Translations under genes and position numbers: made by a program
Shown here: piece after piece, positions 1-64,000 of the stretch
How the letters are laid out: the number at the start of each line of letters is the position of its first letter
Numbering within the stretch: the first letter of the stretch is position 1
The notes under the pieces: model-generated
What the model saw: only the letters and a program-made list of their open reading frames with translations
Database searches by the model: none
Told to the model about the DNA's origin: nothing
NCBI GenBank assembly: GCA_900768545.1
Contig: CAAGDD010000003.1
Location: 82,097-146,096 of the forward strand
Origin: Clostridia bacterium
Lineage (GTDB): Bacteria; Bacillota; Clostridia; Christensenellales; UBA1242
Direction: 5' to 3'
Length of the DNA stretch: 64,000 nt

Positions 1-621
1 ATAATGGCACAATATTTAAAAATAAAATTTATTCCCGCAGAAAATGTTTTATTTTTTGAAAAAAATCAAATAAATGAGCGAAAAACTCAAAAAAAACTTA
101 ATTTTTTGTTAAAAAAACACAAAAAAATTGCAATTTGTGGATTTTATGGAATAAATGAAGAAAATAAAATCACTTTGTTTTCGCGCGGCGGCGGAGATGT
201 TTCAGGGGCTTATTTTGCAAAATTTTCAAAATCAAATGTTTACGAAAACTGGACAGATGTAAATGGAATTTTTCAAGTCAATCCAAAGTATTTTGAATCA
301 AACACCATTTCAAAAATGTGTTATCACGATTTAAAGATCATTTCATCTCACGACGGAAAAGTCGTTCATCAAGACTGCGCTGACATTTTGAAAAACACAA
401 ACATCACCCTGTGCGTGCGAAACATTTTTTCGCTGTCGGCAAAAAAAACTTTGATAAGTGACAATTTCAAATCTTCTTGCGGCTATGTCACTTGCAAACA
501 AAATGGCAAAAATTTTGAAATTTTAACAAAACACCAAAACGGCGAGATTGAGATATTTTTTGCAAAACCAAATTATCTTTTGCCACTTTTAAAATCACAA
601 TATGAAAAAATAAAAGACTGA
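1..621 (+). CDS. aspartate kinase-like amino-acid kinase, C-terminal part (5' end outside window)
   Basis: Frame is open from nt 1. FSRGGGDVSGAYFA and ENWTDVNGIFQVNPK resemble the aspartokinase GRGGSD and IWTDVDG..ADPR signatures. Only a short ACT-like tail follows. Confidence 0.6.
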   Translation: MMAQYLKIKFIPAENVLFFEKNQINERKTQKKLNFLLKKHKKIAICGFYGINEENKITLFSRGGGDVSGAYFAKFSKSNVYENWTDVNGIFQVNPKYFESNTISKMCYHDLKIISSHDGKVVHQDCADILKNTNITLCVRNIFSLSAKKTLISDNFKSSCGYVTCKQNGKNFEILTKHQNGEIEIFFAKPNYLLPLLKSQYEKIKD

Positions 622-637
622 AATTCAGTCTTTTTAT
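612..637. terminator. bidirectional rho-independent terminator between convergent genes
   Basis: AGACTG-loop-CAGTCT hairpin flanked by an A-run and a T-run. Confidence 0.5.
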
Positions 638-645
638 TTTCTTTC

Positions 646-1203
646 TTAATTTGTGTCAAACACTTTTAAAACTTTGGCTTTTCCAACAAACAAAAGTTCT
701 CTTTCGACAATCGGCATTTTGTTTTTCCAATAATTTTCTGCAATATTTTCTTTGTCAAAAACAGACAATGTGTTTCGAAGCATCAAATTGCCGTCAGCTT
801 CAAAAATCTGTCCGTCGGCTTCAAGTTCGACAATTTTCACGCTGCCAGATTTGTTCATTCTTTTTAAAATTGGAACCCACTTTTGTGCTTGCTGAAAAGT
901 TTTGCAACAAAACAAGCATTTCAGCCGTGACGGCAAATCGGGGCAATTTTTCAAACGATAATTTTCCAGCACCAGCTCTCGCACAATCGCACAACTTTCA
1001 TAGACATAATTTTTTAGCATATTCTTTTCGGCAGCGCTTAAATCTTCGATCGTTTTTGTTAACAAAATTTCATTTATATCTTTTTCTTCGACAGAAAAAT
1101 CTTTTCCAAAAAGTCGTTGAGCAAAAAAGTTGTAGCCGCTTCCCGCTTCGATTTTGTCACCTTCGTGCACATCACGATTTCTAACAACATGATAGATTTT
1201 CAT
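646..1203 (-). CDS. hypothetical protein (185 aa)
   Basis: Intact ORF; ATG preceded by AAGGAA. No family recognised. Confidence 0.5.
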   Translation of the reverse strand: MKIYHVVRNRDVHEGDKIEAGSGYNFFAQRLFGKDFSVEEKDINEILLTKTIEDLSAAEKNMLKNYVYESCAIVRELVLENYRLKNCPDLPSRLKCLFCCKTFQQAQKWVPILKRMNKSGSVKIVELEADGQIFEADGNLMLRNTLSVFDKENIAENYWKNKMPIVERELLFVGKAKVLKVFDTN

Positions 1204-1217
1204 TTTATTCCTTTGTT

Positions 1218-2543
1218 TTAATATTTATAGCACAAAACATAAACTTTGCTTTCGCTACAAACAAAACCTGTTTGCCCTTCTTCTGGCTTCACGCCGTCAA
1301 TCGAAAGGATTGTTGCGTGGTCAAGATTTGTCTCAAAGTCATAAGTTTGACCAAGTTTTACAACGCGAATAGTATAGACAGAAATTCTTTCATAGTCAAC
1401 TTCTGTTTCAACAACCAACGCTGAATCTTCTGGCACGATCAACTTGATATAAAGTTGAATGCCGTCATCTTCAAGAATTTGATTTTCAAACACTTGAGTC
1501 ATAGCTTCGTCTGTATAAATTTCATAAACTACATTGCTTTGAATTGCAGGTTTAACAAATTCACGCGTTTTCAAAAAGTCTTTAAGACTTTCATTTGTGA
1601 TGTTTTTGCCAAGATCAGTTTCAAGAACGTCTACCATTTCAACCCCATTCAATTTAAAAGTAACATAACCATAAAGGTCGTCCGTAGTTGTGTCCGAATA
1701 CATTGAAATACTGTCATAATAACTGTCATCAAATGTGTAAAAATATGTCACTGTATCTTCAGTCTTTACAACACTATCTTTTTTGTTTTGAAACTTGTGA
1801 TTGTTTTGAGTTGTGCTAACAATTGATACAAGTTGAGTTTCGTTCGTTGTGATTGTTGTCTTTTCATAAGTTTGAGTGTAGAGATAAGTTTCATCATCGT
1901 CAAAATCGTTATATTTTGTTTTTGTTGTCGATTCGATAATAAGAGAAACTTCTCCGTTTTTGCTTCGACTTGTTGAAAAACTATAAGACAACACTTCGGT
2001 CGTTGTGTCTGTTGTCAAAACATTTATAATTGCTTCTTTGAATTCTTCAAAGGTTAAACCTTTGCCATATCCCATTTTTAAAAATACGGTCGAAGGTTGA
2101 TATTGCGCCTGCCACTTGCCATAGTTTGCATTGACATATTTTCCTTCGTTTTTACTAGATAACATATCGCGTTCAATATATTTTGTTTTTGTAACACCCT
2201 CATCGTCCACAAGTTTTACAATTTTAAGATAATTTGAAACATCTTTCAATCCGTTGTTTTCATTGACTTGCGATTCTTGTATTATGTGAAAATATTTTCT
2301 GCCATGCAACGCTTCAGTCTCAGTCGTTTTCCCAACAAATTTTTTGCCGTCTTCATATTTTTTGCTTTCAAAAATAACTGTATATGGGGCGTTTTCGGAA
2401 TAATTGTTACAATTTTCTCTTGCCGCCGCCCAAATTTTAAAGTTGTCTTCATCGCTGTAATTTGCTCCGCACGCGCAAAGTCCAAACGAGAACGCCACAA
2501 CGAGCAAAAGCACAAAACTTGTTATCAAACTTTTCTTTTTCAT
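1218..2543 (-). CDS. lipoprotein, function unknown
   Basis: Start moved to ATG 2543 (GGAGG 7 nt upstream). N-terminus MKKKSLITSFVLLLVVAFSFGLCAC is a signal peptide with a lipobox Cys. Confidence 0.7.
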   Translation of the reverse strand: MKKKSLITSFVLLLVVAFSFGLCACGANYSDEDNFKIWAAARENCNNYSENAPYTVIFESKKYEDGKKFVGKTTETEALHGRKYFHIIQESQVNENNGLKDVSNYLKIVKLVDDEGVTKTKYIERDMLSSKNEGKYVNANYGKWQAQYQPSTVFLKMGYGKGLTFEEFKEAIINVLTTDTTTEVLSYSFSTSRSKNGEVSLIIESTTKTKYNDFDDDETYLYTQTYEKTTITTNETQLVSIVSTTQNNHKFQNKKDSVVKTEDTVTYFYTFDDSYYDSISMYSDTTTDDLYGYVTFKLNGVEMVDVLETDLGKNITNESLKDFLKTREFVKPAIQSNVVYEIYTDEAMTQVFENQILEDDGIQLYIKLIVPEDSALVVETEVDYERISVYTIRVVKLGQTYDFETNLDHATILSIDGVKPEEGQTGFVCSESKVYVLCYKY

Positions 2544-2816
2544 AAAACCTCCATTTTTTATATGCAAACTTGCATTTTGTTGTGCCAAGCACAACTACTA
2601 TTATTATCATAACATACTTTGCCAATTTTTCAAAACATAATTTCAAAAATAGAATTGGTCAAAAATCGCACCCGAAAATCTTTGAAAACTTTTTGTTTTG
2701 TAAAATATCTTTACAACAACCACCTACAAAGTTTTGATCAAGACTTTTAATAAATTTGACTAACATAAGCCAAATTTTGTATAATTTGTTTAAGAAAAGT
2801 TTTAAAGGGAAGAAAG

Positions 2817-3449
2817 ATGAAAGAATACAAAAATGTCGTTTTTAGACGTCCAAAAGATGCTGGGATAGCGCCCGTTTGGGACAAAAATTGCAAAGTTTTA
2901 ATGCTCGGCTCTATCACCGCAACTGACGGAATGAACAAAGGTTTTTATTATGCAAGCAACAAAAATCAGTTGTGGCAACTTTTGGATATTGTATTAAACA
3001 CAAACTGCTTTTCGGCGTTGAAAGAAAAACTCAAAACAAACTTCGAAGACTTTAAAACAAACAAAATTTCGCAAGCAGAATTTGAACAAAACAGAGAGCA
3101 AATTAGAAGTCAATTTTCTGTCGAACTTTTAAAAAGAAAAATTGCAATTTGTGATGTGTTTTGTGAATGTTATTTCAACAACAATTCGTCAATGGACATT
3201 GATATAATTTTAAACAACAAAGATTTTCCATTTAAGACCAGCAAAGAAATTTTGCAAAACATAATTGACAATTCACAAATAAAAACTATCGTCGTAAACA
3301 GTAAGTTTGTCGAGTCACAACTTCGAAAAATGAAACTTTCTGGCGATTTTGAAGTCAAATATGTTATCAGTCCGTCACCAAGACGCGGCTCGATTGACAA
3401 AAAAATTGAAAATTGGAAACAAGTTTTCTCATTGTTGAAAGACATATAA
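2817..3449 (+). CDS. UDG-superfamily DNA glycosylase, DNA-deoxyinosine glycosylase-like
   Basis: VLMLGSITA...GFYYASNKNQLWQLL resembles the LILGSFPS...GFYYGHPxNxFW motif of the hypoxanthine-DNA glycosylase family, recalled from memory. Confidence 0.5.
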   Translation: MKEYKNVVFRRPKDAGIAPVWDKNCKVLMLGSITATDGMNKGFYYASNKNQLWQLLDIVLNTNCFSALKEKLKTNFEDFKTNKISQAEFEQNREQIRSQFSVELLKRKIAICDVFCECYFNNNSSMDIDIILNNKDFPFKTSKEILQNIIDNSQIKTIVVNSKFVESQLRKMKLSGDFEVKYVISPSPRRGSIDKKIENWKQVFSLLKDI

Positions 3450-3481
3450 AAAACACCCTGCAAAAGCAAGGTGTTTATTTT

Positions 3482-4036
3482 TTACAAACTTTTTTCGTTT
3501 GAACCATCTTTCCAAATTTCGCCGTTTACAAAAGATGTCAAAGCCATTGTGAACGCTTGGGTATTTAAATCAACTCGAGTGATTTGATCGTGTGTCAAAA
3601 GTCCAATGCCACCAGCTCCGCTTCGAAGGTCTGTTTCGTGAAAAATCTTGTCCATAACTGGTGCGAGTGAACTTGAAATAACTGTTTCAACATATTTCTT
3701 TGGCACTGGAAAACTTGCACTTGTTCCAACGCTTTCATAGCCATTCTTGTCTTTGATAACCGCAATGTTTGTGATAGCCCAAAAGCCCAAATCGTTTACA
3801 ATTCCAGATTCGACAGCCATATAAAAATCTGCGTCAATGTTGTTTTCTTTGGCATATTTGACCAAATTGTCAACACGATTTTTTGCACCGATATAGGTTT
3901 CTTTCCCCACTGGCTGCTCGCTAACGCCCGAACTTGCCGAAACGCTGATGATTTCAACATCATCAAAATACTTTTCTAATGCGTCTTTTGCCCCTTTAAT
4001 TTTTCCCGGATTTTTTGTTCCAATCAATACTTTCAT
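3482..4036 (-). CDS. inosine/xanthosine triphosphatase family protein (DUF84/YjjX-like)
   Basis: Start moved to ATG 4036 (AAGGAGAA upstream). MKVLIGTKNPGKIKGAKDAL...SGVSEQPVG is typical of the DUF84 NTPase family. Confidence 0.65.
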   Translation of the reverse strand: MKVLIGTKNPGKIKGAKDALEKYFDDVEIISVSASSGVSEQPVGKETYIGAKNRVDNLVKYAKENNIDADFYMAVESGIVNDLGFWAITNIAVIKDKNGYESVGTSASFPVPKKYVETVISSSLAPVMDKIFHETDLRSGAGGIGLLTHDQITRVDLNTQAFTMALTSFVNGEIWKDGSNEKSL

Positions 4037-4284
4037 ACTTTTCTCCTTTATTTTAGGTCGTAAAAAAAATCTTCCACAGAATAACAATAAACCGACCAAT
4101 AAATTTTCTTTATTGTTTGCTTTATTGCCATTCATAAGAAGATTCAAATTGAATTTCCCACTTAATATAAATCCGGAATGGTCAAAAGGGATTATATGTT
4201 TATATTATATCATCAAAGTAAGTTTTTGTCAAGTCTAAACAAGAAAATTAATACAACTTCTTATAAAAGCAAAACAAAAAAATG

Positions 4285-4818
4285 CTATTTTGATAGCATT
4301 TTGTATTTGATAGAAATCGCGCATTTTACAGAATCAACAAATTCGTCGGTGCGAGTGTAAACGCCATTTGTAAGCATTCCATTTGTGCCGAGCAAACTGA
4401 TTTTTTCATCTGTGCTGCCTGTGTAATCAGCCACAACTTTTGACAATCTTTCATCTTTTGAAACATTTTTCATTATCTCGTCTGGGACTTTAACTTTCGC
4501 ACTGCAACCTGTGCAATATTCGTCAGTTTTTTTGTCATAAACCATCGTCCAGCCACAAAGATAAGTGCCATAAGAACATTCAGTCAAAATACCTTCCATT
4601 GAAATGTAAATGTCAGCTTCTTCGACTTGTCGTCTTGCGTCCAAAATTCGATTTTTACAACCTGTCAAACCTTCTTCGTCGCCGATTGGAGTTTCAGACA
4701 CTCCCGAGTTTGTTTCAAGCGGCACAATTTCATATTCGCTAAAAAACTTTGACACAACTTCTTCAACCGCTTTGTTTTTTGATTTATTTTTCGAACACAC
4801 AACAATTTTCTTCTTCAT
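4285..4818 (-). CDS. second DUF84/YjjX-like NTPase paralog
   Basis: Start at ATG 4818 (AAGGAG 5 nt upstream). KKIVVCSKNKSKNKAVEE...SGVSETPIGDEEGLTGCKNR parallels the neighbouring paralog. Confidence 0.6.
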   Translation of the reverse strand: MKKKIVVCSKNKSKNKAVEEVVSKFFSEYEIVPLETNSGVSETPIGDEEGLTGCKNRILDARRQVEEADIYISMEGILTECSYGTYLCGWTMVYDKKTDEYCTGCSAKVKVPDEIMKNVSKDERLSKVVADYTGSTDEKISLLGTNGMLTNGVYTRTDEFVDSVKCAISIKYKMLSK

Positions 4819-4960
4819 ATTCACTCCTTGGCAGGATTATAACAGATCTTCATTTTCAAGTCAATCCTAAAATAAACTTTGCCCAGCGAAAATATTATTG
4901 TATATCAACATCATACATAAACAAACATCATTGAGTTCCAAATTAAATTTTATCGAAACA

Positions 4961-4997
4961 AAAAAAAGAAAAGTTTAATCGACTTTTCTTTTTTTTG
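4961..4997. terminator. bidirectional terminator downstream of tRNA-Arg
   Basis: AGAAAAGT-loop-ACTTTTCT hairpin between an A-run and a T-run. Confidence 0.6.
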
Positions 4998-5003
4998 TTT
5001 GCT

Positions 5004-5078
5004 TGGTGCACCCACCAAGACTCGAACTCGGGATAATCGTTCCGAAGACGATTGTGATATCCACTTCACTATGGGTGC
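5004..5078 (-). tRNA. tRNA-Arg (anticodon UCG), CCA encoded
   Basis: Manual cloverleaf: acceptor GCACCCA/TGGGTGC, D stem GTGA/TCAC, anticodon stem ATCGT/ACGAT with loop CTTCGGA, T loop TTCGAGT; 75 nt. Confidence 0.9.
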
Positions 5079-5378
5079 ATAAGTATTGCACACATAGTGA
5101 AGTATATCTCATACCAGCTATGGGTGCATGTTAATTTTGTCAAGTTCTGCCAAAAAAAATAATTTATTTTTGTTAGGCGAAAAATTTTTATCGTTTCAAA
5201 CACTAATGCTGACACGATTTTCAGCAATATTATAGAACTAAAATTTGAAAATGTCAAAATCTATTTCATTTTTTATGCCCAATTTGCAAGTTTTGCTTGC
5301 AATTTTTGTTATTTATGTTTAAAATAATAATAAATATATTTAGTTTTGACAAAAACTAAATTTTTATGGGAGAAAACT

Positions 5379-7391
5379 ATGTCAAAAAAATTAAAACCTT
5401 TGATTATTTGGGTGCTCGTTTTTGCGGCTATCGGTTATGCTGGAGGTGCAGTGTTGCACTATTTCACACAACATCCAGCAAGTTTTGTTGACTCTTTGAT
5501 TGTTGACTATGCTTACATCGGTGCGGGAATTGGTGCAGCCATTGGATTTTTGTTTAGTTTCGCTGGAAAGAAAGAAAAGAAAGACGAAAAGAAGCCAGCC
5601 ACAACTGGAAAGACCGCTGACGGCGAAGAAATGGATTTGGCGACAAACGCACACTGGTATAATTTGAAAAACTTGAAGACCGATCTTGTTTCAGGAAAAA
5701 TCATTTCAACAACTTGGAACGAACTTCCACAACTTCAAACTTCTGGCGTTGTGTTTAGAAATCAAATCGAAGACGGAAAATACAAAATTGGAATGAAAGA
5801 CGAATATCACTGTTTGGTTATCGGGACAACCGCTTCCGGAAAAACAAGTGCTTGTCTTGTTCCTACAATCCGCATTCTTGGACACACCGGCGAAAAACCA
5901 AATATGGTTATCACCGATCCAAAGGGAGAACTTTTTGTTCAAACAAGCAAGATTATGGAAGATGAAGGTTATCGTGTCGTAACGCTCAATCTTCGTGACG
6001 CGTTTTCATCTACTCGCTGGAATCCACTTGACCACGCTTATGAAGTTTATCACAAAGGCAAAAACTGCAAAAACAACATTCAAAAATACACAGGAAAGTC
6101 AAAACCTTCTCAAATGGGTTACAAAGAAATCCCTGGTGAAGAATATGGCGAAGAATGGTATATTTTTGAAGGTGTGGCTTATCCTACAATCGAAAAATTG
6201 AAGATCGCAGTAAATAGTGCTGAACAAATTTATTGTGATGCTGCACAAAACGAACTTCGCGAAATTTGCAACACCATTGCTCCAAAGTCACAAGCACAAG
6301 ACCCAACATGGGAAGAAGGCGCGCAAGACTATCTTTATGGCTGCGCACTTGCAATGCTTGAAGACAGTTTGAATCCAGAACTTGGAATGACCAAAGAAAA
6401 ATTCAACTTCTTCAACTTGTATCGTATCGCCACCTATCGTGACCCAGATGCTGACGCTCCATTTGAGACAATCAGAAGATATTTGCTTCAAGGACGAGAT
6501 GCCGCAACATCTGTTGTCCCAAACTTGACTTCGGCGGTAATTAACAACGCTCCAAACACAACCAAATCATACATCGGGGTTTTGAACGGCAAAATCTCAT
6601 TTATGAACGACAAAGGTATCGCTTATCTTACATCTCAAAGCGACATTGATTTTGGAACATTTACAGACAAGCCAACAGTTTTCTATCTTATTATTCCAGA
6701 TGATCGTGAAGAGCGTCACAACTTGGCAATTTTGTGCATTTCTCAACTTTACAAGCGTCTTGTTGACAAAGCAAATTCTGTCGGCGGAAAGCTTAAAAAA
6801 CACACTTACTTCATTTTGGAAGAATTTGGTAATATGCCAAAGATTCCAAAGTTTGCCGAAATGATCACAGTTTCGCGTGGAAGAAACATTTTGTATGAAA
6901 TGGCTGTTCAATCTTACACCCAGCTTGAAACAAAATATGGTGACAAAGATTCGAAAACAATTATCGCAAACTGCAATGCTCAAATCTATCTTGGAACAGA
7001 CGACCAAGCAACACTTGATGCATTTTCGAAAAAGTGCGGCGAAGTTCAACTTGTTTATCAAGAAACAAACACAAGCACTTCGAAAAACGACAACGGCAAA
7101 GACGGAAAGAGCACAACAGACAGCAAGAGCGTTCAAAGAACAACTCGCCCACTTATTTCGGCTTATCAACTTGGTCAAATTGAAAGAAATGAAGCTATCG
7201 TAAAATTGTTTAGATTTGACCCTATGAAGATTAAACAAACGCCAAACTATCAAACACCTTTCTTCTATAAGAAAGACGCAGACATCAACACTATTTCAAC
7301 AAACAGTTTTGATGAAGTCGGGGTCTATTATGATATCAAACTTCGAAATCAAAAAATTTTGAAATCTTCAAGATTTAGCGATGACTTTTAA
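5379..7391 (+). CDS. type IV secretion coupling protein (VirD4/TraG/TraD family ATPase), orphan
   Basis: Start at ATG 5379 (GGGAGA upstream). Two N-terminal TM helices, Walker A VIGTTASGKTS, DPKGE, RWNPL, and Walker-B-like YFILEEFGNMPKIP. Confidence 0.75.
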   Translation: MSKKLKPLIIWVLVFAAIGYAGGAVLHYFTQHPASFVDSLIVDYAYIGAGIGAAIGFLFSFAGKKEKKDEKKPATTGKTADGEEMDLATNAHWYNLKNLKTDLVSGKIISTTWNELPQLQTSGVVFRNQIEDGKYKIGMKDEYHCLVIGTTASGKTSACLVPTIRILGHTGEKPNMVITDPKGELFVQTSKIMEDEGYRVVTLNLRDAFSSTRWNPLDHAYEVYHKGKNCKNNIQKYTGKSKPSQMGYKEIPGEEYGEEWYIFEGVAYPTIEKLKIAVNSAEQIYCDAAQNELREICNTIAPKSQAQDPTWEEGAQDYLYGCALAMLEDSLNPELGMTKEKFNFFNLYRIATYRDPDADAPFETIRRYLLQGRDAATSVVPNLTSAVINNAPNTTKSYIGVLNGKISFMNDKGIAYLTSQSDIDFGTFTDKPTVFYLIIPDDREERHNLAILCISQLYKRLVDKANSVGGKLKKHTYFILEEFGNMPKIPKFAEMITVSRGRNILYEMAVQSYTQLETKYGDKDSKTIIANCNAQIYLGTDDQATLDAFSKKCGEVQLVYQETNTSTSKNDNGKDGKSTTDSKSVQRTTRPLISAYQLGQIERNEAIVKLFRFDPMKIKQTPNYQTPFFYKKDADINTISTNSFDEVGVYYDIKLRNQKILKSSRFSDDF

Positions 7392-7404
7392 TAAAAATAA
7401 AAAG

Positions 7405-7434
7405 CATTAAACAAAATCTGTTTAATGTTTTTTT
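7405..7434 (+). terminator. rho-independent terminator of the coupling-protein gene
   Basis: CATTAAACA-AAATC-TGTTTAATG followed by T7. Confidence 0.7.
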
Positions 7435-7469
7435 ATCACACATATTTTAGTTTTGTCATAAAAGATGAT

Positions 7470-7931
7470 ATGGAACAAGAATATAACGACAGCCTTATGC
7501 CAAGCGATTTTGAGCAAATGGCAAAGGCATATTCAAAACATTTGAAAGACAAAGGCTTTGTTTTTGTGCGACTGGAAGAAGAAGAGTTTAATCTTTTGCT
7601 TGCAGAAATTTTTGTTTTGCTTTCAAAAATCGAAGCGTGCTTGAAACGCCTTGAAAACCAACTTGAAGCCGAGCGCTTGAAAACAAGTGTTTGCAACGCG
7701 AAAAAAATGTTGCAAGAGCGTTTTGGGACAAAAAAACAACACTCTTTTGAATGTGTTGAAAATGAAAACAATGCGTTTTTAAGTTTGGTTGCTATCGAAA
7801 ATATGCTTGTGATGAAACTTATGATTTTGTCAGTAAAAAGCGGCGAGATAGAACTTTGCAACGAGATCATCGCTTCGATTTGTTCTATCTTTGCCGAAAG
7901 CTTTTCGTGCGAAGGATTTGCCCTTTGTTGA
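7470..7931 (+). CDS. hypothetical acidic protein (153 aa)
   Basis: Track ORF start 7425 lies inside the upstream terminator, so the start is moved to in-frame ATG 7470 (MEQEYNDS...). No family recognised. Confidence 0.45.
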   Translation: MEQEYNDSLMPSDFEQMAKAYSKHLKDKGFVFVRLEEEEFNLLLAEIFVLLSKIEACLKRLENQLEAERLKTSVCNAKKMLQERFGTKKQHSFECVENENNAFLSLVAIENMLVMKLMILSVKSGEIELCNEIIASICSIFAESFSCEGFALC

Positions 7932-7948
7932 AAATTTGTATATAAGCT

Positions 7949-8113
7949 GGGGCGAAAGTTGCAGCTCTCTTGCGGGCTGCCTTTTTGTCCGCGCTAGTAA
8001 AGACTCTAAAAAAAACGCACAAAGCACACCCAAAATCCTCGACCGCTCGCACTATCTCGCGGACAAAAAAGAGCGTGAAAAACTGCCCGTTTTTCACGCA
8101 AACTTTCGCCCCT
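7949..8113. ncRNA. GC-rich nested inverted-repeat element (candidate structured RNA or DNA-level site; identity unknown)
   Basis: GGGGCGAAAGTTGC (7949-7962) pairs with GCAAACTTTCGCCCC (8099-8113). Inside are the hairpins GCAGC..GCTGC, GTCCGCG..CGCGGAC and GCGTGAAAAAC-TGCCC-GTTTTTCACGC. GC content is clearly above the surrounding DNA. Confidence 0.3.
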
Positions 8114-8222
8114 TCACTCACACTTTTCGTTCACATTTTTTAACAACTTCCTTCAAAACAATTCCCATATTTTAATAACATTAAAAATGTATATTTCATA
8201 GCAAGCCCTCACCCTTTCAAAT

Positions 8223-8256
8223 AAAAAAACGACAGTCAAACTGCCGTTTTGTTTTT
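8223..8256. terminator. bidirectional terminator
   Basis: ACGACAG-loop-CTGCCGT (one mismatch) with flanking A and T runs, just downstream of the minus-strand gene ending at 8281. Confidence 0.5.
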
Positions 8257-8280
8257 ATCCCCAAACCCACACCTTGTGTG

Positions 8281-8829
8281 TTAACTTTCCAAAAATTCGA
8301 CAACACGGTGGGCAGAGTTTTCCATCGCCTTTGTGAAAACTCTTGCTTTTTCTGGTGAATAAAGTGAGCTATTTCCGTCAATGTTTATCAAGTCTTTTGG
8401 ATTTAACGCCAATTCGTCAGCGGTCGCTTCGCAAATAAGATTGCTTATCTGCATAACTGCTCCGTCTTTGGTGATATTTCCTTTATACATCGCCGTGCGC
8501 AAAAGGTCAGTGTCATCGATGATTGCATACAAAATAGGTTTTACAAAAAATTCCAACTTTTCAAGAGCAAACTCGTTCCCGTTTGCCCCAGCCAAAATTT
8601 CCCAAGCCATATAATATTCATAATTTGGCTTCAAAACGTCCGGATAACCTTGATTGAAAAAGTATGCCACACAATCTTGTGCCACTGCATCACCACTCAA
8701 AGCGCGTGTGCAAAGTTCGATGAAAGCGTTTTCGAAATTTCCTTTTTCGCCTTCTTCGAGCATAATCTTTCTATATTCCACAAATCTGTTAAACGCAACA
8801 TCTCTGTTTACAAAATCTTTATAATCCAT
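8281..8829 (-). CDS. hypothetical protein, possibly Sel1/TPR-like repeats
   Basis: Start moved to ATG 8829 (GGGAGA upstream). GDAVAQDCVAYFFNQG and YYMAWEILAGANGNEFA loosely resemble Sel1 repeats. Confidence 0.45.
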   Translation of the reverse strand: MDYKDFVNRDVAFNRFVEYRKIMLEEGEKGNFENAFIELCTRALSGDAVAQDCVAYFFNQGYPDVLKPNYEYYMAWEILAGANGNEFALEKLEFFVKPILYAIIDDTDLLRTAMYKGNITKDGAVMQISNLICEATADELALNPKDLINIDGNSSLYSPEKARVFTKAMENSAHRVVEFLES

Positions 8830-8920
8830 ATTCTCCCGCCTTAACATCTATATTATATTAGAATTTTAAAAAAAACACAAACAATTATTTCTAATTTTAA
8901 GTTTTCTCAAACAAACGCTT

Positions 8921-9508
8921 TTATTTATGTTTTATATACATATTTTCGTTGAGTAAAATATTGAAATAATCAAGCAATTCTTCTTTCGAACAGGGGTCTT
9001 TTGACAAAAGCCAGTTTACGCCCATATTTGTCACTCCGCCCGCGATAAAATCGGTCAAAACATTGATAGGAACAGCATATTCATCGCTATATTTATTTTT
9101 TCCGGTCAAATAAAGAACGCTGCGCTTGATTGTTGTCAAAATCAATTCGTTTGCCTTTTCAAGACTGTTTTTGTTTAAAATCAACAAAAGTTTAGTTCTG
9201 TTTTCTGTGACATAATCCAAAACGGACTTGATCAAAGTCATATACATTTCTTTTGGCGACGCATAAGTTTCTTTTTCGATTGTAAGAGAGAAAAGTTCTT
9301 CTTTTATCGAGTCGATTGTATATTCAAGCAAATCTTCTTTGCTCTCAAAATGATTGTAAAAGGTCGCGCGGTGCACCATTGCCTTTTTACAAATGTCAAT
9401 CACACTGATTTTTTCATAAGGTGTGGTTTCAAGCAAATCAAATAGTGCCGTTGACAACAATTTTCGTGTGCGAACAACTCTCAAATCTTCTGTAAAATTT
9501 TCTTCCAT
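8921..9508 (-). CDS. TetR/AcrR family transcriptional regulator
   Basis: Start at ATG 9508 (GGAGAGG upstream). N-terminal HTH: RTRKLLSTALFDLLETTPYEKISVIDICKKAMVHRATFYNHFESKEDLL. Confidence 0.8.
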   Translation of the reverse strand: MEENFTEDLRVVRTRKLLSTALFDLLETTPYEKISVIDICKKAMVHRATFYNHFESKEDLLEYTIDSIKEELFSLTIEKETYASPKEMYMTLIKSVLDYVTENRTKLLLILNKNSLEKANELILTTIKRSVLYLTGKNKYSDEYAVPINVLTDFIAGGVTNMGVNWLLSKDPCSKEELLDYFNILLNENMYIKHK

Positions 9509-9999
9509 AATCCTCTCCGTTTTTAGACAGCAAAGCACTTTTGCAAATTTAATAGACAGATTTCTATCAGTGTAAAATTATCTTTGTTGAACTTTAATAT
9601 CAATTTAGCATACAATAAGACAGATGTCAACAAATTATACACGTGTCGAATAAATATTATAGTAATTTTGTAATATTGCATAATTTTAAACATTTTTTTA
9701 TTTGCGTAATAAATAAACAGCTGCATAATCCATTTTATATTTGCGAAGTTATTTATAGCAAACTTTTTAGATTCTATTACTCAAAATAAATAATATATAA
9801 TTAAAAAACTAACAAACCCCACTTGTTTTTATACATAAAAATTTTTGTTTATAATTGCCAGATTTTACAATATTTTACAAAATTATTTTGTGTTTTGAAA
9901 AAATTTAATTTTCAATTAAATATAAATAAAAAAACAACCAAAATCAAATACATGACACTGATTGTTTTTTTTGCGGCGGGCTAGAGACCAACTATTCTA

Positions 10000-10374
10000 T
10001 CAGCCCTTCCATAAGCCATGTAAATTGCAATATGCGAAAACTGCTTCAATTTTTTCATCTTTGTTTATATTGAATGTAACAATCGGCTCAGTGTTGTAAG
10101 ATAATCTTTTAAACTGATTTCCTTTGTTTGTTTGCAGTTTAACCCATTCAATATAATGTTCTGGTGTCATCGGGTGTGGAATTGTCCCAATATTTACAGT
10201 AACCTTGCCACATCTAACAGAATAAACAGGAACATGTTTTTCTTTTGCTCCGTCGTTGATGTTTGGTATAAGCACCTCCATCTTCTTACCACAGCATACT
10301 AGTGGTGCTCCGCTATCGTTAACCTTTACAACAATATTCCCGCAGTGTTTACAATAATAAAAATTTTGTTCCAT
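10000..10374 (-). CDS. dfx: desulfoferrodoxin (superoxide reductase, 2Fe-SOR)
   Basis: N-terminal desulforedoxin motif YYCKHCGNIV...VCCGKKM. SOR core: KHVPV, HPMTPEHYIEW, CNLHGLW. Confidence 0.85.
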   Translation of the reverse strand: MEQNFYYCKHCGNIVVKVNDSGAPLVCCGKKMEVLIPNINDGAKEKHVPVYSVRCGKVTVNIGTIPHPMTPEHYIEWVKLQTNKGNQFKRLSYNTEPIVTFNINKDEKIEAVFAYCNLHGLWKG

Positions 10375-10737
10375 TTTTTATTTCTCCTTTTGTTTTTTTG
10401 ATTGCCAAGTGGAGTAAAACAAGAGGCTCTTGCAATCCTATGATAATTATAACATATGATTTTGTATTTTGCACTTATAAATTTGATTTTAAATACAAAA
10501 AACAAACAAATGAAGAAATTGACAAAGAAATTGCCATGTTGAACTAAAACTTGCTGAACAACGCAAAGCACGATTATTAAAGAACGAACAAGATGAGATG
10601 TAAATTCGTTAAATTTTTACGAGTTCTAACAAAAATGGAGAATTCTAACACGATTTTGGCTGATATTTCGATCGAAAAATGCAGTCTAAACAATATTCTA
10701 GAACCACAATATATAGGGCAAAATCCTAGAAAAATAA

Positions 10738-10776
10738 GAAAAAGCGCCATAATTGGGTGCTTTTTATATGGCGGGA
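10738..10776 (-). repeat. degenerate tRNA 3'-end-like core (ATGGCGGGA on + strand) plus adjacent terminator hairpin
   Basis: The minus strand reads GGTATGAATCCCGCCA followed by AAAGCACC-loop-GGCGCTTT and T-rich sequence. The same 9-mer ATGGCGGGA recurs at 12612-12620. Confidence 0.35.
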
Positions 10777-11146
10777 TTCATACCAACACTTGCGTCATAA
10801 GTAAATACAATCAGAACCTAGTACTCCAATTTTAATTGTCTATAAAATACAAAAGAATATAAGGCTTTTATCCTTAAAAGTAATTTTAATATATTAATTT
10901 GATTTTTTATTCTCTTTTCATAATATGTTACGCTATAACTTTATTATTCATTCATACACATTACTTAGTTTTTGGTTTAATTATTTCAAGAATTTACTAA
11001 TATCTTAAAAAAATAAATATAAATATTTTGTAAAATTATACAAAAATGAAAATGTTATGTTATACTATATTTATAAAATTGTAGGCTTCTTGATTTTACT
11101 CGATTGACAACGACTAAAATTTTCTTTTATAGGAAAAGGGAGAAAG

Positions 11147-11305
11147 ATGATGTATAAAACAGAACTAATAGGCTACACACCTGTAGCAAAGAAAATGGCA
11201 AAGAAAATTGAAGACAAGTGTAACGAAATGGAAAAAGACGGCTATGTTTTAATTTCCACAACAATCACACTTGGCGCAAAGGCTATTTTGATTTTTAAGA
11301 AATAA
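11147..11305 (+). CDS. small hypothetical protein (52 aa), below the ORF-track cutoff
   Basis: AGGGAGAAAG then ATG. Translates to MMYKTELIGYTPVAKKMAKKIEDKCNEMEKDGYVLISTTITLGAKAILIFKK. Confidence 0.35.
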   Translation: MMYKTELIGYTPVAKKMAKKIEDKCNEMEKDGYVLISTTITLGAKAILIFKK

Positions 11306-11383
11306 TAAAAAATATAGCTTGGTGAATTATGGTTATATAAAGGAGAAAATATAAAAACAAAACATAAAATTTTTAGTTTAATA

Positions 11384-11989
11384 ATGGCAATATTACTAAT
11401 TATTCCATCAATGTTGTTCTTAACTGCTTGTGGAGAAAATGGAAATAATGGTTCAGGTGAAAATCCTAACTTACACGATAGTTCCAAATGGTTTACAGAA
11501 GCTGAGTTGTCAGCGGTTGGGCTATCTAATTTAACAGCGCCAACTGGTCTTAACGGAGCAATATCTTCTAGTGATTATTGGTTTAATGGTGGTTACTCAT
11601 TTTCGCAACCATGTGATAATGTTGATTTGTTAGCAGAAAATGCAGAAATTTATTTAAACTATTTCAAAACTAACTATGATGGATATTTTGGACATATCTC
11701 TGGTAATCACGGTGTAATGTATGGCGAAAACGAAACATGGTATGTTCTAGAACAAAGTAACAATTTAAGCGACTATTTTGATGACAATCCAAGTAAACTT
11801 TATAAATTTTACTATGTTACAAACCACGATATAGATAACAAAGGATATTTTGTTAAAAACTCGGTTTACACACTTGAAATTCGTTACGAATTTAATGTTT
11901 CAACAAATCAATATTTATTTAAACTATTTATAGAAAAAGCAGATACATCATCTAATGGAACATATTCATACTACTATAAAATGAAATAA
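11384..11989 (+). CDS. lipoprotein, function unknown
   Basis: Lipobox LFLTAC near the N-terminus. The ATG start gives no basic n-region. In-frame ATA at 11351, just after AGGAGA, would add IKTKHKIFSLI, so the true start is uncertain. Confidence 0.6.
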   Translation: MAILLIIPSMLFLTACGENGNNGSGENPNLHDSSKWFTEAELSAVGLSNLTAPTGLNGAISSSDYWFNGGYSFSQPCDNVDLLAENAEIYLNYFKTNYDGYFGHISGNHGVMYGENETWYVLEQSNNLSDYFDDNPSKLYKFYYVTNHDIDNKGYFVKNSVYTLEIRYEFNVSTNQYLFKLFIEKADTSSNGTYSYYYKMK

Positions 11990-12020
11990 GTTTAATAAAA
12001 TGTAATTCAAATATTTATAA

Positions 12021-12048
12021 AATGAGAGCAGTGTTTGCTCTCATTTTA
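12021..12048. terminator. bidirectional terminator
   Basis: ATGAGAGCA-GTGTT-TGCTCTCAT with flanking A and T runs. Confidence 0.7.
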
Positions 12049-12141
12049 TATGCCCGAAAAATTTTTTATAATAATCGTCTTTTTTTCTTTTATCATACTA
12101 TAAGTTTGTTCATCTTTTTCATCATAGGATTTATTTTTTCT

Positions 12142-12380
12142 AAACCTTCTATTTAGATTTGCCTTTCGGCAGGGGCAAAGTAGCATTGTTTGGCAAAAAG
12201 AACATTCCTTTAATGCAAGTTGTAGAAATCAACGAAAAAGAATAAAAAATTGTCTTTGAAATCAATTAGACACAAAAAAAAGACCAGGTTGTAAAACCTA
12301 GTCTTATGAGATTTATTTATATATTTTTAAATGTTTAAGCAATATTTTATTCCGTTGATTTATACGAAAACTATGCTACA
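12142..12380 (-). repeat. noncoding module R1 (direct repeat of R2 at 14756-14995)
   Basis: Blocks shared with R2: AAACCTyCTATTTAGATTTGCCTTTCGGCAG, ATTGTCTTTG, the hairpin AGACCrGGTT..AACCyAGTCT, and GTTTAAGCAATA. Here it is followed only by a 10-16 codon remnant ORF. Confidence 0.6.
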
Positions 12381-12551
12381 AAGACACAGACAAAAGCAAT
12401 ATATAAGGAGCTTATAAAAAGATAAAGTAGCATTAGTTCATGCTTTTCTTCATCCAGTTTCCGTGTTCATCTCTTTGTAAATTTATCCAATTTAAATGAG
12501 ATGGATTTTCAATCTTTGGTTTTTCGAAAGGAATAATTGCACCAAAACATT

Positions 12552-12640
12552 CATGTAAAATAAAAAACTGCACGCATTTCTCATTTTCACGAGGGTGCGT
12601 ACAGTTCTCTAATGGCGGGAAGACTGCTATCCAATTCTAA
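12552..12640 (-). repeat. degenerate tRNA-Ser 3' fragment plus near-identical copy of the terminator found downstream of tRNA-Ser(GCU)
   Basis: The reverse complement of 12552-12617 matches 27009-27076. Core AGAACTGTACGCACCCTCGTGAAAATGAGAAAkGCGTGCAGTTTTTT has one mismatch. Upstream GAATTGGATAGCAGTCTTCCCGCCA weakly resembles a T arm and acceptor end. Confidence 0.6.
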
Positions 12641-12686
12641 CATTAAAGTGTATGTTGGTGATAGGTGGATTAAAATTATTCAATCT

Positions 12687-13760
12687 CTAAATCCATATAG
12701 ATAAATCGAAAATATTATTTGTTATATTTTCTGCTGCAAATGCACCTATAATTATACCAACAGAAGATAGCGTTAAGCGTGAGATTAAAGTATCTTCCCA
12801 GTATTTAAATATACTTTCCATTTTAGGCACGATTTCGATAACTTTTTCTTTTACTTCTTTGGTACTCATTTTATTTGAATTAAATAGTGATAAAATATAT
12901 TTCTTATGAGAATCTTTAACATTAAGTCTTTCAAATGATTTATTTAAAGATTCTTCATCAATTGTATTGATTTGTAATTTTTCATTATCATTGAGACATT
13001 TTGTAAATAATGTTGGATATAAAATATTGGATTTTTCATCATCTATTATAGCGAGAGATTTTTCATCGAACCCTTTAAAAAACAATCCTGTGTAATTAGT
13101 CAAAAATATATTTTCTAAAGTATATGAAGCTGTTGATACTGTTGCACAACGTGTATAACTTAAATGTTGAAATTCAGATTCTTTTTCACTAACTCCATGT
13201 TCATAAATTGGAATTACATACTTATTTAAATATTCTGAAAATGAAGCATGGCTATTTACAGCAAGTCTTCGTGTATGGTTCAAAATAAACTTTAGTCCTA
13301 AACAATTGATTTGAGATGGTAAAAGTAGGGGCGAAGTTTTTATGGCTTCACCTAATGCGATTTGAAGTAAATTGTGATTTGGTTCTTTAATTCTTTTGAC
13401 AATTAAATTAGAAAGCAAATCTCTCAATTCGGCTGTTCCATATTTTATATAGGCTTTTTCAGCTTCGATGAAGTCAAGTTGTAAAGAAGGTTCTTCAAAA
13501 GCACCAATAATGTCATTAGGTTTTATATTTGCACTAGCGCACTTTTCTAATATTTGTGCAACTAGTTCATTTTCACGCTTTTTTGCTTCTACAAGAGCAA
13601 CCTGTTTGGCTTTATTTATTTCTTCATCAATTAAATCAAGGCATAAACTTCTAACATCCGTATAATTCATTCCATAATATACCACACCATTGTTGGTTGC
13701 AATCATATTACCATTATTTTCTTCTACTTGTTGATTAACATTATCTTTTGTTTTGCTCAT
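12687..13760 (-). CDS. hypothetical protein (357 aa), island cargo
   Basis: GGAG 6-7 nt before the ATG. N-terminus NQQVEENNGNMIATNNG repeats a motif of the upstream 66-aa ORF. Hydrophobic C-terminal segment LSSVGIIIGAFAAENI. No family confidently recognised. Confidence 0.6.
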   Translation of the reverse strand: MSKTKDNVNQQVEENNGNMIATNNGVVYYGMNYTDVRSLCLDLIDEEINKAKQVALVEAKKRENELVAQILEKCASANIKPNDIIGAFEEPSLQLDFIEAEKAYIKYGTAELRDLLSNLIVKRIKEPNHNLLQIALGEAIKTSPLLLPSQINCLGLKFILNHTRRLAVNSHASFSEYLNKYVIPIYEHGVSEKESEFQHLSYTRCATVSTASYTLENIFLTNYTGLFFKGFDEKSLAIIDDEKSNILYPTLFTKCLNDNEKLQINTIDEESLNKSFERLNVKDSHKKYILSLFNSNKMSTKEVKEKVIEIVPKMESIFKYWEDTLISRLTLSSVGIIIGAFAAENITNNIFDLSIWI

Positions 13761-13941
13761 TTATATCTCCAAAGTTAATTCCAACCATATTTCCATTGTT
13801 ATCTTTGACTTGCTGTTTAATTTTGTTATTGTTTGTTTGTTTTAATTCTTGAACCTCTTTTTTTGTTTTAAAAGCGGCAATTGCAGAAAAAACAGCAGCT
13901 ATCGAACTAATTCCTGTAAATATTAAAGTTATAATTTCCAT
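13741..13941 (-). CDS. small membrane protein (66 aa), island cargo
   Basis: GGAGG 7 nt before the ATG. N-terminal TM helix IITLIFTGISSIAAVFSAIAAF, then KQQVKDNNGNMVGINFG. Overlaps the next ORF by 20 nt. Confidence 0.5.
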   Translation of the reverse strand: MEIITLIFTGISSIAAVFSAIAAFKTKKEVQELKQTNNNKIKQQVKDNNGNMVGINFGDINEQNKR

Positions 13942-14002
13942 ATTTTATCCTCCGTAATATACAAGCATTATAGCATATTATAATAAATAATGAAAGACCT
14001 AC

Positions 14003-14037
14003 AACAAAAAAAGAAGAAGTATTTTTCAACTTCTTCT
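14003..14037 (-). terminator. rho-independent terminator separating two island operons
   Basis: AGAAGAAGT-loop-ACTTCTTCT followed by T7 on the minus strand. A TTGTAG-16-TATAAT promoter-like sequence follows at about 13960-13995. Confidence 0.6.
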
Positions 14038-14216
14038 CGCAGTTGTTTTATTGATTGCTTTGCAGATGAGAGTAAACTTCTTTTGCGGTAAGATTTTGAG
14101 AGTTGCCAAAGGTTTCGGCAAAGTTTTTTAAGTCTGTTGCAAACATTAAACTTATTCGTTTAAGTTGCTTATTTGACAAACTTGTTTTACCTAATTTTAA
14201 GGTATTATCTTCAAAA

Positions 14217-14480
14217 TTAAACTTGGCCGTGTTCTCTTTGATAAGCCAAATATGTTTCTTGTATGTAATCTACAAAAGTTATGTTTTGTAACTCATTTTC
14301 ATTAAAAGTTTGCCTACATACAGGGCAAGTGTAAGTGCTTTCTTCTGGATTGTAATCTACATCATTCCATTCAAAAGTTTCATCACAATATGGACATTGA
14401 TGTAAATCTTTGTGTTCAAATTTTCTTAAATCTTCAATTATTGCATTTAATGTGATTTTTTCTTGTAATTCTTTATTCAT
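14217..14480 (-). CDS. zinc-ribbon protein (87 aa), island cargo
   Basis: Two CxxC pairs: CPYC...CPVC. Confidence 0.55.
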   Translation of the reverse strand: MNKELQEKITLNAIIEDLRKFEHKDLHQCPYCDETFEWNDVDYNPEESTYTCPVCRQTFNENELQNITFVDYIQETYLAYQREHGQV

Positions 14481-14491
14481 TTTTAACTCCT

Positions 14492-14749
14492 TTAATCGTT
14501 TATTGTTTCAAAATCATTTACATTAACTTGTGTATTCTCAACGCCATATTGAAAATACAAATCTTGTTCTCTATCTCTTTTTAGGTCGTATTCAGTTACA
14601 TAAATCTTTCCAGCTTTCGTAACTGCAACAGTGATAGTCATTTTGTCGGTGTTTACATCTAAAATGTTAAATGTAACATCATACTCACCATCAAATAGAG
14701 AAAACTCTTTTAAGTAGTAGTTTTTGATTTCGTTTTCTTCTGTTTTCAT
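14492..14749 (-). CDS. hypothetical protein (85 aa), island cargo
   Basis: Start moved to ATG 14749 (AGGAGG upstream); MKTEENEIKNYY... No family recognised. Confidence 0.5.
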   Translation of the reverse strand: MKTEENEIKNYYLKEFSLFDGEYDVTFNILDVNTDKMTITVAVTKAGKIYVTEYDLKRDREQDLYFQYGVENTQVNVNDFETIND

Positions 14750-14755
14750 ACTATA

Positions 14756-14995
14756 AAACCTCCTATTTAGATTTGCCTTTCGGCAGACCAAATGAAAGCA
14801 GAGTTTGTTTAATCTTGTTGTTTAGTGGCAGAGCAGATGTCAATGAAAAAGAAAAAAATATTGTCTTTGGAATCTTCGTGAAAATAAAAAAAGACCGGGT
14901 TTCTAAACCCAGTCTTGTGAGATATATAATATTTATATTTAATTGTTTAAGCAATAATTTTTTCCATTTACATCTGCAACCAAATTCTGCTACGA
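14756..14995 (-). repeat. noncoding module R2 (direct repeat of R1), leader of the island operon
   Basis: Same blocks as R1. On the minus strand: TTGCTT-17-TATTAT, hairpin AGACTGGGTTT-AGA-AACCCGGTCT plus T7, then CTGCCGAAAGGCAAATCTAAATAGGAGG immediately before the 85-aa ORF. Confidence 0.6.
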
Positions 14996-15166
14996 TAGGG
15001 CGGACGAACGGAAAAGATAAATAGGAGTTATACAATAAAAAACACCTTGCTAGATGCAAAGTGTTTTGTTTTAGTTTATAAAAGATAATGGATAAATTAC
15101 TGAAAAGAACTCTAAATGAAAAAATACGAACTCAAAGATATCCTTCTCGTTCGTATTATTCACTAC

Positions 15167-15255
15167 TGGCGGAGAGTTAGGGATTCGAACCCCAGGAGGC
15201 TGTTAACCTCAACGGTTTTCAAGACCGCCGCTTTCGACCGCTCAGCCAACTCTCC
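15167..15255 (-). tRNA. tRNA-Ser (anticodon UGA), CCA encoded
   Basis: Acceptor GGAGAGT/ACTCTCC, anticodon loop CTTGAAA, long variable arm GAGG..CCTC, T loop TTCGAAT. A TTGCAA-TATAAT promoter-like sequence lies upstream at about 15275-15310. Confidence 0.9.
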
Positions 15256-15504
15256 AAATATTCGTGCGCAAACAACTTACGCACTATCTATTATACACAT
15301 TTTCAAACAAATTGCAAGCGATTTTTAAAAATTTTTCGTTTCGCGTCTTAAATATGAAAATTTTTAAATTTGAAACTTGACAAATTTTTGCTTTAACATT
15401 AAACAGAAACAAACAAAATTAAAGTGTGCTCTGTTTATTTGATTTTTGCAAGCCGTCGCCCGCCTATTTGATATCTAACAGAATTTGATTGATCGACTTT
15501 CAAT

Positions 15505-16266
15505 TTACTCTTGGTCGATTGATTTATCTTCGGTCTTTGAATTTTCGACAGATTGAGCAGCAAGTTTCTTTTTCTTGACCGCTTCCACAATCATCGAAGG
15601 TGTATGAGCAAGCGTAATTAGCACGACACCGATCGCCACCAAAGTGAAGAAATATGCAAACCAGCCGTTATTCAAATTTAAAACTGGAAGGTTTGCCAAA
15701 GGTGGCTCAACCAAATAGAAAAAGTTTGTGTGATAAGTTTGCAAAGCGCTATTCGCCCAAAGCATAACCACCATCAAAGCACCGAGTGTGCACAAATTTC
15801 GAAGCCAAACTTTCAAGCCAAGATCAACATTTTTGGTGCAAATATTGTGCAACGAATACCACAAAATCCCCGAATGAAAGAAGTAACATTGATAGGCATA
15901 AGGTGCTTTGAAATCCGATCCGCTAGTTGACATAAAAATCGCCAAAAGCCCGCCGATGATCCCGATTGGAACGATAAACCCCAAAACTTTTTTCTTGCGT
16001 TCTTCGTTTTTCGAAAGAAGTTCATAAAAGAACAAGAATATCAAAATTGAGCACAAATGGAGTGGAAGCGATCCGGCGTTTAACACCATTCCGCCGCCCG
16101 AAACTTTTTTCATGTGTGTAAAAATTTTGCACAATTCGCTAGCAATACTGATCCCGCAAATAATATAAGTCGCTGTTTTAAAACTGAATTTAAAACGCAG
16201 CGAAAAGAACAGCATTATGCCGACAAACGAAAAACAAATGCAAAGCCACGCGATATATTCACCCAT
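15505..16266 (-). CDS. polytopic membrane protein (TIGR02206/YwaF-like)
   Basis: Multiple TM helices; the SLPLHLCSI motif is typical of that family as I recall it. Confidence 0.5.
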   Translation of the reverse strand: MGEYIAWLCICFSFVGIMLFFSLRFKFSFKTATYIICGISIASELCKIFTHMKKVSGGGMVLNAGSLPLHLCSILIFLFFYELLSKNEERKKKVLGFIVPIGIIGGLLAIFMSTSGSDFKAPYAYQCYFFHSGILWYSLHNICTKNVDLGLKVWLRNLCTLGALMVVMLWANSALQTYHTNFFYLVEPPLANLPVLNLNNGWFAYFFTLVAIGVVLITLAHTPSMIVEAVKKKKLAAQSVENSKTEDKSIDQE

Positions 16267-16267
16267 T

Positions 16268-16825
16268 TTACTTCACTCCTTGGCAATATTTTTCATATTC
16301 ATAAATCAAATCTTCGGCAAGTTCTTCAGGCGTTTTTGAAGAAGAGTCCATAACAAAATCGAAGTTTGACATATCGTTGTTGTCGATGCCGTAAATCATT
16401 TTGTATCTTTCATTTTCAAGTTTGCGGCGATTTATCAAAGATCTGCGCGCTTCTTTTGCGTCGGTGTATTTTTCTTTTCCTTCACGGTCAGAAGCGAGAA
16501 GCCTGTTGACCATTTCGTCTTCGTTTAAATCTACAAAAACCTTGAAAGACTCTGGAACAAAATGCCAAGCGCAACGGCTGTCAAAAACATATTTTTGCCC
16601 CCTGTATTTTTTGCCAAGTTCGGCTGTTTTTTGATCAATGAATCTGTCAAATTCTGGGTCGCTCATACAATATTGATTAAACTCTTCGGCGTTCATTCCG
16701 CGCTTTTTTGCTTCTTCTTTGAAGATGTCGCCCACGCCAATTCGAACAAACCCATATTTGTCAACCAAGATTTTTGCGATACTTGATTTTCCGCTGCAAG
16801 GCTTTCCTGTAATTGTGATAATCAT
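16268..16825 (-). CDS. cytidylate kinase-like family P-loop kinase
   Basis: MIITITGKPCSGKSS P-loop; overall resemblance to short (d)CMP kinase-like proteins. Confidence 0.6.
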   Translation of the reverse strand: MIITITGKPCSGKSSIAKILVDKYGFVRIGVGDIFKEEAKKRGMNAEEFNQYCMSDPEFDRFIDQKTAELGKKYRGQKYVFDSRCAWHFVPESFKVFVDLNEDEMVNRLLASDREGKEKYTDAKEARRSLINRRKLENERYKMIYGIDNNDMSNFDFVMDSSSKTPEELAEDLIYEYEKYCQGVK

Positions 16826-16977
16826 ATAACTCTCCTAAATTTTTTATATTTTAACATAAAACTTTTGATAGGCAAAACGATTAAAAAGTTTTGCGCAACA
16901 ATTTTTGTTGAACTGTTTATATTGTTTGTTCAAATTTCGACAATATGCTATACTCTGCATATAAAGGAGAAAATATT

Positions 16978-17820
16978 ATGGTTTTTTGGTCTAAAATGCA
17001 CCTTATTACACTTTTACCAACAATGATAATAATGATTGGCGTTTCGATTCTTATTTCTTATCTTTTAAGAAAGAAATCCCAAAAGATAAAAATTATCCCT
17101 TTGCAAGTGCTTTCTGCTATCGCGATTGGGCTTGAAATAGCAAAACAAATAATAGGAATTGTTGATGGTTATGATACGTATTGGCTTCCATTTCATTTTT
17201 CGTCTATATTTTTGTTTTCTTCTGTTGTGGTATGCTTTTTCACATATAACAAAACAAACTGGTTTGCAAGATTTTCAAACTCATATTTTTCTACATATTT
17301 GACGATGATGTTTGTTTTTATGGCTGTATATCCAGAAATTATTTACTCTGGCGAAACTATCACAAACTTTTCAGCAAACTTTTTAAATGCCCACACAATC
17401 ATTTATCACAACATTGTTTTGTTTGCATTCTTCTTGATGATCGGTTTAAATTTTTATGAAAAGAAAACAAAGTTTGGCTTGATGTCTGCTGTTTTAGGAA
17501 GTTTCTGCTACGGAATTGTTGGTGGAACTATGGCAACCATTTTGAAAACAAACTACAACAGTTTTTACTTTTGTCAAGTTGCGCCCATTGAACAAATCAG
17601 ACAATCACTTGTAAATTCGTTGGGATTTGGTGGACAGATTATTTATGTAATGATGATATTGGCGGCAACAATTTTCTTCTCGATTGTTTGCTATGGAGTG
17701 TTTAGACTTATTGTCTGGTTAAAAGAATTGATTTTCAAACAAAAAAATCAACTTATATCTCAAAAGGAAGTTTCTGACAATCAACCTGTGGACACAAATG
17801 CACAAACTGATCAAAAATAA
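16978..17820 (+). CDS. polytopic membrane protein (YwaF-like paralog)
   Basis: Start moved to ATG 16978 (AAAGGAGA upstream). Multiple TM helices; WLPFHFSSIF is analogous to the PLHLC motif. Confidence 0.5.
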   Translation: MVFWSKMHLITLLPTMIIMIGVSILISYLLRKKSQKIKIIPLQVLSAIAIGLEIAKQIIGIVDGYDTYWLPFHFSSIFLFSSVVVCFFTYNKTNWFARFSNSYFSTYLTMMFVFMAVYPEIIYSGETITNFSANFLNAHTIIYHNIVLFAFFLMIGLNFYEKKTKFGLMSAVLGSFCYGIVGGTMATILKTNYNSFYFCQVAPIEQIRQSLVNSLGFGGQIIYVMMILAATIFFSIVCYGVFRLIVWLKELIFKQKNQLISQKEVSDNQPVDTNAQTDQK

Positions 17821-17966
17821 ATCTTTTGTTTTACAATATTCTAAAAAAGTGTTGAGATTTTTTTGAGAATGTGTTAAAGTATATGTGAAGTTTGTTGATT
17901 TTGAAAAATCAACCGAAAAGGAAGATTTGCGCAAAAGCAAATTAAGGAGAAAAAGGAGAAATTAAA

Positions 17967-18776
17967 ATGCGTTCTTGTGAAGGAATAGGAAAAAACATTG
18001 AACAAGCAATTCAAAATGCTTTGTTGGAACTTAAAGTTCCAAGAGAAGATGTTGACATCAAAATTTTGAGTGAAGGTGGCTTTTTGAAAAAGGCAAAAGT
18101 TTTGGTTTCGATATCTGCTGATGCCGTTGAAAAATACGAAAAGAAAGAAGAAAACAAAAGAAGAATCGAAGACGATGCTGACGACGATTTTGTTGGCGAA
18201 TTTTTGAAGAAAAAACTTGAATCTTTGAAAGAAGAAGAAAAGATTGCTCCAAAAGAAACAAAGATTATTGTTGATGAAGAAATTTCAATTGTTGAGCCAG
18301 TTCAAGAAGAAGTCAAGATAGAAAAAAGAGAAAGAATGTCTGCCGAAGAGTTTTTGAAAGGTTTGCTCAAATCATTGAACGTTGAAGCAGAAATTGAAAG
18401 AAGCGAAGACGAAAGATATGTGACTTACAATCTCAAAGGTGACGACCTTAACGACCTTATTGGTCACCACGGCGAAGCAATGCTCGCTCTTACACAAATT
18501 ATGCCAATCATTTGCAAAAATGAAAACGGGAAGAGAGTTTTGCTTGACGTAGAAAATTATCGTCAAAAGAGAAAAGAATCTTTGATTGAACTCGCAAAGC
18601 GCACTGCGGATAAGGTTGCAAAAACAAGAAGATATTTTAAGTTTGAGCCTATGGACGCCAGCGAAAGAAAAATTATTCACACCACTCTTCAAGATGATGA
18701 CAGAGTAACAACTTTGAGCAAAGGTGAAGAACCAAACAGATATTTGATCGTGTTCCCAAAAGAATATGAAGACTAA
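17967..18776 (+). CDS. jag: RNA-binding protein Jag/KhpB (Jag_N, KH, R3H domains)
   Basis: N-terminus GIGKNIEQAIQNALLELKVPREDVDIKIL. C-terminal R3H: ASERKIIHTTLQDDDRVTTLSKGEEPNRYLIV. Confidence 0.85.
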   Translation: MRSCEGIGKNIEQAIQNALLELKVPREDVDIKILSEGGFLKKAKVLVSISADAVEKYEKKEENKRRIEDDADDDFVGEFLKKKLESLKEEEKIAPKETKIIVDEEISIVEPVQEEVKIEKRERMSAEEFLKGLLKSLNVEAEIERSEDERYVTYNLKGDDLNDLIGHHGEAMLALTQIMPIICKNENGKRVLLDVENYRQKRKESLIELAKRTADKVAKTRRYFKFEPMDASERKIIHTTLQDDDRVTTLSKGEEPNRYLIVFPKEYED

Positions 18777-18805
18777 AAAAATAAAGATGTCGATTTGACA
18801 TCTTT

Positions 18806-19456
18806 TTATTTTTCAAAATCTTTTTCGTCTGTTTTAAATGTCTTTGCATAAGGATTTGTAATTTTAAAAACTCCATAAAGCCCATAATTGTAACGATAAT
18901 GTTTTTCTGGTTTTGAATAACTGTCAACATATCGAGAATCGCCCATTTTGCTTGACCAACTCCCGTCTTTTTCTTCTTTCATGAGATGAATATCATCGGC
19001 TACAACACTAAAATATACGGCGATTTTCCACTGATTGTCTTGGTCGAGTTTTTCTTTCAGTGAACTATTTTCGATTTCTAGTCCTGCGGCTTTGACAAAA
19101 TTTATAAGCTCTCTCATGTCATTTTCGGCATTTTTAAATTTTATATTTTTGAAATCGAAAAAACTGCAACGATCTCTCCAACCGAATCTATATTCTTTCA
19201 AAAGTTCTTCGGTCAAATTGAAACATGAATGTCCAAAACAATTGACCAAACAGCCACTGTCCCAACCCTTGACTTTGGTGTTATATTCCTGATATCCGCG
19301 ACTTGGACAATATCCGTCACGAAAAATCAAATTCAGTTTCAAAACGGTCGAAGTTTTGCCGGGCGTTAAAGTTCTTGCTTGCTTCAAAAATCTTTTGAGT
19401 TCGCTAGGCGACTTTGTTTTTTCAAGGAAAAGTTTTTGATATTTTGTTCTTATCAT
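18806..19456 (-). CDS. hypothetical Cys/His-rich protein (216 aa)
   Basis: Intact ORF on the opposite strand between jag and mnmE. WDSGCLVNCFGHSCF and DDIHLMKEEKDGSWSSKMG suggest, weakly, a papain-fold hydrolase. Confidence 0.45.
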   Translation of the reverse strand: MIRTKYQKLFLEKTKSPSELKRFLKQARTLTPGKTSTVLKLNLIFRDGYCPSRGYQEYNTKVKGWDSGCLVNCFGHSCFNLTEELLKEYRFGWRDRCSFFDFKNIKFKNAENDMRELINFVKAAGLEIENSSLKEKLDQDNQWKIAVYFSVVADDIHLMKEEKDGSWSSKMGDSRYVDSYSKPEKHYRYNYGLYGVFKITNPYAKTFKTDEKDFEK

Positions 19457-19536
19457 ATTTTAATTATATTTCAAAAAAAGTTTGTTGTCAATATCAAAAT
19501 CTTGATTTTTATATAACATAATGATATAATATTTTT

Positions 19537-20874
19537 ATGGAAAAGACAATAGCGACAATTTCAACACCTTTGGCAAAAGGTGCAATAGCAATCGTAAGAA
19601 TGAGTGGAGCAACAGCAAAAGATGTTGCTCTAAATATTTTTTGCGCAAACAATTTGACAAGTGAAAATATCAAATCAAGATATATGTATTTTGGAAAACT
19701 TAAACTCGACGAAAACACTTTTGAAGAATGTTTGATGGTTTATTTCAAAGCGCCATTTTCTTACACTGGCGAAGATTTGATTGAATTTCAGGTGCATGGC
19801 GGAGTTTTGCTTTCTCAAAAAGTTTTGGACGTTTGCCTTAAAAATGGAGCGACTTTGGCAGAGCCCGGCGAGTTTTCAAAACGGGCATTTTTAAATGGAA
19901 AAATCACTCTCGACAAGGCGGAAGCAATCGTTGGCGAAATTGATGCAGAAAGCGAAGCGGAACTTAAAAACAGCCTTCAAATCACAAATGGAAAGCTTGC
20001 AAAACAGATTTTTGACGAACAAGAAAAGCTCAAATATATGCTTGCTGAACTTGAAGTTGGAATGGATTATCCAGACGAGGTTGAAGAGTTGAATTTGAAG
20101 CTTGATATCAAAAACAGATTGAAAGAAATTTTGGACGAAAATGAAATTTTGCTCAAAAACTCTCAAAATGCAACCTATTTAAAAAATGGAATTAATGTCG
20201 CCCTTGTTGGAAAAACGAATGTTGGAAAAAGCAGCGTTATGAACGCACTTTTGGGGCAAGATCGCGCGATAGTGACAGATATTCGAGGCACAACCCGTGA
20301 CAGCATAACCGAAAGTTTTTTATACAACGGCATAAAAATCAATCTTGTTGACACTGCTGGGATTCGAAAAACAAACGACATTGTTGAAAGCATTGGAATT
20401 GAGAAAAGTTATGAAAGCATAAACAAAGCAGATCTTATTTTGTTTGTTTTGGACGGCAGTGAACTTTTTGATGATGAAGACAAACAAATTTTTGACGCCG
20501 TGAAAGACAAAAAATATTTGGTTGTTGTAAACAAAGCGGACAAACAAAGAAAAACCGATAAGTTTGAAAACGAGATTGAAATTTCCGCTTTGAAAAATCA
20601 AAATATCGAAAGTTTGAAGCAAAAGATCTTTGATATGATTTTGTCGGAGCAATTTGATATAAACTCTCTTACAATCACAAATCAACGCCAAACAACAATC
20701 TTGAAAGATGCAAAGCGTCAAATCAAAGAGATTTTAAACAGCGAAAATATTTCGCTTGATGTTTTGACGATGCTTATTAAAAATGTTTGGAATACACTTG
20801 GAAAAATCACAGGCAACACAGAAAATGAAGACATTATCGATCTTATTTTCTCGAAGTTTTGTCTGGGCAAATAA
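19537..20874 (+). CDS. mnmE: tRNA modification GTPase MnmE
   Basis: G domain GKTNVGKSSVMNAL, DTAGIR, NKAD; C-terminal FCLGK motif. Confidence 0.95.
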   Translation: MEKTIATISTPLAKGAIAIVRMSGATAKDVALNIFCANNLTSENIKSRYMYFGKLKLDENTFEECLMVYFKAPFSYTGEDLIEFQVHGGVLLSQKVLDVCLKNGATLAEPGEFSKRAFLNGKITLDKAEAIVGEIDAESEAELKNSLQITNGKLAKQIFDEQEKLKYMLAELEVGMDYPDEVEELNLKLDIKNRLKEILDENEILLKNSQNATYLKNGINVALVGKTNVGKSSVMNALLGQDRAIVTDIRGTTRDSITESFLYNGIKINLVDTAGIRKTNDIVESIGIEKSYESINKADLILFVLDGSELFDDEDKQIFDAVKDKKYLVVVNKADKQRKTDKFENEIEISALKNQNIESLKQKIFDMILSEQFDINSLTITNQRQTTILKDAKRQIKEILNSENISLDVLTMLIKNVWNTLGKITGNTENEDIIDLIFSKFCLGK

Positions 20875-20882
20875 GGATAAAT

Positions 20883-22769
20883 ATGATAGAAGAATATGAT
20901 TCAATAGTAATTGGTGCTGGCCATGCTGGCTGTGAAGCGGCTCTTGCTTTGGCGCGCACTGGAAATAAAACATTGTTGCTGACAATAAGCCTTGATGCTA
21001 TCGCCTTTCTTGCTTGCAACCCTTCAATCGGTGGCACTGCAAAAGGACAACTTGTTGGCGAAATCGATGCCCTTGGTGGCGAAATGGGAATTATTGCCGA
21101 TAAGACCGCCCTTCAAATTCGAATGTTAAATCGCGGAAAAGGCCCCGCAGTTCAAAGTTTGAGAGCACAAGCGGATAAAAACGCTTATCACAGCGAAATG
21201 AAAAAGGTTTTGGAACAAGAAAAAAATCTCACAATAAGACAAGCCGAAGTTTCGAAAGTAGAAATTTTGCCAGATGGACAAAAGCTTGTTACAACAAGTT
21301 TAAACTTGAAATATCAAGCCAAAAGCGTTGTGTTTGCGACAGGGGTTTATCTTAAAAGCGAAATCATCATCGGCAGCCACAGAGAAAAAGTAGGTCCAAA
21401 CGGCTTTAAAAACAGCAGCACGCTTTCTGATAGTTTGAAAGATCTAGGAATAAAACTTCTTCGTTTTAAAACCGGAACACCTGTTCGACTTCACGCTCGC
21501 AGCATTGATTATTCGCAAATGGAAGTCCAAAAAGGTGACGACGATATCCCTTCGTTCTCGCTCATGACTGAAGGGAAGGTTGAAAACAAATGCGACTGTT
21601 ATTTGACTTATACTACAAGCGAAACTCACAAAATTATTCGTGACAATCTTGACAAAGCGCCTGCAATTTCTGGGGAAATCAAGGGGATTGGCCCAAGATA
21701 TTGCCCTTCGATCGAAACGAAAGTTGTGCGTTTTGCCGACAAAGAAAGACATCAACTTTTCTTGGAGCCTGAAGCGTTTGACACCAAGGAACTTTATCTT
21801 CAAGGTTTTAGCACTTCGATGCCGGCCGATATTCAAGAAGAAATGGTTAAGTCTGTTATTGGCTTGAAAAATGCTGAGATTATGCGTGACGCCTATGCGA
21901 TAGAGTATGACTGCATTGAGCCAACTCAATTAAATCCAACGCTCGAACTTAAAACGATCAAAGGTCTGTTCTTTGCGGGACAAATCAATGGAACAAGTGG
22001 ATATGAAGAAGCCGGCGCGCAAGGGATTGTTGCTGGAATTAACGCAAGTTTGTATAATCAAGGAAAAAAACAACTTGTTTTGAAACGCAGTGACGGATAT
22101 ATCGGTGTTTTGATTGATGATATTGTCACAAAAGGCACAAATGAGCCTTACAGAATGATGACGAGCCGTGCCGAATATCGACTTTTGCTTCGCCAAGACA
22201 ATGCGGATATGCGTTTGACTGAAATTGGTCGAAGAGTTGGGCTTGTTGACGATGCTCGTTATGCAAAATTTTTGGCTAAAAAAGAAAAACTTGCTGCACT
22301 TGAAGAAAAACTTGATCAAAAAGTTAAAGTTGATGAAAATATGAAAAAACTTTTTGAAGAAAATGGCGAAAATTTGCCAAAAGAAAGTATGAAGCTTCGT
22401 GATATTTTGAAACGAAACAATATTGACATTTTTAAACTTAATAATGTTTATCATATTTATGAAAACGAAGATCGTTTGATGCTTGAAATCATAAACACCA
22501 AAATTAAATATGAAGGATATCTTAAACAACAGCAAGAAGATGTTGAAAAAATGCTCTCTAACGAATCTGTGTTGATTCCTGCTGAATTTGATTATTTTTC
22601 AATCGGAGGAATTCGTCAAGAAGCAAAAGAAAAACTATCAAGAATCAGGCCATTGAATTTGGGGCAAGCGTCAAGAATATCGGGCGTGTCGCCTGCCGAT
22701 GTTTCAGTTTTATCAATTTGTGTTAAAAAATTTGTGAAAGAACATCAAAATAACGACAAAAACTCATAA
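20883..22769 (+). CDS. mnmG: tRNA uridine 5-carboxymethylaminomethyl modification enzyme MnmG
   Basis: Start moved to ATG 20883. YDSIVIGAGHAGCEAA FAD motif; conserved GidA core throughout. Confidence 0.95.
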   Translation: MIEEYDSIVIGAGHAGCEAALALARTGNKTLLLTISLDAIAFLACNPSIGGTAKGQLVGEIDALGGEMGIIADKTALQIRMLNRGKGPAVQSLRAQADKNAYHSEMKKVLEQEKNLTIRQAEVSKVEILPDGQKLVTTSLNLKYQAKSVVFATGVYLKSEIIIGSHREKVGPNGFKNSSTLSDSLKDLGIKLLRFKTGTPVRLHARSIDYSQMEVQKGDDDIPSFSLMTEGKVENKCDCYLTYTTSETHKIIRDNLDKAPAISGEIKGIGPRYCPSIETKVVRFADKERHQLFLEPEAFDTKELYLQGFSTSMPADIQEEMVKSVIGLKNAEIMRDAYAIEYDCIEPTQLNPTLELKTIKGLFFAGQINGTSGYEEAGAQGIVAGINASLYNQGKKQLVLKRSDGYIGVLIDDIVTKGTNEPYRMMTSRAEYRLLLRQDNADMRLTEIGRRVGLVDDARYAKFLAKKEKLAALEEKLDQKVKVDENMKKLFEENGENLPKESMKLRDILKRNNIDIFKLNNVYHIYENEDRLMLEIINTKIKYEGYLKQQQEDVEKMLSNESVLIPAEFDYFSIGGIRQEAKEKLSRIRPLNLGQASRISGVSPADVSVLSICVKKFVKEHQNNDKNS

Positions 22770-22811
22770 AATTGACAATTTTTTGCAAAAAATATAAAAA
22801 GGAAAGCAAAT

Positions 22812-23513
22812 ATGAAAAATTTGAAAGAAATTTTTGCTAAATACAACTTAAATTTAAGCGATAAGCAATGTGACGAATTTGAGTATTTTTACAAAAATCA
22901 ACTGCTTGAAGAAAATAAAATTCAAAATTTGACCACCGTAACAGAAGAACAAGATGTGATAGTGAAACACTTTTTGGACAGTGTTTTGCCAGCAGAATAT
23001 TTTGAAAATACTGCAAAGGTGGTAGATGTTGGCTCTGGAGCAGGTTTTCCTGCGATTCCGCTCAAAATTTATCGCCCGGATCTTGATATAACAATGGTTG
23101 ACAGTCTTCAAAAGCGCGTAAATTTCTTAAACAGATGTGTTGATGAGCAAAAATGGCAAAACATTCATGCAGAGCATGCGCGTGTTGAAGATTTTGCAAA
23201 ACAAAATCGAGAAAAATTTGATATTGCGACCGCTCGTGCTGTCGCTTCGCTTAATACTTTGGTTGAATATTTGTTGCCACTTATTAAAATTGGTGGAAAA
23301 GCAATTATATATAAGTCTACAAAACTTGATGAAGAACTTGTTGAAGCAAAAAATGCGATAAAAATTCTTGGCGGCGAAGTTGAACTTGTTAAAGATTATC
23401 ATATTGATGAAGCAGATTGCGAGCGAAAAGTTTTGGTTATTAAGAAGATTTCACATACTCCACCAAAATATCCACGCGACAAAAACAAAGCAAGACTTGT
23501 CCCATTAAAATAA
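22812..23513 (+). CDS. rsmG: 16S rRNA (guanine527-N7)-methyltransferase RsmG
   Basis: VVDVGSGAGFPAIPLKI SAM motif; position after mnmG. Confidence 0.9.
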   Translation: MKNLKEIFAKYNLNLSDKQCDEFEYFYKNQLLEENKIQNLTTVTEEQDVIVKHFLDSVLPAEYFENTAKVVDVGSGAGFPAIPLKIYRPDLDITMVDSLQKRVNFLNRCVDEQKWQNIHAEHARVEDFAKQNREKFDIATARAVASLNTLVEYLLPLIKIGGKAIIYKSTKLDEELVEAKNAIKILGGEVELVKDYHIDEADCERKVLVIKKISHTPPKYPRDKNKARLVPLK

Positions 23514-23521
23514 AATTTATT

Positions 23522-23577
23522 AAAAATTATCAAAAAATCACAAAAAATAGAGAAATTTTATCAAAAAAACTTAAAAA
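23522..23577. other. array of helically phased A-tracts upstream of the parA promoter
   Basis: A5-7 tracts start at 23522, 23532, 23542, 23553, 23563 and 23573 (spacing 10, 10, 11, 10, 10 nt). T-tracts follow, then TGTATAAT at 23613-23620. Confidence 0.6.
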
Positions 23578-23638
23578 TTTTGTTATTTTTCTTTATTTTT
23601 TTTATTTTTTTATGTATAATTTGTATAAAGGAAGAACT

Positions 23639-24460
23639 ATGGGAAAAATTATTGCTTTTGCAAATCAAAAAGGTGGGGTTGGAAAAACAACAACCTGTAT
23701 CAATGTTGCTACTTATATGGCGCTTATGGGAAAAAGAGTTTTAATTTTGGATATTGATCCACAAGGAAACGCGACCAGTGCTGTTGGCATCACAAAAACC
23801 AAAGATCTTAAGACTATTTATGACCTTATTGACGGTCAAAGTTCCTATGATGAAGTTATACAGCCTACTATTGTTGAAAATTTGTACATAATTCCTTCGA
23901 CAGTTGATTTGGCTGGGGCTGAAGTTGAGCTTATTCAAATTCCGCAAAGAGAAAAAGTTATCAAAAGAATCCTTGATGAGATTAAAGAAAGTTATGATTT
24001 CATACTTATCGATTGTCCACCATCACTTGGATTGATCACTGTAAACGCTTTAACGGCGTCTGACAGCGTTTTGATACCTATGCAATGTGAATTTTTCTCA
24101 ATGGAAGGCATTACTCAACTTATGAACACGATTCGATTGATTAAATATCATTTGAATCCAGACCTTGAAATTGAAGGCGTTGTTATGACAATGAAAGACA
24201 AGCGTTCAAACTTCACAAATCAAGTTAGCAACGAAATTATCAAATTCTTCAACAAGAGCGTTTATTTGACAACCATTCCAAGAAACATTCGTTTGGCGGA
24301 AGCGCCAAGTCATGGCTTGCCAGTTGCGTTATATGATGCAAATTCGAAAGGTGCTGAAGCTTATTTGAGTTTAGCTGAAGAAATTTTGAAAAGAAATAAA
24401 ATGCCTTATACAAAAATTTCGAAACTTCGTAAAATAAATTATAAAGGAGATAAGTTATGA
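23639..24460 (+). CDS. parA: chromosome partitioning ATPase ParA/Soj
   Basis: Start moved to ATG 23639 (AAAGGAAG upstream). Deviant Walker A: NQKGGVGKTT. Confidence 0.9.
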   Translation: MGKIIAFANQKGGVGKTTTCINVATYMALMGKRVLILDIDPQGNATSAVGITKTKDLKTIYDLIDGQSSYDEVIQPTIVENLYIIPSTVDLAGAEVELIQIPQREKVIKRILDEIKESYDFILIDCPPSLGLITVNALTASDSVLIPMQCEFFSMEGITQLMNTIRLIKYHLNPDLEIEGVVMTMKDKRSNFTNQVSNEIIKFFNKSVYLTTIPRNIRLAEAPSHGLPVALYDANSKGAEAYLSLAEEILKRNKMPYTKISKLRKINYKGDKL

Positions 24461-25392
24461 TCAACAAAGGGTTAGGAAGAGGACTTGATGCGTTATTTGG
24501 CACGTATGAAGGTGATGTAAGTTATAATAAAATAACTAAACCAGCAGAAACTAATACAGGCGTTTTGGAAGTAGATATTAACAAAATTAAACCAAATCCA
24601 AACCAACCAAGAAAAAATTTTGATGAAGATGCATTAAAGGACTTGGCTGCATCTATTAAAGTTCATGGCATTGTTCAACCAATCGTTTTAAATAAAAATG
24701 CTGACGGAACATATATGATTATCGCCGGTGAAAGACGTTGGAGAGCTGCGAATTTGTGTGGTCTTAAAACTGTTCCAGCCATCATCAAGGATTATACAGA
24801 AAAGCAAATTAAAGAAATTAGTATTATTGAAAACTTGCAAAGAGAAGATCTTAATCCTGTTGAAGCGGCAAAAGCGATTAAAGAACTTATGGACGAATAT
24901 GGACTTACACAAGAAGCTGTGTCAGAACGTATTGGAAAAAGTAGATCGAATGTAGCAAACACATTAAGATTGCTCACACTCTACCCAGCAGTGCTTGATA
25001 TGATCGAAAAGGGCAAAATTTCAGCCGGACATGCTAGATGTTTGGTTGTTGTAGAAGATGCAAACGAACAATTAAAACTCGCAAATGCAATTGTAAGCAA
25101 AAACTTAAGTGTTCGCGACCTTGAAAAGGCTATTAAAGCATATACAAATCCTGCGAAGAAGGTTGTTGTAAGAGAAGAACAATCTTTGGAACTTAAAGAA
25201 CTTATTAATCAAATGCAAAAAACATTTGCAACAAAAGTTTCTGCAATTGGTAATGATAACAAAGGGCGCATCTATATTGATTACTACACTCGTGACGATT
25301 TGGATAGAATTTCAGAACTTTTAGATTTACTCAATAAAAAAGAAATGACATTAAAAGATTTGCAAAATTACAACAGACGTAATCATAAATAA
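24457..25392 (+). CDS. parB: chromosome partitioning protein ParB/Spo0J
   Basis: ATGA overlap with parA. GERRWRAA, IENLQREDLNPVE and an HTH region. Confidence 0.9.
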   Translation: MINKGLGRGLDALFGTYEGDVSYNKITKPAETNTGVLEVDINKIKPNPNQPRKNFDEDALKDLAASIKVHGIVQPIVLNKNADGTYMIIAGERRWRAANLCGLKTVPAIIKDYTEKQIKEISIIENLQREDLNPVEAAKAIKELMDEYGLTQEAVSERIGKSRSNVANTLRLLTLYPAVLDMIEKGKISAGHARCLVVVEDANEQLKLANAIVSKNLSVRDLEKAIKAYTNPAKKVVVREEQSLELKELINQMQKTFATKVSAIGNDNKGRIYIDYYTRDDLDRISELLDLLNKKEMTLKDLQNYNRRNHK

Positions 25393-25524
25393 TGTTTTGT
25401 TTTTGTTGTTTCGTTGTATAATCTAGCATACTTTGTGTAAGTGTAGTTAATTCAATTTAAAAACAAACTCATTGTTTAGTAATATAGTTTATCGTTTAAA
25501 ATAACAAATATTTATGTAAAAAAA

Positions 25525-25540
25525 TGTTTCACGTGAAACA
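25525..25540. promoter_or_regulatory. parS site 1 (perfect palindrome TGTTTCACGTGAAACA)
   Basis: Exact match to the chromosomal parS consensus tGTTNCACGTGAAACa. Confidence 0.85.
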
Positions 25541-25863
25541 TTTTTTTATTTTTATACAACAATATGGTTAAAATAATAATATTTTTGTGTCAGCGCAAAC
25601 AAAATTTGTTATTACAATAGAAAAATATAGAAAAATTAATCATACAACAGACTTTTAAGCATGTTTATGGTCTGTTATGATTAATATAATATTCGACGTG
25701 TAATTTTGATATATAAATTTGCATAAATTAAATAAAATAGCATAATCTCTACTGTTTTATGTGTTTATTGTGAAACACGACTTGCAATTGGTGTGATAAT
25801 TAATATACTATGATAAACTTTTACTTTTTGTTGTGTTCAGCCGGCTTTAAAGTTACAACTAAA

Positions 25864-25879
25864 TGTTTCACGTGAAACA
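25864..25879. promoter_or_regulatory. parS site 2 (TGTTTCACGTGAAACA)
   Basis: Identical 16-mer; the flanks AAA..TTT extend the palindrome. Confidence 0.85.
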
Positions 25880-26068
25880 TTTTATGCAAACTCTTTAAAT
25901 GTTGATCTAAATTCATGTCTTTAATATAAAATATATCGTAACTGTAGATAATAACATATAACAATAGATTGTTATACAAAAAACGGCTGTCGTCATATAA
26001 AAGTAATGTTTCAAATACATGTCTAAAGCACGTTAAATATTTATGGCTATTGTTGTAAAAAAAACAAA

Positions 26069-26084
26069 ATGTTTCACGTGAAAC
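26069..26084. promoter_or_regulatory. parS site 3 (TGTTTCACGTGAAACA)
   Basis: Identical 16-mer. Confidence 0.85.
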
Positions 26085-26177
26085 ATTTTAAATATAATAT
26101 TCTTAAGATAGTGCTTGAAACAATAAAATTTGCTGTAGCGCGTATCAAAAATAGCTAAATTATTGTTCAAAATTAGT

Positions 26178-26207
26178 TTGACAAGACTTTGTAAAATAAT
26201 GTATAAT
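26178..26207 (+). promoter_or_regulatory. sigma-A type promoter of rubrerythrin
   Basis: TTGACA (26178-26183), 18-nt spacer, TATAAT (26202-26207). Confidence 0.6.
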
Positions 26208-26229
26208 AGTAGAGTAATGGAGGTTACAG

Positions 26230-26772
26230 ATGAATAAATTAGAAGGAACAAAAACAGAACAAAATTTAAAAACTGCGTTTGCGGGCGAAAGTCAAGCTAG
26301 AAATAAATACACATATTACGCTTCAAAAGCTAAAAAGGACGGGTTTGAACAAATCGCTGCAGTATTTACTGAAACCGCAGACAATGAAAAAGAACATGCA
26401 AAAATGTGGTTTAAAGAACTTCATAATGGAGAAGTTCCTGACACTTTGACAAATTTGCTTGATGCAGCAGCTGGTGAAAATGCAGAATGGACTGACATGT
26501 ATAAAAAGATGGCTGAAGAAGCTCGAGAAGAGGGCTTCAGTGATCTTGCTTACAAATTTGAAGCAGTTGCTCAAATTGAAAAAAGACACGAAGAAAGATA
26601 TAGAAGATTGGCAGACATTTTGAAAAACAAAACTGTATTCCAAAAATCTGAAAAGAAAGCATGGATATGCCGCAATTGTGGCCACGTGTATATTGGAGAA
26701 AAAGCACCTGAAGTATGCCCTGTTTGCAAGCACCCACAATCATATTTTGAAATTTTAAACGAAGAATTTTAA
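26230..26772 (+). CDS. rbr: rubrerythrin
   Basis: Diiron four-helix motifs ([21 protein letters not shown]) plus C-terminal rubredoxin-like CRNCG...CPVC. Confidence 0.9.
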
Positions 26773-26924
26773 TTTTGTATAGTTATTATATTATAACATA
26801 ATATATTTATTATAATAACAAAATCGATTTGACAAAAATTTAATTTTTAACATTAAAAATATTGACAAGTGAACGCAAAATGTGTTATGATAAGAGCACA
26901 AGGAATGTATTACTTGCAATATTT

Positions 26925-27014
26925 GGAGAGTTACTCAAGAGGTCGAAGAGGCTCCCCTGCTAAGGGAGTAGGGTTGTAACAGGCCGCGAGAGTTCGAATC
27001 TCTCACTCTCCGCC
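26925..27014 (+). tRNA. tRNA-Ser (anticodon GCU), CCA encoded
   Basis: Acceptor GGAGAGT/ACTCTCC, anticodon stem CTCCC/GGGAG with loop CTGCTAA, long variable arm, T arm GAGAG-TTCGAAT-CTCTC. Confidence 0.9.
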
Positions 27015-27021
27015 ACAAAAG

Positions 27022-27067
27022 AACTGTACGCACCCTCGTGAAAATGAGAAAGGCGTGCAGTTTTTTT
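27022..27067 (+). terminator. terminator after tRNA-Ser(GCU); duplicated in inverted orientation at 12552-12617
   Basis: ACTGTACGC...GCGTGCAGT stem followed by T7. Confidence 0.7.
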
Positions 27068-27211
27068 ATTTTACACGACACCTTGGCATTCCAACACCTT
27101 TCACATATAAAATCACAAATTAAAAACACTTTACATATTAATGGTATCTATATTAAACGCTGACCTTCCATTCAAAATTTAACCATTAATGTTTATATAT
27201 TTAAAAAAAGG

Positions 27212-27240
27212 TTGACAAAAAAGAATACATGTGCTATTCT
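27212..27240 (+). promoter_or_regulatory. promoter of the asnA leader
   Basis: TTGACA (27212-27217), 17-nt spacer, extended -10 TGcTATTCT (27232-27240). Confidence 0.55.
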
Positions 27241-27263
27241 CTTAAAAAATATAGGGGAAATAT

Positions 27264-27347
27264 ATGTTTAAACTTTTCAACAACAATAACAATAATAATT
27301 CAAACGCATATAATATGAGTTTCATTTTTGTTGTTGAAAATATATAA
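27264..27347 (+). CDS. candidate asnA leader peptide (27 codons, 7 consecutive Asn codons)
   Basis: GGGGAAA RBS-like sequence, then ATG 27264. Translates to MFKLFNNNNNNNSNAYNMSFIFVVENI*. Asn codons AAC/AAT occupy 27279-27299; 10 of 27 residues are Asn. Confidence 0.55.
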   Translation: MFKLFNNNNNNNSNAYNMSFIFVVENI

Positions 27348-27373
27348 TCCATTTTAAACACAATTAAATCAAC

Positions 27374-27402
27374 ACTCTCTTGAAACTCAAGAGAGTTTTT
27401 TT
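27374..27402 (+). terminator. attenuator terminator between leader ORF and asnA
   Basis: ACTCTCTTGA-AAC-TCAAGAGAGT followed by T7. Confidence 0.7.
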
Positions 27403-27594
27403 ATACTAGATTAGTTTTAAAGATAAGCCCAAAAAGTGCATTTTTTTATTTGGAGGTTGTTAATATGAAAAAAATAAATGCCGTAGCTGGCGAAGATTAA
27501 AATATTTTTTAAATGGTTTTGATAATTGTCTATACAAAAAATTATTAGATCGTCTACTCGACGAAATAAACATGTTAAATAAAGGAGAATAACT

Positions 27595-28593
27595 ATGAAA
27601 TTTATAAAAGAAAGATACACCGAAATAAGTGTTTTAGAAAAACAAAAATATATAAAACTTATTAAAGACAAATTTGAAAAAGAACTTGCAAAAGCATTAG
27701 GTCTAACAAGAATTTCAGCACCATTGTTAGTCACAAAAGAATCAGGTCTTCAAGATGATTTAAGTGGAACCGAAAGAAAAGTTTCTTTCGACATCTTGAA
27801 AGACGGAAAAGAACTTGAAATAGTTCAAAGTCTTGCAAAATGGAAAAGATTTGCACTTAAAAAGTATGGTTTCAAACCACACGAAGGTCTTTACACAGAC
27901 ATGACTGCAATTCGAAGAGATGACCAAATGGATGAAACTCACTCAATTTACGTTGATCAATGGGATTGGGAAAAAATTATTTTAAATAAGGATCGAACCC
28001 TCAACTATTTAAAAAAGACCGTAAAATCAATAGTAAAAGCTATAATAAGAACAGAAGATTACCTTAAAACAAAAGGCTTCAAAGAAAAAAGTTGTTTATG
28101 TCAAGATGTTTTATTTATTACAAGTCAACAACTTTTAGACCAATATCCAACTCTATCACCAAAAGAACGCGAATACGAAATCACAAAAAAATACAAAACA
28201 GTTTTCATCATGCAAATTGGAGACAAACTAAGTAATGGTCTACCTCATGACTTACGTGCTCCAGATTATGACGACTGGTCACTAAATGGAGATCTATTAT
28301 TTTATCATGAAGTGTTAGACATTGCACTAGAAATATCAAGCATGGGCATTAGAGTAAATAAACAAACATTATTATCCCAACTGAAAAAAGCAAACAACCT
28401 AGATCGTTTACAATATGATTTTCACAAAGCTATAGTTGAAGAAAAACTTCCTTTAACAATAGGCGGCGGCATTGGACAAAGCCGTTTATGTCAGTTACTG
28501 CTTGAAAGAGCACATATTGGAGAAGTGCAAGCATCATATTGGGATAAAGAAAATATTAAAAAGTGTAAAGAACTTGGCATAGATTTATTATAA
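27595..28593 (+). CDS. asnA: aspartate--ammonia ligase (asparagine synthetase A)
   Basis: Class-II-synthetase-like AsnA. N-terminal region ...IKLIKDKFEKELAKALGLTRISAPLLV...GLQDDLSG and C-terminal GGGIGQSRLCQLLL. Confidence 0.9.
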   Translation: MKFIKERYTEISVLEKQKYIKLIKDKFEKELAKALGLTRISAPLLVTKESGLQDDLSGTERKVSFDILKDGKELEIVQSLAKWKRFALKKYGFKPHEGLYTDMTAIRRDDQMDETHSIYVDQWDWEKIILNKDRTLNYLKKTVKSIVKAIIRTEDYLKTKGFKEKSCLCQDVLFITSQQLLDQYPTLSPKEREYEITKKYKTVFIMQIGDKLSNGLPHDLRAPDYDDWSLNGDLLFYHEVLDIALEISSMGIRVNKQTLLSQLKKANNLDRLQYDFHKAIVEEKLPLTIGGGIGQSRLCQLLLERAHIGEVQASYWDKENIKKCKELGIDLL

Positions 28594-28658
28594 AAACAAA
28601 AAAAACAACAATTTCATTTGTTGTTTTTTTTATCAACTAATATTGTTTTTAGAATTAT

Positions 28659-30662
28659 TTAATCCGTCAAATAAAATGTGCAAGTCGAAAGTTTTTTGCG
28701 TTTAATTTTCAATGCTTTCCCATTTTGCATTTTTAGCGTATATCCGTCGCCATAAGGGCACTTCGCACAGGTCGCACCAAGATCACTCTTGAAAGGACAA
28801 TGACGCAACGTCATATAAGCAAACTTTGTCTTTTCAGCCAGCGAGTCTTCCGCACAAATGATAGGCACATTCAAAAGTTTTGCAGCGACAGAGTTGTAAA
28901 CATTTAGCGCCCCGCCAGCAACTTTTTCACAATCAAAATCAAGTGCATAACTGTTGTTTGCGACGACAGCCAACTTGTTTGTTTCAACAAGTTTTTTCAA
29001 AAATTCAACATCTTTGTCAAGTGCAAAATTTGGAAGATCCAAATAAAAACTTTTTTCCAAATTTTCACAACGCTTTTTAAAATCCAATATATTTTGCTCA
29101 TCATAAATCTCGGGCGAATACACAATATTTTTTGCTGTCAACCTTTGATTTTCATCTTCCACAAACTCGAAATCGCCAAAAATTTTCGCTTCGCCGCCGA
29201 TATCTATATCTTTCAATTTCAAATCGTGTTGATCCTTCTTTAAAAACGCCGTTTTCAAACTTTCAAAAAAGTTACGTCTAAATTCATTAAGTTGTGACTT
29301 TGTCAAAAACACTCCGTCAGTTTCAAAATCAATTTCGACCGAAAAATGGTCGTTTTTATTAAAGCAATTTTCAAGGTCAAGCTTTGTCAAAGGCTGTTTT
29401 TCTGCCGCCGTTAAAACACTGCCAAAACCTTCAAAATCAAAGCCATCAAACGAGACTTCTGCACAGATTTGTTTTCCAGAAAAAGCACTTACTTTTATCA
29501 AAATACCTTTCTTTTGAACAAAATCCAAAGCAGCTTTTTCTTTGTCAAAATCTAAAATCAAATTGACAAAATTTCCCACTTCCGCGTTTTGTGTAGTTGT
29601 AGTCTTATACAGATTTTTTCCAATTTCTTTCAAGTCATAAAGTGAGATCGAACTCACTTCTTTTTCTCCGTTAAACAATTTTATCGCCGATTTCGCACTC
29701 AAAGGGCGATTTGACGAAAAGACAATTTCATTAAACTTTTTTCCGCGATTGACCTTGGTCACTTTGCCAATTTTGACGCCGATATGGTTGTTAAAGTTTG
29801 AAATAATGTTTCCATTTCCGCCAAAATAACCTTCGACATAACCGCGATTGTAAGCCAATTTCATCTCATTTTGGTCAAACTTTTTGCCGTCAAGTGCATT
29901 GCGATATTGCCTTGTCGCAACCGCAACATAATAAGGGCGGCGAGCTCGACCTTCAATCTTCAAAACATCAACGCCAGCGTTTTTTAAGTCATCAAGACGC
30001 GCCGACATATTCAAATCTTTTGCGCTCAAAAGATATCCTTTTTGCAAGGTCTTGCCGTCTTTTAAAAGCGAATATTCCAAACGGCACAACTGCTTGCACT
30101 TGCCACGATTTCCGCTTGCGTCACACAAATAAGAACTCAAATAGCAATTCCCTGAAAAGCACACACAAAGTGCACCTTGACAAAAATATTCGATTTCAAG
30201 ATTGGTGTTTCTTCGAATATTTTTAATTTCTTCAAGCGGAGTTTCTCTTGCCAAAACAACACGCGAAAAACCCAACTTTTCAACATACTTTGCCCCAGCA
30301 AGATTGTGAATCGCCATTTGTGTGCTCGCATGCAAAATGATTTGTGGATAGTTTTGACGAAGCAAAAGGGCTAGTCCCAAATCTTGAACAATAAAATAAT
30401 CGACGCCTTTGTTAAACGCTTTTACAACAAGATCGACTGCGGATTTTAATTCGTCATCGCGAAACAAAATGTTGACCGCAAGATTGACTTTTGCTCCGTG
30501 CAAATGCGCAAAATAAATCACTTCATCAAGGTCATCAAGCGAAAAACCTTCGATGTTGTTGCGCGCGTTAAAATCAGTGACGCCAAGATAAATTTCGTCA
30601 GCACCATTAAAAATCGCCATTTTCAAACTTTCAAAATTTCCAACAGGGGACAACAATTTCAT
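28659..30662 (-). CDS. U32 family peptidase-like protein
   Basis: MKLLSPVGNFESLKMAIFNGADEIYLG start typical of U32 proteins; EGRARRP-type region; 667 aa. Confidence 0.75.
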   Translation of the reverse strand: MKLLSPVGNFESLKMAIFNGADEIYLGVTDFNARNNIEGFSLDDLDEVIYFAHLHGAKVNLAVNILFRDDELKSAVDLVVKAFNKGVDYFIVQDLGLALLLRQNYPQIILHASTQMAIHNLAGAKYVEKLGFSRVVLARETPLEEIKNIRRNTNLEIEYFCQGALCVCFSGNCYLSSYLCDASGNRGKCKQLCRLEYSLLKDGKTLQKGYLLSAKDLNMSARLDDLKNAGVDVLKIEGRARRPYYVAVATRQYRNALDGKKFDQNEMKLAYNRGYVEGYFGGNGNIISNFNNHIGVKIGKVTKVNRGKKFNEIVFSSNRPLSAKSAIKLFNGEKEVSSISLYDLKEIGKNLYKTTTTQNAEVGNFVNLILDFDKEKAALDFVQKKGILIKVSAFSGKQICAEVSFDGFDFEGFGSVLTAAEKQPLTKLDLENCFNKNDHFSVEIDFETDGVFLTKSQLNEFRRNFFESLKTAFLKKDQHDLKLKDIDIGGEAKIFGDFEFVEDENQRLTAKNIVYSPEIYDEQNILDFKKRCENLEKSFYLDLPNFALDKDVEFLKKLVETNKLAVVANNSYALDFDCEKVAGGALNVYNSVAAKLLNVPIICAEDSLAEKTKFAYMTLRHCPFKSDLGATCAKCPYGDGYTLKMQNGKALKIKRKKLSTCTFYLTD

Positions 30663-30825
30663 ATTGAAATTATATCATCTTTGCACAAAAAAGAAAAGAA
30701 AATTTTAATTCAAATTTTTCTTGCACAAACTAAACACTTTGCCATCAAAACTCAATTTCATCAAAAAACGAAAAAAACGCGACAAAAAAAATAAGTTTAA
30801 GACTTTCCTAAACTTATTTGAAAAA

Positions 30826-31218
30826 TTATTTAACTTTCTTTCTAATATATTCTTTATAAAACTCAAGATTGTAATATTCAGCAACCAAACGAATAAGCTC
30901 GCCAACAGTTGGCTTTTCATCGATCGCAAACAGGGTAGTATTGAACATTTTGTTTATTTCAACAAAACTCGAATCCAAAAAAGTACTGTCTATCGCATGC
31001 CGCATACTTCGCTCGACAGAAGAATCTTTATCAACAGTAAATTTTTCTGCTATTGAAGTATACAGTTCTTTACACAAGCTATGTATCAACTCTGGTCTTG
31101 CAATAACCAACTCAATTGCGGTACACAAATATTCAAATCCGACAAGATCACTTCTTATTCCTATTTTCATAAGAGTAAGTCGAATAATTTTTCTTATCCT
31201 GAACATTTTCTTTTCCAT
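30826..31218 (-). CDS. stand-alone Spo0A C-terminal (DNA-binding) domain protein
   Basis: AGGAGG 6 nt before the ATG. GFEYLCTAIELVIARPELIHSLCKELYTSIAEKF...SVERSMRHAIDS matches the Spo0A_C helix-turn-helix signature. There is no receiver domain. Confidence 0.7.
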   Translation of the reverse strand: MEKKMFRIRKIIRLTLMKIGIRSDLVGFEYLCTAIELVIARPELIHSLCKELYTSIAEKFTVDKDSSVERSMRHAIDSTFLDSSFVEINKMFNTTLFAIDEKPTVGELIRLVAEYYNLEFYKEYIRKKVK

Positions 31219-31825
31219 GTATTCCTCCTTTTAATGGAAAAACATTTGTGTGCACAATAAATATTAGTCAAACATTTTTCTCAAATTTCACATGCCTTTT
31301 TTACACATGTTTTTGTGGTTGTTTTATGGTTTTATTATATCACACATTGCAAAATAACGCAAATATTTTTCAATATTTTACAAAAATATTTTTAAAATTT
31401 TTTAAATAATTTTTTTCTCGTTTTTTTCAAAAATTTTTAAAAATAAGAAAACTCGCAATAAAAACAAGTAAATTTTATAAAAATAACTAAAATTTTTATT
31501 TTTTTTGATATTTCTTGTGTTTTTAACAATTTTTTTTGATTTTTATTATAATTGTTTTAATAAATTCATATTTTATTTTTTGTAAAATATTATTTTAATT
31601 TTTTTAAATTTTTATAAAAACATTTTTATTTTAATACTGCCACAACAGATTTTTAAACAAGTTTAATCTTTTATTTATATATTTATTCTTAAACACTAAA
31701 CATTTTAATATTTAATACATATTACATTAAGGTAATCGTAACTATTTTTATAATGGATTTCGAATTTGAACAATACTTTTTTATATGCAGTTTTTACAAA
31801 CTTTCACCTTCTTTAATTTCTTTAT

Positions 31826-31858
31826 AAAAAAAACACAAATTTAATTTTGTGTTTTTTA
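31826..31858. terminator. bidirectional terminator after the AcnX operon
   Basis: ACACAAA-loop-TTTGTGT between A8 and T6. Confidence 0.6.
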
Positions 31859-31877
31859 TCTTTCTATTTATATTGAT

Positions 31878-32327
31878 TTAGTCAATCAAAGTTACTGTTC
31901 CGTCTTCATCAACTTTAATTTTGTCGCCAGTTTTGATATTTTTCAAGATATCTTTTCCAAGTTTATCAATTGCAATAACTTTTGAGTTCTCCCAGTTCTT
32001 TGCCAAGATAACTCCACTTGCTGCAAGCGAATCAATTTCATCTGCGAACAAAAATGCGCTAGGATTTATTCCCATTTGGCAAATTGTTTGAATAACAAGT
32101 CCGCCAGTTGTTGAGCCGATAGTTTGCGGCAAAATCAAAGCGACGCCAGTCAAAATTTTTCCATAAATATCTGGATTGTTTTGGTCAGATCCAATAACTT
32201 TTTTTGCATTTTTAAGCGCTGACTTTTGAAAGGTCGCCAAAGTGTTCAATCCTTGATGAGAAACCACACATTCACCTTCATAACTGCCGCTGCAAATAAC
32301 TCTTCCTTTAAAAACTTTTTTAGCCAT
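31878..32327 (-). CDS. aconitase X swivel-domain protein (DUF126, AcnX small subunit)
   Basis: GKILTGVALILPQTIGSTTGGLVIQ...NPSAFLFADEIDSLAASGVILA matches the DUF126 pattern. Confidence 0.7.
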   Translation of the reverse strand: MAKKVFKGRVICSGSYEGECVVSHQGLNTLATFQKSALKNAKKVIGSDQNNPDIYGKILTGVALILPQTIGSTTGGLVIQTICQMGINPSAFLFADEIDSLAASGVILAKNWENSKVIAIDKLGKDILKNIKTGDKIKVDEDGTVTLID

Positions 32328-32328
32328 A

Positions 32329-33600
32329 TTATTTCACCCCACAAATAATTTTTACAATGTCATCATTTTTGTAATATCTCGACTTTGAGTATGTTCGAAG
32401 TTTGTTGCTGTTTGTGATAATAGGTTTTCCGCCAGCAATAGGATTGTTTGTGTACATAAGTGGGCAAATCGACGAAAACTTAACGCCATAGCCTAAAAGT
32501 TTTTTATAATCTTCAGTTTGTTTAAACCTTTCAAGAACATCTGGGGCGCTGGTCATAATGGTGCGCACTTTCAATTTCTTGCGATTTGAAAGTTTCAATC
32601 CTTCTTCAATCATTTTTGTCCACTCGCCAAGTTGTTCAAAAGTCAAGTGTGGGCAACCAATAAAGCAAAGCGAAGGTTTTGCATTTATGTTCTTCCACAT
32701 AACTGGATAAGACTTATAAACGCGTTCAAGTTCTTTGTCATCAATCACATATTTTTTAACTTTTTCATTCAAAAGTTTTTCTTTGTATTTCTTTGCTTCT
32801 GGAGTAAGGTTTTCGATATGATAAAGTCCTACTGCACCATTTGAAGCGGTTGCTGCGCCAAAATCTTTTAAATAAGAGATAGTTTCATCGTTGAGTTCTT
32901 TTCCCAAAAACTTGTCAAGCCCTTTTATATATGGCACATCTTCCATAACTTTCATTCCAATCGCACTTCCCAAGATTTGTGCTTCTGGCAAAGTTTTGGT
33001 CTTAACTTCAACAACCCAATTTGCTTTTCTTCCTTCATCAGTCAAAAGTCCAAACTTTGGAACTTTTCCCAAAATCGCGCCAAAGATGTCAAGCATTCCG
33101 CTATTACGGTTGCAACGCGCACCCAAAACAGAGTTTGCAAACACTACCGCACTGCTTTCTGCCCAAGACAAAACATCACCATATTTTGGAGTATTTCCAA
33201 CTTCTTTTAAATAGCAAGTGCAAGTAAACGCTGCTTTGTTTTTGATCCCAATTTTTTCAAGTTGTTCTTCATAATGTTTTTGTTGGCTATACATAATCTT
33301 GCTAAAAATCAACTTATTAAGTGGTCCACACTTAACATTTTTGTAGTCAAGTGGGCGGGGGTCAACGGTAAAAGGGTATTCAGTTTTAAGCCCCGCGTCA
33401 ATGATTTCATCCATAATGCGATAGACAGGTTTTAAAAGACCAATTCCAAAAGATGTAACAAGATGTCCGTCGTGTGTGACAGGAACAAGTTTTTCTGCTC
33501 CAAACACGTCACCAAATTCGACCAAAGTTTTCATAATTTTGGCTTTTGTTTCGCCTTGTTTTCCTGCCAAGATTTCTTTTTCTTCTTTCGTCAACTTCAT
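32329..33600 (-). CDS. aconitase X catalytic-domain protein (DUF521, AcnX large subunit)
   Basis: MKLTKEEKEILAGKQGETKAKIMKTLVEFGDVFGAEKLVPVTHDGHL is the typical DUF521 N-terminus. Adjacent to the DUF126 gene with a 1-nt gap. Confidence 0.7.
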   Translation of the reverse strand: MKLTKEEKEILAGKQGETKAKIMKTLVEFGDVFGAEKLVPVTHDGHLVTSFGIGLLKPVYRIMDEIIDAGLKTEYPFTVDPRPLDYKNVKCGPLNKLIFSKIMYSQQKHYEEQLEKIGIKNKAAFTCTCYLKEVGNTPKYGDVLSWAESSAVVFANSVLGARCNRNSGMLDIFGAILGKVPKFGLLTDEGRKANWVVEVKTKTLPEAQILGSAIGMKVMEDVPYIKGLDKFLGKELNDETISYLKDFGAATASNGAVGLYHIENLTPEAKKYKEKLLNEKVKKYVIDDKELERVYKSYPVMWKNINAKPSLCFIGCPHLTFEQLGEWTKMIEEGLKLSNRKKLKVRTIMTSAPDVLERFKQTEDYKKLLGYGVKFSSICPLMYTNNPIAGGKPIITNSNKLRTYSKSRYYKNDDIVKIICGVK

Positions 33601-33611
33601 AACATTTCTCC

Positions 33612-35876
33612 TTAAATATCTCTTGCTGTGCGATAAGCACTCTTCACAGCCATAAAGACTTTTCCTGGTTTAATTGAGTCACCAACATTGTATATTTCTT
33701 TTGCAAGATGTTCTTTGACCGCTGTTTGATAAAGTTCGTTTTCGCTAATAGTTCCAATAGCAACAATCACTACATCTGCGTCAATTTCTTGATCAACAAA
33801 CTTTTCTTTGATTTTTTTTGCAAGTGGATTATTTATGTTTTCTGGCAAAATAGGTTGCCAAGTGTTAAATGGGGTAGGGACAGTTTTTGATATGTTTCTT
33901 GAAACCAAAACTTTTCCATCTTTGACTGCTTTGAGTTTTGTGCAGTTTAAGATGTTTACATTCGCTTTTTCAAGATAGTGAAGCAAATGTCCGCGATTTG
34001 CTGTGCAGGTAGAAGACATAAGTGTTGGCATCATTTCAACGATTGTAACATTCTTTTTCAGTTCATAAGCCATCATATAAGCACATTCGCAGCCGCTGTC
34101 ACCGCCACCGATAATTGTCACATTTTGAGCCTTTGAAACAAGACTAGGTTTGTTTAAAACTTCTGTCACTGTGTGAACATTTTTGCCATTCAATCCTTCG
34201 ATTGCAGGAATGCGAATTTTGCTTCCGGTTGCAAACACGATTGCGTCATATTTCTTTTCTTTCAAAAGTTCGCTCGTTACTTCGCTGTCGAGATACAAAT
34301 TAAATTTTTTGTTTTTCGAAAGGTCAGCAACAACTTCTTCAAGATATTTTACATAATTTAAAAGTTCGTATTTTATTTTTGGAACGCTGGCAGCGATAAG
34401 TGTGCCACCAACTTTCTTGTTTTTGTCATAAAGGTCAACGCTGTGTCCACGTTTCAACAAAACATCTGCCACATTCACGCCGGCTGGACCAGCACCGATA
34501 ACGGCAACTTTCTTGCTTGTTTTTGCAGGCGCGATATCTTTTGAAAATTCTTCTTCAAAAGCAGTTCTTGCGCAAACAGCACATTGTGGGTGACCGCCGT
34601 CAACAAATTCTTGAATACAACCTTCTTGGCAACCGATACATGGGCGGATATGTTTTACATCACCTTTATATGCTTTGTTTGGCCATTCTGGATCAGCAAG
34701 AAGTGGACGAGCTAGCATAATCATATCGCACTTTTCGTCGCGAAGTGCTTGTTCTGCCAAATCAGGATATCCAAGTTTTCCAACGCCAACAACAGGCACA
34801 TCAAGCCCAGCATTTGATTTGACATTATTTTTTTTGAAATAGTCTTTTGCAATTTGAGCGATATCCAAGAAACAACCACTTGGCATAGATGCAGGTGGGT
34901 GTGGAAGCCACCAGTTGTCATAGCAGCCAAGGTCAACGTCAAACATATCAACACCCGCTTCCACAAGGTGTTTCATATAAGTCAAAGTTTGGTCGATAGT
35001 TCTTCCATTTTTAAACTTTTTGAGTGATTTAACTCTCTTCATCTTGTCGCCATAAGTTTCGTTAAGGGCAAGAGAAAGGTCGATTCTATACATAATAGGA
35101 ATATTTTTTCCGCAACGCTTTCTTATTTCTTTAACCATATCAATTCCAAAGCGTTCATAATTTGCATAACGACCAAGTTTTCTGCGATTGAAAGCAGGAT
35201 TTGTCAACTGTTCCATCAAATAGCCTTCGTGGCCGTGCAAATAGATTCCGTCAATATTGCAAGCCTTTGCGTCGGCTGCCGCTTGTCCTGTCTTTTTCAC
35301 AATCTTTTTAATTTTGTGAGTTGACAAGCGTTTGCAAGGAATTTGTGGAATATAAAAGTTTGGATTCCAAGACGCCGAAACTGGAAGTTTAAGTTGGGTC
35401 ACCAAACATTGTGGATTTCCAACTCTTCCAAGCCCAGCCGTGAGTTGGATAAAGATGTTGCAGTTGTGAGAGTGCACCATTTGTGCCAAATCACGCCAGC
35501 CAGCAAGAACAGTTCTTGATCTGTCAACGCGTGGAAAATATGTCAAATTTCCAAGTTCTTTGATCGAAGTGTCGATTCCAAAAGTTGTTGGAATAAGACC
35601 TGTGGTGATAAGTCCAACGCCGCCTTTTGCTCTTTCTTCAAAATATTTGAGCATTTTTGCATTTGGGCGACCAGTTTCGTCACACATTGAGATGTTTCCC
35701 ATTGGCCCCATGACAAGTCTGTTTTTGATTGTCAATCTGTTTACTTTAATTGGAGAAAACATCTTGTCATAAGGATAAAGTTTTTTGGTCATTTTTGGAG
35801 TTTCAAATTTTCCGTCAAACCAATCGCCAAAACTGTTTTCAAGACTTTCTACAATTTCGTCATTTTTTCTTTTCAT
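33612..35876 (-). CDS. 2-enoate reductase / 2,4-dienoyl-CoA reductase-like flavoprotein (OYE TIM barrel, Fe-S, FAD/NAD(P) domain)
   Basis: N-terminal OYE-like barrel (LKNRLVMGPMG), Cys cluster IRPCIGCQEGC...C, Rossmann VAVIGAGPAGV; 754 aa. Confidence 0.75.
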   Translation of the reverse strand: MKRKNDEIVESLENSFGDWFDGKFETPKMTKKLYPYDKMFSPIKVNRLTIKNRLVMGPMGNISMCDETGRPNAKMLKYFEERAKGGVGLITTGLIPTTFGIDTSIKELGNLTYFPRVDRSRTVLAGWRDLAQMVHSHNCNIFIQLTAGLGRVGNPQCLVTQLKLPVSASWNPNFYIPQIPCKRLSTHKIKKIVKKTGQAAADAKACNIDGIYLHGHEGYLMEQLTNPAFNRRKLGRYANYERFGIDMVKEIRKRCGKNIPIMYRIDLSLALNETYGDKMKRVKSLKKFKNGRTIDQTLTYMKHLVEAGVDMFDVDLGCYDNWWLPHPPASMPSGCFLDIAQIAKDYFKKNNVKSNAGLDVPVVGVGKLGYPDLAEQALRDEKCDMIMLARPLLADPEWPNKAYKGDVKHIRPCIGCQEGCIQEFVDGGHPQCAVCARTAFEEEFSKDIAPAKTSKKVAVIGAGPAGVNVADVLLKRGHSVDLYDKNKKVGGTLIAASVPKIKYELLNYVKYLEEVVADLSKNKKFNLYLDSEVTSELLKEKKYDAIVFATGSKIRIPAIEGLNGKNVHTVTEVLNKPSLVSKAQNVTIIGGGDSGCECAYMMAYELKKNVTIVEMMPTLMSSTCTANRGHLLHYLEKANVNILNCTKLKAVKDGKVLVSRNISKTVPTPFNTWQPILPENINNPLAKKIKEKFVDQEIDADVVIVAIGTISENELYQTAVKEHLAKEIYNVGDSIKPGKVFMAVKSAYRTARDI

Positions 35877-35982
35877 AAATCACTCCTTTTTCAATATGAT
35901 TATAACCTAAACCCGCCGTTTTTCAAAATTAAAAACACAAAATTTTCAAACAAATCATAAAAAACAATGTTAAGGAGTTTTT

Positions 35983-37011
35983 ATGGCAAACGAAATATAT
36001 TATATCGGCGCAAATGATGAGCACGGAGTCAATCCACCAACACCTGGAAAACGCACTCCAATTATGCCAAATATGAATCGACCTATTTATGAAAACGAGT
36101 TTAATCGTGCAGCAAAAAATTATTTTATCGAAGCTTTGTTTCGAAACGGATTTTCAGTCTTTGATGTAAAGCCCGAACTGACCGATGTTTTGATCAGCCA
36201 ACGCGTAACGAGAATAAATCGTCAAAATCTTACACTTTTGGTGACCTTCGCTTACAACGCTTATGGAACAGAATTTAATTCTGCGTCGGGTCTTACGACT
36301 TATTATTCTTCAAAAAATAGACAATCTCAACAAAGCCGAACTTTGGCGCAAGATTTGTATAACAAACTCATTCAAAACACGCCACAGCGCGGACGCGGCG
36401 TTCAAGATTTAGATGTTGGAGTTTTGTCAAATGTAAATTGTGTTTCAGCTCTTATTGAAGCGGGATTTATGACAAATCTTGAAGAATCCCAACTTATGAT
36501 AAATCCGCTCTTTCAACAAGAAGTGGGCGAAGAGTCGTGTCAAGGCGTGTGTCAATATTTGAATGTGTCTTATCTTCCACGAAACAACCTTTCAAACTAT
36601 CCACTATTAAGACGTTCAAATCGCGGAAACTTTGTTTTTCTGTTGCAGTTTATACTCAATCAAACAAAAGCTTACAATCTTTCTGTTGACGGAATTTTTG
36701 GCGCAGCGACCGAAAACGCAGTCAAAGATTTTCAAAATATCAACGGCTTAACGGCAGACGGAATCGTCGGGCAAAACACTTGGAAGAGTCTTCTCATACT
36801 TCCACCATATCCAGTTTTGAGAAGCGGAAGTCGCGGCAATTATGTATTTTTCTTACAACGACTTTTGCAAAGCAAACTTGTTCCAACTGGCACAATCGAC
36901 GGGATTTTTGGAAACAACACACTCTCGGCGGTCAAAACATTTCAAGAACGAAACGGGCTTGCTGTTGACGGTATAGTGGGAGCAAACACTTGGGCTAAAC
37001 TCACCACTTAA
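35983..37011 (+). CDS. N-acetylmuramoyl-L-alanine amidase with two peptidoglycan-binding (PG_binding_1) repeats
   Basis: Amidase_3-like N-terminal half (ALIEAGFMTNLEE). Two C-terminal repeats: VDGIFG..T..AVK.FQ..NGL..DGIVG.NTW..L. Confidence 0.75.
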   Translation: MANEIYYIGANDEHGVNPPTPGKRTPIMPNMNRPIYENEFNRAAKNYFIEALFRNGFSVFDVKPELTDVLISQRVTRINRQNLTLLVTFAYNAYGTEFNSASGLTTYYSSKNRQSQQSRTLAQDLYNKLIQNTPQRGRGVQDLDVGVLSNVNCVSALIEAGFMTNLEESQLMINPLFQQEVGEESCQGVCQYLNVSYLPRNNLSNYPLLRRSNRGNFVFLLQFILNQTKAYNLSVDGIFGAATENAVKDFQNINGLTADGIVGQNTWKSLLILPPYPVLRSGSRGNYVFFLQRLLQSKLVPTGTIDGIFGNNTLSAVKTFQERNGLAVDGIVGANTWAKLTT

Positions 37012-37268
37012 ACAATTTGTTTTGAATCTGTCACAAATCAATTTGATTTTAATATGTTTTTTAAATAAAACATTTTAAAATATTTATAAACAAAAACATA
37101 TATCAAAATTTAAAGAAAAAAATGCAAGCGCTTTCTTTGTTTGTAAATATGTTTTGTAAATATAAAATATATTATGCAAATATAAAATAGATCACATTTA
37201 ATAAAACAAATTTAAAATCTAAATAAAAATAAACTTTATCATATAAGAAAAGTCTTATTAGATAAAGT

Positions 37269-37979
37269 TTATTTTTTGTTTACGTTCAAATATTTTAAAA
37301 GTTTTTCGCACTCCTTTTTGTCCATATCTTGTACGCCGTCAAGTCGATATTTTATGCCCAGTTTTTTATATTTTTCAACACCCATTGTGTGATAAGGCAA
37401 AAGTTCCACCTTTTCGACGTTTGATAAACTTTTTGCAAACTCGTTGAGTTTTTTCACATTTTCAACTGTGTCATTAAGACCAGGAACAATCACTTGACGC
37501 AACCACAACTTTTTGTTCTTTTTTTGACAAGTTTCGACAAATTTGAAAAATTGATCAATTTTTTTTCCCGTGAGTTTTTTATACTTTTCCGCGTCCAATT
37601 CTTTTACGTCCAAAATCACAAGGTCACAATAAGATAAAAGTTTGTCATAATCTTTTCCAAAACCCGAAGTGTCAAGACAGGTGTGAATGCCGTTTTCTTT
37701 GCAAAGTTTAAACACTTCACAAACAAACTCTGCTTGCGTCAAAGGTTCGCCGCCAGAGATTGTCACACCGCCAATATCCTTAAAATAAGGCTTGTATCTT
37801 TTGATTTTTTTTACTAATTCTTCGGGCGAAATTTGAATTTTTTGTTCGTCTTTGTTCCACATTTCAGGGTTGTGACAATAAAGACATCGAAGTGGGCATC
37901 CTTGCAAAAACACCACAAATCTCACGCCAGGCCCGTCAACAAGCCCCATAGTTTCAAAACCAGCTACATTTCCTATCAT
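37269..37979 (-). CDS. pflA: pyruvate formate-lyase activating enzyme (radical SAM)
   Basis: Start moved to ATG 37979. GCPLRCLYCHNPE radical-SAM cluster motif. Immediately downstream of pflB. Confidence 0.9.
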   Translation of the reverse strand: MIGNVAGFETMGLVDGPGVRFVVFLQGCPLRCLYCHNPEMWNKDEQKIQISPEELVKKIKRYKPYFKDIGGVTISGGEPLTQAEFVCEVFKLCKENGIHTCLDTSGFGKDYDKLLSYCDLVILDVKELDAEKYKKLTGKKIDQFFKFVETCQKKNKKLWLRQVIVPGLNDTVENVKKLNEFAKSLSNVEKVELLPYHTMGVEKYKKLGIKYRLDGVQDMDKKECEKLLKYLNVNKK

Positions 37980-37980
37980 T

Positions 37981-40215
37981 TTATCTTCCTTTGTGAAAAG
38001 TTCGGGCGATAACTTCTTCTTGATGAGCACGTGAAAGTTTATTAAAATTCACCGCATAACCCGAAACACGGATTGTCAAATTTGGATATTTCCAAGGATT
38101 GTTCATTGCGTCAACCAAAAGTTCACGATTTAAAACATTGACATTCAAGTGTTGTGCCATTTGAACAAAATATCCGTCCAAAATATCCACAAGATTTTTT
38201 ACGCGTTCTTTTTCGCTGTGACCAAGTGCATCTGGAACAATCGAGAAAGTGTTTGAGATTCCGTCTTGACAACAATCGCAATAAGGTATTTTTGCCACCG
38301 AATTGAGCGACGCCAAAGCCCCCGAACAATCTCGCTCGTGCATAGGGTTTGCCCCAGGAGCGAAAGGCTGACCGTCTTTTCTTCCGTCAGGGGTCGAACC
38401 GGTCTTTTTGCCATACATAACATTTGATGTGATTGTCAAAAGCGAGAGAGTGTGTTTTGCGTTTCTATACAATTTGTGCTTTTTAAGACAACTTATAAAA
38501 TATTTTACAACTTCAACGCCAATCTCATCGACCTTGTCTTCGTCGTTTCCATATTTTGGGAAATCTCCGTCAATTTCAAAATCAACAATTATTCCTTGTT
38601 CGTTTCGAATAGGTGTCACACGAGCATATTTGATTGCAGAAAGCGAATCTACCACAACAGAAAATCCAGCCGCACCAAACGCCATAACACGCTCAACATC
38701 AGTGTCGTGAAGAGCCATTTGCCCACGTTCATAAGCATATTTGTCGTGCATAAAGTGAATTATATTCATCGCGTCAACATAAGTTCTTGCGACTTTTTCA
38801 AGAGTGAGTTTATAATTTTTCCAAACATTGTCAAAAGTCAAAATTTTCTCTTTGTTTGGCTTAATTCCTTCAACGACCAAAACTCCGCTTTTTTCATCAA
38901 CTCCACCATTAAGCGAATAAAGCAAAGCTTTTGCCAAGTTGCAGCGCGCACCAAAAAATTGCATTTGTTTTCCTACTTTCATTGCCGAAACGCAGCACGC
39001 GATTGCATAATCATTTCCATAAATTTGACGCATAACATCGTCACCTTCATATTGAATAGCGTCAGTTTCAATCGAAATTTTTGCACAAAACTTTTTAAAG
39101 TTGTTTGGTAATTTATCCGACCAAAGCACAGTCAAATTTGGCTCTGGCGAAGGATTTAAGTTTAAAAGAGTTTGAAGATATCTAAATGAGTTTTTTGTAA
39201 CCAAACTCTTTTCATCGTCTGCCATTCCCGCAATACTTTCGGTCACCCAAGTAGGATCACCAGCAAAAATTTCGTCATATTCTGGGGTGCGAAGGTGGCG
39301 GACAAGTCGAAGTTTGATGATAAATTGATCAACAAGTTCTTGTGCTTCTTCTTCGGTCAAAGTTCCGTTTTTCAAATCTCTTTCAATATAAATATCCAAA
39401 AAGGTTGATGTTCTGCCCAAACTCATTGCCGCACCATTGTTTTCTTTTACAGCAGCCAAATATCCAAAATAAAGCCATTGCACTGCTTCGCAGGCATTTT
39501 GAGCAGGTTTTGAAATGTCAAAGCCATAGCTTTGAGCCATAAGTTTAATCTCTCCAAGTGCCTTGACCTGTTCTGCCACTTCTTCTTTAAGTCGAATATT
39601 ATCTTCACACGAAACATCAATTTTTGCCCAATCATTTTTCTTTTGTTCAATCAAAAAGTCAATTCCATAAAGTGCAACTCGGCGATAATCCCCAATAATT
39701 CTTCCACGACCATAAGCGTCAGGGAGTCCGGTCAAAAGTCCAGCTTTTCTAGCCTTTCGAATTTCTGGTGTGTAACAGTCGAAAACTCCATCATTGTGAG
39801 TTTTTCTAAATTCACAAAAATGTTTTTCTATCTCTGGATTCAACGCTTTTCCATAGGCAGCAAGAGCCTTTTCAGCCATTCTTGTGCCGCCATAAAGATT
39901 GACAATTCTTTTTAAAGGTTTGTCAGTTTGAAGCCCAAAAATCACTTCATTTTTCTTGTCAATATATCCGGGAGAAAACGAATTTATGCCCGACACAGCG
40001 TTTGTTTCAACGTCCAAAAGCCCGACCTTTGCTTCTTTTTCGAGCAACTTTTCACACTTTTGCCAAACCTTCTTTGTCTTTTCAGATTTTCCACACAAAA
40101 AACTGTCGTCGCCGCGATATTCTTTATAGTTTGAAAGAATAAAATCAGCCACATCAATTTTATCTTTCCAGTTTTCTCCTTTAAAACCTTTCCACGCTTC
40201 GATATTTTTATCCAT
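37981..40215 (-). CDS. pflB: formate C-acetyltransferase (pyruvate formate-lyase)
   Basis: Start moved to ATG 40215 (GGAGG 5 nt upstream). Glycyl-radical motif RVSGYAV; catalytic CCVS region (AIACCVSAM). Confidence 0.95.
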
Positions 40216-40330
40216 ATTTTCCTCCAAATGCTAAATATTGATATTGTTATTTAAAAAACACAATATGTAGTATATTTTGTTTTTTATTTGTCAAAATATT
40301 GTATTATATTTGTTAAATAAAGTCAACAAA

Positions 40331-40355
40331 AAAAGACAGAAATTTCTGTCTTTTA
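40331..40355 (-). terminator. terminator after yidC
   Basis: AGACAGAAA/TTTCTGTCT hairpin with a T-run on the minus strand. Confidence 0.65.
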
Positions 40356-40367
40356 AATTTGTTTTTT

Positions 40368-41738
40368 TTAGATATCTTTTCTGCGATAATCCACATCAAT
40401 AACATCTTTTTCTTTTTTCTTTTTGGCGTCAGCTTCAACCCATTTTTTAACAATCCAAGTGGTAAGTGGTGTGAGCGCAATCATCATAAGTTGACCGACA
40501 ATAATGTAAATCGCAAACATACTTGTATACATACTTGTGAAAATTCCCATAATAATAGGCATAATGAAATACATCATCTTGTTTGCAGGTTGGGCAGGTT
40601 GGTCTTTTCTCTTCATAAGTTTGTTTGAAAGCCAAATTGAGAAGAATGATGACAAAACAGCCAAAATTGTCAAAATGTAATATCCATTTTTTTCTTTTCT
40701 TATTTCGTCAAGACTAGGATTTTCGCCGATCACACAATCAAATATCTTTTCTTCATATTTGTTTGCTTTTTCGAGTTCTTTTTCTTCTTTTGAATAATAG
40801 GTGTTCAAATATTTTGTGATTTCACCCTTTGTAAACATAGGGTTTGTTGTTGACTCTGGTCTGTAAATGTTTTTAACCCACAAAAACTTTTCTTGTGTTT
40901 TTTGAAAATATTGTTTTGAAGTTTTTTCAGCAAGAGCCTTAAAAATTTCGTTGTATCCTGTGTCAGTGTTAAATTCCAAAGCAGTTGTTCCACTTTCTTC
41001 ACCTTCACCAGGAGTAGGTTCTACTGCCTTTTTAATAACATATTTATTCAAAATTTCAAAAATTTCTTGATTTGAAATTCTTTCTTCTCCAGAAAAATCT
41101 TCATAATCAAAATCAAGTTTTTGATTTTCGCCAAGATCGTTGCAAACAAAAGTAATTTGAAGTTTCTTCACTCCGTCGATTTCAACAAGATCAGCTTCCA
41201 TATCATATTCAGCGTTTACTGTTTTTGCTGCATCAATATAGCCTTTCAAAGTTGTTGCTTGAGGGTTTGTTCCTTCTTTGTCGTTGAGCATAATTACATT
41301 TGTGTATAAATATTTCATATTTTCATATTGATAAGAAATATTATAGTTTGCGATTGCTTGCAAGCTGTTCCACAATGTCAAAAACACAGTAAATTGCAAG
41401 ATCATTGTGATAAGCATTGGAATACAGCTTCCCATCATAGAAAATTGATATTTTTTGTAAATTTCAGATTGCTTTTGTTGCAAAACTCTTTGATCGTTTC
41501 CATAACGCTTTTGAATAGCGTCAAGTTCTGGCTTCATTTTGGCATTTAAGTCCATATTTTTCATATTGACTTTTTTGTTTATGATATCGACAACCGAAAA
41601 CAAAATTCTCACCAAAATAGCAACCAAAATAACCGCAACAATATAAGTGCCGACGCCGCTTTTAAAGGCATTCAAAATGCTTGGCCAAAAGCCGCTTGGC
41701 TGCGTGAGATTTACAAGCGAGGTGCTTACAAAATCCAT
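40368..41738 (-). CDS. yidC: membrane protein insertase YidC/Oxa1 family (long form)
   Basis: Synteny after rpmH-rnpA-yidD; multiple TM helices; basic C-terminal tail KKKKEKD. Confidence 0.75.
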   Translation of the reverse strand: MDFVSTSLVNLTQPSGFWPSILNAFKSGVGTYIVAVILVAILVRILFSVVDIINKKVNMKNMDLNAKMKPELDAIQKRYGNDQRVLQQKQSEIYKKYQFSMMGSCIPMLITMILQFTVFLTLWNSLQAIANYNISYQYENMKYLYTNVIMLNDKEGTNPQATTLKGYIDAAKTVNAEYDMEADLVEIDGVKKLQITFVCNDLGENQKLDFDYEDFSGEERISNQEIFEILNKYVIKKAVEPTPGEGEESGTTALEFNTDTGYNEIFKALAEKTSKQYFQKTQEKFLWVKNIYRPESTTNPMFTKGEITKYLNTYYSKEEKELEKANKYEEKIFDCVIGENPSLDEIRKEKNGYYILTILAVLSSFFSIWLSNKLMKRKDQPAQPANKMMYFIMPIIMGIFTSMYTSMFAIYIIVGQLMMIALTPLTTWIVKKWVEADAKKKKEKDVIDVDYRRKDI

Positions 41739-41989
41739 AAGTTATCTCCTTTTATATTTATTGGAACAGGGTCATATCCGCGTTTCTTTTGCCAAGGAAC
41801 ACAACGACATAGGCGTTTAATGCCCAGCCAAAACCCTTTAAAAATTCCAAATTCTTGCACCGCTTGAATCATATAATTTGAACATGTTGGATAAAAGATA
41901 CAAGCGTGTGGCAAAAGCGGTGAAATAGCATATTTATAAAAATAAACAGGAAGCAAAAATATATATTTAAATACTTTTTTTGCTTTCAT
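41726..41989 (-). CDS. yidD: membrane protein insertion efficiency factor YidD
   Basis: YKYAISPLLPHACIFYPTCSNYMIQAVQEFG motif. Start chosen at ATG 41989; overlaps the rnpA end. Confidence 0.85.
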   Translation of the reverse strand: MKAKKVFKYIFLLPVYFYKYAISPLLPHACIFYPTCSNYMIQAVQEFGIFKGFWLGIKRLCRCVPWQKKRGYDPVPINIKGDNLWIL

Positions 41990-42299
41990 TTTTTTTAAAC
42001 AACTTTTGCAAATCAATTTTAAGTTCTTCAAAAGACAAATTCACCGCGTTGTCTTTTGCGAGCAAAACAAAATTACAAAAAGAAGGAATAGTCAAAGATG
42101 TTCGCACAATCTCTTTTATCCTTCTTTTCAACAAATTTCTTTTGTTTGCTTTTCCAAGTTTTTTGCTGACAGAAATCCCAATTTTATAATCTTTATATTT
42201 ACTTTTAACGACAAACAAGGTGAAATTTTCGCTGTGGAATCTTTCACCTTTTTTATAGATATAATTGAATTGGTTGTTTTTTCTAAGTCTGTGATCCAT
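41967..42299 (-). CDS. rnpA: ribonuclease P protein component
   Basis: LRKNNQFNYIYKKG...KKLGKANKRNLLKRRIKE (RNR-like basic motif). Follows rpmH. Confidence 0.9.
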   Translation of the reverse strand: MDHRLRKNNQFNYIYKKGERFHSENFTLFVVKSKYKDYKIGISVSKKLGKANKRNLLKRRIKEIVRTSLTIPSFCNFVLLAKDNAVNLSFEELKIDLQKLFKKNESKKSI

Positions 42300-42311
42300 C
42301 TTTAAAAAACC

Positions 42312-42446
42312 TTAAGCAGCAAGGTGCTTTCTGCCTCTGTTTCTACGTCTTTTCAAAACGTTTCTTCCGCCTTGAGTTTTCATTCTTTGACGAAATCCGT
42401 GAACCTTATTTTTTTGTCTTTTCTTAGGTTGATATGTTCTTTTCAT
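42312..42446 (-). CDS. rpmH: 50S ribosomal protein L34 (44 aa; below the ORF-track cutoff)
   Basis: Manual translation: [52 protein letters not shown] lies upstream. Confidence 0.95.
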
Positions 42447-42735
42447 TTTTTTCTCCTTAATTTTTGCATATATCCTATTGCAATATGAATTTTCAAGTTT
42501 TCTGTGTCGATAATTGCATCAAAATATCGACCAAATTCAACTTCTTTTTGATTATAATTTATTTTACAATTTTTGTCAACTAGAAAATCACTCAATTTTT
42601 GTCAATTTGTGAAGGATTTTCACGTCTGCGATAGTTTTTAATATATTTAAAAATTTCGAACACTTTTACAATTTAAATTTGACAAAAAAACAACACAAAA
42701 AGTGCTGTTTTTTTTTATTTTAAAAATATTTTGTT

Positions 42736-43836
42736 TTAGCCAATCATTCTTACTGGCAAAATCAAATACAAAAATTCGTCGCCTTCAACAGGAACAATAA
42801 CGCAAGGATTTGCTGGACTGTTGAAACAAATTTTGATAAATTCGTCGCTGTTTGCTTTCAAGTTTTCCAAGAAATATCTTGCATTAAACGCAATCAAAAG
42901 TTCTTTTCCAGTCATATTTACTTGCACGTTTTCTTTAACATTTCCAAGTTCTGAATTTGATGTGATGCAAAGATTTTTTTCTTTAACTTCAAACTTAACA
43001 CAATTTCCTTGGCCAACTTTTGACAAAAGTGAAGCTCTTTCAAGTGCATCTTCAAATTGACTCTTGTTTACAATGCAAATTGTTTCATAATTTGCAGCGA
43101 TGATTTGTTTGTAATTTACAAAATCACCTTCCAAAAGGCGTGTGGTGAGTTTTGTGTCGCCAAAGTCAACCATCAAAGTGCTTTTATCAACATAAACATT
43201 TACGATATCATCAGAATCGTCCAAAATTCTTGAAATTTCTGCCAAACTTCTTGCTGGAATAACAATGCTCATTGTCAAATTTGAAACAATATGTTTTTTA
43301 ACTTTCGCAAGTCTATATCCGTCAAGTGCGATTGCGTTGATTTCATTTTTATCAATATCAAACAAAACACCTTTCAATATTGGTCTGCTGTCATCAACAG
43401 CAACTGAAAAGATTGTTTTGTTAATAATTGTTTTCAAATCTTTTTTTGAAATTCCAAAATAATCCAAACTTTCAATCTTTTTAAAAGATGGATATTCCAA
43501 AACATTGTAGCATTGAATAACGCTTTGGCTGTCATCATATTTGATGATAAGTTGGTTTTTGTCATTGATTTCGAGTTCGATCATTTCGTTTGTCAACTTC
43601 TTGATAAACTCTGTGATAAACTTTCCAGGAACAACAGCTTCGCCTTCTGTTTTGATGTTTGCTTTAATTTTCTTTTCAATAGAAAGGTCAGTATCAGTTG
43701 CACTCAAAGTAAGAGTGTCATCTTCTGCGACCATTTTGATTCCTTCCAAAATAGGATTTGTAATTTTGTTTGAAATAGCTTTGCTAACGCTCATAAGAGC
43801 ATCTGAAAGTTCAATTCCGTGACAACTAACTATCAT
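42736..43836 (-). CDS. dnaN: DNA polymerase III beta sliding clamp
   Basis: Start moved to ATG 43836 (GGAGAAG upstream). Clamp-typical N-terminus ...LSDALMSVSKAISNKITNPILEGIKM and C-terminus YLILPVRM. Confidence 0.9.
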   Translation of the reverse strand: MIVSCHGIELSDALMSVSKAISNKITNPILEGIKMVAEDDTLTLSATDTDLSIEKKIKANIKTEGEAVVPGKFITEFIKKLTNEMIELEINDKNQLIIKYDDSQSVIQCYNVLEYPSFKKIESLDYFGISKKDLKTIINKTIFSVAVDDSRPILKGVLFDIDKNEINAIALDGYRLAKVKKHIVSNLTMSIVIPARSLAEISRILDDSDDIVNVYVDKSTLMVDFGDTKLTTRLLEGDFVNYKQIIAANYETICIVNKSQFEDALERASLLSKVGQGNCVKFEVKEKNLCITSNSELGNVKENVQVNMTGKELLIAFNARYFLENLKANSDEFIKICFNSPANPCVIVPVEGDEFLYLILPVRMIG

Positions 43837-43890
43837 AATTTCTTCTCCTTCAACTGCAATTATTATAACACAACAGCGAGCGCGATGCAA

Positions 43891-44455
43891 CTTTAAATGT
43901 CAATTATTTTAAAATTTTTTTATATAATTTTTACTCTTATTAAGGGGTGTGGAAATGTGTATAACTCAATATTTTTTGCTTCAAACACCAACATATAGGT
44001 TTTAAAACGCGCAAAAAGCCACTATATTTTGTGATTTTTAAATGTGGAAAAATGTGGACAACTTTGTGCACAACAAACAAAAATTTGTCCACAAAACAAC
44101 AAAATAATTGTGGATAAAAAAATAATTAAAAAATATTTTTCAATTTATTTTTTAAACTTATTTTTAAAACTTATTTATTTTTTTTCATAAATTAAATAAC
44201 AATATTTTTTCAAAAATTGTTTTTCTCCGCTATTTATCTAGATAATAAATATTTTAAAAATAATACAAAAAATCACTTAAAAATGTAAAAAATTCACAAA
44301 AAAATTAATTTTTTTATTATTTTTATTAAATTTTTATTATTTTTTAAAAAATATAAAAAATTATTAAATAAATATTTTTAAAATATTTTTGTCATATTTT
44401 TTGACAAATTATTTGTGATTTAAAATTTAATATAAAATTTGTTGCAACTGATTCA
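43891..44455. other. candidate oriC (DnaA-box cluster plus very AT-rich unwinding region) in the dnaA-dnaN spacer
   Basis: Six DnaA-box-like 9-mers at 43948-44117, followed by about 320 nt of nearly pure A/T containing phased A-tracts (44246-44294). Confidence 0.7.
43948..44117. promoter_or_regulatory. DnaA box cluster
   Basis: TGTGGATAA, perfect, at 44109-44117. One mismatch each: TGTGGAAAA 44043, TGTGGACAA 44053, TTGTCCACA 44085. Two mismatches each: TTGTGCACA 44064, TGTGGAAAT 43948. Confidence 0.75.
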
Positions 44456-44818
44456 ATGTTCGGTGAAATTTCTGGACAAACTCAAATTGAAATGACAAAA
44501 CTTGCTTCAAAAGCAATTTTAAACTTTGAAGAATACGCTTCAGCAATCTCATTTGAAAAAGATTATCTCGCTTTTTGTGGAACTTTGATAGTAAATGAAG
44601 GAATAACATTAAATCTTGGTGGAAAAACATTTATATTGGCTATTGAATACAAAAACGGAAAATTTGTAGGAAGTGATAATATTGCAGATGTTAAAAATTA
44701 TGGAACTATCAAAAATGGCACGATAAATGCTATTGACGGATCTACCGTAAAAGAATATAAAAAACTCGGCACTTGGGAAAATGTTAAATCATCGGTTAGA
44801 TGGACAGCATTCTATTAA
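44456..44818 (+). CDS. hypothetical protein (120 aa) embedded between oriC and the dnaA 3' end
   Basis: ORF with protein-like composition (GTIKNGTINAIDGST beta-rich repeats) and its own terminator at 44822-44855, but no clear RBS. Could be a gene fragment. Confidence 0.4.
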   Translation: MFGEISGQTQIEMTKLASKAILNFEEYASAISFEKDYLAFCGTLIVNEGITLNLGGKTFILAIEYKNGKFVGSDNIADVKNYGTIKNGTINAIDGSTVKEYKKLGTWENVKSSVRWTAFY

Positions 44819-44942
44819 AATAAAAAAAAGCACATCAATTTGATGTGTTTTTTTTGTTTGATAAAAATTGTTATTTTAATAGATTTTTCTTTGTTTAAAT
44901 TCAATATACAACCACAAAAAAAAGACCGAAACGGTCTTTTTT

Positions 44943-46286
44943 TTATGACAACATATTTTTGATTTCGTTGATAAGGGTTTGAGTTTTTTTGTTGTTTTTA
45001 AGTTCTTGTGAAATCTTGTCGCGTGAGTGCATAATTGTTGTGTGGTCACGGCCGCCAAAGATTTTTCCAATATTTACAAGTGGAAGATTTAAAAGATCAC
45101 TTATCAAATAGATTGAGATCATTCTAGGTTCGACAATTTCTTTGCTCTTTTTCTTTCCAATCAAATCTTGTTCAGTCACATTGAAATAATCGCACACAAC
45201 ACCAATAATTTTTTCAGGTGTCAAGTCGTTTTTCATTTCTTCTTTTTCATTTTCAAAGACATTTTTGACATCTTCCATTGTTGCCATTTTCTTTCCAGAA
45301 AGTGTAGCCAAAAAGTAAACTTCTTTGAGTTTGCCGGTCAACTCTCTTACATTTGTGTCAATATGTTCGGCAATAAAATTGATAACATCATCTTCAACAT
45401 AATATTTTTCGATTTGACTTTTCTTGTGCAAAATCGCAATTCTTGTTTCAAGGTCAGGCTGTGAAATATCATGAATAAGACCATTCAAAAATCTTGTGCG
45501 AAGACGTTCTTCCAAAGTTGAGATTTCTTTTGGGTGACGATCAGAACAGAGAATAACTTGTTTGTTGTTCATAATAAGTTCGTTAAAAGTGTGGAAAAAT
45601 TCTTCTTGAATTTCTTTTCCTTTCGACAAAAATTGAATATCATCAACCATCAAAACATCAAGGTTTCGATAAAGCTCTCTAAATTCCATAATCGACTTGT
45701 TTTTTGATGATGACAAAAGTGAGTTTATATAAGATGTTGAAAATTGTTCACAAGTAACATATTTGATTTTAAGTTGTGGATTGTGTTTTCGAATATAATT
45801 TCCAATCGCGTGCATAAGGTGAGTTTTGCCAAGTCCAGAATTTCCATAAATGAAAAGTGGGTTGAAGTTGCTGCCAGGGTTTTGAGCAACGGCTTGAGCG
45901 GCGGTGTAAACAAATTGATTGCTTTTTCCAACGACAAAGTTGTCAAATGTAAATTCTTCGATAAAAGGATTTTTTTCTTCGACAGCCGAAACACTTTTTT
46001 CTTCAACATTGTTGTTTTTCATATATTCAATTTCTTCGTTTTGATCCAAAACAACAATTTTCAAAGGTTTTCCTACTACTTCAAAACAACAATCACCAAT
46101 CTTGTCCAAAAAGTTTCTCAAAATTTGATTTTTTGCCGAAACAGATTGAGCCACGACAATAAAATTGTCTTTGTCGTCAATTTCAAGTGGCTTGATAGTT
46201 TTGATCCAAAGCATAAAAGAAACAGACGAAACGCGAAGCTCCAATTTTTCCAAAACTTGTTGCCAAATAGTAGTTACTTCTTGCAT
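44943..46286 (-). CDS. dnaA: chromosomal replication initiator protein DnaA
   Basis: Start moved to ATG 46286 (GGAG upstream). Walker A GNSGLGKTHL, box VII, C-terminal DHTTIMHS DNA-binding motif. Confidence 0.95.
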   Translation of the reverse strand: MQEVTTIWQQVLEKLELRVSSVSFMLWIKTIKPLEIDDKDNFIVVAQSVSAKNQILRNFLDKIGDCCFEVVGKPLKIVVLDQNEEIEYMKNNNVEEKSVSAVEEKNPFIEEFTFDNFVVGKSNQFVYTAAQAVAQNPGSNFNPLFIYGNSGLGKTHLMHAIGNYIRKHNPQLKIKYVTCEQFSTSYINSLLSSSKNKSIMEFRELYRNLDVLMVDDIQFLSKGKEIQEEFFHTFNELIMNNKQVILCSDRHPKEISTLEERLRTRFLNGLIHDISQPDLETRIAILHKKSQIEKYYVEDDVINFIAEHIDTNVRELTGKLKEVYFLATLSGKKMATMEDVKNVFENEKEEMKNDLTPEKIIGVVCDYFNVTEQDLIGKKKSKEIVEPRMISIYLISDLLNLPLVNIGKIFGGRDHTTIMHSRDKISQELKNNKKTQTLINEIKNMLS

Positions 46287-46420
46287 AAATATCTCCAAAC
46301 AAAAGAATTTCGACAAAAAAACAAATACTTTGCCGATTTGTCATAAAAAATTATACCGCAAGACAAAATAAATTGTCAAGCAACTTGGCATATTTGAAAA
46401 ATTGTGTTAAAATAAAATCA

Positions 46421-47503
46421 ATGAAGATAGAAAGCCTAAAAATTCGAAATTTTAGAAATTATGAAAATCTTGACATCAAATTTGACGACAAGGTTAATAT
46501 TTTTATCGGCAAAAACGCTCAAGGAAAAACAAACCTTCTTGAAAGCATTTTTTATTGTTGCATAGGAAAAAGTTTTAAGTCTTGCAAAGACAAAGAGATT
46601 ATCAAATGGGGAGAAGAAAGCGCAACAATCTCGCTTGTTGCAAACAAAAAATATCGCGACACAAAAATTGACATAAATTTGTTTAAAAATCAAAAGAAAT
46701 CAATCTTGATTGACGGCGTTTCAATTCGAAAAATTGGTGAACTTATCGGCGAGATAAATGTTGTGTTTTTCTCTCCGCAAGAACTTCGACTTGTTCGCGA
46801 AAGCCCAGATGAGAGAAGAAAGTTTATGGATATCGATATCTCTCAAAACAATCGAAGATATTTTTATCAACTTTCTCGTTATGAAAAAATTTTGGCAAAT
46901 AGAAACAAACTTTTAAAGACCAGTCAAACTTTTGATGCGGTGAAAGAAACTATCGATATTTGGGATAGGGCACTTATTGCCAGCGCAAAATATATTGCGT
47001 TTGAAAGAAAAAAATTTATTGAAGAAATCACTCCTTATGCCGAAAAAGCACACGGTTATATCAGTGGAGGCAAAGAAAATTTAAAACTTGTTTATAAATG
47101 TGGCTGCAATGTTGCACTCGACGAAAAGTTTGACGAAAATATGGACAAACTTTTGAAGAAAAATCTTGAAAAAGATTTTAGACTTGGTTACACGTCTGTC
47201 GGCGTTCATCGCGACGATATTGACATTTATTTAAACGATGTTGAAGTTAAATCTTTTGGTTCTCAAGGACAACAACGCACTGTGGCATTGTCACTCAAAC
47301 TTGCCGAACTTGAAAATATGTTCAACATAAATGGCGAATATCCAATCTTGCTTTTGGACGACGTTTTTAGCGAACTTGACCTTGATAGACAAAATCGACT
47401 TTTAAAATTTGTTGGCCGCACTCAAACATTTATCACTTGCACCGATGAGAAAAAGTTGGACGGAAAACTTATTTATATAAAAGACGGAAAAATAATGGCT
47501 TAA
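46421..47503 (+). CDS. recF: DNA replication and repair protein RecF
   Basis: Start moved to ATG 46421, giving MKIESLKIRNFRNY. Walker A GKNAQGKTNLLE; signature FGSQGQQRT; LLLDDVFSELD. Confidence 0.9.
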   Translation: MKIESLKIRNFRNYENLDIKFDDKVNIFIGKNAQGKTNLLESIFYCCIGKSFKSCKDKEIIKWGEESATISLVANKKYRDTKIDINLFKNQKKSILIDGVSIRKIGELIGEINVVFFSPQELRLVRESPDERRKFMDIDISQNNRRYFYQLSRYEKILANRNKLLKTSQTFDAVKETIDIWDRALIASAKYIAFERKKFIEEITPYAEKAHGYISGGKENLKLVYKCGCNVALDEKFDENMDKLLKKNLEKDFRLGYTSVGVHRDDIDIYLNDVEVKSFGSQGQQRTVALSLKLAELENMFNINGEYPILLLDDVFSELDLDRQNRLLKFVGRTQTFITCTDEKKLDGKLIYIKDGKIMA

Positions 47504-47568
47504 TTGAAGAAATAATTGTTGCAATTATGCGTTAAAATAAGTTATAATAAAACAAAGAAGGAGTAGTT

Positions 47569-50500
47569 ATGAATATTTACTTTTTGTATGGTGGAATAGG
47601 CACTTTAGTCTTGGCACTTTTGATCGGTCTTTGCACAGGCCTTGTTCGTGGGCTTAAAAGGTCTTCACTCCACCTTTTGTTTTTTGTAGGCAGCGTGATT
47701 TTGGCTTACTTTATCACAAAACCTATCACAAATGCAATTTTAGGAATCAAGATTGCTCCAGACGGAACAGAGATGACTATAAGCGAATATATTATCACTT
47801 TGGTCGAACAAAATTTTGACTTAACTGGTCTTGAGTCAGCCAAAGAATTTTTAACAAAACTTCCAAACGCGATCGCTTCACCAATTTTGTTTATTGTTTT
47901 GATTTCTCTTTGTTATTTTGTTTTGGATATTATTTATCTTATTGTTGCAAGAGTTGCTTTTGGAAAGAAAAAGGAAGACTTTCAAAAAAACAAGCCACGC
48001 CGTGCTTATGGCGCTGTGATTGGAACACTTGAAGCCTTGCTTTTCACATTTATCACTTTTGCTCCGCTTACATCACTTACAAAAACTTATCAAACAATCT
48101 GTGAATATTCAGCCGAACAAACTCAAGAAACTGAAGGCGCAAATGTTATTCTTTTGGAAGAAGGAACAGAACCCCCAGCTGAAGGACCTAAAAAAATGGA
48201 CAGCGTTGGCACAAAAATCAAATCGCTACTTCCAAAAGGAGTTCACGAAGCCATTTTGGCTTACAACAAATGCGTTATTGGAAAAATGTCAGGCGCGGGC
48301 GGATTTGGAAATGTTTTGTTTGATGGACTTTCAAACTTTGAAATGGACGGCGAGAAAGTTCAGTTTAGAAAAGAAGTAATCACTCTTACAAGCACTTATG
48401 ACGATTTTGTTATCATTTACAACAAAATTCAAGATAAAGATTATCAAAACATCGACTTTACAAACTTGAAAGCAAATGTAGAAAAATTTGTTGATGACGG
48501 ACTTTTCAAATCACTTGTTGCAAACACAGTTAAAGAATTTGTTTTAAATTTTAATGATCTCAAAATTGACTTGTCATCTATGCCTAATATCATAAAAGAT
48601 TATGTAAGCGATTTGAAAGTTGTGTTCTCAAAAGAAGACTTCGACCCAGCCGCATATTTGAAACACGATATTATTGATCTTGTTGATGTTTTCGAAACAG
48701 TTGTTAAATCAAATCTTTACAAGGATTTCAAAGCCACTGACACAAAAAAAATTATCAATCTTTTAGAAGTTGTTGACAATCACAGCGCTGACGTCTCAAC
48801 AGTATTGAAAAAAGTGTTTGGACTCAATCTTATTAAAGACGGAGCAAACGCAACAAGCAAGTTTTTGACAGAAAAAATGAAAGGAATTTTTAATAGCGAA
48901 ACAGTTGGCGTAAATCTTGACTCAATCAAAAGCGAAGACGAAAAAAATCAAATGGTCACAGATATGATGAGCACGGTTAAAAAGTTTATTGACCTTGACA
49001 ATTCTATCGTTGACAAAAACAAAATCACAGACAATAAGATCGGGATTGACGGAATTTTAAATCCAGCCGAAGGTGAAAACATTATGGAAACCTTGATGAA
49101 GATCGATGATGTTGACCAAGTTTTGATTAAAGTAGGGAAAACCTTCGACACAGTTAGAAATCTTTCTATCTTAAATCTTCCTGCCACAAGCGAACGCGAA
49201 GCAATCAAAGTCTTTGATGAAATTTTGAAAATCTACAATGTTCAAATCTTGACAAAAGACGGAATCGAATATTATGAAAATGGCACAAAAGAAATTCTCG
49301 ACACTTATGAAAAACTTTTCACAAAGATTGCAAATCCAGTAAAGATCGCAAGCGACTTAAAACTTTTAGACAGCAGCAAAACTTTGGACGATCAGTTGAA
49401 CGAAATTACAAACAAACTTTCGACCGATGAAGACAAAAAACTTTTGAGCGATTTGCTTTTGCCTTTCTATCAACTCGACAGCGTTTCATTCAACACCACA
49501 GAAGCAAACTCAAATCTCAAAACTTTGGTGTTTGACAAAATTGTTGACTCATTGTCTTCAATCAATATGCTTTCTGTTAACAAGGTTAAAACAAATGTTG
49601 AAGCACTCACTACAAAACAAAACAAAGTTGAAATGTGGAACAGCGAACTTTGTTATCTTGGCACAACACTCGACTTGCTCGGCGAAAAGAAAATGGGAAC
49701 AGTAGAAAATCCAATTTCTTATTTGACTTATTTAAGACAACAAGACGCTGATCTTCAAGAAGCGATGAAAGTTATGCTTTCTGACAAAGACGAACAAAAT
49801 GTTACAAGACTTTCAAAAGTTTTGGAAAATGTCATCAAAGCAGATATCTTTGACCAACTCGAAAGTGACGTGTTTGACAAGATTGACTTGTCAATCAAAG
49901 ATGTTACAAAAGTAAAACCTGTCACAGACAGAAGCCGTCTTGGCGAAATTGCTGAAAGAACTAGTGCAATTTCAACAATCGAATCACTTTTGGATATCAC
50001 ATTAAATCAAAATCTCGAATCTATGAAAGACGAAAGTGGTGAATACACTTCACAATATTACTCGACAATCGGCTCACTTTTGGATATCTTAAACAAAAAT
50101 GCAAAAGGCACAGGCGTCACAAATCGCGGCACATTCAACAATATTTTTGCAAACCTTATTTGGTATATGACAAGCGACAATATCAATGGCGCAACATATC
50201 AACCAACTGATTTGCCAAACGAAAATTATATTGATATCAAAGCATTCATTATGAAAAAGACAAACACATCAGTCGGTGGAACTGTTGATTATTATGCTAT
50301 TGAAAATTATAAAGAAATTATGCTCGAACTTAAAGACACACTTGATTTTGCAAACGCGTTGAAAGCCTTTGCTCCTTCTGGATCACTTTCAGACAACGTA
50401 GCTGCTGCGGCCTTTGCCAACGCATTCTTCGAAGGTCTTGACGGATTGAAAAAGAAAGATAACGCTGCTTACACAAATGCAGAAAAAGAAAATTATCTTT

Positions 50501-50694
50501 CAAACTTGATTGCTTTGACAAACGCAAATCCTAATCACAAACTTTTGAGCGACGAAGATAAGACAAATTATAATGATCTTATTTACAAAGCAATCGACAA
50601 TCATTACAATGACAGCACAAAGACCGAAACTTACAATCCTGCAATGAGCGCACTTTTGAAAACATTGTTCAATCTCACAACACCAACAACCTAA
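47569..50694 (+). CDS. large membrane-anchored protein (1041 aa), N-terminal CvpA-like TM region, remainder unknown
   Basis: GAAGGAG RBS. Four predicted N-terminal TM helices, then about 850 aa of D/K/N/L-rich sequence with no motif I recognise. Confidence 0.6.
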   Translation: MNIYFLYGGIGTLVLALLIGLCTGLVRGLKRSSLHLLFFVGSVILAYFITKPITNAILGIKIAPDGTEMTISEYIITLVEQNFDLTGLESAKEFLTKLPNAIASPILFIVLISLCYFVLDIIYLIVARVAFGKKKEDFQKNKPRRAYGAVIGTLEALLFTFITFAPLTSLTKTYQTICEYSAEQTQETEGANVILLEEGTEPPAEGPKKMDSVGTKIKSLLPKGVHEAILAYNKCVIGKMSGAGGFGNVLFDGLSNFEMDGEKVQFRKEVITLTSTYDDFVIIYNKIQDKDYQNIDFTNLKANVEKFVDDGLFKSLVANTVKEFVLNFNDLKIDLSSMPNIIKDYVSDLKVVFSKEDFDPAAYLKHDIIDLVDVFETVVKSNLYKDFKATDTKKIINLLEVVDNHSADVSTVLKKVFGLNLIKDGANATSKFLTEKMKGIFNSETVGVNLDSIKSEDEKNQMVTDMMSTVKKFIDLDNSIVDKNKITDNKIGIDGILNPAEGENIMETLMKIDDVDQVLIKVGKTFDTVRNLSILNLPATSEREAIKVFDEILKIYNVQILTKDGIEYYENGTKEILDTYEKLFTKIANPVKIASDLKLLDSSKTLDDQLNEITNKLSTDEDKKLLSDLLLPFYQLDSVSFNTTEANSNLKTLVFDKIVDSLSSINMLSVNKVKTNVEALTTKQNKVEMWNSELCYLGTTLDLLGEKKMGTVENPISYLTYLRQQDADLQEAMKVMLSDKDEQNVTRLSKVLENVIKADIFDQLESDVFDKIDLSIKDVTKVKPVTDRSRLGEIAERTSAISTIESLLDITLNQNLESMKDESGEYTSQYYSTIGSLLDILNKNAKGTGVTNRGTFNNIFANLIWYMTSDNINGATYQPTDLPNENYIDIKAFIMKKTNTSVGGTVDYYAIENYKEIMLELKDTLDFANALKAFAPSGSLSDNVAAAAFANAFFEGLDGLKKKDNAAYTNAEKENYLSNLIALTNANPNHKLLSDEDKTNYNDLIYKAIDNHYNDSTKTETYNPAMSALLKTLFNLTTPTT

Positions 50695-50802
50695 TTTTCA
50701 AACAAAACAAAGAGTTGAAATGACAAATTTGTCAAATCAACTCTTTTTTGTTGTCAAAAACAAAAATTTTGTGCTAAAATTGATTTATTAAAAGGAAAGA
50801 AA

Positions 50803-51738
50803 ATGGAATTTAAACATATCCCAGTTATGTTAAACGAAGTCATCGATGGGCTCGACATCAAAAAAGACGGAATATATGTTGACTGTACAGTTGGTGGCGG
50901 TGGACATTCTTTTGAAATTGCCAAACGCTTGAAAGGTGGTCATCTTTATGCTTTCGACCGCGACGAAGACGCAATCAAAAAGAGCAGTCAAACGCTTGAA
51001 AAGTTTAAAGATCGTGTGACACTCACAAAAGCAAATTACAAACAAGCGCCAGAGATTTTAAAAAGCCTTGGCGTCGAAAAGATTGATGGATTTTTGATTG
51101 ACTTGGGAGTTAGTTCTTATCAAATTGATGAAGCGGAGCGCGGATTTAGTTTTGTTCACGACGGCAGACTTGATATGCGAATGGATAGAGATGAAGCGGT
51201 CGAAACGGCCTATGACATCGTCAACACTTATTCGGACAAACAACTCGCCCAAATTTTCCGTGATTATGGCGAAGAAGAATTTGCTTGGCAAATCGCAAAA
51301 AATATCGTAAAACACAGAGAAAAAGCGCCGATTGAAACCACTTTTCAACTTCGAGATATCATCGAAGAAAGTATGCCTAAAAAAATTGTCTTTTCTCGTG
51401 GCGGAGCATCAAAAAAGGTGTTTCAAGCACTTCGAATTGAGATAAATGCCGAACTTGAAAAACTCGACACACTTTTAAAACAACTTTTGGATATGTTGAA
51501 TGTCGGCGGACGCGGCTGTGTTTTGACCTTTCACAGTCTCGAAGACCGAATTGTCAAAAATGTTTTCAAACTTGAAAGCACTGGCTGCATTTGCCCACCA
51601 AAAACACCAATCTGCATTTGTGGGCACAAAGCGAGTGTAAAACTTGTTTCGCGAAAGCCAATCGTTGCAAGTGAAGAAGAACAAAAACAAAACAGCCGAA
51701 GCACTTGTGCAAAACTTCGAATTGTAGAAAAACTATAA
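50803..51738 (+). CDS. rsmH: 16S rRNA (cytosine1402-N4)-methyltransferase RsmH
   Basis: HIPVMLNEV, VDCTVGGGGHS, DLGVSSYQID, FHSLEDRIVK motifs. Confidence 0.95.
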   Translation: MEFKHIPVMLNEVIDGLDIKKDGIYVDCTVGGGGHSFEIAKRLKGGHLYAFDRDEDAIKKSSQTLEKFKDRVTLTKANYKQAPEILKSLGVEKIDGFLIDLGVSSYQIDEAERGFSFVHDGRLDMRMDRDEAVETAYDIVNTYSDKQLAQIFRDYGEEEFAWQIAKNIVKHREKAPIETTFQLRDIIEESMPKKIVFSRGGASKKVFQALRIEINAELEKLDTLLKQLLDMLNVGGRGCVLTFHSLEDRIVKNVFKLESTGCICPPKTPICICGHKASVKLVSRKPIVASEEEQKQNSRSTCAKLRIVEKL

Positions 51739-51778
51739 AGCACGAAATCATAAACGAAAGAAAAGGAGCATACAATTT

Positions 51779-52519
51779 ATGGATAGACTTGTTGCTGAAA
51801 AAGAAGTTGAAACGCTTGTTGAAACTCAAGAAGTCACAGCGCCAAAGCAAGTAGAAAACAAAGTTGAAAATACTATGCCAACATTTCAAACAAATTTTGA
51901 CGGCAAGTTTGACCAAAACAATTTTGTTTATCAAACGCAAAAAGTTGAAGAAAAAAAGCCTTTGGACAAAATGGAAGGTGCAAGAATTGAAAGTTATGTT
52001 CAATCTTTTGAAAATGTCACTCTTGGCGATATAAAAAAAGAAAAAGAACAAAAAGAAGCGACCGACTTTTTGTCACAAAAGGACCAACTCATCGAAGAAC
52101 AATACACTCCTTCGCAGCCACAAGAAAATCAAACTATTATTGAAAAACCAAACTATGATTTGATTGAAGAAAATCCAAAAATTGTAAAACTAAAATCAAA
52201 ACAAAAGAAACAAAACAAGCCAAAGAAAAACTTTGGAAAAATTGCTCTTGCGTGCGCACTCGGCGCGTCGGCACTTGTTTGTGTGGTCAACACAGCTCTT
52301 ATCGACAATATGCAAGCGGCGTTTTATGAAATAAATGAAACATACAATGTCAATCTTCGCACATATTTAAAAAATATAGCAAATCTAGATTCGACAAAAA
52401 AGAGTATGGAATTTATTGAAACATATCCCGACGAAAATCTCGACGCGGGCGATGTTGGAAAAAAGACAAACTGGTTTGACAATATTTGCAATTTCATAGG
52501 TGGAATGTTTGGAGGTTAA
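51779..52519 (+). CDS. single-pass membrane protein in the FtsL position (identity uncertain)
   Basis: Lies between rsmH and the PBP gene. One TM helix, FGKIALACALGASALVCVVNTALI, after a long acidic/Q-rich cytoplasmic region. Confidence 0.45.
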   Translation: MDRLVAEKEVETLVETQEVTAPKQVENKVENTMPTFQTNFDGKFDQNNFVYQTQKVEEKKPLDKMEGARIESYVQSFENVTLGDIKKEKEQKEATDFLSQKDQLIEEQYTPSQPQENQTIIEKPNYDLIEENPKIVKLKSKQKKQNKPKKNFGKIALACALGASALVCVVNTALIDNMQAAFYEINETYNVNLRTYLKNIANLDSTKKSMEFIETYPDENLDAGDVGKKTNWFDNICNFIGGMFGG

Positions 52520-52521
52520 CT

Positions 52522-54417
52522 TTGCAAAAGCCTTACACTTTAAAGTCGTTGCAAAAGAGAATAAAAGCGATATTTATTGTTTTGATATTTCTCTTTTGTA
52601 GCCTTGGTGTAAGGCTTTTTGTTGTTCAAATTATTCAAGGAAAATCGCTCCAACAAAAAGCGATAGACCAGTGGACTCGCGATTTAAAACTCACAGCCCC
52701 ACGCGGAACAATTTACGACACCACTGGCGATACGCTGGCGGTCAGTTACACCACTTATGATGTTTATGTGCGCGGAAGAGAAGTCAAAGACACCGAAAAA
52801 ACTGCTCAATTTTTGGCAAATCTTTTGAATCTCGACCCAGCCAAAACGCTTGAAAAAGTGTCAAAGAAAAATATTTCGGAAGTGCTTTTGAAAATGCAAG
52901 TCAAAGACGATGTCGCCGAAGAGATTTACAAAGCTAAACTTGACGGAGTTTATCTTGCTGAAAATGTGGGTAGATATTATGTTTATGGAAATATGCTCAC
53001 ACAACTTTTAGGCTTTATTTCTGCCGACAATGTTGGGCAAGCGGGACTTGAAGCATATCTTGACAAATACTTGGTCGGGCAAGACGGATATAGTTATGTT
53101 CAAAGCGATTTACAAGGCAAAGAGATTGGTGGGAAAATTCGATATTATGTCAGCGGCACTGCTGGCTGCAATGTGAAACTTACAGTCAATTCAAAAATTC
53201 AAATTTTGCTGGAACAAGTTTTAAATCAAGCATGCACAGATCAAAAAGCAAAGGCCGTGACGGGGATTGTTATGAACGCCAAGACAAGCGAAATTTTGGC
53301 AATGTCTTCAAAGCCAAGTTTTGACCTTAACGATGTGCCAAGAGATGACCTTAAAACTTTGTTTGAACAGTCAAAAATGAAGGCGGTCACCGACACTTAT
53401 GAGCCGGGTTCGACTTTCAAAATTTTGACAATTGCCGCCGCTCTTGAAGAAGGTGTCACAACACTAAACGATCGTTTTTATTGTCCGGGTTATCGGGTGA
53501 TTGATGGGCAGAGAATCAAATGTTGGCGCAGTATCGGCCATGGAAGCCAGACGCTCACCGAAGCGTTTGCAAACTCGTGCAACTGCTGCTTTATGGATCT
53601 TGCGTTGCGTTTGGGCGTTGACAAGTTTTATTCTTATATGGAAAAATTTGGGCTCGGCCACAAAACAAACATCACGATCAAAGGCGAAAGCGGCGGAATT
53701 GTTATGCCAAAGAAAAATGTCAAAACTGTTGACCTTGCGAGAATGGGCTTTGGCCACGCGATCGCGGTCACTCCAATCCAACTTTTGTCGATTGTCGCTG
53801 GAATAACTGGCGGCGGTGTTTGGAAAACTCCAACTTTCATCGAAGGGGTTTATGACCAAAACGGGAACAATGTTTATCAAAGTGATTTAAAAAGTCGCCG
53901 AATTTTGTCACAACAAACAAGCGACACGGTCAATATGCTTTTGCAAAAAGCCGAAAACAAAAATGCTGATTATTCATTTGTTGAAGGTTACAATGTGGGC
54001 GGCAAAACAGGAACGGCGCAAAAATATGACGAAAAAGGGCGCATTGCAAGCGGAAAATATATTTCAAGTTTTATCGGCACATATCCGGCAAACAATCCTG
54101 ACTATTTGTTTATGATTATGGTCGATGAGCCGAGTGCGGGAGCGTATTATGGTGCACTTGTTGCCGCGCCTTATGGGAAGCAGTTTTTTAGTGAACTTTT
54201 TAAGTTTTATGATATGCCAAAAGACGACCAAAGTATCGTTTTAGAAGAAGTCGAAATGCCAGATGTTGAAGGGGTGTCGCTAACCGACGCGATAGTTTTG
54301 TTGCACAAAATCGGCATTGATTATGAAATTGACGGAAGCGGCGGTGTGATTTTGAAACAACTTCCGCCAGTTGGCACAAAACTTCACAAGGGTGACACAA
54401 TTCTTTTGATAACCTAA
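52522..54417 (+). CDS. class B penicillin-binding protein (FtsI/SpoVD-like) with C-terminal PASTA domain
   Basis: Start set to TTG 52522 (GGAGG 6 nt upstream, inside the end of the previous gene). Transpeptidase motifs STFK, SNC (SxN) and KTGT; PASTA-like tail. Confidence 0.85.
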   Translation: MQKPYTLKSLQKRIKAIFIVLIFLFCSLGVRLFVVQIIQGKSLQQKAIDQWTRDLKLTAPRGTIYDTTGDTLAVSYTTYDVYVRGREVKDTEKTAQFLANLLNLDPAKTLEKVSKKNISEVLLKMQVKDDVAEEIYKAKLDGVYLAENVGRYYVYGNMLTQLLGFISADNVGQAGLEAYLDKYLVGQDGYSYVQSDLQGKEIGGKIRYYVSGTAGCNVKLTVNSKIQILLEQVLNQACTDQKAKAVTGIVMNAKTSEILAMSSKPSFDLNDVPRDDLKTLFEQSKMKAVTDTYEPGSTFKILTIAAALEEGVTTLNDRFYCPGYRVIDGQRIKCWRSIGHGSQTLTEAFANSCNCCFMDLALRLGVDKFYSYMEKFGLGHKTNITIKGESGGIVMPKKNVKTVDLARMGFGHAIAVTPIQLLSIVAGITGGGVWKTPTFIEGVYDQNGNNVYQSDLKSRRILSQQTSDTVNMLLQKAENKNADYSFVEGYNVGGKTGTAQKYDEKGRIASGKYISSFIGTYPANNPDYLFMIMVDEPSAGAYYGALVAAPYGKQFFSELFKFYDMPKDDQSIVLEEVEMPDVEGVSLTDAIVLLHKIGIDYEIDGSGGVILKQLPPVGTKLHKGDTILLIT

Positions 54418-54472
54418 TCAAAAAAACTTTCAATCTGTTGATTATTTTCAAAAAAAAGTTTATAATCGTTTT

Positions 54473-55201
54473 ATGTGGATTTATATTGCTTTGGGCTTAA
54501 CTGGTGGATTTGTTTTGCTATTGTGCCTTTGTTTGGCGGTGGCAAACTTTTCCTACGAAAATTTTAAAGAAAAATACACAAATCTTGACCGATATCAAAA
54601 CTCTAATGGCATAACCACCTTGCAATATGTCAAACAAATCAATCAAAACAATTTCAATTCAAAAATCGCGATTGAAAGTTGCGGGCAATTTCAAGACTGT
54701 TATTATAGCGGGCGCGTCGCTTTGAGCGGGCAGACAATGCAATCAAACTCGCTTGCGTCACTTTCGATTGTATCGCACGAATTGGGTCACGCAAGACAAG
54801 ATTTTTCAGGGGATACTTTGAAAAAACATATTTCTATGCGTCGCGCAGGACGCTTTTGTGGAATGTTTTTTATGCCGCTTATGATTGTCGGAGCGATAAT
54901 GTGTTTGCTGTTTGTTTTCGGCGTTCTGCCACAAAAAATCGTGCTTTATTGTGGAATTGTTGCATTGGCACTTGCGCTGATTATATTTTTGTTTGCAATA
55001 ATATTGAAATACAAAGAAATCAAAATTGAAAGACAGGCGTCAGACTTTGCGGTCGAGTTTTTGGCTGAAATCTTGACGGCTGGCGAAGTGAAAATGTGTA
55101 AAGATTTTTTGGATAGTGCAAGACTGACTTATTGGGGCGGTTTGTTTAGAACGATGTTCGGCTGGACATTTCTCACTCAAAAAGACAAAATGTTTAAATA
55201 A
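54473..55201 (+). CDS. membrane zinc metallopeptidase (YugP/Zn_peptidase_2-like)
   Basis: HELGHARQD zinc motif; N- and C-terminal TM helices. Confidence 0.65.
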   Translation: MWIYIALGLTGGFVLLLCLCLAVANFSYENFKEKYTNLDRYQNSNGITTLQYVKQINQNNFNSKIAIESCGQFQDCYYSGRVALSGQTMQSNSLASLSIVSHELGHARQDFSGDTLKKHISMRRAGRFCGMFFMPLMIVGAIMCLLFVFGVLPQKIVLYCGIVALALALIIFLFAIILKYKEIKIERQASDFAVEFLAEILTAGEVKMCKDFLDSARLTYWGGLFRTMFGWTFLTQKDKMFK

Positions 55202-55229
55202 AAAAGGAGCAAAAATGTGCTCCTTTTTC

Positions 55230-55433
55230 TTATCTATCGTTGTCGATTGTGTTGTCGCTGCAATCGGCATTTTTGCAAACATAACTTTTGCAAAAGTGTG
55301 GAGTTTCTCCGTCTGGCAAAAAGCTTTTTGAGCCAGTTGAAACTTCGATTTGTTCTTTGTTGCAGTCGCAACCCTTTTCATTGTAAACGCAGTCGCAAAC
55401 ATTGCAACGGACGCCTTTGTTTGTATCGTTCAT
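55230..55433 (-). CDS. DUF1540-like Cys-rich small protein
   Basis: Start moved to ATG 55433 (GGGAGG upstream). Repeated C.V..C.YN / C.A..I.V pattern: VRCNVCDCVYNEKGCDC...FCKSYVC. Confidence 0.6.
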   Translation of the reverse strand: MNDTNKGVRCNVCDCVYNEKGCDCNKEQIEVSTGSKSFLPDGETPHFCKSYVCKNADCSDNTIDNDR

Positions 55434-55599
55434 AATACCTCCCGATATTAATGTTTGCAAAAAACGTTTTTTTATAAATTAATCATAAAAATTTTTAAAA
55501 AACATATTATAAAATAGATGAAATTGTTGACAAGTTTTGATTTTAAGTATAAAATTAAAGTGTAATAACAATTACAAATCTAAAAAGGAGTGTATAAAA

Positions 55600-55830
55600 A
55601 TGGCTAAGAATACAAGAAAATCAGATTATTTTGGTTTGAGCTACATCGTAAGCCTTATTCTTGCAATTATCCCAGTTACAGCTTGGATTTGCGGAATGAT
55701 CACTAGACTTATGGAAGGAAAAATCGTAGCTTTCATCATTCGTTTGCTTGGTTTGGGTCTTATCATTTGGGTTGTTGACCTTGTTATGATGATCACACAA
55801 AAGCACATTTGGAGATTGTTGAACTGCTAA
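55600..55830 (+). CDS. small membrane protein (76 aa)
   Basis: Start moved to ATG 55600 (AAAGGAG upstream). Two TM helices. Confidence 0.55.
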   Translation: MAKNTRKSDYFGLSYIVSLILAIIPVTAWICGMITRLMEGKIVAFIIRLLGLGLIIWVVDLVMMITQKHIWRLLNC

Positions 55831-55941
55831 TGTCAAACAAGAAAACACTTCGCTTTTGCGGAGTGTTTTTTTATCACAATGAAAGTTAAACATAATTATA
55901 AACAAAACAAAAAAAACTGACATTTCTGTCAGTTTTTTTTA

Positions 55942-57342
55942 TTAAAATTTGATTTTATCTTCAACATATTTAGCCACATCTGCGATAGGAATTCTTTCTT
56001 GTGCCATGCTGTCGCGTTCACGAACTGTTACACAGCAATCTTCCAAGGTGTCAAAGTCGATTGTGACGCAAAAAGGCGTTCCAATTTCATCTTGACGACG
56101 ATAACGCTTCCCGATTGAGCCAGCTTCATCATAAGTGCAAGAGAAATGTTTGATAAGGTCGCCATAAACTTCGTCAGCCTTGTCGCTCAATTTTTTAGAA
56201 AGTGGCAAAATTGCAACTTTGTAAGGAGCAAGGTGTGGAGCGAGTTTCAAAACAACTCTTGTGTCGTTTTCACCGACTTCTTCTTCGTGATAAGCATCAC
56301 AAAGCACGGTCAAAAACATTCTGTCAACGCCCAAAGAAGGTTCGATAACATAAGGAATATATTTTTCACCAGTCACTGGGTCTGTGTATTCAAGATTTTC
56401 TTTTGATTCGTTTGCGTGTTGTTTAAGGTCGTAGTCTGTGCGGTCAGCGACGCCCCAAAGTTCTCCCCAGCCGAATGGGAACAAATATTCAAAGTCAGTT
56501 GTTGCTTTTGAATAGAAGCAAAGTTCGTCTTTTGAGTGGTCGCGAAGTCTTAAATGTTCTTCTTTAATGCCCATTGACAAAAGCCAGTTTTTGCAGAAAC
56601 TTCTCCAATAGTTAAACCATTCAAGGTCTGTGCCAGGTTCGCAGAAAAATTCAAGTTCCATTTGTTCAAATTCTCTTGTTCTAAAAATGAAGTTTCCTGG
56701 GGTGATTTCGTTTCTAAATGATTTTCCAATTTGACCAACGCCGAGAGGCATTCTACTGCGGGTTGTTCTCAGAAGATTTTTAAAGTTTACAAAAATTCCT
56801 TGTGCTGTTTCTGGACGAAGATAAAGTGTGTTTGCGCTTTCTTCTGTTACACCTTGAAAAGTCTTAAACATCAAGTTAAACTTTCGAATAGGTGTGAAGT
56901 CACTCTTTCCGCAGATAGGGCACTTAACATGATTTTCGGCAATAAACTTTTCCATTTTTTCATTGTCAGTTTCCCAGCCGGCAGTGTTTATGTCGAGATT
57001 TTTTTCTTTGATATAGTTTTCAATAAGTTGATCGGCTCTGTGACGAGATTTGCAGGCTTTGCAGTCCATAAGTGGGTCTGAGAATCCGCCAAGGTGACCA
57101 GACGCTTTCCAAACGCGAGGGTTCATCAAAATCGCACTGTCAAGTCCGACGTTGTATTTGCATTCTGTAACAAACTTTTGCCACCAAGATTTTTTGATAT
57201 TGTTTTTAAGTTCAACGCCCAAAGGACCATAATCCCAAGCGTTTGCAAGTCCGTCGTAAATTTCACTTCCGGCAAAAACAAATCCGCGATTTTTGCAAAG
57301 AGCGACAAGTTTATCCATTGTTAATTGTTGTTTTTCTTCCAT
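55942..57342 (-). CDS. glyQS: glycine--tRNA ligase (homodimeric GlyQS type)
   Basis: [24 protein letters not shown], class II motifs, C-terminal anticodon-binding domain. Preceded by a Gly T-box. Confidence 0.95.
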
Positions 57343-57520
57343 AAAATTCTCCTTTTTGTTTTGGCAAATTGGTTAATAAAAAATCCCTATGTCAAGAATT
57401 GGCATAGGGGCGACTTCAAAACCGCTGTTCCACCCTATTTCACAAGCAAACGCTTGCCTTTTTAAGGTCGTTTCGCTGACCGCGCGAAAGCTACGGAGTT
57501 TCCAATTCCATCAAACACTT
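57343..57520 (-). promoter_or_regulatory. T-box leader (glycine, GGC specifier) with terminator; promoter TTGACA-17-TATAAT at 57527-57555
   Basis: The minus strand has CCUUAAAAAGGCAAG (specifier GGC followed by A, as in glyQS leaders). T-box sequence AAUAGGGUGGAACAGCGG. Terminator CCCCTATGCC..CATAGGGA followed by T6. Confidence 0.85.
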
Positions 57521-57655
57521 TTCTTTATTATATTTCAACTTCAAAAAAATGTCAACAAAACGACAAAAATTGAACGATAATTTTGTTTAAAATACACCAA
57601 ATCATTCTTGACAACAAAAAAATTGTGTGATATCATAATATTAGAGAGGAAAAAT

Positions 57656-58081
57656 ATGAAAGAAAGAGCAAACAATATTCAAAAACTTATCGAAGGAAAA
57701 TTTGAAGTATCAAAGGCTGATGCTGAATTGTATAGTTTTGTTGGCAGTGTAAACAAAATTTTGGAAGAATGCGAACAACCTACATTTAGAACAGCAGAAG
57801 TTTTGGTATATTTGGTTAAGATGCCAGAAGGAAAAGATTACAAACTTGTTACATCTTTGAGAGTTTCTGTAAACGGTGAAAAAGAACGCATCATCATCAC
57901 AAGAGCAAAAAGAAACAAAGAAGATGTTATTTTGCAAATGTCTAGTGAATCTTTGTCTTTTGATCAAAAAACAAACAAAGCAAAGCTTACAAAAGTTGAA
58001 GGAATGAGAAAGACAGTTTACAATTATTCTTTAAACAAGAGAAAATTCATCGCTGACGATAGACATGAAATGATTAGATAA
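57656..58081 (+). CDS. hypothetical protein (141 aa)
   Basis: Start moved to ATG 57656 (AGAGAGGA upstream). Promoter-like TTGACA 57608 and TGaTATCAT 57628-57636. Confidence 0.5.
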   Translation: MKERANNIQKLIEGKFEVSKADAELYSFVGSVNKILEECEQPTFRTAEVLVYLVKMPEGKDYKLVTSLRVSVNGEKERIIITRAKRNKEDVILQMSSESLSFDQKTNKAKLTKVEGMRKTVYNYSLNKRKFIADDRHEMIR

Positions 58082-58311
58082 TAAGTTTTAAAACGAAACC
58101 TATTTGTCTGTTTCAAATTAAACAAAGTTAAAAAAAACATTAAAAATAGAAAAAACACCAAATTTTGGTGTTTTTTTTGTTGTTATTTTGATTTTTTAAT
58201 CAATTTTGATTTGCTTTGAGTTAAAAATATATGTCAAATTTTTGTTTAAAATATAATTTCTGTTAAATTTGGGGTGTTTAAAATGCGTCATTTTTAAATT
58301 TGCTTAACCAT

Positions 58312-59892
58312 TTAATTTTTATATTTTTCCATATATTCTTCATAAGACATTTGCTTGTCGATAATTGTGTTTTCATCAACGATATCGATCACGCGATTTG
58401 CAACGGTTTCAATGATTTCTTGGTCGCCGGTAGCAAAAAGCATACAGCCTTTGAAGTTGACCATTCCTTTGTTTAAAGAAGTGATGCTTTCAAGGTCGAG
58501 GTGGTTTGTAGGTTCGTCCAAAATCAAAACGTTTCCTGCTTCAAGCATAAGTTTTGCAAGCATACATCTAACTTTTTCACCACCTGAAAGAACATTTACT
58601 TCTTTCAAACTTTCTTCACCAGAGAAAAGCATTCTGCCCAGCCAGCCGCGAATATAACTTTCGGCTTGGTCTTTTGAAAATTGACGAAGCCAGTCAATCA
58701 TATTAAGGTGGCAGTTTTCAAAATATTCACGATTGTCTTGTGGAAGATAAGAATATTTGATTGTTTTTCCCCAACGGATTGTTCCGCTGTCCGCTTCTTC
58801 TTTTCCTGACAAAATATTGAAAAGTGTGGTCAAGACCAAACTGTTTGAAGAAAGAAAAACAATTTTTTGTCCGTGTTCAACTGTGAAAGAAAGGTTTTTA
58901 AACATTCCTTTTTTGCACAAGTTTTCAACTTTCAAAATTTCTTTTCCAATTTCTTGTTCATATTTAAAATCAACATAAGGATATTTTCTTGAAGAAGGCT
59001 TAAAATCTTCAATAGTGAGTTTTTCAAGTTCTTTCTTTCGGCTTGTGGCTTGTTTAGATTTTGAAGCGTTTGCCGAGAAGCGGGCGATAAAGTCTTTGAG
59101 TTCTTTTGCGCGTTGTTCGGCCTTTTTGTTTTGTTCTTTCGCTTGACGAGCCAAAAGTTGGCTGGTTTCATACCAAAAATCGTAGTTTCCAAGATACATA
59201 TTGATTTCGCCAAAGTCAACATCACAAATGTGTGTGCAGACTTTGTTTAAAAAGTGTCTATTGTGCGAAACGATAATAACGATATTTTCAAAATCAAGCA
59301 AAAAGTTTTCGAGCCAACGAATTGTCTTGAAGTCAAGGTTGTTTGTAGGTTCGTCCAAAATCAAAATGTCGGGATTTCCAAACAATGCTTGTGCAAGCAA
59401 AACTTTGACTTTTACTTTTGAGTCAAGTGTTGACATAAGGTCATAAAAACAACTCTCTTCAACCCCCAAGTTTTGAAGCAAACTTTTTGCTTCGCCGTCG
59501 GCTTCCCAGCCACCAAGTTCAGCAAATTCGGTTTCAAGTTCGCCAGCACGAATACCATCTTCATCGTTAAAATCTGGCTTTGCGTAAAGTTCGTCTTTTT
59601 CTTTTTGAATTTCCATCAATCTTTTGTGACCAAGCAAAACTGTGTCCAAAACTGTTTCGTTGTCATATTTGTTTTGGTTTTGTTCCAAAACAGACATTCT
59701 CTCACCGGGAGAAATGATTACTTCGCCAGTGTTTGGCTCAATTTCTCCTGTCAAGATTTTCAAGAATGTAGATTTTCCAGCACCGTTTGCGCCGATAATG
59801 CCATAACAGTTTCCTTTTGTAAATTTCAAATTTACATCTTTATACAATTTTCTTCCGCCGAAAGCGAGTGAAACATTTGATGTTTGTATCAT
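58312..59892 (-). CDS. ABC-F family ATPase (two ABC domains, no TM domain)
   Basis: Two Walker A sites, including GANGAGKST; LSGGE signatures; a charged inter-domain linker rich in K/E/Q. Confidence 0.85.
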   Translation of the reverse strand: MIQTSNVSLAFGGRKLYKDVNLKFTKGNCYGIIGANGAGKSTFLKILTGEIEPNTGEVIISPGERMSVLEQNQNKYDNETVLDTVLLGHKRLMEIQKEKDELYAKPDFNDEDGIRAGELETEFAELGGWEADGEAKSLLQNLGVEESCFYDLMSTLDSKVKVKVLLAQALFGNPDILILDEPTNNLDFKTIRWLENFLLDFENIVIIVSHNRHFLNKVCTHICDVDFGEINMYLGNYDFWYETSQLLARQAKEQNKKAEQRAKELKDFIARFSANASKSKQATSRKKELEKLTIEDFKPSSRKYPYVDFKYEQEIGKEILKVENLCKKGMFKNLSFTVEHGQKIVFLSSNSLVLTTLFNILSGKEEADSGTIRWGKTIKYSYLPQDNREYFENCHLNMIDWLRQFSKDQAESYIRGWLGRMLFSGEESLKEVNVLSGGEKVRCMLAKLMLEAGNVLILDEPTNHLDLESITSLNKGMVNFKGCMLFATGDQEIIETVANRVIDIVDENTIIDKQMSYEEYMEKYKN

Positions 59893-60599
59893 TGTTTTGT
59901 TTTATCTCCTTTAATAATAGTTGCAGTCGAATTGTTTAGCGAGAAGTTTTCAATTTTTTGTTGAGGTTTCTCGCTTTCGATTTTCTTTTCGGTCTTTTCT
60001 AGCGTTTTTACGCTTTGCACAACATTTTGTTCTTCGATTTGTTGTGCTAAAGCCTTGCTTTTTCGATTTTTGCGTTTTTTCAATATCTTTGATTTTTCAA
60101 GATATAAAAGTTCATATTTTTCTTCAAGATTTGTCAAATCAAATTTGTTGTCAAACTTGTCGTCAAAAAAGTCGGGAGTCAAACTTGACATAATTGGATC
60201 AATCATCAAAATCTCTTCAATGTTTTTTGTTTCGTCAAAATCAAATTTTCCAAAATCTCTCAAAATCATTTTTGTCAATTCTGCACGAAAATTTAAATAT
60301 AAATCAAGTTTTTCTGCAAAATTTTTCGAAAAAACATCAAAATTTGTGTGTTTTTTGAAATTTTTAATGTTTTCGATTGAATTTTTAAGCATCTTTTTGA
60401 TTTTCTTTTTGTCGCACTCTTCATACTTTGAAAGATCTATACAATCGCTCATTTGATTTAAAAACAATCTAGACTTGATCAAATCTTCGTCGATCAAAAA
60501 GTCTTTTGGCAAAAAATCAATGCCAAATTGTTTGTAATATTCTCCAAATCGTGGATTTATTAGATTTAGATAGTTGTAAATTGTTATATTTCTATTCAT
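59889..60599 (-). CDS. hypothetical protein (236 aa)
   Basis: Start moved to ATG 60599. Overlaps the ABC-F start by 4 nt (operon). No family recognised. Confidence 0.5.
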   Translation of the reverse strand: MNRNITIYNYLNLINPRFGEYYKQFGIDFLPKDFLIDEDLIKSRLFLNQMSDCIDLSKYEECDKKKIKKMLKNSIENIKNFKKHTNFDVFSKNFAEKLDLYLNFRAELTKMILRDFGKFDFDETKNIEEILMIDPIMSSLTPDFFDDKFDNKFDLTNLEEKYELLYLEKSKILKKRKNRKSKALAQQIEEQNVVQSVKTLEKTEKKIESEKPQQKIENFSLNNSTATIIKGDKTKQ

Positions 60600-60696
60600 A
60601 GTTATATTATAAACTAAAAGCCACGCTATGTCAAACAAAAGTTTGTTTTTGTTTTTCTTTTAAATTTTAAAGTTTTTAAAAATAACGAAGATTTTC

Positions 60697-60743
60697 AAAA
60701 AATACGCAAAAAATTCGAAAAAATTAACAAAAAATTGAAAAAA
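60697..60743. other. array of five phased A6 tracts upstream of the giant ORF
   Basis: A6 tracts at 60697, 60708, 60718, 60729 and 60738 (spacing 11, 10, 11, 9 nt). Confidence 0.6.
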
Positions 60744-60975
60744 TAATTAATTTTTTATATTTTTTTATATTTTTCACAAAAATCGCTTTGTCTTTTATTT
60801 ACGGGCGAAAAATTGTTTTTAAAATTATTTTTGAATATTTTTTATCATTTTTTTATTTATTTAAATATTTAAGATATTTTGTTTGGAAAATTTAATAAAA
60901 AATTGTATAATTAAAATGTCGAAAAATGTAAACAATAATAAATATTATTGTTGCGATTTGATTGGAGTTTTTTAA

Positions 60976-63900
60976 ATGAAAAAAGTATTAAGTCTTTGGA
61001 AAGTGATTTTGTTGGTTATCTCAGGCCTTATAGGTGTGGCCGGGGTGACTGTTTTGTCGGTTTATCTGACGGGTGGCTTTGATGAAAAACCTGTTCCACC
61101 AGAAGATCTGGCTGTTGAGAAGGTTGTTGACGGTCAAGGTTTTTACAATGAAGATCTTGGGCGCTTTGAAGTGTCAAGTGACTTTAAGTTGACAATTTCG
61201 ACAACAACCGAAAATGTCAATCAAAAGACAATCACTTTGTCATTGCCAGACGGACACATTGAAAACAGAATGATTGAAAATGATGTTTTGATTATTCCAC
61301 AAACAGTGACTTTGGGCACAGCGTTTGATGTTAAACTTAAAACAAGTTTCAATGCATACACAAATCAAGACTGGATCAATGGTGGACTTACGACAATCAC
61401 AGCAAAGTCAGAAAACATTTTGCTTGAATCGATCGATATCAAAGTGGCTGTCGATGTTCCAGTTTATAGAATTGATGCAGAGATATTAAATGCAAGCACA
61501 GAAAAAACTTCAACCGCATTGCGTCAACAAGTTGTTGTGGGCAGCACATTTGAAATTGAAACAAACTTTATCCCACAAAATAGCAAATATTTATATTGTG
61601 ACCAAACCAGAGTGAAAAAAGTTTTCTATGATCCTTATGTTTCAGCAGAATGTATATCTTACAATTTCACAACTGGAAAATTTGAAGCAAAAAAGAAAAC
61701 AACAACTTCAACAAACTACATAGACGTTAAAACTTTTGCAAACTCATATTATCAAGAATTGATTTTGGGACAAATCAACGCAACAAATTCAGAACTTTTG
61801 TCTTCAAGAGTGCTCCAAAAATTTGCAGAACTCGAAGCACAAGGCACTCGCGCTTATGTTTCGAAAAGAATTTATGTTGATGTTTTAGATGTCAGCGTAA
61901 ACAATGTTTCAATAGAAAAAGACGGAAAGAACTTGAATCAAGGTTATGTTGACAAGGTTTATAGACTTTCAACAAATTCTGCGACTTTTGACGACAAACT
62001 CGGCTTGTCGATCAAAGATAGTGCGTCAAACGAATTGTCACAATTATATGGCAAGGTCGGCATCAAATTGCCAAAGGCTGTAACAGGGCAAGCAAATCTT
62101 GACATTTGGGGCGGAAGATATGTTGTGGTTACTCAAACGGCCACAGGTTATACAATCAATGAAACAAACGACTTGACAGGCGTAAACCTTGATAGCGATT
62201 TGATTTCTGTTTACGTTTTGCCAGATTCTTCACCAAGCTCTTCAAATGATTATTTCTGGAACTTTGTTGCAGATGAAAAACTTTCGAAAACGCTTGAATT
62301 AAACTATTTCTTTGAAGACGAAGGAAAACTTAAAAACTTCTTCGATTTTGATAGCACTCTTTATTACAACAACAAAAAGATTTTCGAAAAGAATGCTGAC
62401 GGCTGGATCTATTTTGACACAACCCGCATTTGCGAATATGTTGAAGGTCAAAAATTTGTTGTAAATGCTGACGACAGCGTGTCTTATGGAGAAATTGAAG
62501 TTTTGACCAAACTTGGCGACAATTATTATTGCAACGCTGGCTCGATCAAGGTTTGTGCATATTATCAAAGTGCGACTTTCGAGCAAAGATCGGCAGAACC
62601 TACATTTACATACAGTGCAGATGTTTATGAAAATGAAAAAAATCCATCTTGGGGCAACGCAAACAGAGTTATCGACGATATGGTGATCTCTTATGACGAA
62701 CAAGGAAACTTGCGTGAAAGTTCTTATGACTTTGCAAGCGAATTGTTGCCAATCTCATCTGACAATGTTTATCAAACAGTAAGATATTTCCTTTATATTG
62801 ACAAGGCTATGCAAGATGGCCCAGATGTTGAAAACGGCGACTTGACCAAATTGTTTAGATGTGCTCCGGGCGTTGAATATGAAGGTTTGAACATCACTTT
62901 TGCTTCTCCAAAAAATGAAGGAATTTTCACTTTGTTCGAACTTGAAAGCACAACGATCACAGCAATCCAAAGTTATTCTGGCACAGTGCATTTGGTTGTT
63001 GCGACAGTCAAAACGACTCCAACAAAAGATTATCCAAACGGCGTTGTTAGACGCGAAAACGGAAAATATATCATTGACAAAGTTAGTTCTGCAAGAAATA
63101 TCACAGTTGAAAGCGTTTTGTCAATTTCAAAAATGAATCCAACTTTTGTAATTGACGATAAAGATTGTTATCTCAAAGATGAAGAACTTTATATCTCATC
63201 AGTAAACAAAAACGAATTGTATCAATCGAAAGATGTTTTGCAATTTAAACTTGAACTTCAAACAACCGACGCAGCAAACGACATTGCAAAAGTTCAAAAC
63301 TATTTCAACAGTCAAAAACTTCGTGTTGTTTGCGTTGATGAAAATGGTGACGAACCTGTAACTCCATACATTGTTTTGAAAGAAACTCCAACTTATGACG
63401 AAACGGCTTCATCGACCGGACTTTTGGTCTTTAATGCAACATTCGAAATTCAAGAAAGTGCATTCTTGCCAAACGGCGACGGAAAGATTGACACAAACGG
63501 CGTTAAACTTTCATTCAAACTCATTTACAACGACGGCAAAAACAGTTTTGAAAAAACTTTGACGAGAGATGGCGACGGCAGAACAGACTTTAAAGTTTAT
63601 TATGCCCAACCTGCATATTATGAATTTGCAAAATCAACAAACTTTGACGGAAACGGTACATTTGTTGTAAACAACAAGAGCGACTTCTCAATCACTTTGA
63701 AAAAATCTGACAACACTCAAGCAGATTTGACTGGTGAAACAAAAGATGAAAAACTCGGAACATTAAACGATTATTTGACAATCAAAATCAAAGACCAATT
63801 TGGACGCGAAATCAAAAACTCTGATGTTTATGGCGTTTTGATTGAAGAAAATGGCGGCAAATATCTTGGCTTAAACGAAGACGGATCAAAGATTGTTTCG

Positions 63901-64000
63901 TTTGCGTCAACTCAAGGAAAAACTGTTTCGACCACAATCAATATTTATGTTATCAACAAACAAAAACAAGCGGACGAAAAATATTGTTATGGAATAAACG
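60976..64000 (+). CDS. very large membrane-anchored/secreted protein, 3' end outside window (>1008 codons); absent from the supplied ORF track
   Basis: I translated the frame by hand from ATG 60976 (GGAG 8 nt upstream) to nt 64000 and met no stop. N-terminus: MKKVLSLWKVILLVISGLIGVAGVTVLSVYLTGG. The body is T/N/D/V-rich and beta-like. Confidence 0.75.
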   Translation, partial: MKKVLSLWKVILLVISGLIGVAGVTVLSVYLTGGFDEKPVPPEDLAVEKVVDGQGFYNEDLGRFEVSSDFKLTISTTTENVNQKTITLSLPDGHIENRMIENDVLIIPQTVTLGTAFDVKLKTSFNAYTNQDWINGGLTTITAKSENILLESIDIKVAVDVPVYRIDAEILNASTEKTSTALRQQVVVGSTFEIETNFIPQNSKYLYCDQTRVKKVFYDPYVSAECISYNFTTGKFEAKKKTTTSTNYIDVKTFANSYYQELILGQINATNSELLSSRVLQKFAELEAQGTRAYVSKRIYVDVLDVSVNNVSIEKDGKNLNQGYVDKVYRLSTNSATFDDKLGLSIKDSASNELSQLYGKVGIKLPKAVTGQANLDIWGGRYVVVTQTATGYTINETNDLTGVNLDSDLISVYVLPDSSPSSSNDYFWNFVADEKLSKTLELNYFFEDEGKLKNFFDFDSTLYYNNKKIFEKNADGWIYFDTTRICEYVEGQKFVVNADDSVSYGEIEVLTKLGDNYYCNAGSIKVCAYYQSATFEQRSAEPTFTYSADVYENEKNPSWGNANRVIDDMVISYDEQGNLRESSYDFASELLPISSDNVYQTVRYFLYIDKAMQDGPDVENGDLTKLFRCAPGVEYEGLNITFASPKNEGIFTLFELESTTITAIQSYSGTVHLVVATVKTTPTKDYPNGVVRRENGKYIIDKVSSARNITVESVLSISKMNPTFVIDDKDCYLKDEELYISSVNKNELYQSKDVLQFKLELQTTDAANDIAKVQNYFNSQKLRVVCVDENGDEPVTPYIVLKETPTYDETASSTGLLVFNATFEIQESAFLPNGDGKIDTNGVKLSFKLIYNDGKNSFEKTLTRDGDGRTDFKVYYAQPAYYEFAKSTNFDGNGTFVVNNKSDFSITLKKSDNTQADLTGETKDEKLGTLNDYLTIKIKDQFGREIKNSDVYGVLIEENGGKYLGLNEDGSKIVSFASTQGKTVSTTINIYVINKQKQADEKYCYGIN

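Follow-up and report, generated by a model that had tools for sequence, protein, structure and literature searches.

In staphylococci, the composite SCCmec and pseudo-SCC islands owe their place at the rlmH 3′ end to the Ccr enzymes, which are large serine recombinases. The conserved gene is not disrupted, tandem composites with variable cargo lie between short direct repeats, and the recombinase-less pseudo-SCC members need Ccr in trans. The islands described here are of this known kind: they abut the 3′ end of a conserved gene that stays intact and form tandem composites of variable cargo between short direct repeats, and the island on which we focus resembles pseudo-SCC in its apparent need for a recombinase in trans. 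They differ from SCCmec in that they target tRNA-Ser genes, reside in uncultured Clostridia, carry mostly anti-phage defence cargo and have a single recombinase gene that spans its own att core. They bring to light a serine-recombinase family that appears to target tRNA-Ser genes, together with a conserved DNA hairpin, possibly a single-strand promoter. CIMEs (cis-mobilizable elements) and their accretion in tandem at target-gene 3′ ends were described for ICESt1 and ICESt3 of Streptococcus thermophilus (PMC5704250). Like CIMEs, our island has no integration genes, keeps attL and attR, stands in tandem with others at one conserved site and probably decayed from an integrase-bearing relative; unlike CIMEs, which depend on a tyrosine integrase, its family has a large serine recombinase (LSR) and no known conjugation module, so that cis-mobilization is putative. 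According to the same review, serine-recombinase IMEs with a specific site insert inside genes, which are thereby disrupted, whereas tRNA 3′ ends belong to the tyrosine integrases (PMC5704250). The Tn4451-type serine IMEs of Firmicutes share with our islands the single LSR, the very short identical core and the small size (PMC5704250), but the crossover considered here lies within the terminal 6 nt of a tRNA that is left intact.

The window, a 64,000-nt stretch of DNA from a Clostridia bacterium, carries an intact tRNA-Ser(UGA) gene on the minus strand at 15167-15255 (ARAGORN; Rfam tRNA, 56.8 bits). Comparison with related contigs revealed that positions 12619-15166 (~2.55 kb) form a genomic island whose insertion point is precisely the 3′ end of this gene and which is strain-variable in an uncultured gut Clostridia species. 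The segment is missing from seven conspecific gut-metagenome contigs, in which the sequence from 15159 upward joins that from 12618 downward via a 14-nt overlap and the tRNA 3′ end leads directly to 12618. The window sequence is identical in four contigs, and other cargo occupies the same tRNA-Ser(UGA) site in L004/L013, L006, L016 and L017. This precise empty site confirmed the suggestion of a preliminary description of the locus that 12.6-15.2 kb is an independently present or absent unit. The G+C content of the island is 28-30%, compared with ~36% in the flanks. Alignment to the empty-site contigs by blastn assigned the att core of the left junction to the final 6 nt of the tRNA gene (15167-15172, CCGCCA on the minus strand). 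The junction repeat reaches beyond the tRNA end, comprising 14 nt that are imperfectly repeated (15159-15172 and 12605-12618, 12/14 identical). Directly after the distal att core lies a terminator hairpin, 'trailer b' (12556-12611, minus strand; −26.2 kcal/mol, z −7.8), which adjoins the tRNA in the island-free strains and also follows tRNA-Ser(GCU) at 27016 in the window (27016-27075).

The island belongs to a family found on tRNA-Ser genes of several anticodons. Its tRNA-proximal head, 94 to 95% identical, is located on tRNA-Ser(GCU) in L021 and behind the end of another island in L023, and the noncoding module R, discussed below, sits downstream of tRNA-Ser genes with the anticodons GCU, GGA, CGA and UGA. 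The cargo of the family is mostly defence (restriction-modification, CBASS, GmrSD, a reverse transcriptase and a Gabija-like pair); other strains carry at tRNA-Ser(UGA) different, larger defence islands, one of them headed by an LSR. Tandem accretion was seen directly in L016, L023 and L027. The R module of L004 is a recombinant, its 5′ half of the R2 type and its 3′ half of the R1 type, and is, judged from its sequence, a scar of tandem islands.

In L013, a 510-aa protein with Resolvase, Recombinase and Zn_ribbon_recom domains adjoins the tRNA, and its reading frame continues through the att core into the tRNA gene. Homologs in L026, L027 and L028 (96, 72 and 70% identity) overlap the 3′ ends of tRNA-Ser(GCU) genes, and among the 18 top homologs whose C-termini were inspected, 15 run past ...AE into antisense-tRNA codons (GFEP/GLEP). 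The LSR is ~40% identical to phage serine integrases. At the right ends of eight elements we found a tail of 26 to 30 aa in the LSR frame, conserved at the amino-acid level; since the right end encodes this tail in the LSR frame, integration appears to split the LSR gene. We propose from this anatomy that the LSR integrates the islands and that the att core is CCGCCA at the tRNA end. The core would lie inside the LSR gene, so that integration would part the gene body, which would stay tRNA-proximal and run antisense into the tRNA, from the last 26-30 codons at the distal end.

No LSR gene was found within the 64-kb window. The interval had been described as lacking an integrase, and indeed no such gene is present in it and tblastn with two related recombinases gave no match over the 64 kb. 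Both ends of the island nevertheless bear traces of the gene. The left end, 'trailer a' (15100-15166, minus strand), is the terminator hairpin of the tRNA (−18.2 kcal/mol, z −3.9) and is present in the heads of L021 and L023 as well; its plus strand is the leftover 3′ end of a deleted LSR gene, and the left end is therefore the recombinase-side att half-site. Here 22 of 27 nt are identical to the last LSR codons of L013, L026 and L027, and ~25 nt more show weaker similarity; the left end resembles the LSR on the DNA level only (blastp E value of 7.5). The LSR 3′ end left in the window measures about 27-55 nt (about 15118-15172). A second intrinsic terminator was located by a terminator scan between this trailer and R2 (15039-15067, minus strand). 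The right end (12612-12704, plus strand) encodes an orphan C-terminal tail in the LSR frame (MAGRLLSNSNIKVYVGDRWIKIIQSLNPYR followed by a stop codon). It holds the conserved ~66-nt terminus (12613-12678), including the att core TGGCGG at 12613-12618, and a right-end profile made from other loci matched 12613-12678 at an E value of 4.9e-17 (nhmmer). The 8 nt beside the core are unlike the majority type and like the subtype of L028: the variant CAGTCTTCCC is common to the right ends of the window and L028, and ...TCTTCCCGCCA at the window right end matches the 3′ end of the L028 host tRNA. The ends of the window island may no longer be recombination-competent, and no circular junction or product of excision was seen. 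The island would thus have lost the LSR body and kept both end pieces and both att half-sites, making it a CIME- or pseudo-SCC-like decayed element that would be mobile only with an LSR from a sibling island. Because the window copy keeps two leftovers of the LSR gene and relatives at the site carry the LSR, the original view of 12.6-15.2 kb as a decayed island needing a recombinase in trans was right.

The preliminary description had proposed two tandem mini-islands at tRNA-Ser(UGA), the second at 10.8-12.6 kb, delimited by degenerate copies of the tRNA 3′ end. While the first was established, the second was not: the interval shows no polymorphism among conspecific contigs, and the site at 10776 is unlike the known ends. 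The 9-mer ATGGCGGGA is common to both boundaries and unlikely to recur by chance: the window holds just two copies of it, at 10768 and at 12612 (0.08 expected; two matches in 0/100 shuffles). The resemblance to the tRNA, however, is limited to CCGCCA (6 nt; 7 with the preceding C), and no longer copy of the tRNA-Ser(UGA) end was found at ≤3 mismatches in 25 nt. Similarly, a terminator hairpin was said to follow each copy, which holds for the strong hairpin of 'trailer b' at 12612 but less so for that at 10768, which is weak (−8.5 kcal/mol, z −1.9); a U-run follows both. The latter copy (10768-10776) with its hairpin forms the proposed distal boundary (10738-10776, minus strand), which is identical in L004 and L006.

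It is quite possible, if somewhat on the doubtful side, that the locus contains one island only. The interval 10.8-12.6 kb would then be resident chromosome with an old R-F remnant, and ATGGCGGGA at 10768 a chance match beside an ordinary terminator, so that no second att-delimited mini-island would exist. The alignment proposed earlier as a check on whether this interval is independently present or absent found it at ~98% identity in every conspecific contig examined, including those with empty or differently filled sites. Besides the weakness of its hairpin, the 10776 site was missed by the right-end profile even at E = 100, and its TTGG-to-CCGCCA spacing is off by 4 nt from true right ends. 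Against a chance match stand the expectation of 0.08 copies of the 9-mer, its position on the same strand and the U-run behind it. The interval shares the low G+C content of the proven island, and its trailer, tail, R1 and truncated F reproduce the head architecture seen beside tRNA-Ser in other species (L024 and L025).

We prefer to see downstream of the island an older, species-fixed remnant of a related element, which opens with the same kind of head (trailer, R1 and a 16-codon F stub). In this remnant, a conserved coding-like tail starts from the core without a conserved start codon (12433-12612, minus strand; PP...NCTHP...FGAIIPFEKPKIENPSHLNWINLQRDEHGNW... up to a stop codon). Its amino acids are conserved in L024 and L025 with synonymous-type changes, and in 27 short representative proteins the conservation runs only from the core onward; the tail matched no Pfam family. 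R1, the second R copy (12142-12400, minus strand), is 76% identical to R2 (fold z −4.75). It contains an apical terminator (12280-12305, minus strand; terminator scan) and a plus-strand promoter motif (TTGATT at 12355-12360, a 16-nt spacer and TGcTACAAA at 12374-12382). Behind R1, the repeat alignment and the ORF list revealed a 16-codon remnant of ORF F (12046-12096, minus strand; MIKEKKTIIIKNFSGI and a stop codon). Two plus-strand genes farther on, ORF A (52 aa, 11147-11305) and ORF B (a 201-aa putative lipoprotein, 11384-11989), are of uncertain island membership; neither has family matches, and their counterparts are present in all related contigs as 51-aa and 212-aa genes.

That the locus is a hot spot without site-specific integration, shaped by homologous swaps via the tRNA and R or other shared segments with the recombinase genes as mere cargo, is very improbable: the hybrid R of L004 does prove homologous recombination between R copies, and the 80-aa gene described below, R and the trailers recur across different islands, but every junction falls on the same 6-nt core, the LSR gene always adjoins the tRNA with its frame across the core, the conserved split tail marks the other end, and the same head stands on different tRNA-Ser genes with unrelated upstream flanks. 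Taken as a whole, a decayed LSR-family island at tRNA-Ser, with an older remnant downstream, is the likely explanation of the locus.

The interior of the island appears to be a mosaic of an R2-F-E head of an 'establishment' operon with a truncated 80-aa gene, ORF D and a gene of the LPO_1073/Vpar_1526 family. ORF F (85 aa, 14492-14749, minus strand) is the conserved partner of R, with homologs in 25 metagenome loci and 197 protein clusters. Its AF2 model is a small beta-sheet (pLDDT 67.6) that had no significant match in the PDB, so the fold offered no functional clue. ORF E (87 aa, 14217-14480, minus strand) is a zinc-ribbon protein by its Pfam zinc-finger matches; its N-terminus is common to a 783-aa ResIII/DUF3427 helicase in L032, and it is probably chimeric. 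At about 14238, a mosaic junction separates the R2-F-E module from a 5′-truncated copy of a 78- to 80-aa gene (14007-14238, minus strand), which is followed by a terminator (14011-14038). This gene, for which no Pfam family was found, was matched by blastn at 73 to 96% identity in eight contigs and is present in all four LSR-bearing islands examined as well as in L006, L016, L020 and L023. ORF D (66 aa, 13741-13941, minus strand) has one predicted membrane helix and weak family matches only. The main cargo, ORF C (357 aa, 12687-13760, minus strand), belongs to the LPO_1073/Vpar_1526 family (NCBIfam NF045477, 2.4e-63); it also matched phrog_19542 (2.5e-18), PF28206 is listed as well, and PADLOC gave no match.

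The observation that both intervals open with the same noncoding module was correct: R1 and R2 are about 270-280 nt long, 76% identical and on the same strand. R2 (14756-15030, minus strand) is an imperfect hairpin of ~270 nt upstream of ORF F (fold z −5.3 with RNA and −5.0 to −5.3 with DNA parameters). The apex is a sense-strand intrinsic terminator (14891-14916, minus strand; terminator scan), the 5′ arm at the stem base pairs with the Shine-Dalgarno region of F, and a promoter scan identified on the plus strand a −35 element (TTTACA, 14967-14972), an 18-nt spacer and an extended −10 element (TGcTACGAT, 14988-14996). The possibility that R is an att-associated repeat was rejected, and R proved to belong to the ORF F operon, as the conserved element ahead of it. 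R precedes ORF F in 23 of the 25 loci; F is followed by ArdA, PcfK and PcfJ, and R often heads ArdA/PcfK/PcfJ operons. R had no match in Rfam. In the R family, 84.2% of cells are paired compared with 74.5% in shuffles (0/500), double changes affect 35 pairs compared with 21.6, and the covariation score of 0.256 falls to 0.06-0.10 when partners are slid. The F-template strand has a conserved −35 element, a 16- to 18-nt spacer and a conserved TGnTA motif. When this single strand is folded as DNA, the −35 element is 94% and the spacer 91% paired, with just 14% pairing at positions −9 to −7. Signs of strand asymmetry, namely more A.C than G.T in the long stem (47 and 29) with the reverse at the apex (6 and 19) and better folding of the template strand with DNA parameters in 17/20 sequences, are statistically marginal (p = 0.05 and 0.015) and come from sequences related to one another; with RNA parameters both strands fold equally well.

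These features recall the Frpo/ssi single-stranded-DNA promoters of plasmid leading regions (Masai and Arai 1997, cited in PMC11541004 and PMC8708921). As far as these are portrayed in the citing papers, R resembles them as a long imperfect hairpin that would rebuild the −35, the −10 and an A+T-rich upstream element, and in its position ahead of anti-restriction and establishment genes (ArdA), all on one strand. Unlike them, R is found in Gram-positive chromosomal islands with no oriT or relaxase identified, its apex carries a sense-strand terminator and its promoter is putative; R showed no sequence similarity to Frpo/ssi and no match among PLSDB plasmids. Tentatively, and at slightly less than even odds, we suggest that R is a single-stranded-DNA promoter. 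The apex of the ~270-nt hairpin would act as a sense-strand insulator terminator, and on an F-template strand that has become single-stranded, a sigma-A promoter firing into F would be restored by the stem, which would make R an Frpo-like promoter or priming site. The 10 kb around the R-F operons yielded no relaxase, oriT or type IV secretion genes, so transfer as single-stranded DNA is assumed. The Tn916 terminator T1 is an insulator (PMC11658703), to which the R apex is likened by description, as a terminator near the element end that would stop transcripts entering from host promoters. Also by description, R is comparable to EGeRS1 of pLS20, a repeated, structured noncoding module of ~300 nt before Firmicutes establishment genes; its authors judged EGeRS1 an unlikely single-stranded-DNA promoter, since it is the non-template strand that is transferred (PMC8708921).

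Rather less probably, R acts as RNA, a cis-acting leader transcribed from an upstream promoter, in which the apex insulates and long-range pairing hides the F Shine-Dalgarno sequence, or, as a variant, in which antitermination operates like canT/T1 in Tn916. The pairing of the 5′ arm with that region, the equal folding of both strands with RNA parameters, and an apex that is a genuine terminator on the sense strand, enriched in G.U-type wobbles and with a conserved U-run, are all in keeping with a transcript, and Tn916 offers the precedent of an end-proximal insulator terminator with an RNA antiterminator (PMC11658703). However, the polymerase would have to pass the apical terminator before a transcript could include both arms, the non-Watson-Crick positions of the long stem lack G.U enrichment, Rfam holds no match, and the opposite-strand −35 and extended −10 elements with their correct spacing and conserved −9 to −7 bubble would be left unexplained.

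It is unlikely that R is an ordinary control region in double-stranded DNA, with a terminator insulating F, a leftward promoter for divergent cargo, an extended −10 element for F and palindromic operator sites accounting for the complementarity of the arms. A divergent gene does lie to the left of R in five loci, inspection of the alignment by eye places a sense-strand TGnTAnnnT-like motif at the mirrored position in about 11 of the 20 copies, and AGTCAACGG and CGTTGACT are conserved beyond mere complementarity. Nevertheless, operator palindromes do not explain sequence-changing covariation at 35 pairs over ~120 nt per arm, no leftward gene exists beside the tRNA genes, and the leftward genes are unrelated among themselves. 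In the five loci with a divergent gene (L034, L035, L039, L054 and L056), the promoter of R could be no more than the promoter of that gene, active in double-stranded DNA.

The minus-strand tRNA-Ser(UGA) gene was identified at 15167-15255 by ARAGORN and Rfam. Within the AT-rich window, the G+C content of the 9-15-kb region is 28-30%, compared with ~36% in its flanks. The preliminary description proposed that two tandem mini-islands had accreted at this gene, and the features on which it relied proved to be real. The 9-mer regarded as improbable by chance, ATGGCGGGA, occurs exactly twice in the window (10768 and 12612; expected 0.08), and both intervals carry the same noncoding module, a ~270-nt hairpin here called R, as R1 (~12142-12400) and R2 (~14756-15030), which are 76% identical. 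The supposed degenerate copies of the tRNA 3' end matched it over CCGCCA but not beyond, and no 25-nt copy with three or fewer mismatches was found. Likewise, the terminator hairpin said to follow each copy was strong at 12612 (-26.2 kcal/mol, z -7.8) but weak at 10768 (z -1.9).

To delimit the insertion, conspecific gut-metagenome contigs were fetched via the proteins flanking the locus. In seven of them (L003, L005, L007, L008, L014, L015 and L018), window positions 17000-15159 were contiguous with 12618-9500, and 14 nt in each of these loci aligned to both 15172-15159 and 12618-12605. The tRNA sequence ...CTCTCCGCCA runs there straight into TTAGAGAACTG... (window 12611 and downward), so that the empty site reads ...AACTCTCCGCCA/TTAGAGAACTGTACGCACCC..., compared with ...CCGCCA/GTAGTGAATAATACGAAC... 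at the left and ...GGATAGCAGTCTTCCCGCCA/TTAGAGAACTG... at the right junction of the window. Therefore, the segment 12619-15166 constitutes a 2.55-kb insertion at the last 6 nt of the tRNA gene. As is typical of genomic islands at tRNA genes, the tRNA 3' end is intact and a precise empty site exists in relatives; the att core CCGCCA is directly repeated at 15167-15172 and 12613-12618 within a 14-nt imperfect repeat (12 of 14 positions identical). The two-island proposal was thus largely correct for the tRNA-proximal interval (12.6-15.2 kb), which is absent from all seven contigs, but the 10.8-12.6-kb interval is present in all of these.

The absence of an integrase from both intervals was borne out: no ORF of the 10.7-15.3-kb region contains a recombinase domain, and tblastn revealed no large serine recombinase (LSR) in the 64 kb. 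An LSR gene was found in the related loci L013, L019 and L026-L028. Its product starts with MKKAVIYARYSSDSQ, is ~40% identical to phage serine integrases and, in L013 and L019, comprises the resolvase catalytic (PF00239), recombinase (PF07508) and zinc beta-ribbon (PF13408) domains. In L013, the LSR frame crosses the core and ends inside the tRNA gene on the opposite strand (...SDYSLMAES, then stop). The homologs in L026-L028 are 96, 72 and 70% identical, and the 3' end of each gene overlaps a tRNA-Ser(GCU) gene. Among the top database homologs, C-termini were inspected in 18, and 15 of these continue after ...AE with GFEP or GLEP, the antisense reading of a tRNA T-arm. Because the position of the gene across the core is constant in four loci and in these 15 homologs, we infer that the LSR catalyzes attP x attB recombination at the short identical core, with the crossover predicted to fall inside CCGCCA. 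Such LSRs would be able to take the terminal nucleotides of a tRNA-Ser gene as attB without disrupting the tRNA, a niche usually ascribed to tyrosine integrases. An LSR with defined 40-50-bp att sites and a conserved natural landing site would also be a candidate integrase for genome engineering.

At five other loci, island right ends have ...AACATAGACTTTAAAGTTAGAATTGGATAGCATTGRCTCCGCCA in common behind cargo genes that are unrelated, and the corresponding variants in L027 and L028 are more divergent. Translated from the opposite strand in the frame of the recombinase, eight such ends give a conserved 26-30-residue tail, MA(E/G)xxLSNSNFKVYVGDRWIKI..., which runs to a stop codon. This appears to place the att core within the recombinase gene, the body of which would be parted from its tail by integration. 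The predicted tail of the LSR in the circular form is ...MAEPMLSNSNFKVYVGDRWIKI.... If the LSR gene does span its own attP, the C-terminal tail of the protein would differ between the integrated and the circular form, and this split appears to be a built-in means to tie integrase activity to the state of the element.

The window island bears traces of the same arrangement, and only two fragments of the recombinase gene are left in it in place of an integrase. Its right end (12613-12678) matched the right-end profile with an E value of 4.9e-17 and encodes MAGRLLSNSNIKVYVGDRWIKIIQSLNPYR followed by a stop codon. The seemingly degenerate CAGTCTTCCC recurs in the right end of L028, and ...TCTTCCCGCCA matches the 3' end of the L028 host tRNA; the 8 core-proximal nt represent a minority variant. 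Of 27 nt at the left end, 22 agree with the final codons of the recombinase genes, with weaker similarity for ~25 nt further. Because there is no recombinase in the 64 kb and the two ends match the right-end profile and the final LSR codons, respectively, the window island is, as judged from sequence, a decayed recombinase-less derivative that has kept both half-sites. This supports decay and accretion of a known kind, that of CIMEs or pseudo-SCC elements (the latter by analogy), and hence a textbook-style decayed island. A recombinase is lacking from the ORFs of 10.7-15.3 kb and from the 64-kb window, and putative attL and attR half-sites are recognizable by sequence, which agrees with CIMEs as defined in the literature (PMC5704250). 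The tandems seen in L016, L023 and L027 are static ones. Two features are less ordinary: a serine recombinase that targets tRNA-Ser genes and is apparently split by its own att site, and a candidate single-strand promoter, described below.

The interior of the window island is a mosaic. Its largest ORF, ORF C (12687-13760), belongs to the LPO_1073/Vpar_1526 family (2.4e-63). Positions 14007-14238 hold a 5'-truncated copy of a 78-80-aa gene, which is present in all four LSR-bearing islands examined as well as in L006, L016, L020 and L023, and for which, as for the 343-aa neighbor of the LSR, no Pfam family was found. The truncated copy is fused at ~14238 to ORF E (14217-14480), whose first ~22 residues are common to a 783-aa ResIII/DUF3427 helicase in L032 (914-3265), and ORF E of the window looks like a chimeric leftover. 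The counterpart of ORF E in L021 is extended to 122 aa. PADLOC gave no defense-family match for the island ORFs apart from weak zinc-ribbon noise.

The second interval (10.8-12.6 kb) is ~98% identical in all seven island-free contigs and is fixed in all conspecific contigs. It opens with a terminator (trailer b, 12611-12556), which also follows tRNA-Ser(GCU) at 27016 (within 26925-27075; -25 kcal/mol), where no R module comes after it. The two tRNA-Ser loci therefore share the flank predicted to serve as the B' arm of attB. A coding-like tail of 59 codons (12433-12612, minus strand) starts exactly at the att core ('PP') with no conserved start codon. It is conserved, with changes of the synonymous type, in L024, L025 and 27 database ORFs that have unrelated N-termini. 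A search for its full-length partner gave only short ORFs; the tail may represent either a micro-protein or the 3' part of another gene that spans a circular junction and has been split. It is followed by R1 and a 16-codon stub of ORF F, the 85-aa ORF 3' of R. Because this head architecture is that of R-F elements on other tRNA-Ser genes, a remnant of an old element is present. The right-end profile does not detect the site at 10776, and among more distant relatives, one contig with a TMEM164 homolog stops at the hot spot and another represents a non-syntenic paralog. A second island is plausible but unproven. If the interval is an island, some sister species would be expected to have TATAAAAAGCACCCAATTATGGCGC and the desulfoferrodoxin gene right after tRNA-Ser(UGA) or an island end.

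The same tRNA site hosts other islands. One contig (L004/L013) carries ~10.8 kb there, with a 510-aa LSR adjoining the tRNA followed by restriction-modification, PycTM, reverse transcriptase and HATPase proteins, and the cargo differs in L006, L016 and L017, where it includes GmrSD, ADP-ribosylglycohydrolase and HEPN-Toprim. The metagenomes ERZ27270938 and ERZ28572240 are examples in which the window variant occurs together with an LSR island. The head of the window island (tRNA end, the terminator at 15100-15166, R2, F and E) recurs with 94% identity on tRNA-Ser(GCU) in L021 and with 95% identity directly after the right end of another island in L023; several units in a row are also found in L016 and L027. 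We infer that this recombinase-less head moved after loss of the LSR gene, the alternative being homologous exchange. The R module of L004, with an R2-type 5' half and an R1-type 3' half, is the scar of a homologous recombination event between R copies that lay in tandem. The genes jag, trmE, gidA, gidB, parA and parB lie 8-15 kb away (window 16268-25000; L001 and L013), which places the locus close to the chromosomal replication origin; the site is a defense-island hot spot near the origin in abundant uncultured human-gut Clostridia.

When sought in other genomes, as the preliminary description advised, R was found in seven uncultured Clostridia MAGs in a species-representative genome scan, mostly just downstream of tRNA-Ser genes (anticodons GCU, GGA and CGA). 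A metagenome scan with ORF F yielded 25 loci (F 48-99% identical), in 23 of which R lies immediately upstream of F; the remaining two have at most ~165 nt upstream of F. Genes for ArdA, PcfK-like and PcfJ-like proteins, which are typical of the establishment regions of conjugative elements, are often located downstream of F, and defense genes are frequent left of R on the opposite strand. R is therefore the control region of a conserved operon and not an att repeat. Neither a small-RNA or type I toxin-antitoxin locus (R is tied to F and no suitable small hydrophobic ORF partner was present) nor an invertible promoter switch (the arms covary over ~120 nt each and none of ~30 copies is inverted) accounts for it. 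It is not a MITE, with only two copies in 64 kb, a single orientation directly upstream of F and the F ribosome-binding site within its 3' end.

In an alignment of 20 R sequences (mean identity 54%), the 68-pair hairpin was 84.2% paired versus 74.5% in shuffles (0 of 500), two-sided changes occurred in 35 pairs versus 21.6, and the covariation score was 0.256 versus 0.06-0.10 with the partners slid. R hence has the long conserved one-strand hairpin of Frpo/ssi promoters (fold z ~-5; covariation above all 500 shuffles). On the F-sense strand, its apex forms an intrinsic terminator whose U-run is conserved, and wobbles there are 19 G.T versus 6 A.C; the long stem shows the reverse, 29 G.T versus 47 A.C. 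Folding with DNA parameters favors the F-template strand in 17 of 20 sequences. The folding energy of the whole module with RNA parameters did not differ significantly between the strands (p = 0.14), and counts of 1x1 mismatches were uninformative (19 versus 15). Among the tests for the strand of function, a bias appeared in just two, the helix-resolved count and the fold with DNA parameters. In Rfam 15, only the tRNA passed the thresholds in 9-17 kb, R regions scoring at most 24-30 bits against 57-70. F and R had no match among PLSDB plasmids (R by blastn) and INPHARED phages, nor did the R pattern in IMG/VR, and the predicted structure of F (pLDDT 67.6) gave nothing below E = 0.16 against the PDB.

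On the F-template strand, the arm distal to F contains an A+T-rich stretch, TTGACT, a 16-18-nt spacer, which is the covarying part, and TGnTAC(G/A)A(T/A). The arrangement places -35 and -10 elements on the non-template arm, aimed at the downstream genes, a geometry read from sequence. In single-stranded DNA folds, the -35 element was 94% paired, the spacer 91% and positions -12 to -10 85%, but -9 to -7 only 14%. F has no properly spaced -35/-10 elements of its own and lies behind the terminator. With the hairpin formed in the template strand, the promoter would fire into F from a predicted start near 14784, at an invariant CUGCCGAAAGGC stem-loop ~35 nt before the ATG; in double-stranded R, the same promoter would point away from F. 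The chance that R is a single-stranded DNA promoter of the Frpo/ssi type, whose logic it shares (PMC11541004, PMC8708921), appears to us somewhat short of even. The authors of the pLS20 study weighed and dismissed such a promoter for EGeRS1 (PMC8708921). The apex resembles T1 of Tn916 in that both fit an end-proximal insulator terminator (PMC11658703).

The wider proposition, that R represents a family of direction-switching single-stranded DNA promoters in islands of Gram-positive bacteria (Clostridia) that is combined with an LSR encoded across attP, is more doubtful. In the double-stranded state, the strong -35/extended -10 promoter would fire leftward, to variable defense cargo or nothing, and the F/ArdA/PcfJK operon would stay off behind the apical terminator. 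In newly transferred single-stranded DNA, the same hexamers would lie in the hairpin with the -10 pre-opened and fire rightward into the anti-restriction operon. No oriT, relaxase or type IV secretion genes were found within 10 kb of R-F operons, despite the ArdA, PcfK and PcfJ genes downstream. If R is such a promoter, it would extend the Frpo principle to chromosomal elements of Firmicutes and provide a compact, testable part of ~270 nt.

Several further features were observed. In two conspecific strains (L016, 16590-20558; L017, 15629-20558), a 3'-truncated R2-type module is followed, in place of F, by a biosynthetic cluster of Orn/DAP decarboxylase, PALP enzyme, ATP-grasp enzymes and arginase. 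In L054 (1450-5606), tRNA-Ser(GGA) and R are separated by a Gabija-like pair, an OLD-family ATPase with TOPRIM and a UvrD helicase, whose genes are transcribed away from R. Public assemblies break at the locus, L001, L002, L011 and L012 at 13.87-13.97 kb (~13866-13969) and L009 and L010 at 11.23 kb (~11226), and L029 ends right after the TMEM164 gene; heterogeneity among strains, or repeats, at the hot spot would fit such breaks. Beside tRNA-Arg(UCG) (5004-5078) lies the gene for a 681-aa TraG/VirD4-type coupling protein (5346-7391, plus strand), an orphan with no further conjugation genes seen nearby, which is kept in all conspecific contigs and may be a leftover of an older conjugative element. 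A 31-nt stretch at 62613-62643 resembles part of R2 (87% identity; E = 1.8e-4, local blastn), probably by chance, and three 1-kb patches (31000-32000, 44000-45000 and 60000-61000) have a G+C content of 0.22-0.23 against a background of ~0.35.

Follow-up and report, generated by a model that had tools for sequence, protein, structure and literature searches.

The histidine leader hisL of Escherichia coli and Salmonella carries seven consecutive His codons, 1:2, 2:3 and 3:4 hairpins and an intrinsic terminator, and responds to the charging of its cognate tRNA. In E. coli, asnA is under AsnC-dependent control in response to asparagine. We describe here the leader of asnA in an uncultured gut Clostridia bacterium, on the basis of a 64 kb stretch of its DNA (hereafter the window). 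As in E. coli, the enzyme would be regulated in response to asparagine, but AsnC is a DNA-binding protein acting at the promoter and the candidate regulator described here is a cis-acting RNA.

The leader resembles hisL in its short ORF with seven end-product codons in a row, its alternative hairpins, its terminator and the proposed tRNA-charging signal. It differs from hisL in carrying Asn and not His codons and in its low-G+C Clostridia host, and it has no sequence or Rfam similarity to it; in addition, its predicted antiterminator consists of two helices that bracket the left arm of the terminator, its stop codon lies beyond segment 2, and beyond its terminator there is a second conserved upstream ORF. 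The proposed logic is also that of trpL: a ribosome stalled on segment 1 would free segment 2 for an antiterminator, the lack of translation would lead to termination, and the terminator is predicted to be no less stable than the antiterminator at equilibrium, which would make the choice kinetic. There are, however, two Trp codons in trpL and seven to 10 Asn codons in the leaders described here.

In Firmicutes and Mollicutes, comparative genomics has already revealed classical leader peptides upstream of cognate biosynthetic or synthetase genes, in place of the T-boxes common in the phylum: in bacilli, a His leader ahead of hisS/hisZ paralogues (PMC2965389); in Staphylococcus aureus, a Leu-rich attenuator peptide for ilv (PMC5794164); and in Acholeplasma, the Phe leader uORFC-13-1 before aroF (PMC8632094). 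The present leader is of the same general kind, but it concerns another amino acid, another gene and another lineage, and none of these examples involves Asn or asnA. No Asn leader or asnA attenuation was found in Rfam 15, Pfam, NCBIfam or the literature searched, which agrees with the remark in the first-pass annotation of this DNA that no such leader is commonly annotated. The 'zipper' attenuator of pLS20 was considered and proved unrelated. In related Clostridia, a T-box precedes asnS-asnA; it shares with the leader the locus, presumably the uncharged tRNA-Asn signal and the output (read-through of a terminator), but relies on direct RNA-tRNA pairing and does not involve translation.

We propose that asnA is controlled by transcription attenuation of the classical ribosome-mediated (leader-peptide) type, in which the leader would report the supply of Asn-tRNA(Asn). 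From the comparisons of sequences presented below, we consider this reading highly likely.

The asnA leader region

The features of the region are listed in table 1. The gene downstream of the leader had been taken for asnA, and its product indeed matches the corresponding NCBIfam equivalog model with 333 bits (cutoff 293). No asnC-like gene adjoins asnA in the window. On the other side of the leader there is a gene for tRNA-Ser(GCU) (26925-27015), with a hairpin and T-run of its own (~27030-27068).

Table 1. Features of the asnA leader region in the window. P1 is the anti-antiterminator.
Feature	Position	Strand	Remarks
Sigma-70-type promoter	27212..27240	+	TTGACA 27212-17, 17-nt spacer, TG-n-TATTCT
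Shine-Dalgarno AGGGGA of the leader ORF	27253..27258	+	5 nt before ATG 27264
Leader peptide ORF, MFKLFNNNNNNNSNAYNMSFIFVVENI	27264..27347	+	27 residues; orthologous Asn-rich short ORFs in 14/14 clade loci
Seven consecutive Asn codons (putative sensor)	27279..27299	+	unique Asn run in the window
Segment 1	27265..27286	+	P1: 27274-86 with 27328-40, 27265-72 with 27353-60
Small apical hairpin	27302..27322	+	would sequester GUUU of segment 2a in the OFF state; predicted fold
Segment 2a, TGAGTTTCA	27316..27324	+	forms the outer antiterminator helix (as its 5' strand) with 27381-89
Segment 2b (putative switch strand)	27328..27340	+	pairs with the Asn codons (P1), or 27330-37 with 27369-75
TCAACAC	27369..27375	+	3' strand of the inner antiterminator helix; abuts/overlaps the terminator left arm
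Intrinsic terminator T1	27374..27402	+	10-bp stem 27374-96, 3-nt loop 27384-86, T7 27396-27402
Decayed T2 remnant	27417..27447	+	dG -0.5 kcal/mol; no complementarity to the T1 right arm
Shine-Dalgarno GGAGG of sORF2	27452..27456	+	
Second upstream ORF (sORF2), MKKINAVAGED	27465..27500	+	conserved core AATGCCGTAGCTGGCGA at 27477-93
Shine-Dalgarno AAGGAG of asnA	27582..27587	+	
asnA (aspartate--ammonia ligase), putative regulated gene	27595..28593	+	NCBIfam TIGR00669

The promoter, the 27-codon ORF with its Asn run and the strong terminator had all been reported at first reading, and each was recovered at the same place. The promoter matches 10 of the 12 consensus positions, with TATTCT at 27235-40 and a TG ahead of it. 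Asn accounts for 10 of the 27 residues of the leader peptide, which ends at a stop codon at 27345-47 and has no match in Pfam or NCBIfam. The run of seven is the sole run of at least four Asn when the whole window is read in its six frames; 0.03 runs of at least five Asn would be expected there by chance according to Markov simulations.

Searches for known RNA families gave no alternative identity for the region. The T-box model RF00230 has no match at 26700-27800 (E up to 10), nor in the whole window at the gathering score. Over the leader region, Rfam 15 detects just the neighbouring tRNA, the other matches having E values of at least 0.016 and lying far below the gathering scores; over the whole window, tRNAs only are found at the gathering score.

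Alternative pairings and the proposed switch

Two perfect complementarities had been noted in the leader, and both stand. One, between the Asn codons and segment 2b, is the 13-nt core (27274-86/27328-40) of a longer inverted repeat (27274-89/27325-40; 16 nt, 94%), and the start-codon region (27265-72) is additionally paired with 27353-60. The other (27316-24/27381-89; 9 nt, 100%) connects segment 2a with the terminator and is conserved in relatives with compensatory changes. The predicted energies in the window are -16.2 kcal/mol for P1, -14.1 kcal/mol for the antiterminator and -12.9 kcal/mol for T1.

These structures were compared with randomized sequences. The fold of the 161-nt leader has z = -4.2, and none of 200 shuffles folds equally well. 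The antiterminator duplex (-17.7 kcal/mol) is far more stable than in dinucleotide shuffles (-5.4 ± 1.7 kcal/mol), none of which is as good among 2000, and the 1:2 duplex reaches -16.8 against -6.0 ± 2.3 in such shuffles (two of 2000 as good). Apparent complementarity is inflated by the ability of AAY/RTT repeats to pair in several registers.

The pairings are mutually exclusive: the antiterminator takes up positions 27374-75 and 27381-89 of the terminator, and P1 takes up 27328-40, which the antiterminator needs. In our folds the antiterminator is composed of two helices (27316-24/27381-89 and 27330-37/27369-75), and 27328-40 would be the real switch strand. The inner helix refines the mechanism put forward in the first-pass annotation, which had a single antiterminator helix; given this helix, segment 2b, the partner of the Asn codons, would compete directly for the antiterminator.

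Comparison of the folds, suggested at the time, does yield P1, antiterminator and T1 as alternative structures. Folding of the full-length leader at equilibrium with ribosome masks, in the 14 loci of the clade defined below, does not make the switch visible: T1 is present in the minimum-energy fold in 14/14 loci with or without the mask, including the cases in which there is no ribosome or a ribosome at the stop codon. The switch must therefore be kinetic, because the terminator is always part of the full-length minimum-energy fold. It is seen solely in snapshots of the nascent transcript, ended just before the right arm of T1 and folded with or without a ribosome mask placed at the second Asn codon, the size of the footprint (28 nt) being assumed from established knowledge. 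P1 is then the minimum-energy structure in 13 of the 14 loci without the mask, and the two-helix antiterminator is the minimum-energy structure in 12 of the 14 with it, the exceptions being L162 and L170.

The following sequence of events may be envisaged. Transcription would start near 27247, some 7 nt downstream of the -10 box, and the leader ORF would be translated while RNA polymerase proceeds. With plentiful Asn, the ribosome would pass the Asn codons, reach the stop codon and leave, or no ribosome would load at all; P1 would form between segment 1 and its two partners, 27328-40 and 27353-60, the hairpin 27302-22 would hold part of 2a, T1 (27374-96 and T7) would form and the transcript would end near 27403. 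With scarce Asn-tRNA, the ribosome would stall early in the Asn run, from 27279 onward, covering about 27264-27310 and blocking P1. The part of 2b set free (27330-37) would pair with TCAACAC once this is transcribed, and the inner helix would bring 2a onto 27381-89, a stretch that runs from the end of the left arm of T1 through its loop into the beginning of its right arm. The two-helix antiterminator would thus exclude T1, and the polymerase would read through into sORF2 and asnA. Since a terminating ribosome leaves 2a unmasked in the window, as in the other long-leader loci described below, the OFF state would depend on P1 re-forming after release of the ribosome.

Conservation and covariation among asnA loci

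The leader was compared in a clade of 14 distinct asnA loci, in which AsnA shares at least 73% identity with that of the window, and in a distant set of 157 loci with at most 64% identity. The close relatives were collected by exact-protein look-ups; L081 is one close relative among the metagenome AsnA matches listed. The complete unit (TTGACA-type promoter, Shine-Dalgarno sequence and ATG, in-frame Asn-rich short ORF, intrinsic terminator) is present in 14/14 clade loci and in 0/157 distant ones, where a relaxed filter (at least three Asn in five codons, a Shine-Dalgarno site and a terminator) revealed no weaker Asn leader either. The scan of orthologues proposed earlier thus finds an in-frame Asn cluster, the terminator and the pairings in 14/14 relatives, with covariation, and the attenuator reading of the first-pass annotation holds for all its defining features that can be tested on sequence, with the inner helix, the apical hairpin, the pairing of the start-codon region and the kinetic nature of the choice as amendments.

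The TTGACA -35 box is found at the equivalent position in 14/14 loci (TTGACT in L002), and a purine tract resembling a Shine-Dalgarno sequence stands ahead of the leader ATG in all of them. The leader varies from 13 to 28 codons. In three short-leader variants (L001, L002 and L173), the stop codon lies on or adjoining 2a, as in trp, where segment 2 is covered by a ribosome that has reached the stop codon; this is not the case in the window, where the stop codon comes after 2a and 2b (on their 3' side), as it does in the nine other loci with long leaders. An apical hairpin equivalent to 27302-22 is also predicted in core relatives. TCAACAC is nearly invariant; CAACAC is changed to CAGCAC in L169, L170 and L173, and the change is compensated in L173.

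A covariance model of the family (R1) recovers all 14 loci (31-137 bits) and gives nothing credible elsewhere in 650 kb. It revealed no further copies, for instance ahead of other Asn genes; its additional matches are plain terminators or antisense matches; two of them, L001 6417-6506 and window 55840-55975, were inspected and rejected.

Covariation is strong in the terminator stem and moderate in the antiterminator pairing. Double changes affect eight of the 13 aligned pairs of T1, a level reached by none of 1000 shuffles. In the outer antiterminator helix, one pair occurs as A-U, G-U or G-C and the next as G-C, G-U or A-U, and in L176 the antiterminator is re-coded as a whole (GGAUUAU:GUAAUCC in place of GGGUUUC:GAAAYYC). 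Its covariation score is equalled by seven of 1000 shuffles; with the register of four divergent loci set by hand, 81% of the pairs are canonical against 37-55% in slid registers. The leader of L176 is also re-coded (MKRLINNANEILL), and its 2b strand compensates the changed Asn-codon strand. The P1 pairs are mostly invariant in the closely related core set and hence little informative.

These data bear on three other readings of the locus. The first is that the arrangement is a functionless chance product of low-complexity, AT-rich sequence. The window has 34% G+C, and AAT/AAC-rich and TTG/ATT-rich stretches pair easily, but the shuffle and Markov controls given above argue otherwise. So does the conservation of the leader in 14/14 loci against unalignable flanks, with model matches of up to 137 bits solely upstream of asnA, together with the covariation. 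The conservation data effectively refute this reading, whose probability we regard as negligible.

The second is that T1 terminates transcription constitutively or serves as an insulator, perhaps against read-through from tRNA-Ser, with asnA expressed from a promoter of its own and the Asn ORF incidental or coding for a small protein. There is a promoter-like sequence, TTGAAA-16-TATACT, at 27380-27407, but it is not conserved in relatives, and such hexamers are common in this AT-rich region (16 found, 9.6 expected). Moreover, the tRNA-Ser gene already has its own hairpin and T-run, and asnA is preceded by the leader and T1 throughout the clade, the genes further upstream being all different. 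Only about 20 nt separate the end of T1 from the ATG of asnA in L176, which leaves no room for a promoter, and conserved, covarying alternative pairings would have no role in a plain terminator. This reading is most improbable.

The third is that the attenuator is not read by ribosomes, (AAY)n being an RNA site for a trans factor (a TRAP-like repeat-binding protein, an sRNA or a tRNA) by which P1 would be stabilised or prevented. TRAP-type proteins bind triplet repeats, as in Bacillus subtilis trp, and in the core set the Asn-codon tract is indeed kept at the nucleotide level, including the wobble positions. This wobble conservation can, however, be attributed to the pairing of the tract with 2b. 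Although leader length varies from 13 to 28 codons, each of the 14 loci retains a properly spaced Shine-Dalgarno sequence and ATG, a frame that stays open across the AAY tract and a stop codon ahead of T1, and the interruptions of the Asn run in relatives are whole in-frame codons (S, F, E and A). The stop codon on or adjoining 2a in the short variants makes sense only for a ribosome, and the leader matches neither the T-box nor another Rfam family (E up to 10). Control by a trans factor thus seems very unlikely, and a leader peptide read by the ribosome is the preferred reading.

Downstream elements and the place of the leader in the clade

The region between T1 and asnA contains a second upstream ORF, sORF2, which was absent from the first-pass annotation. 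The pattern M-K/R-K-x-N-A-V/I-A-G-E/D is kept in 13/13 copies. Variable sites affect four of six third codon positions against one of 12 first and second positions (p = 0.02), as may be expected of a peptide; alternatively, the invariant GCC...GGC may form a small RNA hairpin. The peptide has no match in Pfam or NCBIfam, and its core has no base-pairing partner up- or downstream that is consistent across loci. In several relatives, an Asn run of its own and a decoy-SD/anti-SD hairpin come after sORF2.

Eight relatives carry a second terminator, T2, linked to T1 by a relay pairing; it is decayed in the window. That T2 is a mere duplicate of T1 was considered and rejected, since in L162 and L163 its left arm matches the right arm of T1 (GGGUG:CRCCC) and not the left arm. 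In this relay, the antiterminator would free the right arm of T1, which would capture the left arm of T2; one stalled ribosome would then defeat both terminators, and the basal leak would be multiplied down. sORF2 could act, as a new regulatory nascent peptide or uORF, as a second input at the translation of asnA, and the decoy-SD/anti-SD hairpin of the relatives could alternatively occlude the Shine-Dalgarno sequence of asnA. That the leader of the clade is such a multi-tier device, combining the two-terminator relay of the eight relatives with sORF2 as a second input on asnA translation, is a tentative and rather doubtful suggestion. If true, the relay or sORF2 would represent attenuator wiring or a regulatory peptide of which we found no description.

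Among the more distant asnA loci, T-boxes (100-125 bits) are present in eight of the 20 scanned, in the order T-box-asnS-asnA. Relatives at 53-64% AsnA identity have either this arrangement or no leader, and the clade at 73% or more has the Asn leader; asnA comes first in the clade of the window, and asnS first in the T-box loci. The T-box before asnS-asnA in distant relatives suggests that the level of tRNA(Asn) charging is the signal selected at this locus. In L171, the operon runs on from asnA into asnS, which indicates that free Asn does charge tRNA(Asn) in the clade.

The leader thus appears to be a real, conserved, Asn-specific member of the classical attenuator class, apparently undescribed so far, through which this uncultured gut bacterium would, very probably, switch on asnA solely when charged asparagine tRNA is low. 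Few amino acids are known to be sensed through leader-peptide attenuation (Trp, His, Phe, Leu, Thr, Ile/Val and Cys), and Asn would be a further one. The two-terminator relay and the NAVAGE uORF with its decoy-SD/anti-SD hairpins are testable leads past the textbook mechanism. As a self-contained sensor of Asn-tRNA charging of 190 nt, the leader might be used as a reporter, and it might serve as a marker of asparagine limitation of uncultured Clostridia in gut metatranscriptomes. The locus would also be a documented case, within Clostridia, of a leader peptide cleanly taking the place of a T-box, and so provide direct material for studies of the turnover of cis-regulatory RNA.

A probable asparagine leader of the asnA gene

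The region upstream of asnA is very probably a classical leader-peptide attenuator, with Asn as the regulatory amino acid and asnA as its target. All the defining features of such an attenuator that sequence can reveal are present, in agreement with the logic proposed by the first-pass annotation; the promoter, its 17-nt spacer, the 27-codon leader ORF and the Asn run are exactly as described there, and the next gene is indeed asnA. We infer translation of the leader and of a second short upstream ORF, stalling, footprint size and co-transcriptional kinetics as parts of the proposed mechanism. The asnA gene is solitary in the window; the next gene, for a peptidase U32, is convergent with it.

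Features of the asnA leader region in the window and of related loci (L numbers, asnA loci of other genomes or metagenomes). SD, Shine–Dalgarno; T1, intrinsic terminator; T2, second terminator in relatives; sORF2, second short upstream ORF.
Feature	Position	Strand	Basis or remark
Promoter -35 box, TTGACA	27212-27217	+	sequence reading
Promoter -10, TG-c-TATTCT, 17-nt spacer	ends 27240	+	promoter search
Leader SD, AGGGGA	27253-27258	+	sequence reading
Leader ORF, 27 codons, MFKLFNNNNNNNSNAYNMSFIFVVENI	ATG 27264, end 27347	+	ORF listing
Seven consecutive Asn codons in leader ORF	27279-27299	+	ORF listing
T1, 10-bp stem, 3-nt loop, T7	stem 27374-27396	+	terminator search
sORF2 SD, GGAGG	27452-27456	+	
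sORF2, MKKINAVAGED	27465-27500	+	
asnA	27595-28593	+	TIGR00669 equivalog, 333 bits (cutoff 293)
T-box, L005, L010, L015, L016, L018, L019, L023, L024	~1170-1575		AsnA 54-60% identical
T2, L162	2822-2842		T1-T2 pairing AGGGUG:CGCCCU
T2, L163	2686-2707		AGGGUG:CACCCU
T2, L167	~2830-2851		
T2, L169	~2843-2865		GGAGUG:CACUCC
T2, L170	2852-2874		GGAGUG:CACUCC
T2, L171	~2782-2809		AGAGUG:CACUCU
T2, L081	2286-2311		GAGAGUG:CACUCUC
T2, L174	2785-2814		GAGAGUG:CACUCUC
sORF2 3'-end hairpin, L171	~2915-2955		
sORF2 3'-end hairpin, L174	~2913-2950		
sORF2 3'-end hairpin, L173	~2891-2946		
sORF2 3'-end hairpin, L002	~2821-2867		
sORF2 3'-end hairpin, L081	~2414-2456		
sORF2 3'-end hairpin, L167	~2922-2956		

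The inverted-repeat search of the window leader lists the proposed pairings: 27274-27289 with 27325-27340, which includes the complementarity already noted between the Asn-codon strand (27274-27286) and segment 2b (27328-27340); 27316-27324 (segment 2a) with 27381-27389, the perfect 9-mer of the first reading; and 27265-27272 with 27353-27360. The Asn run, the leader fold and the pairings are not due to chance. The run is the only one of at least four Asn in all six frames of the whole window (34% G+C), and first-order Markov simulations predict 0.03 runs of at least five. The leader fold has a z of -4.2; of 2000 dinucleotide shuffles, none matched the antiterminator duplex and two matched the 1:2 duplex.

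Some neighbouring elements were also recorded. A tRNA-Ser(GCU) (26925-27068 with its own hairpin and T-run), about 200 nt 5' of the leader promoter, scores 54 bits in a local Rfam scan and is found by ARAGORN; the whole-window Rfam scan at gathering filters missed it. The promoter-like match TTGAAA-16-TATACT (27380-27407) overlaps the T1 loop and U-tract, is not kept in relatives and probably reflects no more than AT-rich composition. The 16-nt palindrome TGTTTCACGTGAAACA is present in three perfect copies (25525-25540, 25864-25879 and 26070-26085; 0.09 expected) directly 3' of parA/parB-like genes (23612-25392); it matches the Firmicute parS consensus, and this stretch is therefore probably origin-proximal. 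The C-terminal part NMGFIFVV of the long leader peptides (27312-27338 in the window) is reminiscent of the ErmCL arrest peptide (MGIFSIFVI), most likely as a by-product of RNA constraint on 2a and 2b, since the short-leader variants end before it.

Distribution and covariation of the leader unit

Homologues of the window AsnA number in the thousands; the top 120, from gut MAGs of uncultured 'Clostridia'/'Eubacteriales', share 73-99% identity with it. A genome scan, a metagenome scan and eleven exact-protein look-ups gave 177 asnA loci. The scan of orthologues suggested by the first-pass annotation revealed an orthologous leader unit in all distinct loci whose AsnA shares 73% identity or more with that of the window (the window, L162, L163, L164, L167, L169, L170, L171, L081, L173, L174, L176, L001 and L002), and in the near-identical strain L161. 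The leader peptides of this clade are MFRLFNNNNNNNSNAYFMGFIFVVENI, MFRLINNNNNNNSNAYNMGFIFVVEKI, MFRFINNNNNNENNYTYNMGFIFVVEKI, MFRLFNNFNNNNSNAFNMGFIFVAENF, MFRLINNNNNNNSNTYNMGFIFVVESL, MIKLVNNNNNNNLNAYNYGFLFCC, MFRLINNNNNNNLNALTMGFIFVVGNNI, MIRLINNNNNNNLNALNMGFIFVVD, MFRFDFHNNNNNNSNAYSMSFIFVVE, MFRILNSNNSNNSNTRNQWVSF, MERLINNNNNLNHRT, MIKFINNNNNNNLKHIS and MKRLINNANEILL. The genes 5' of the unit vary between loci, which assigns the unit to asnA. A covariance model trained on ten leaders recovers all 14 clade leaders (31-137 bits), with no credible further match in 650 kb, rest of the window included.

Where AsnA is at most 64% identical (157 loci), no Asn leader was found, even with a relaxed filter, and L003 has no leader of any kind upstream of asnA. 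Of 20 distant loci scanned, eight have a T-box some 1450 nt 5' of asnA; in L018 an AsnRS-like gene lies between the two. These T-boxes point to T-box control of the same locus outside the leader-peptide clade.

In the model-guided alignment, the 13 pairs of T1, the strong terminator of the first reading, are 94.5% canonical; both sides have changed in eight, as many as in none of 1000 column shuffles. For the outer antiterminator helix (2a with T1), the register was set by hand for 14 sequences. Its 9-bp core is nearly always canonical: one pair is A-U in the window and L174, G-U in six loci and G-C in six, the neighbouring pair is G-C, G-U or A-U, and L176 has GGAUUAU:GUAAUCC in place of GGGUUUC:GAAAYYC. 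Double changes affect four pairs in this hand-set register, in which 7/1000 shuffles reach the covariation score; 81% of pairs are canonical there, against 37-55% in slid registers. In L167 and L081 the helix is lengthened by changes that also preserve T1 pairing. P1, the anti-antiterminator formed by 1:2 pairing, is uninformative because it is mainly invariant across the core set; the Asn-codon strand and 2b are altered together in L176 and L173.

Alternative structures and the predicted switch

The predicted energies in the window are -16.2 kcal/mol for P1, -14.1 for the antiterminator and -12.9 for the terminator. P1 pairs the start-codon and Asn-codon strand (27265-27272, 27274-27286) with 27328-27340 and 27353-27360, and a small apical hairpin (27302-27322) is predicted to sequester GUUU of 2a. 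The first-pass annotation had correctly identified the outer antiterminator helix and underestimated the extent of the structure, which has a predicted inner helix (27330-27331 and 27333-27337 with 27369-27375, the conserved TCAACAC adjoining the terminator). A 5x5 internal loop separates the helices, and most of the T1 left arm stays unpaired.

Folding of the alternatives, also proposed initially, was modelled on nascent transcripts cut just 5' of the T1 right arm. When 28 nt around the second Asn codon were masked, 12 of the 14 loci had the two-helix antiterminator as their minimum-energy fold; unmasked, 13 of 14 had P1. The minimum-energy fold of full-length transcripts always includes the terminator, which argues for a kinetic switch, as in trp. 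The Asn codons would compete for 2b; since its partner 27369-27375 is transcribed ahead of the terminator, freed 2b could nucleate the antiterminator early and so position 2a on the terminator loop. In L001, L002 and L173, the variants with short leaders, the stop codon is on or beside 2a, which is the trp arrangement. The long leaders, that of the window included, differ in having it 3' of 2b, so their OFF state would depend on P1 re-forming.

Elements between T1 and asnA

Eight relatives have a good T2 hairpin between T1 and sORF2 (-6.8 to -15.6 kcal/mol); the window has a mere decayed remnant (27417-27447, -0.5 kcal/mol). In all eight, the T1 right arm is complementary to the T2 left arm or loop, and the two covary; the pairing energy is reached by 0-40 of 1000 per-locus shuffles. 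Transcripts from 2a to the T2 loop represent the stage at which segment 1 is occupied and the right arm of T2 is still to be made; in six of eight loci their minimum-energy fold combines the antiterminator with a '4:5' hairpin. Completed transcripts fold as T1 + T2. This suggests a relay in which a single stalled ribosome may override two terminators, a wiring for which we found no description in the literature searched. The relay belongs to the family, not to the window.

All clade loci but L176/L177 have sORF2, with a strong SD. Codons 1-10 are kept as M-K/R-K-x-N-A-V/I-A-G-E/D in 13/13 clade loci carrying it; its length (11-39 codons), its tail and the spacing to asnA (16-154 nt) show free variation. 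Each clade locus contains a single copy of the core DNA motif AAYGCCRTRGCNGGCGA, as does the window, solely upstream of asnA, and the motif has no pairing partner consistent across loci. Variation affects 4/6 third codon positions versus 1/12 first and second positions (p = 0.02), a pattern favouring constraint on the peptide; GCC and GGC, invariant in this 34% G+C genome, could form a small RNA hairpin.

Asn codons lie at most four codons after the motif in 10/13 copies. The sORF2 3' end lies inside a hairpin in six loci, and in several of these an Asn run precedes the hairpin (six successive codons in L171 and L174). The 5' arm is SD-like (e.g. UUUAAGGAG), and the 3' arm (e.g. CUCCUUAAA) shows complementarity to the asnA SD region as well. 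These predicted hairpins hint that Asn control in relatives may have a further tier at the level of translation, possibly by translational attenuation. In the window, sORF2 stops exactly where relatives have the Asn run, and the anti-SD hairpin is absent. sORF2 may encode a regulatory peptide, serve as another sensor of Asn or act as a small RNA hairpin.

Leader and whole-window scans matched the leader to neither a T-box nor any other Rfam family, and the leader and sORF2 peptides have no match in Pfam or NCBIfam. Leader peptides in Firmicutes have been described for His (PMC2965389), Leu (PMC5794164) and Phe (PMC8632094). As first remarked, Asn leaders are not commonly annotated: the literature searched, outside which most subscription journals lie, describes neither an Asn leader nor asnA attenuation, an absence that is not proof. 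In the L171 operon (3001-6180) the Asn leader is followed by asnA, by a gene for a 260-aa protein that lacks an NCBIfam match and by asnS (NCBIfam asparagine--tRNA ligase, 595 bits), so free Asn does feed tRNA charging in this clade.
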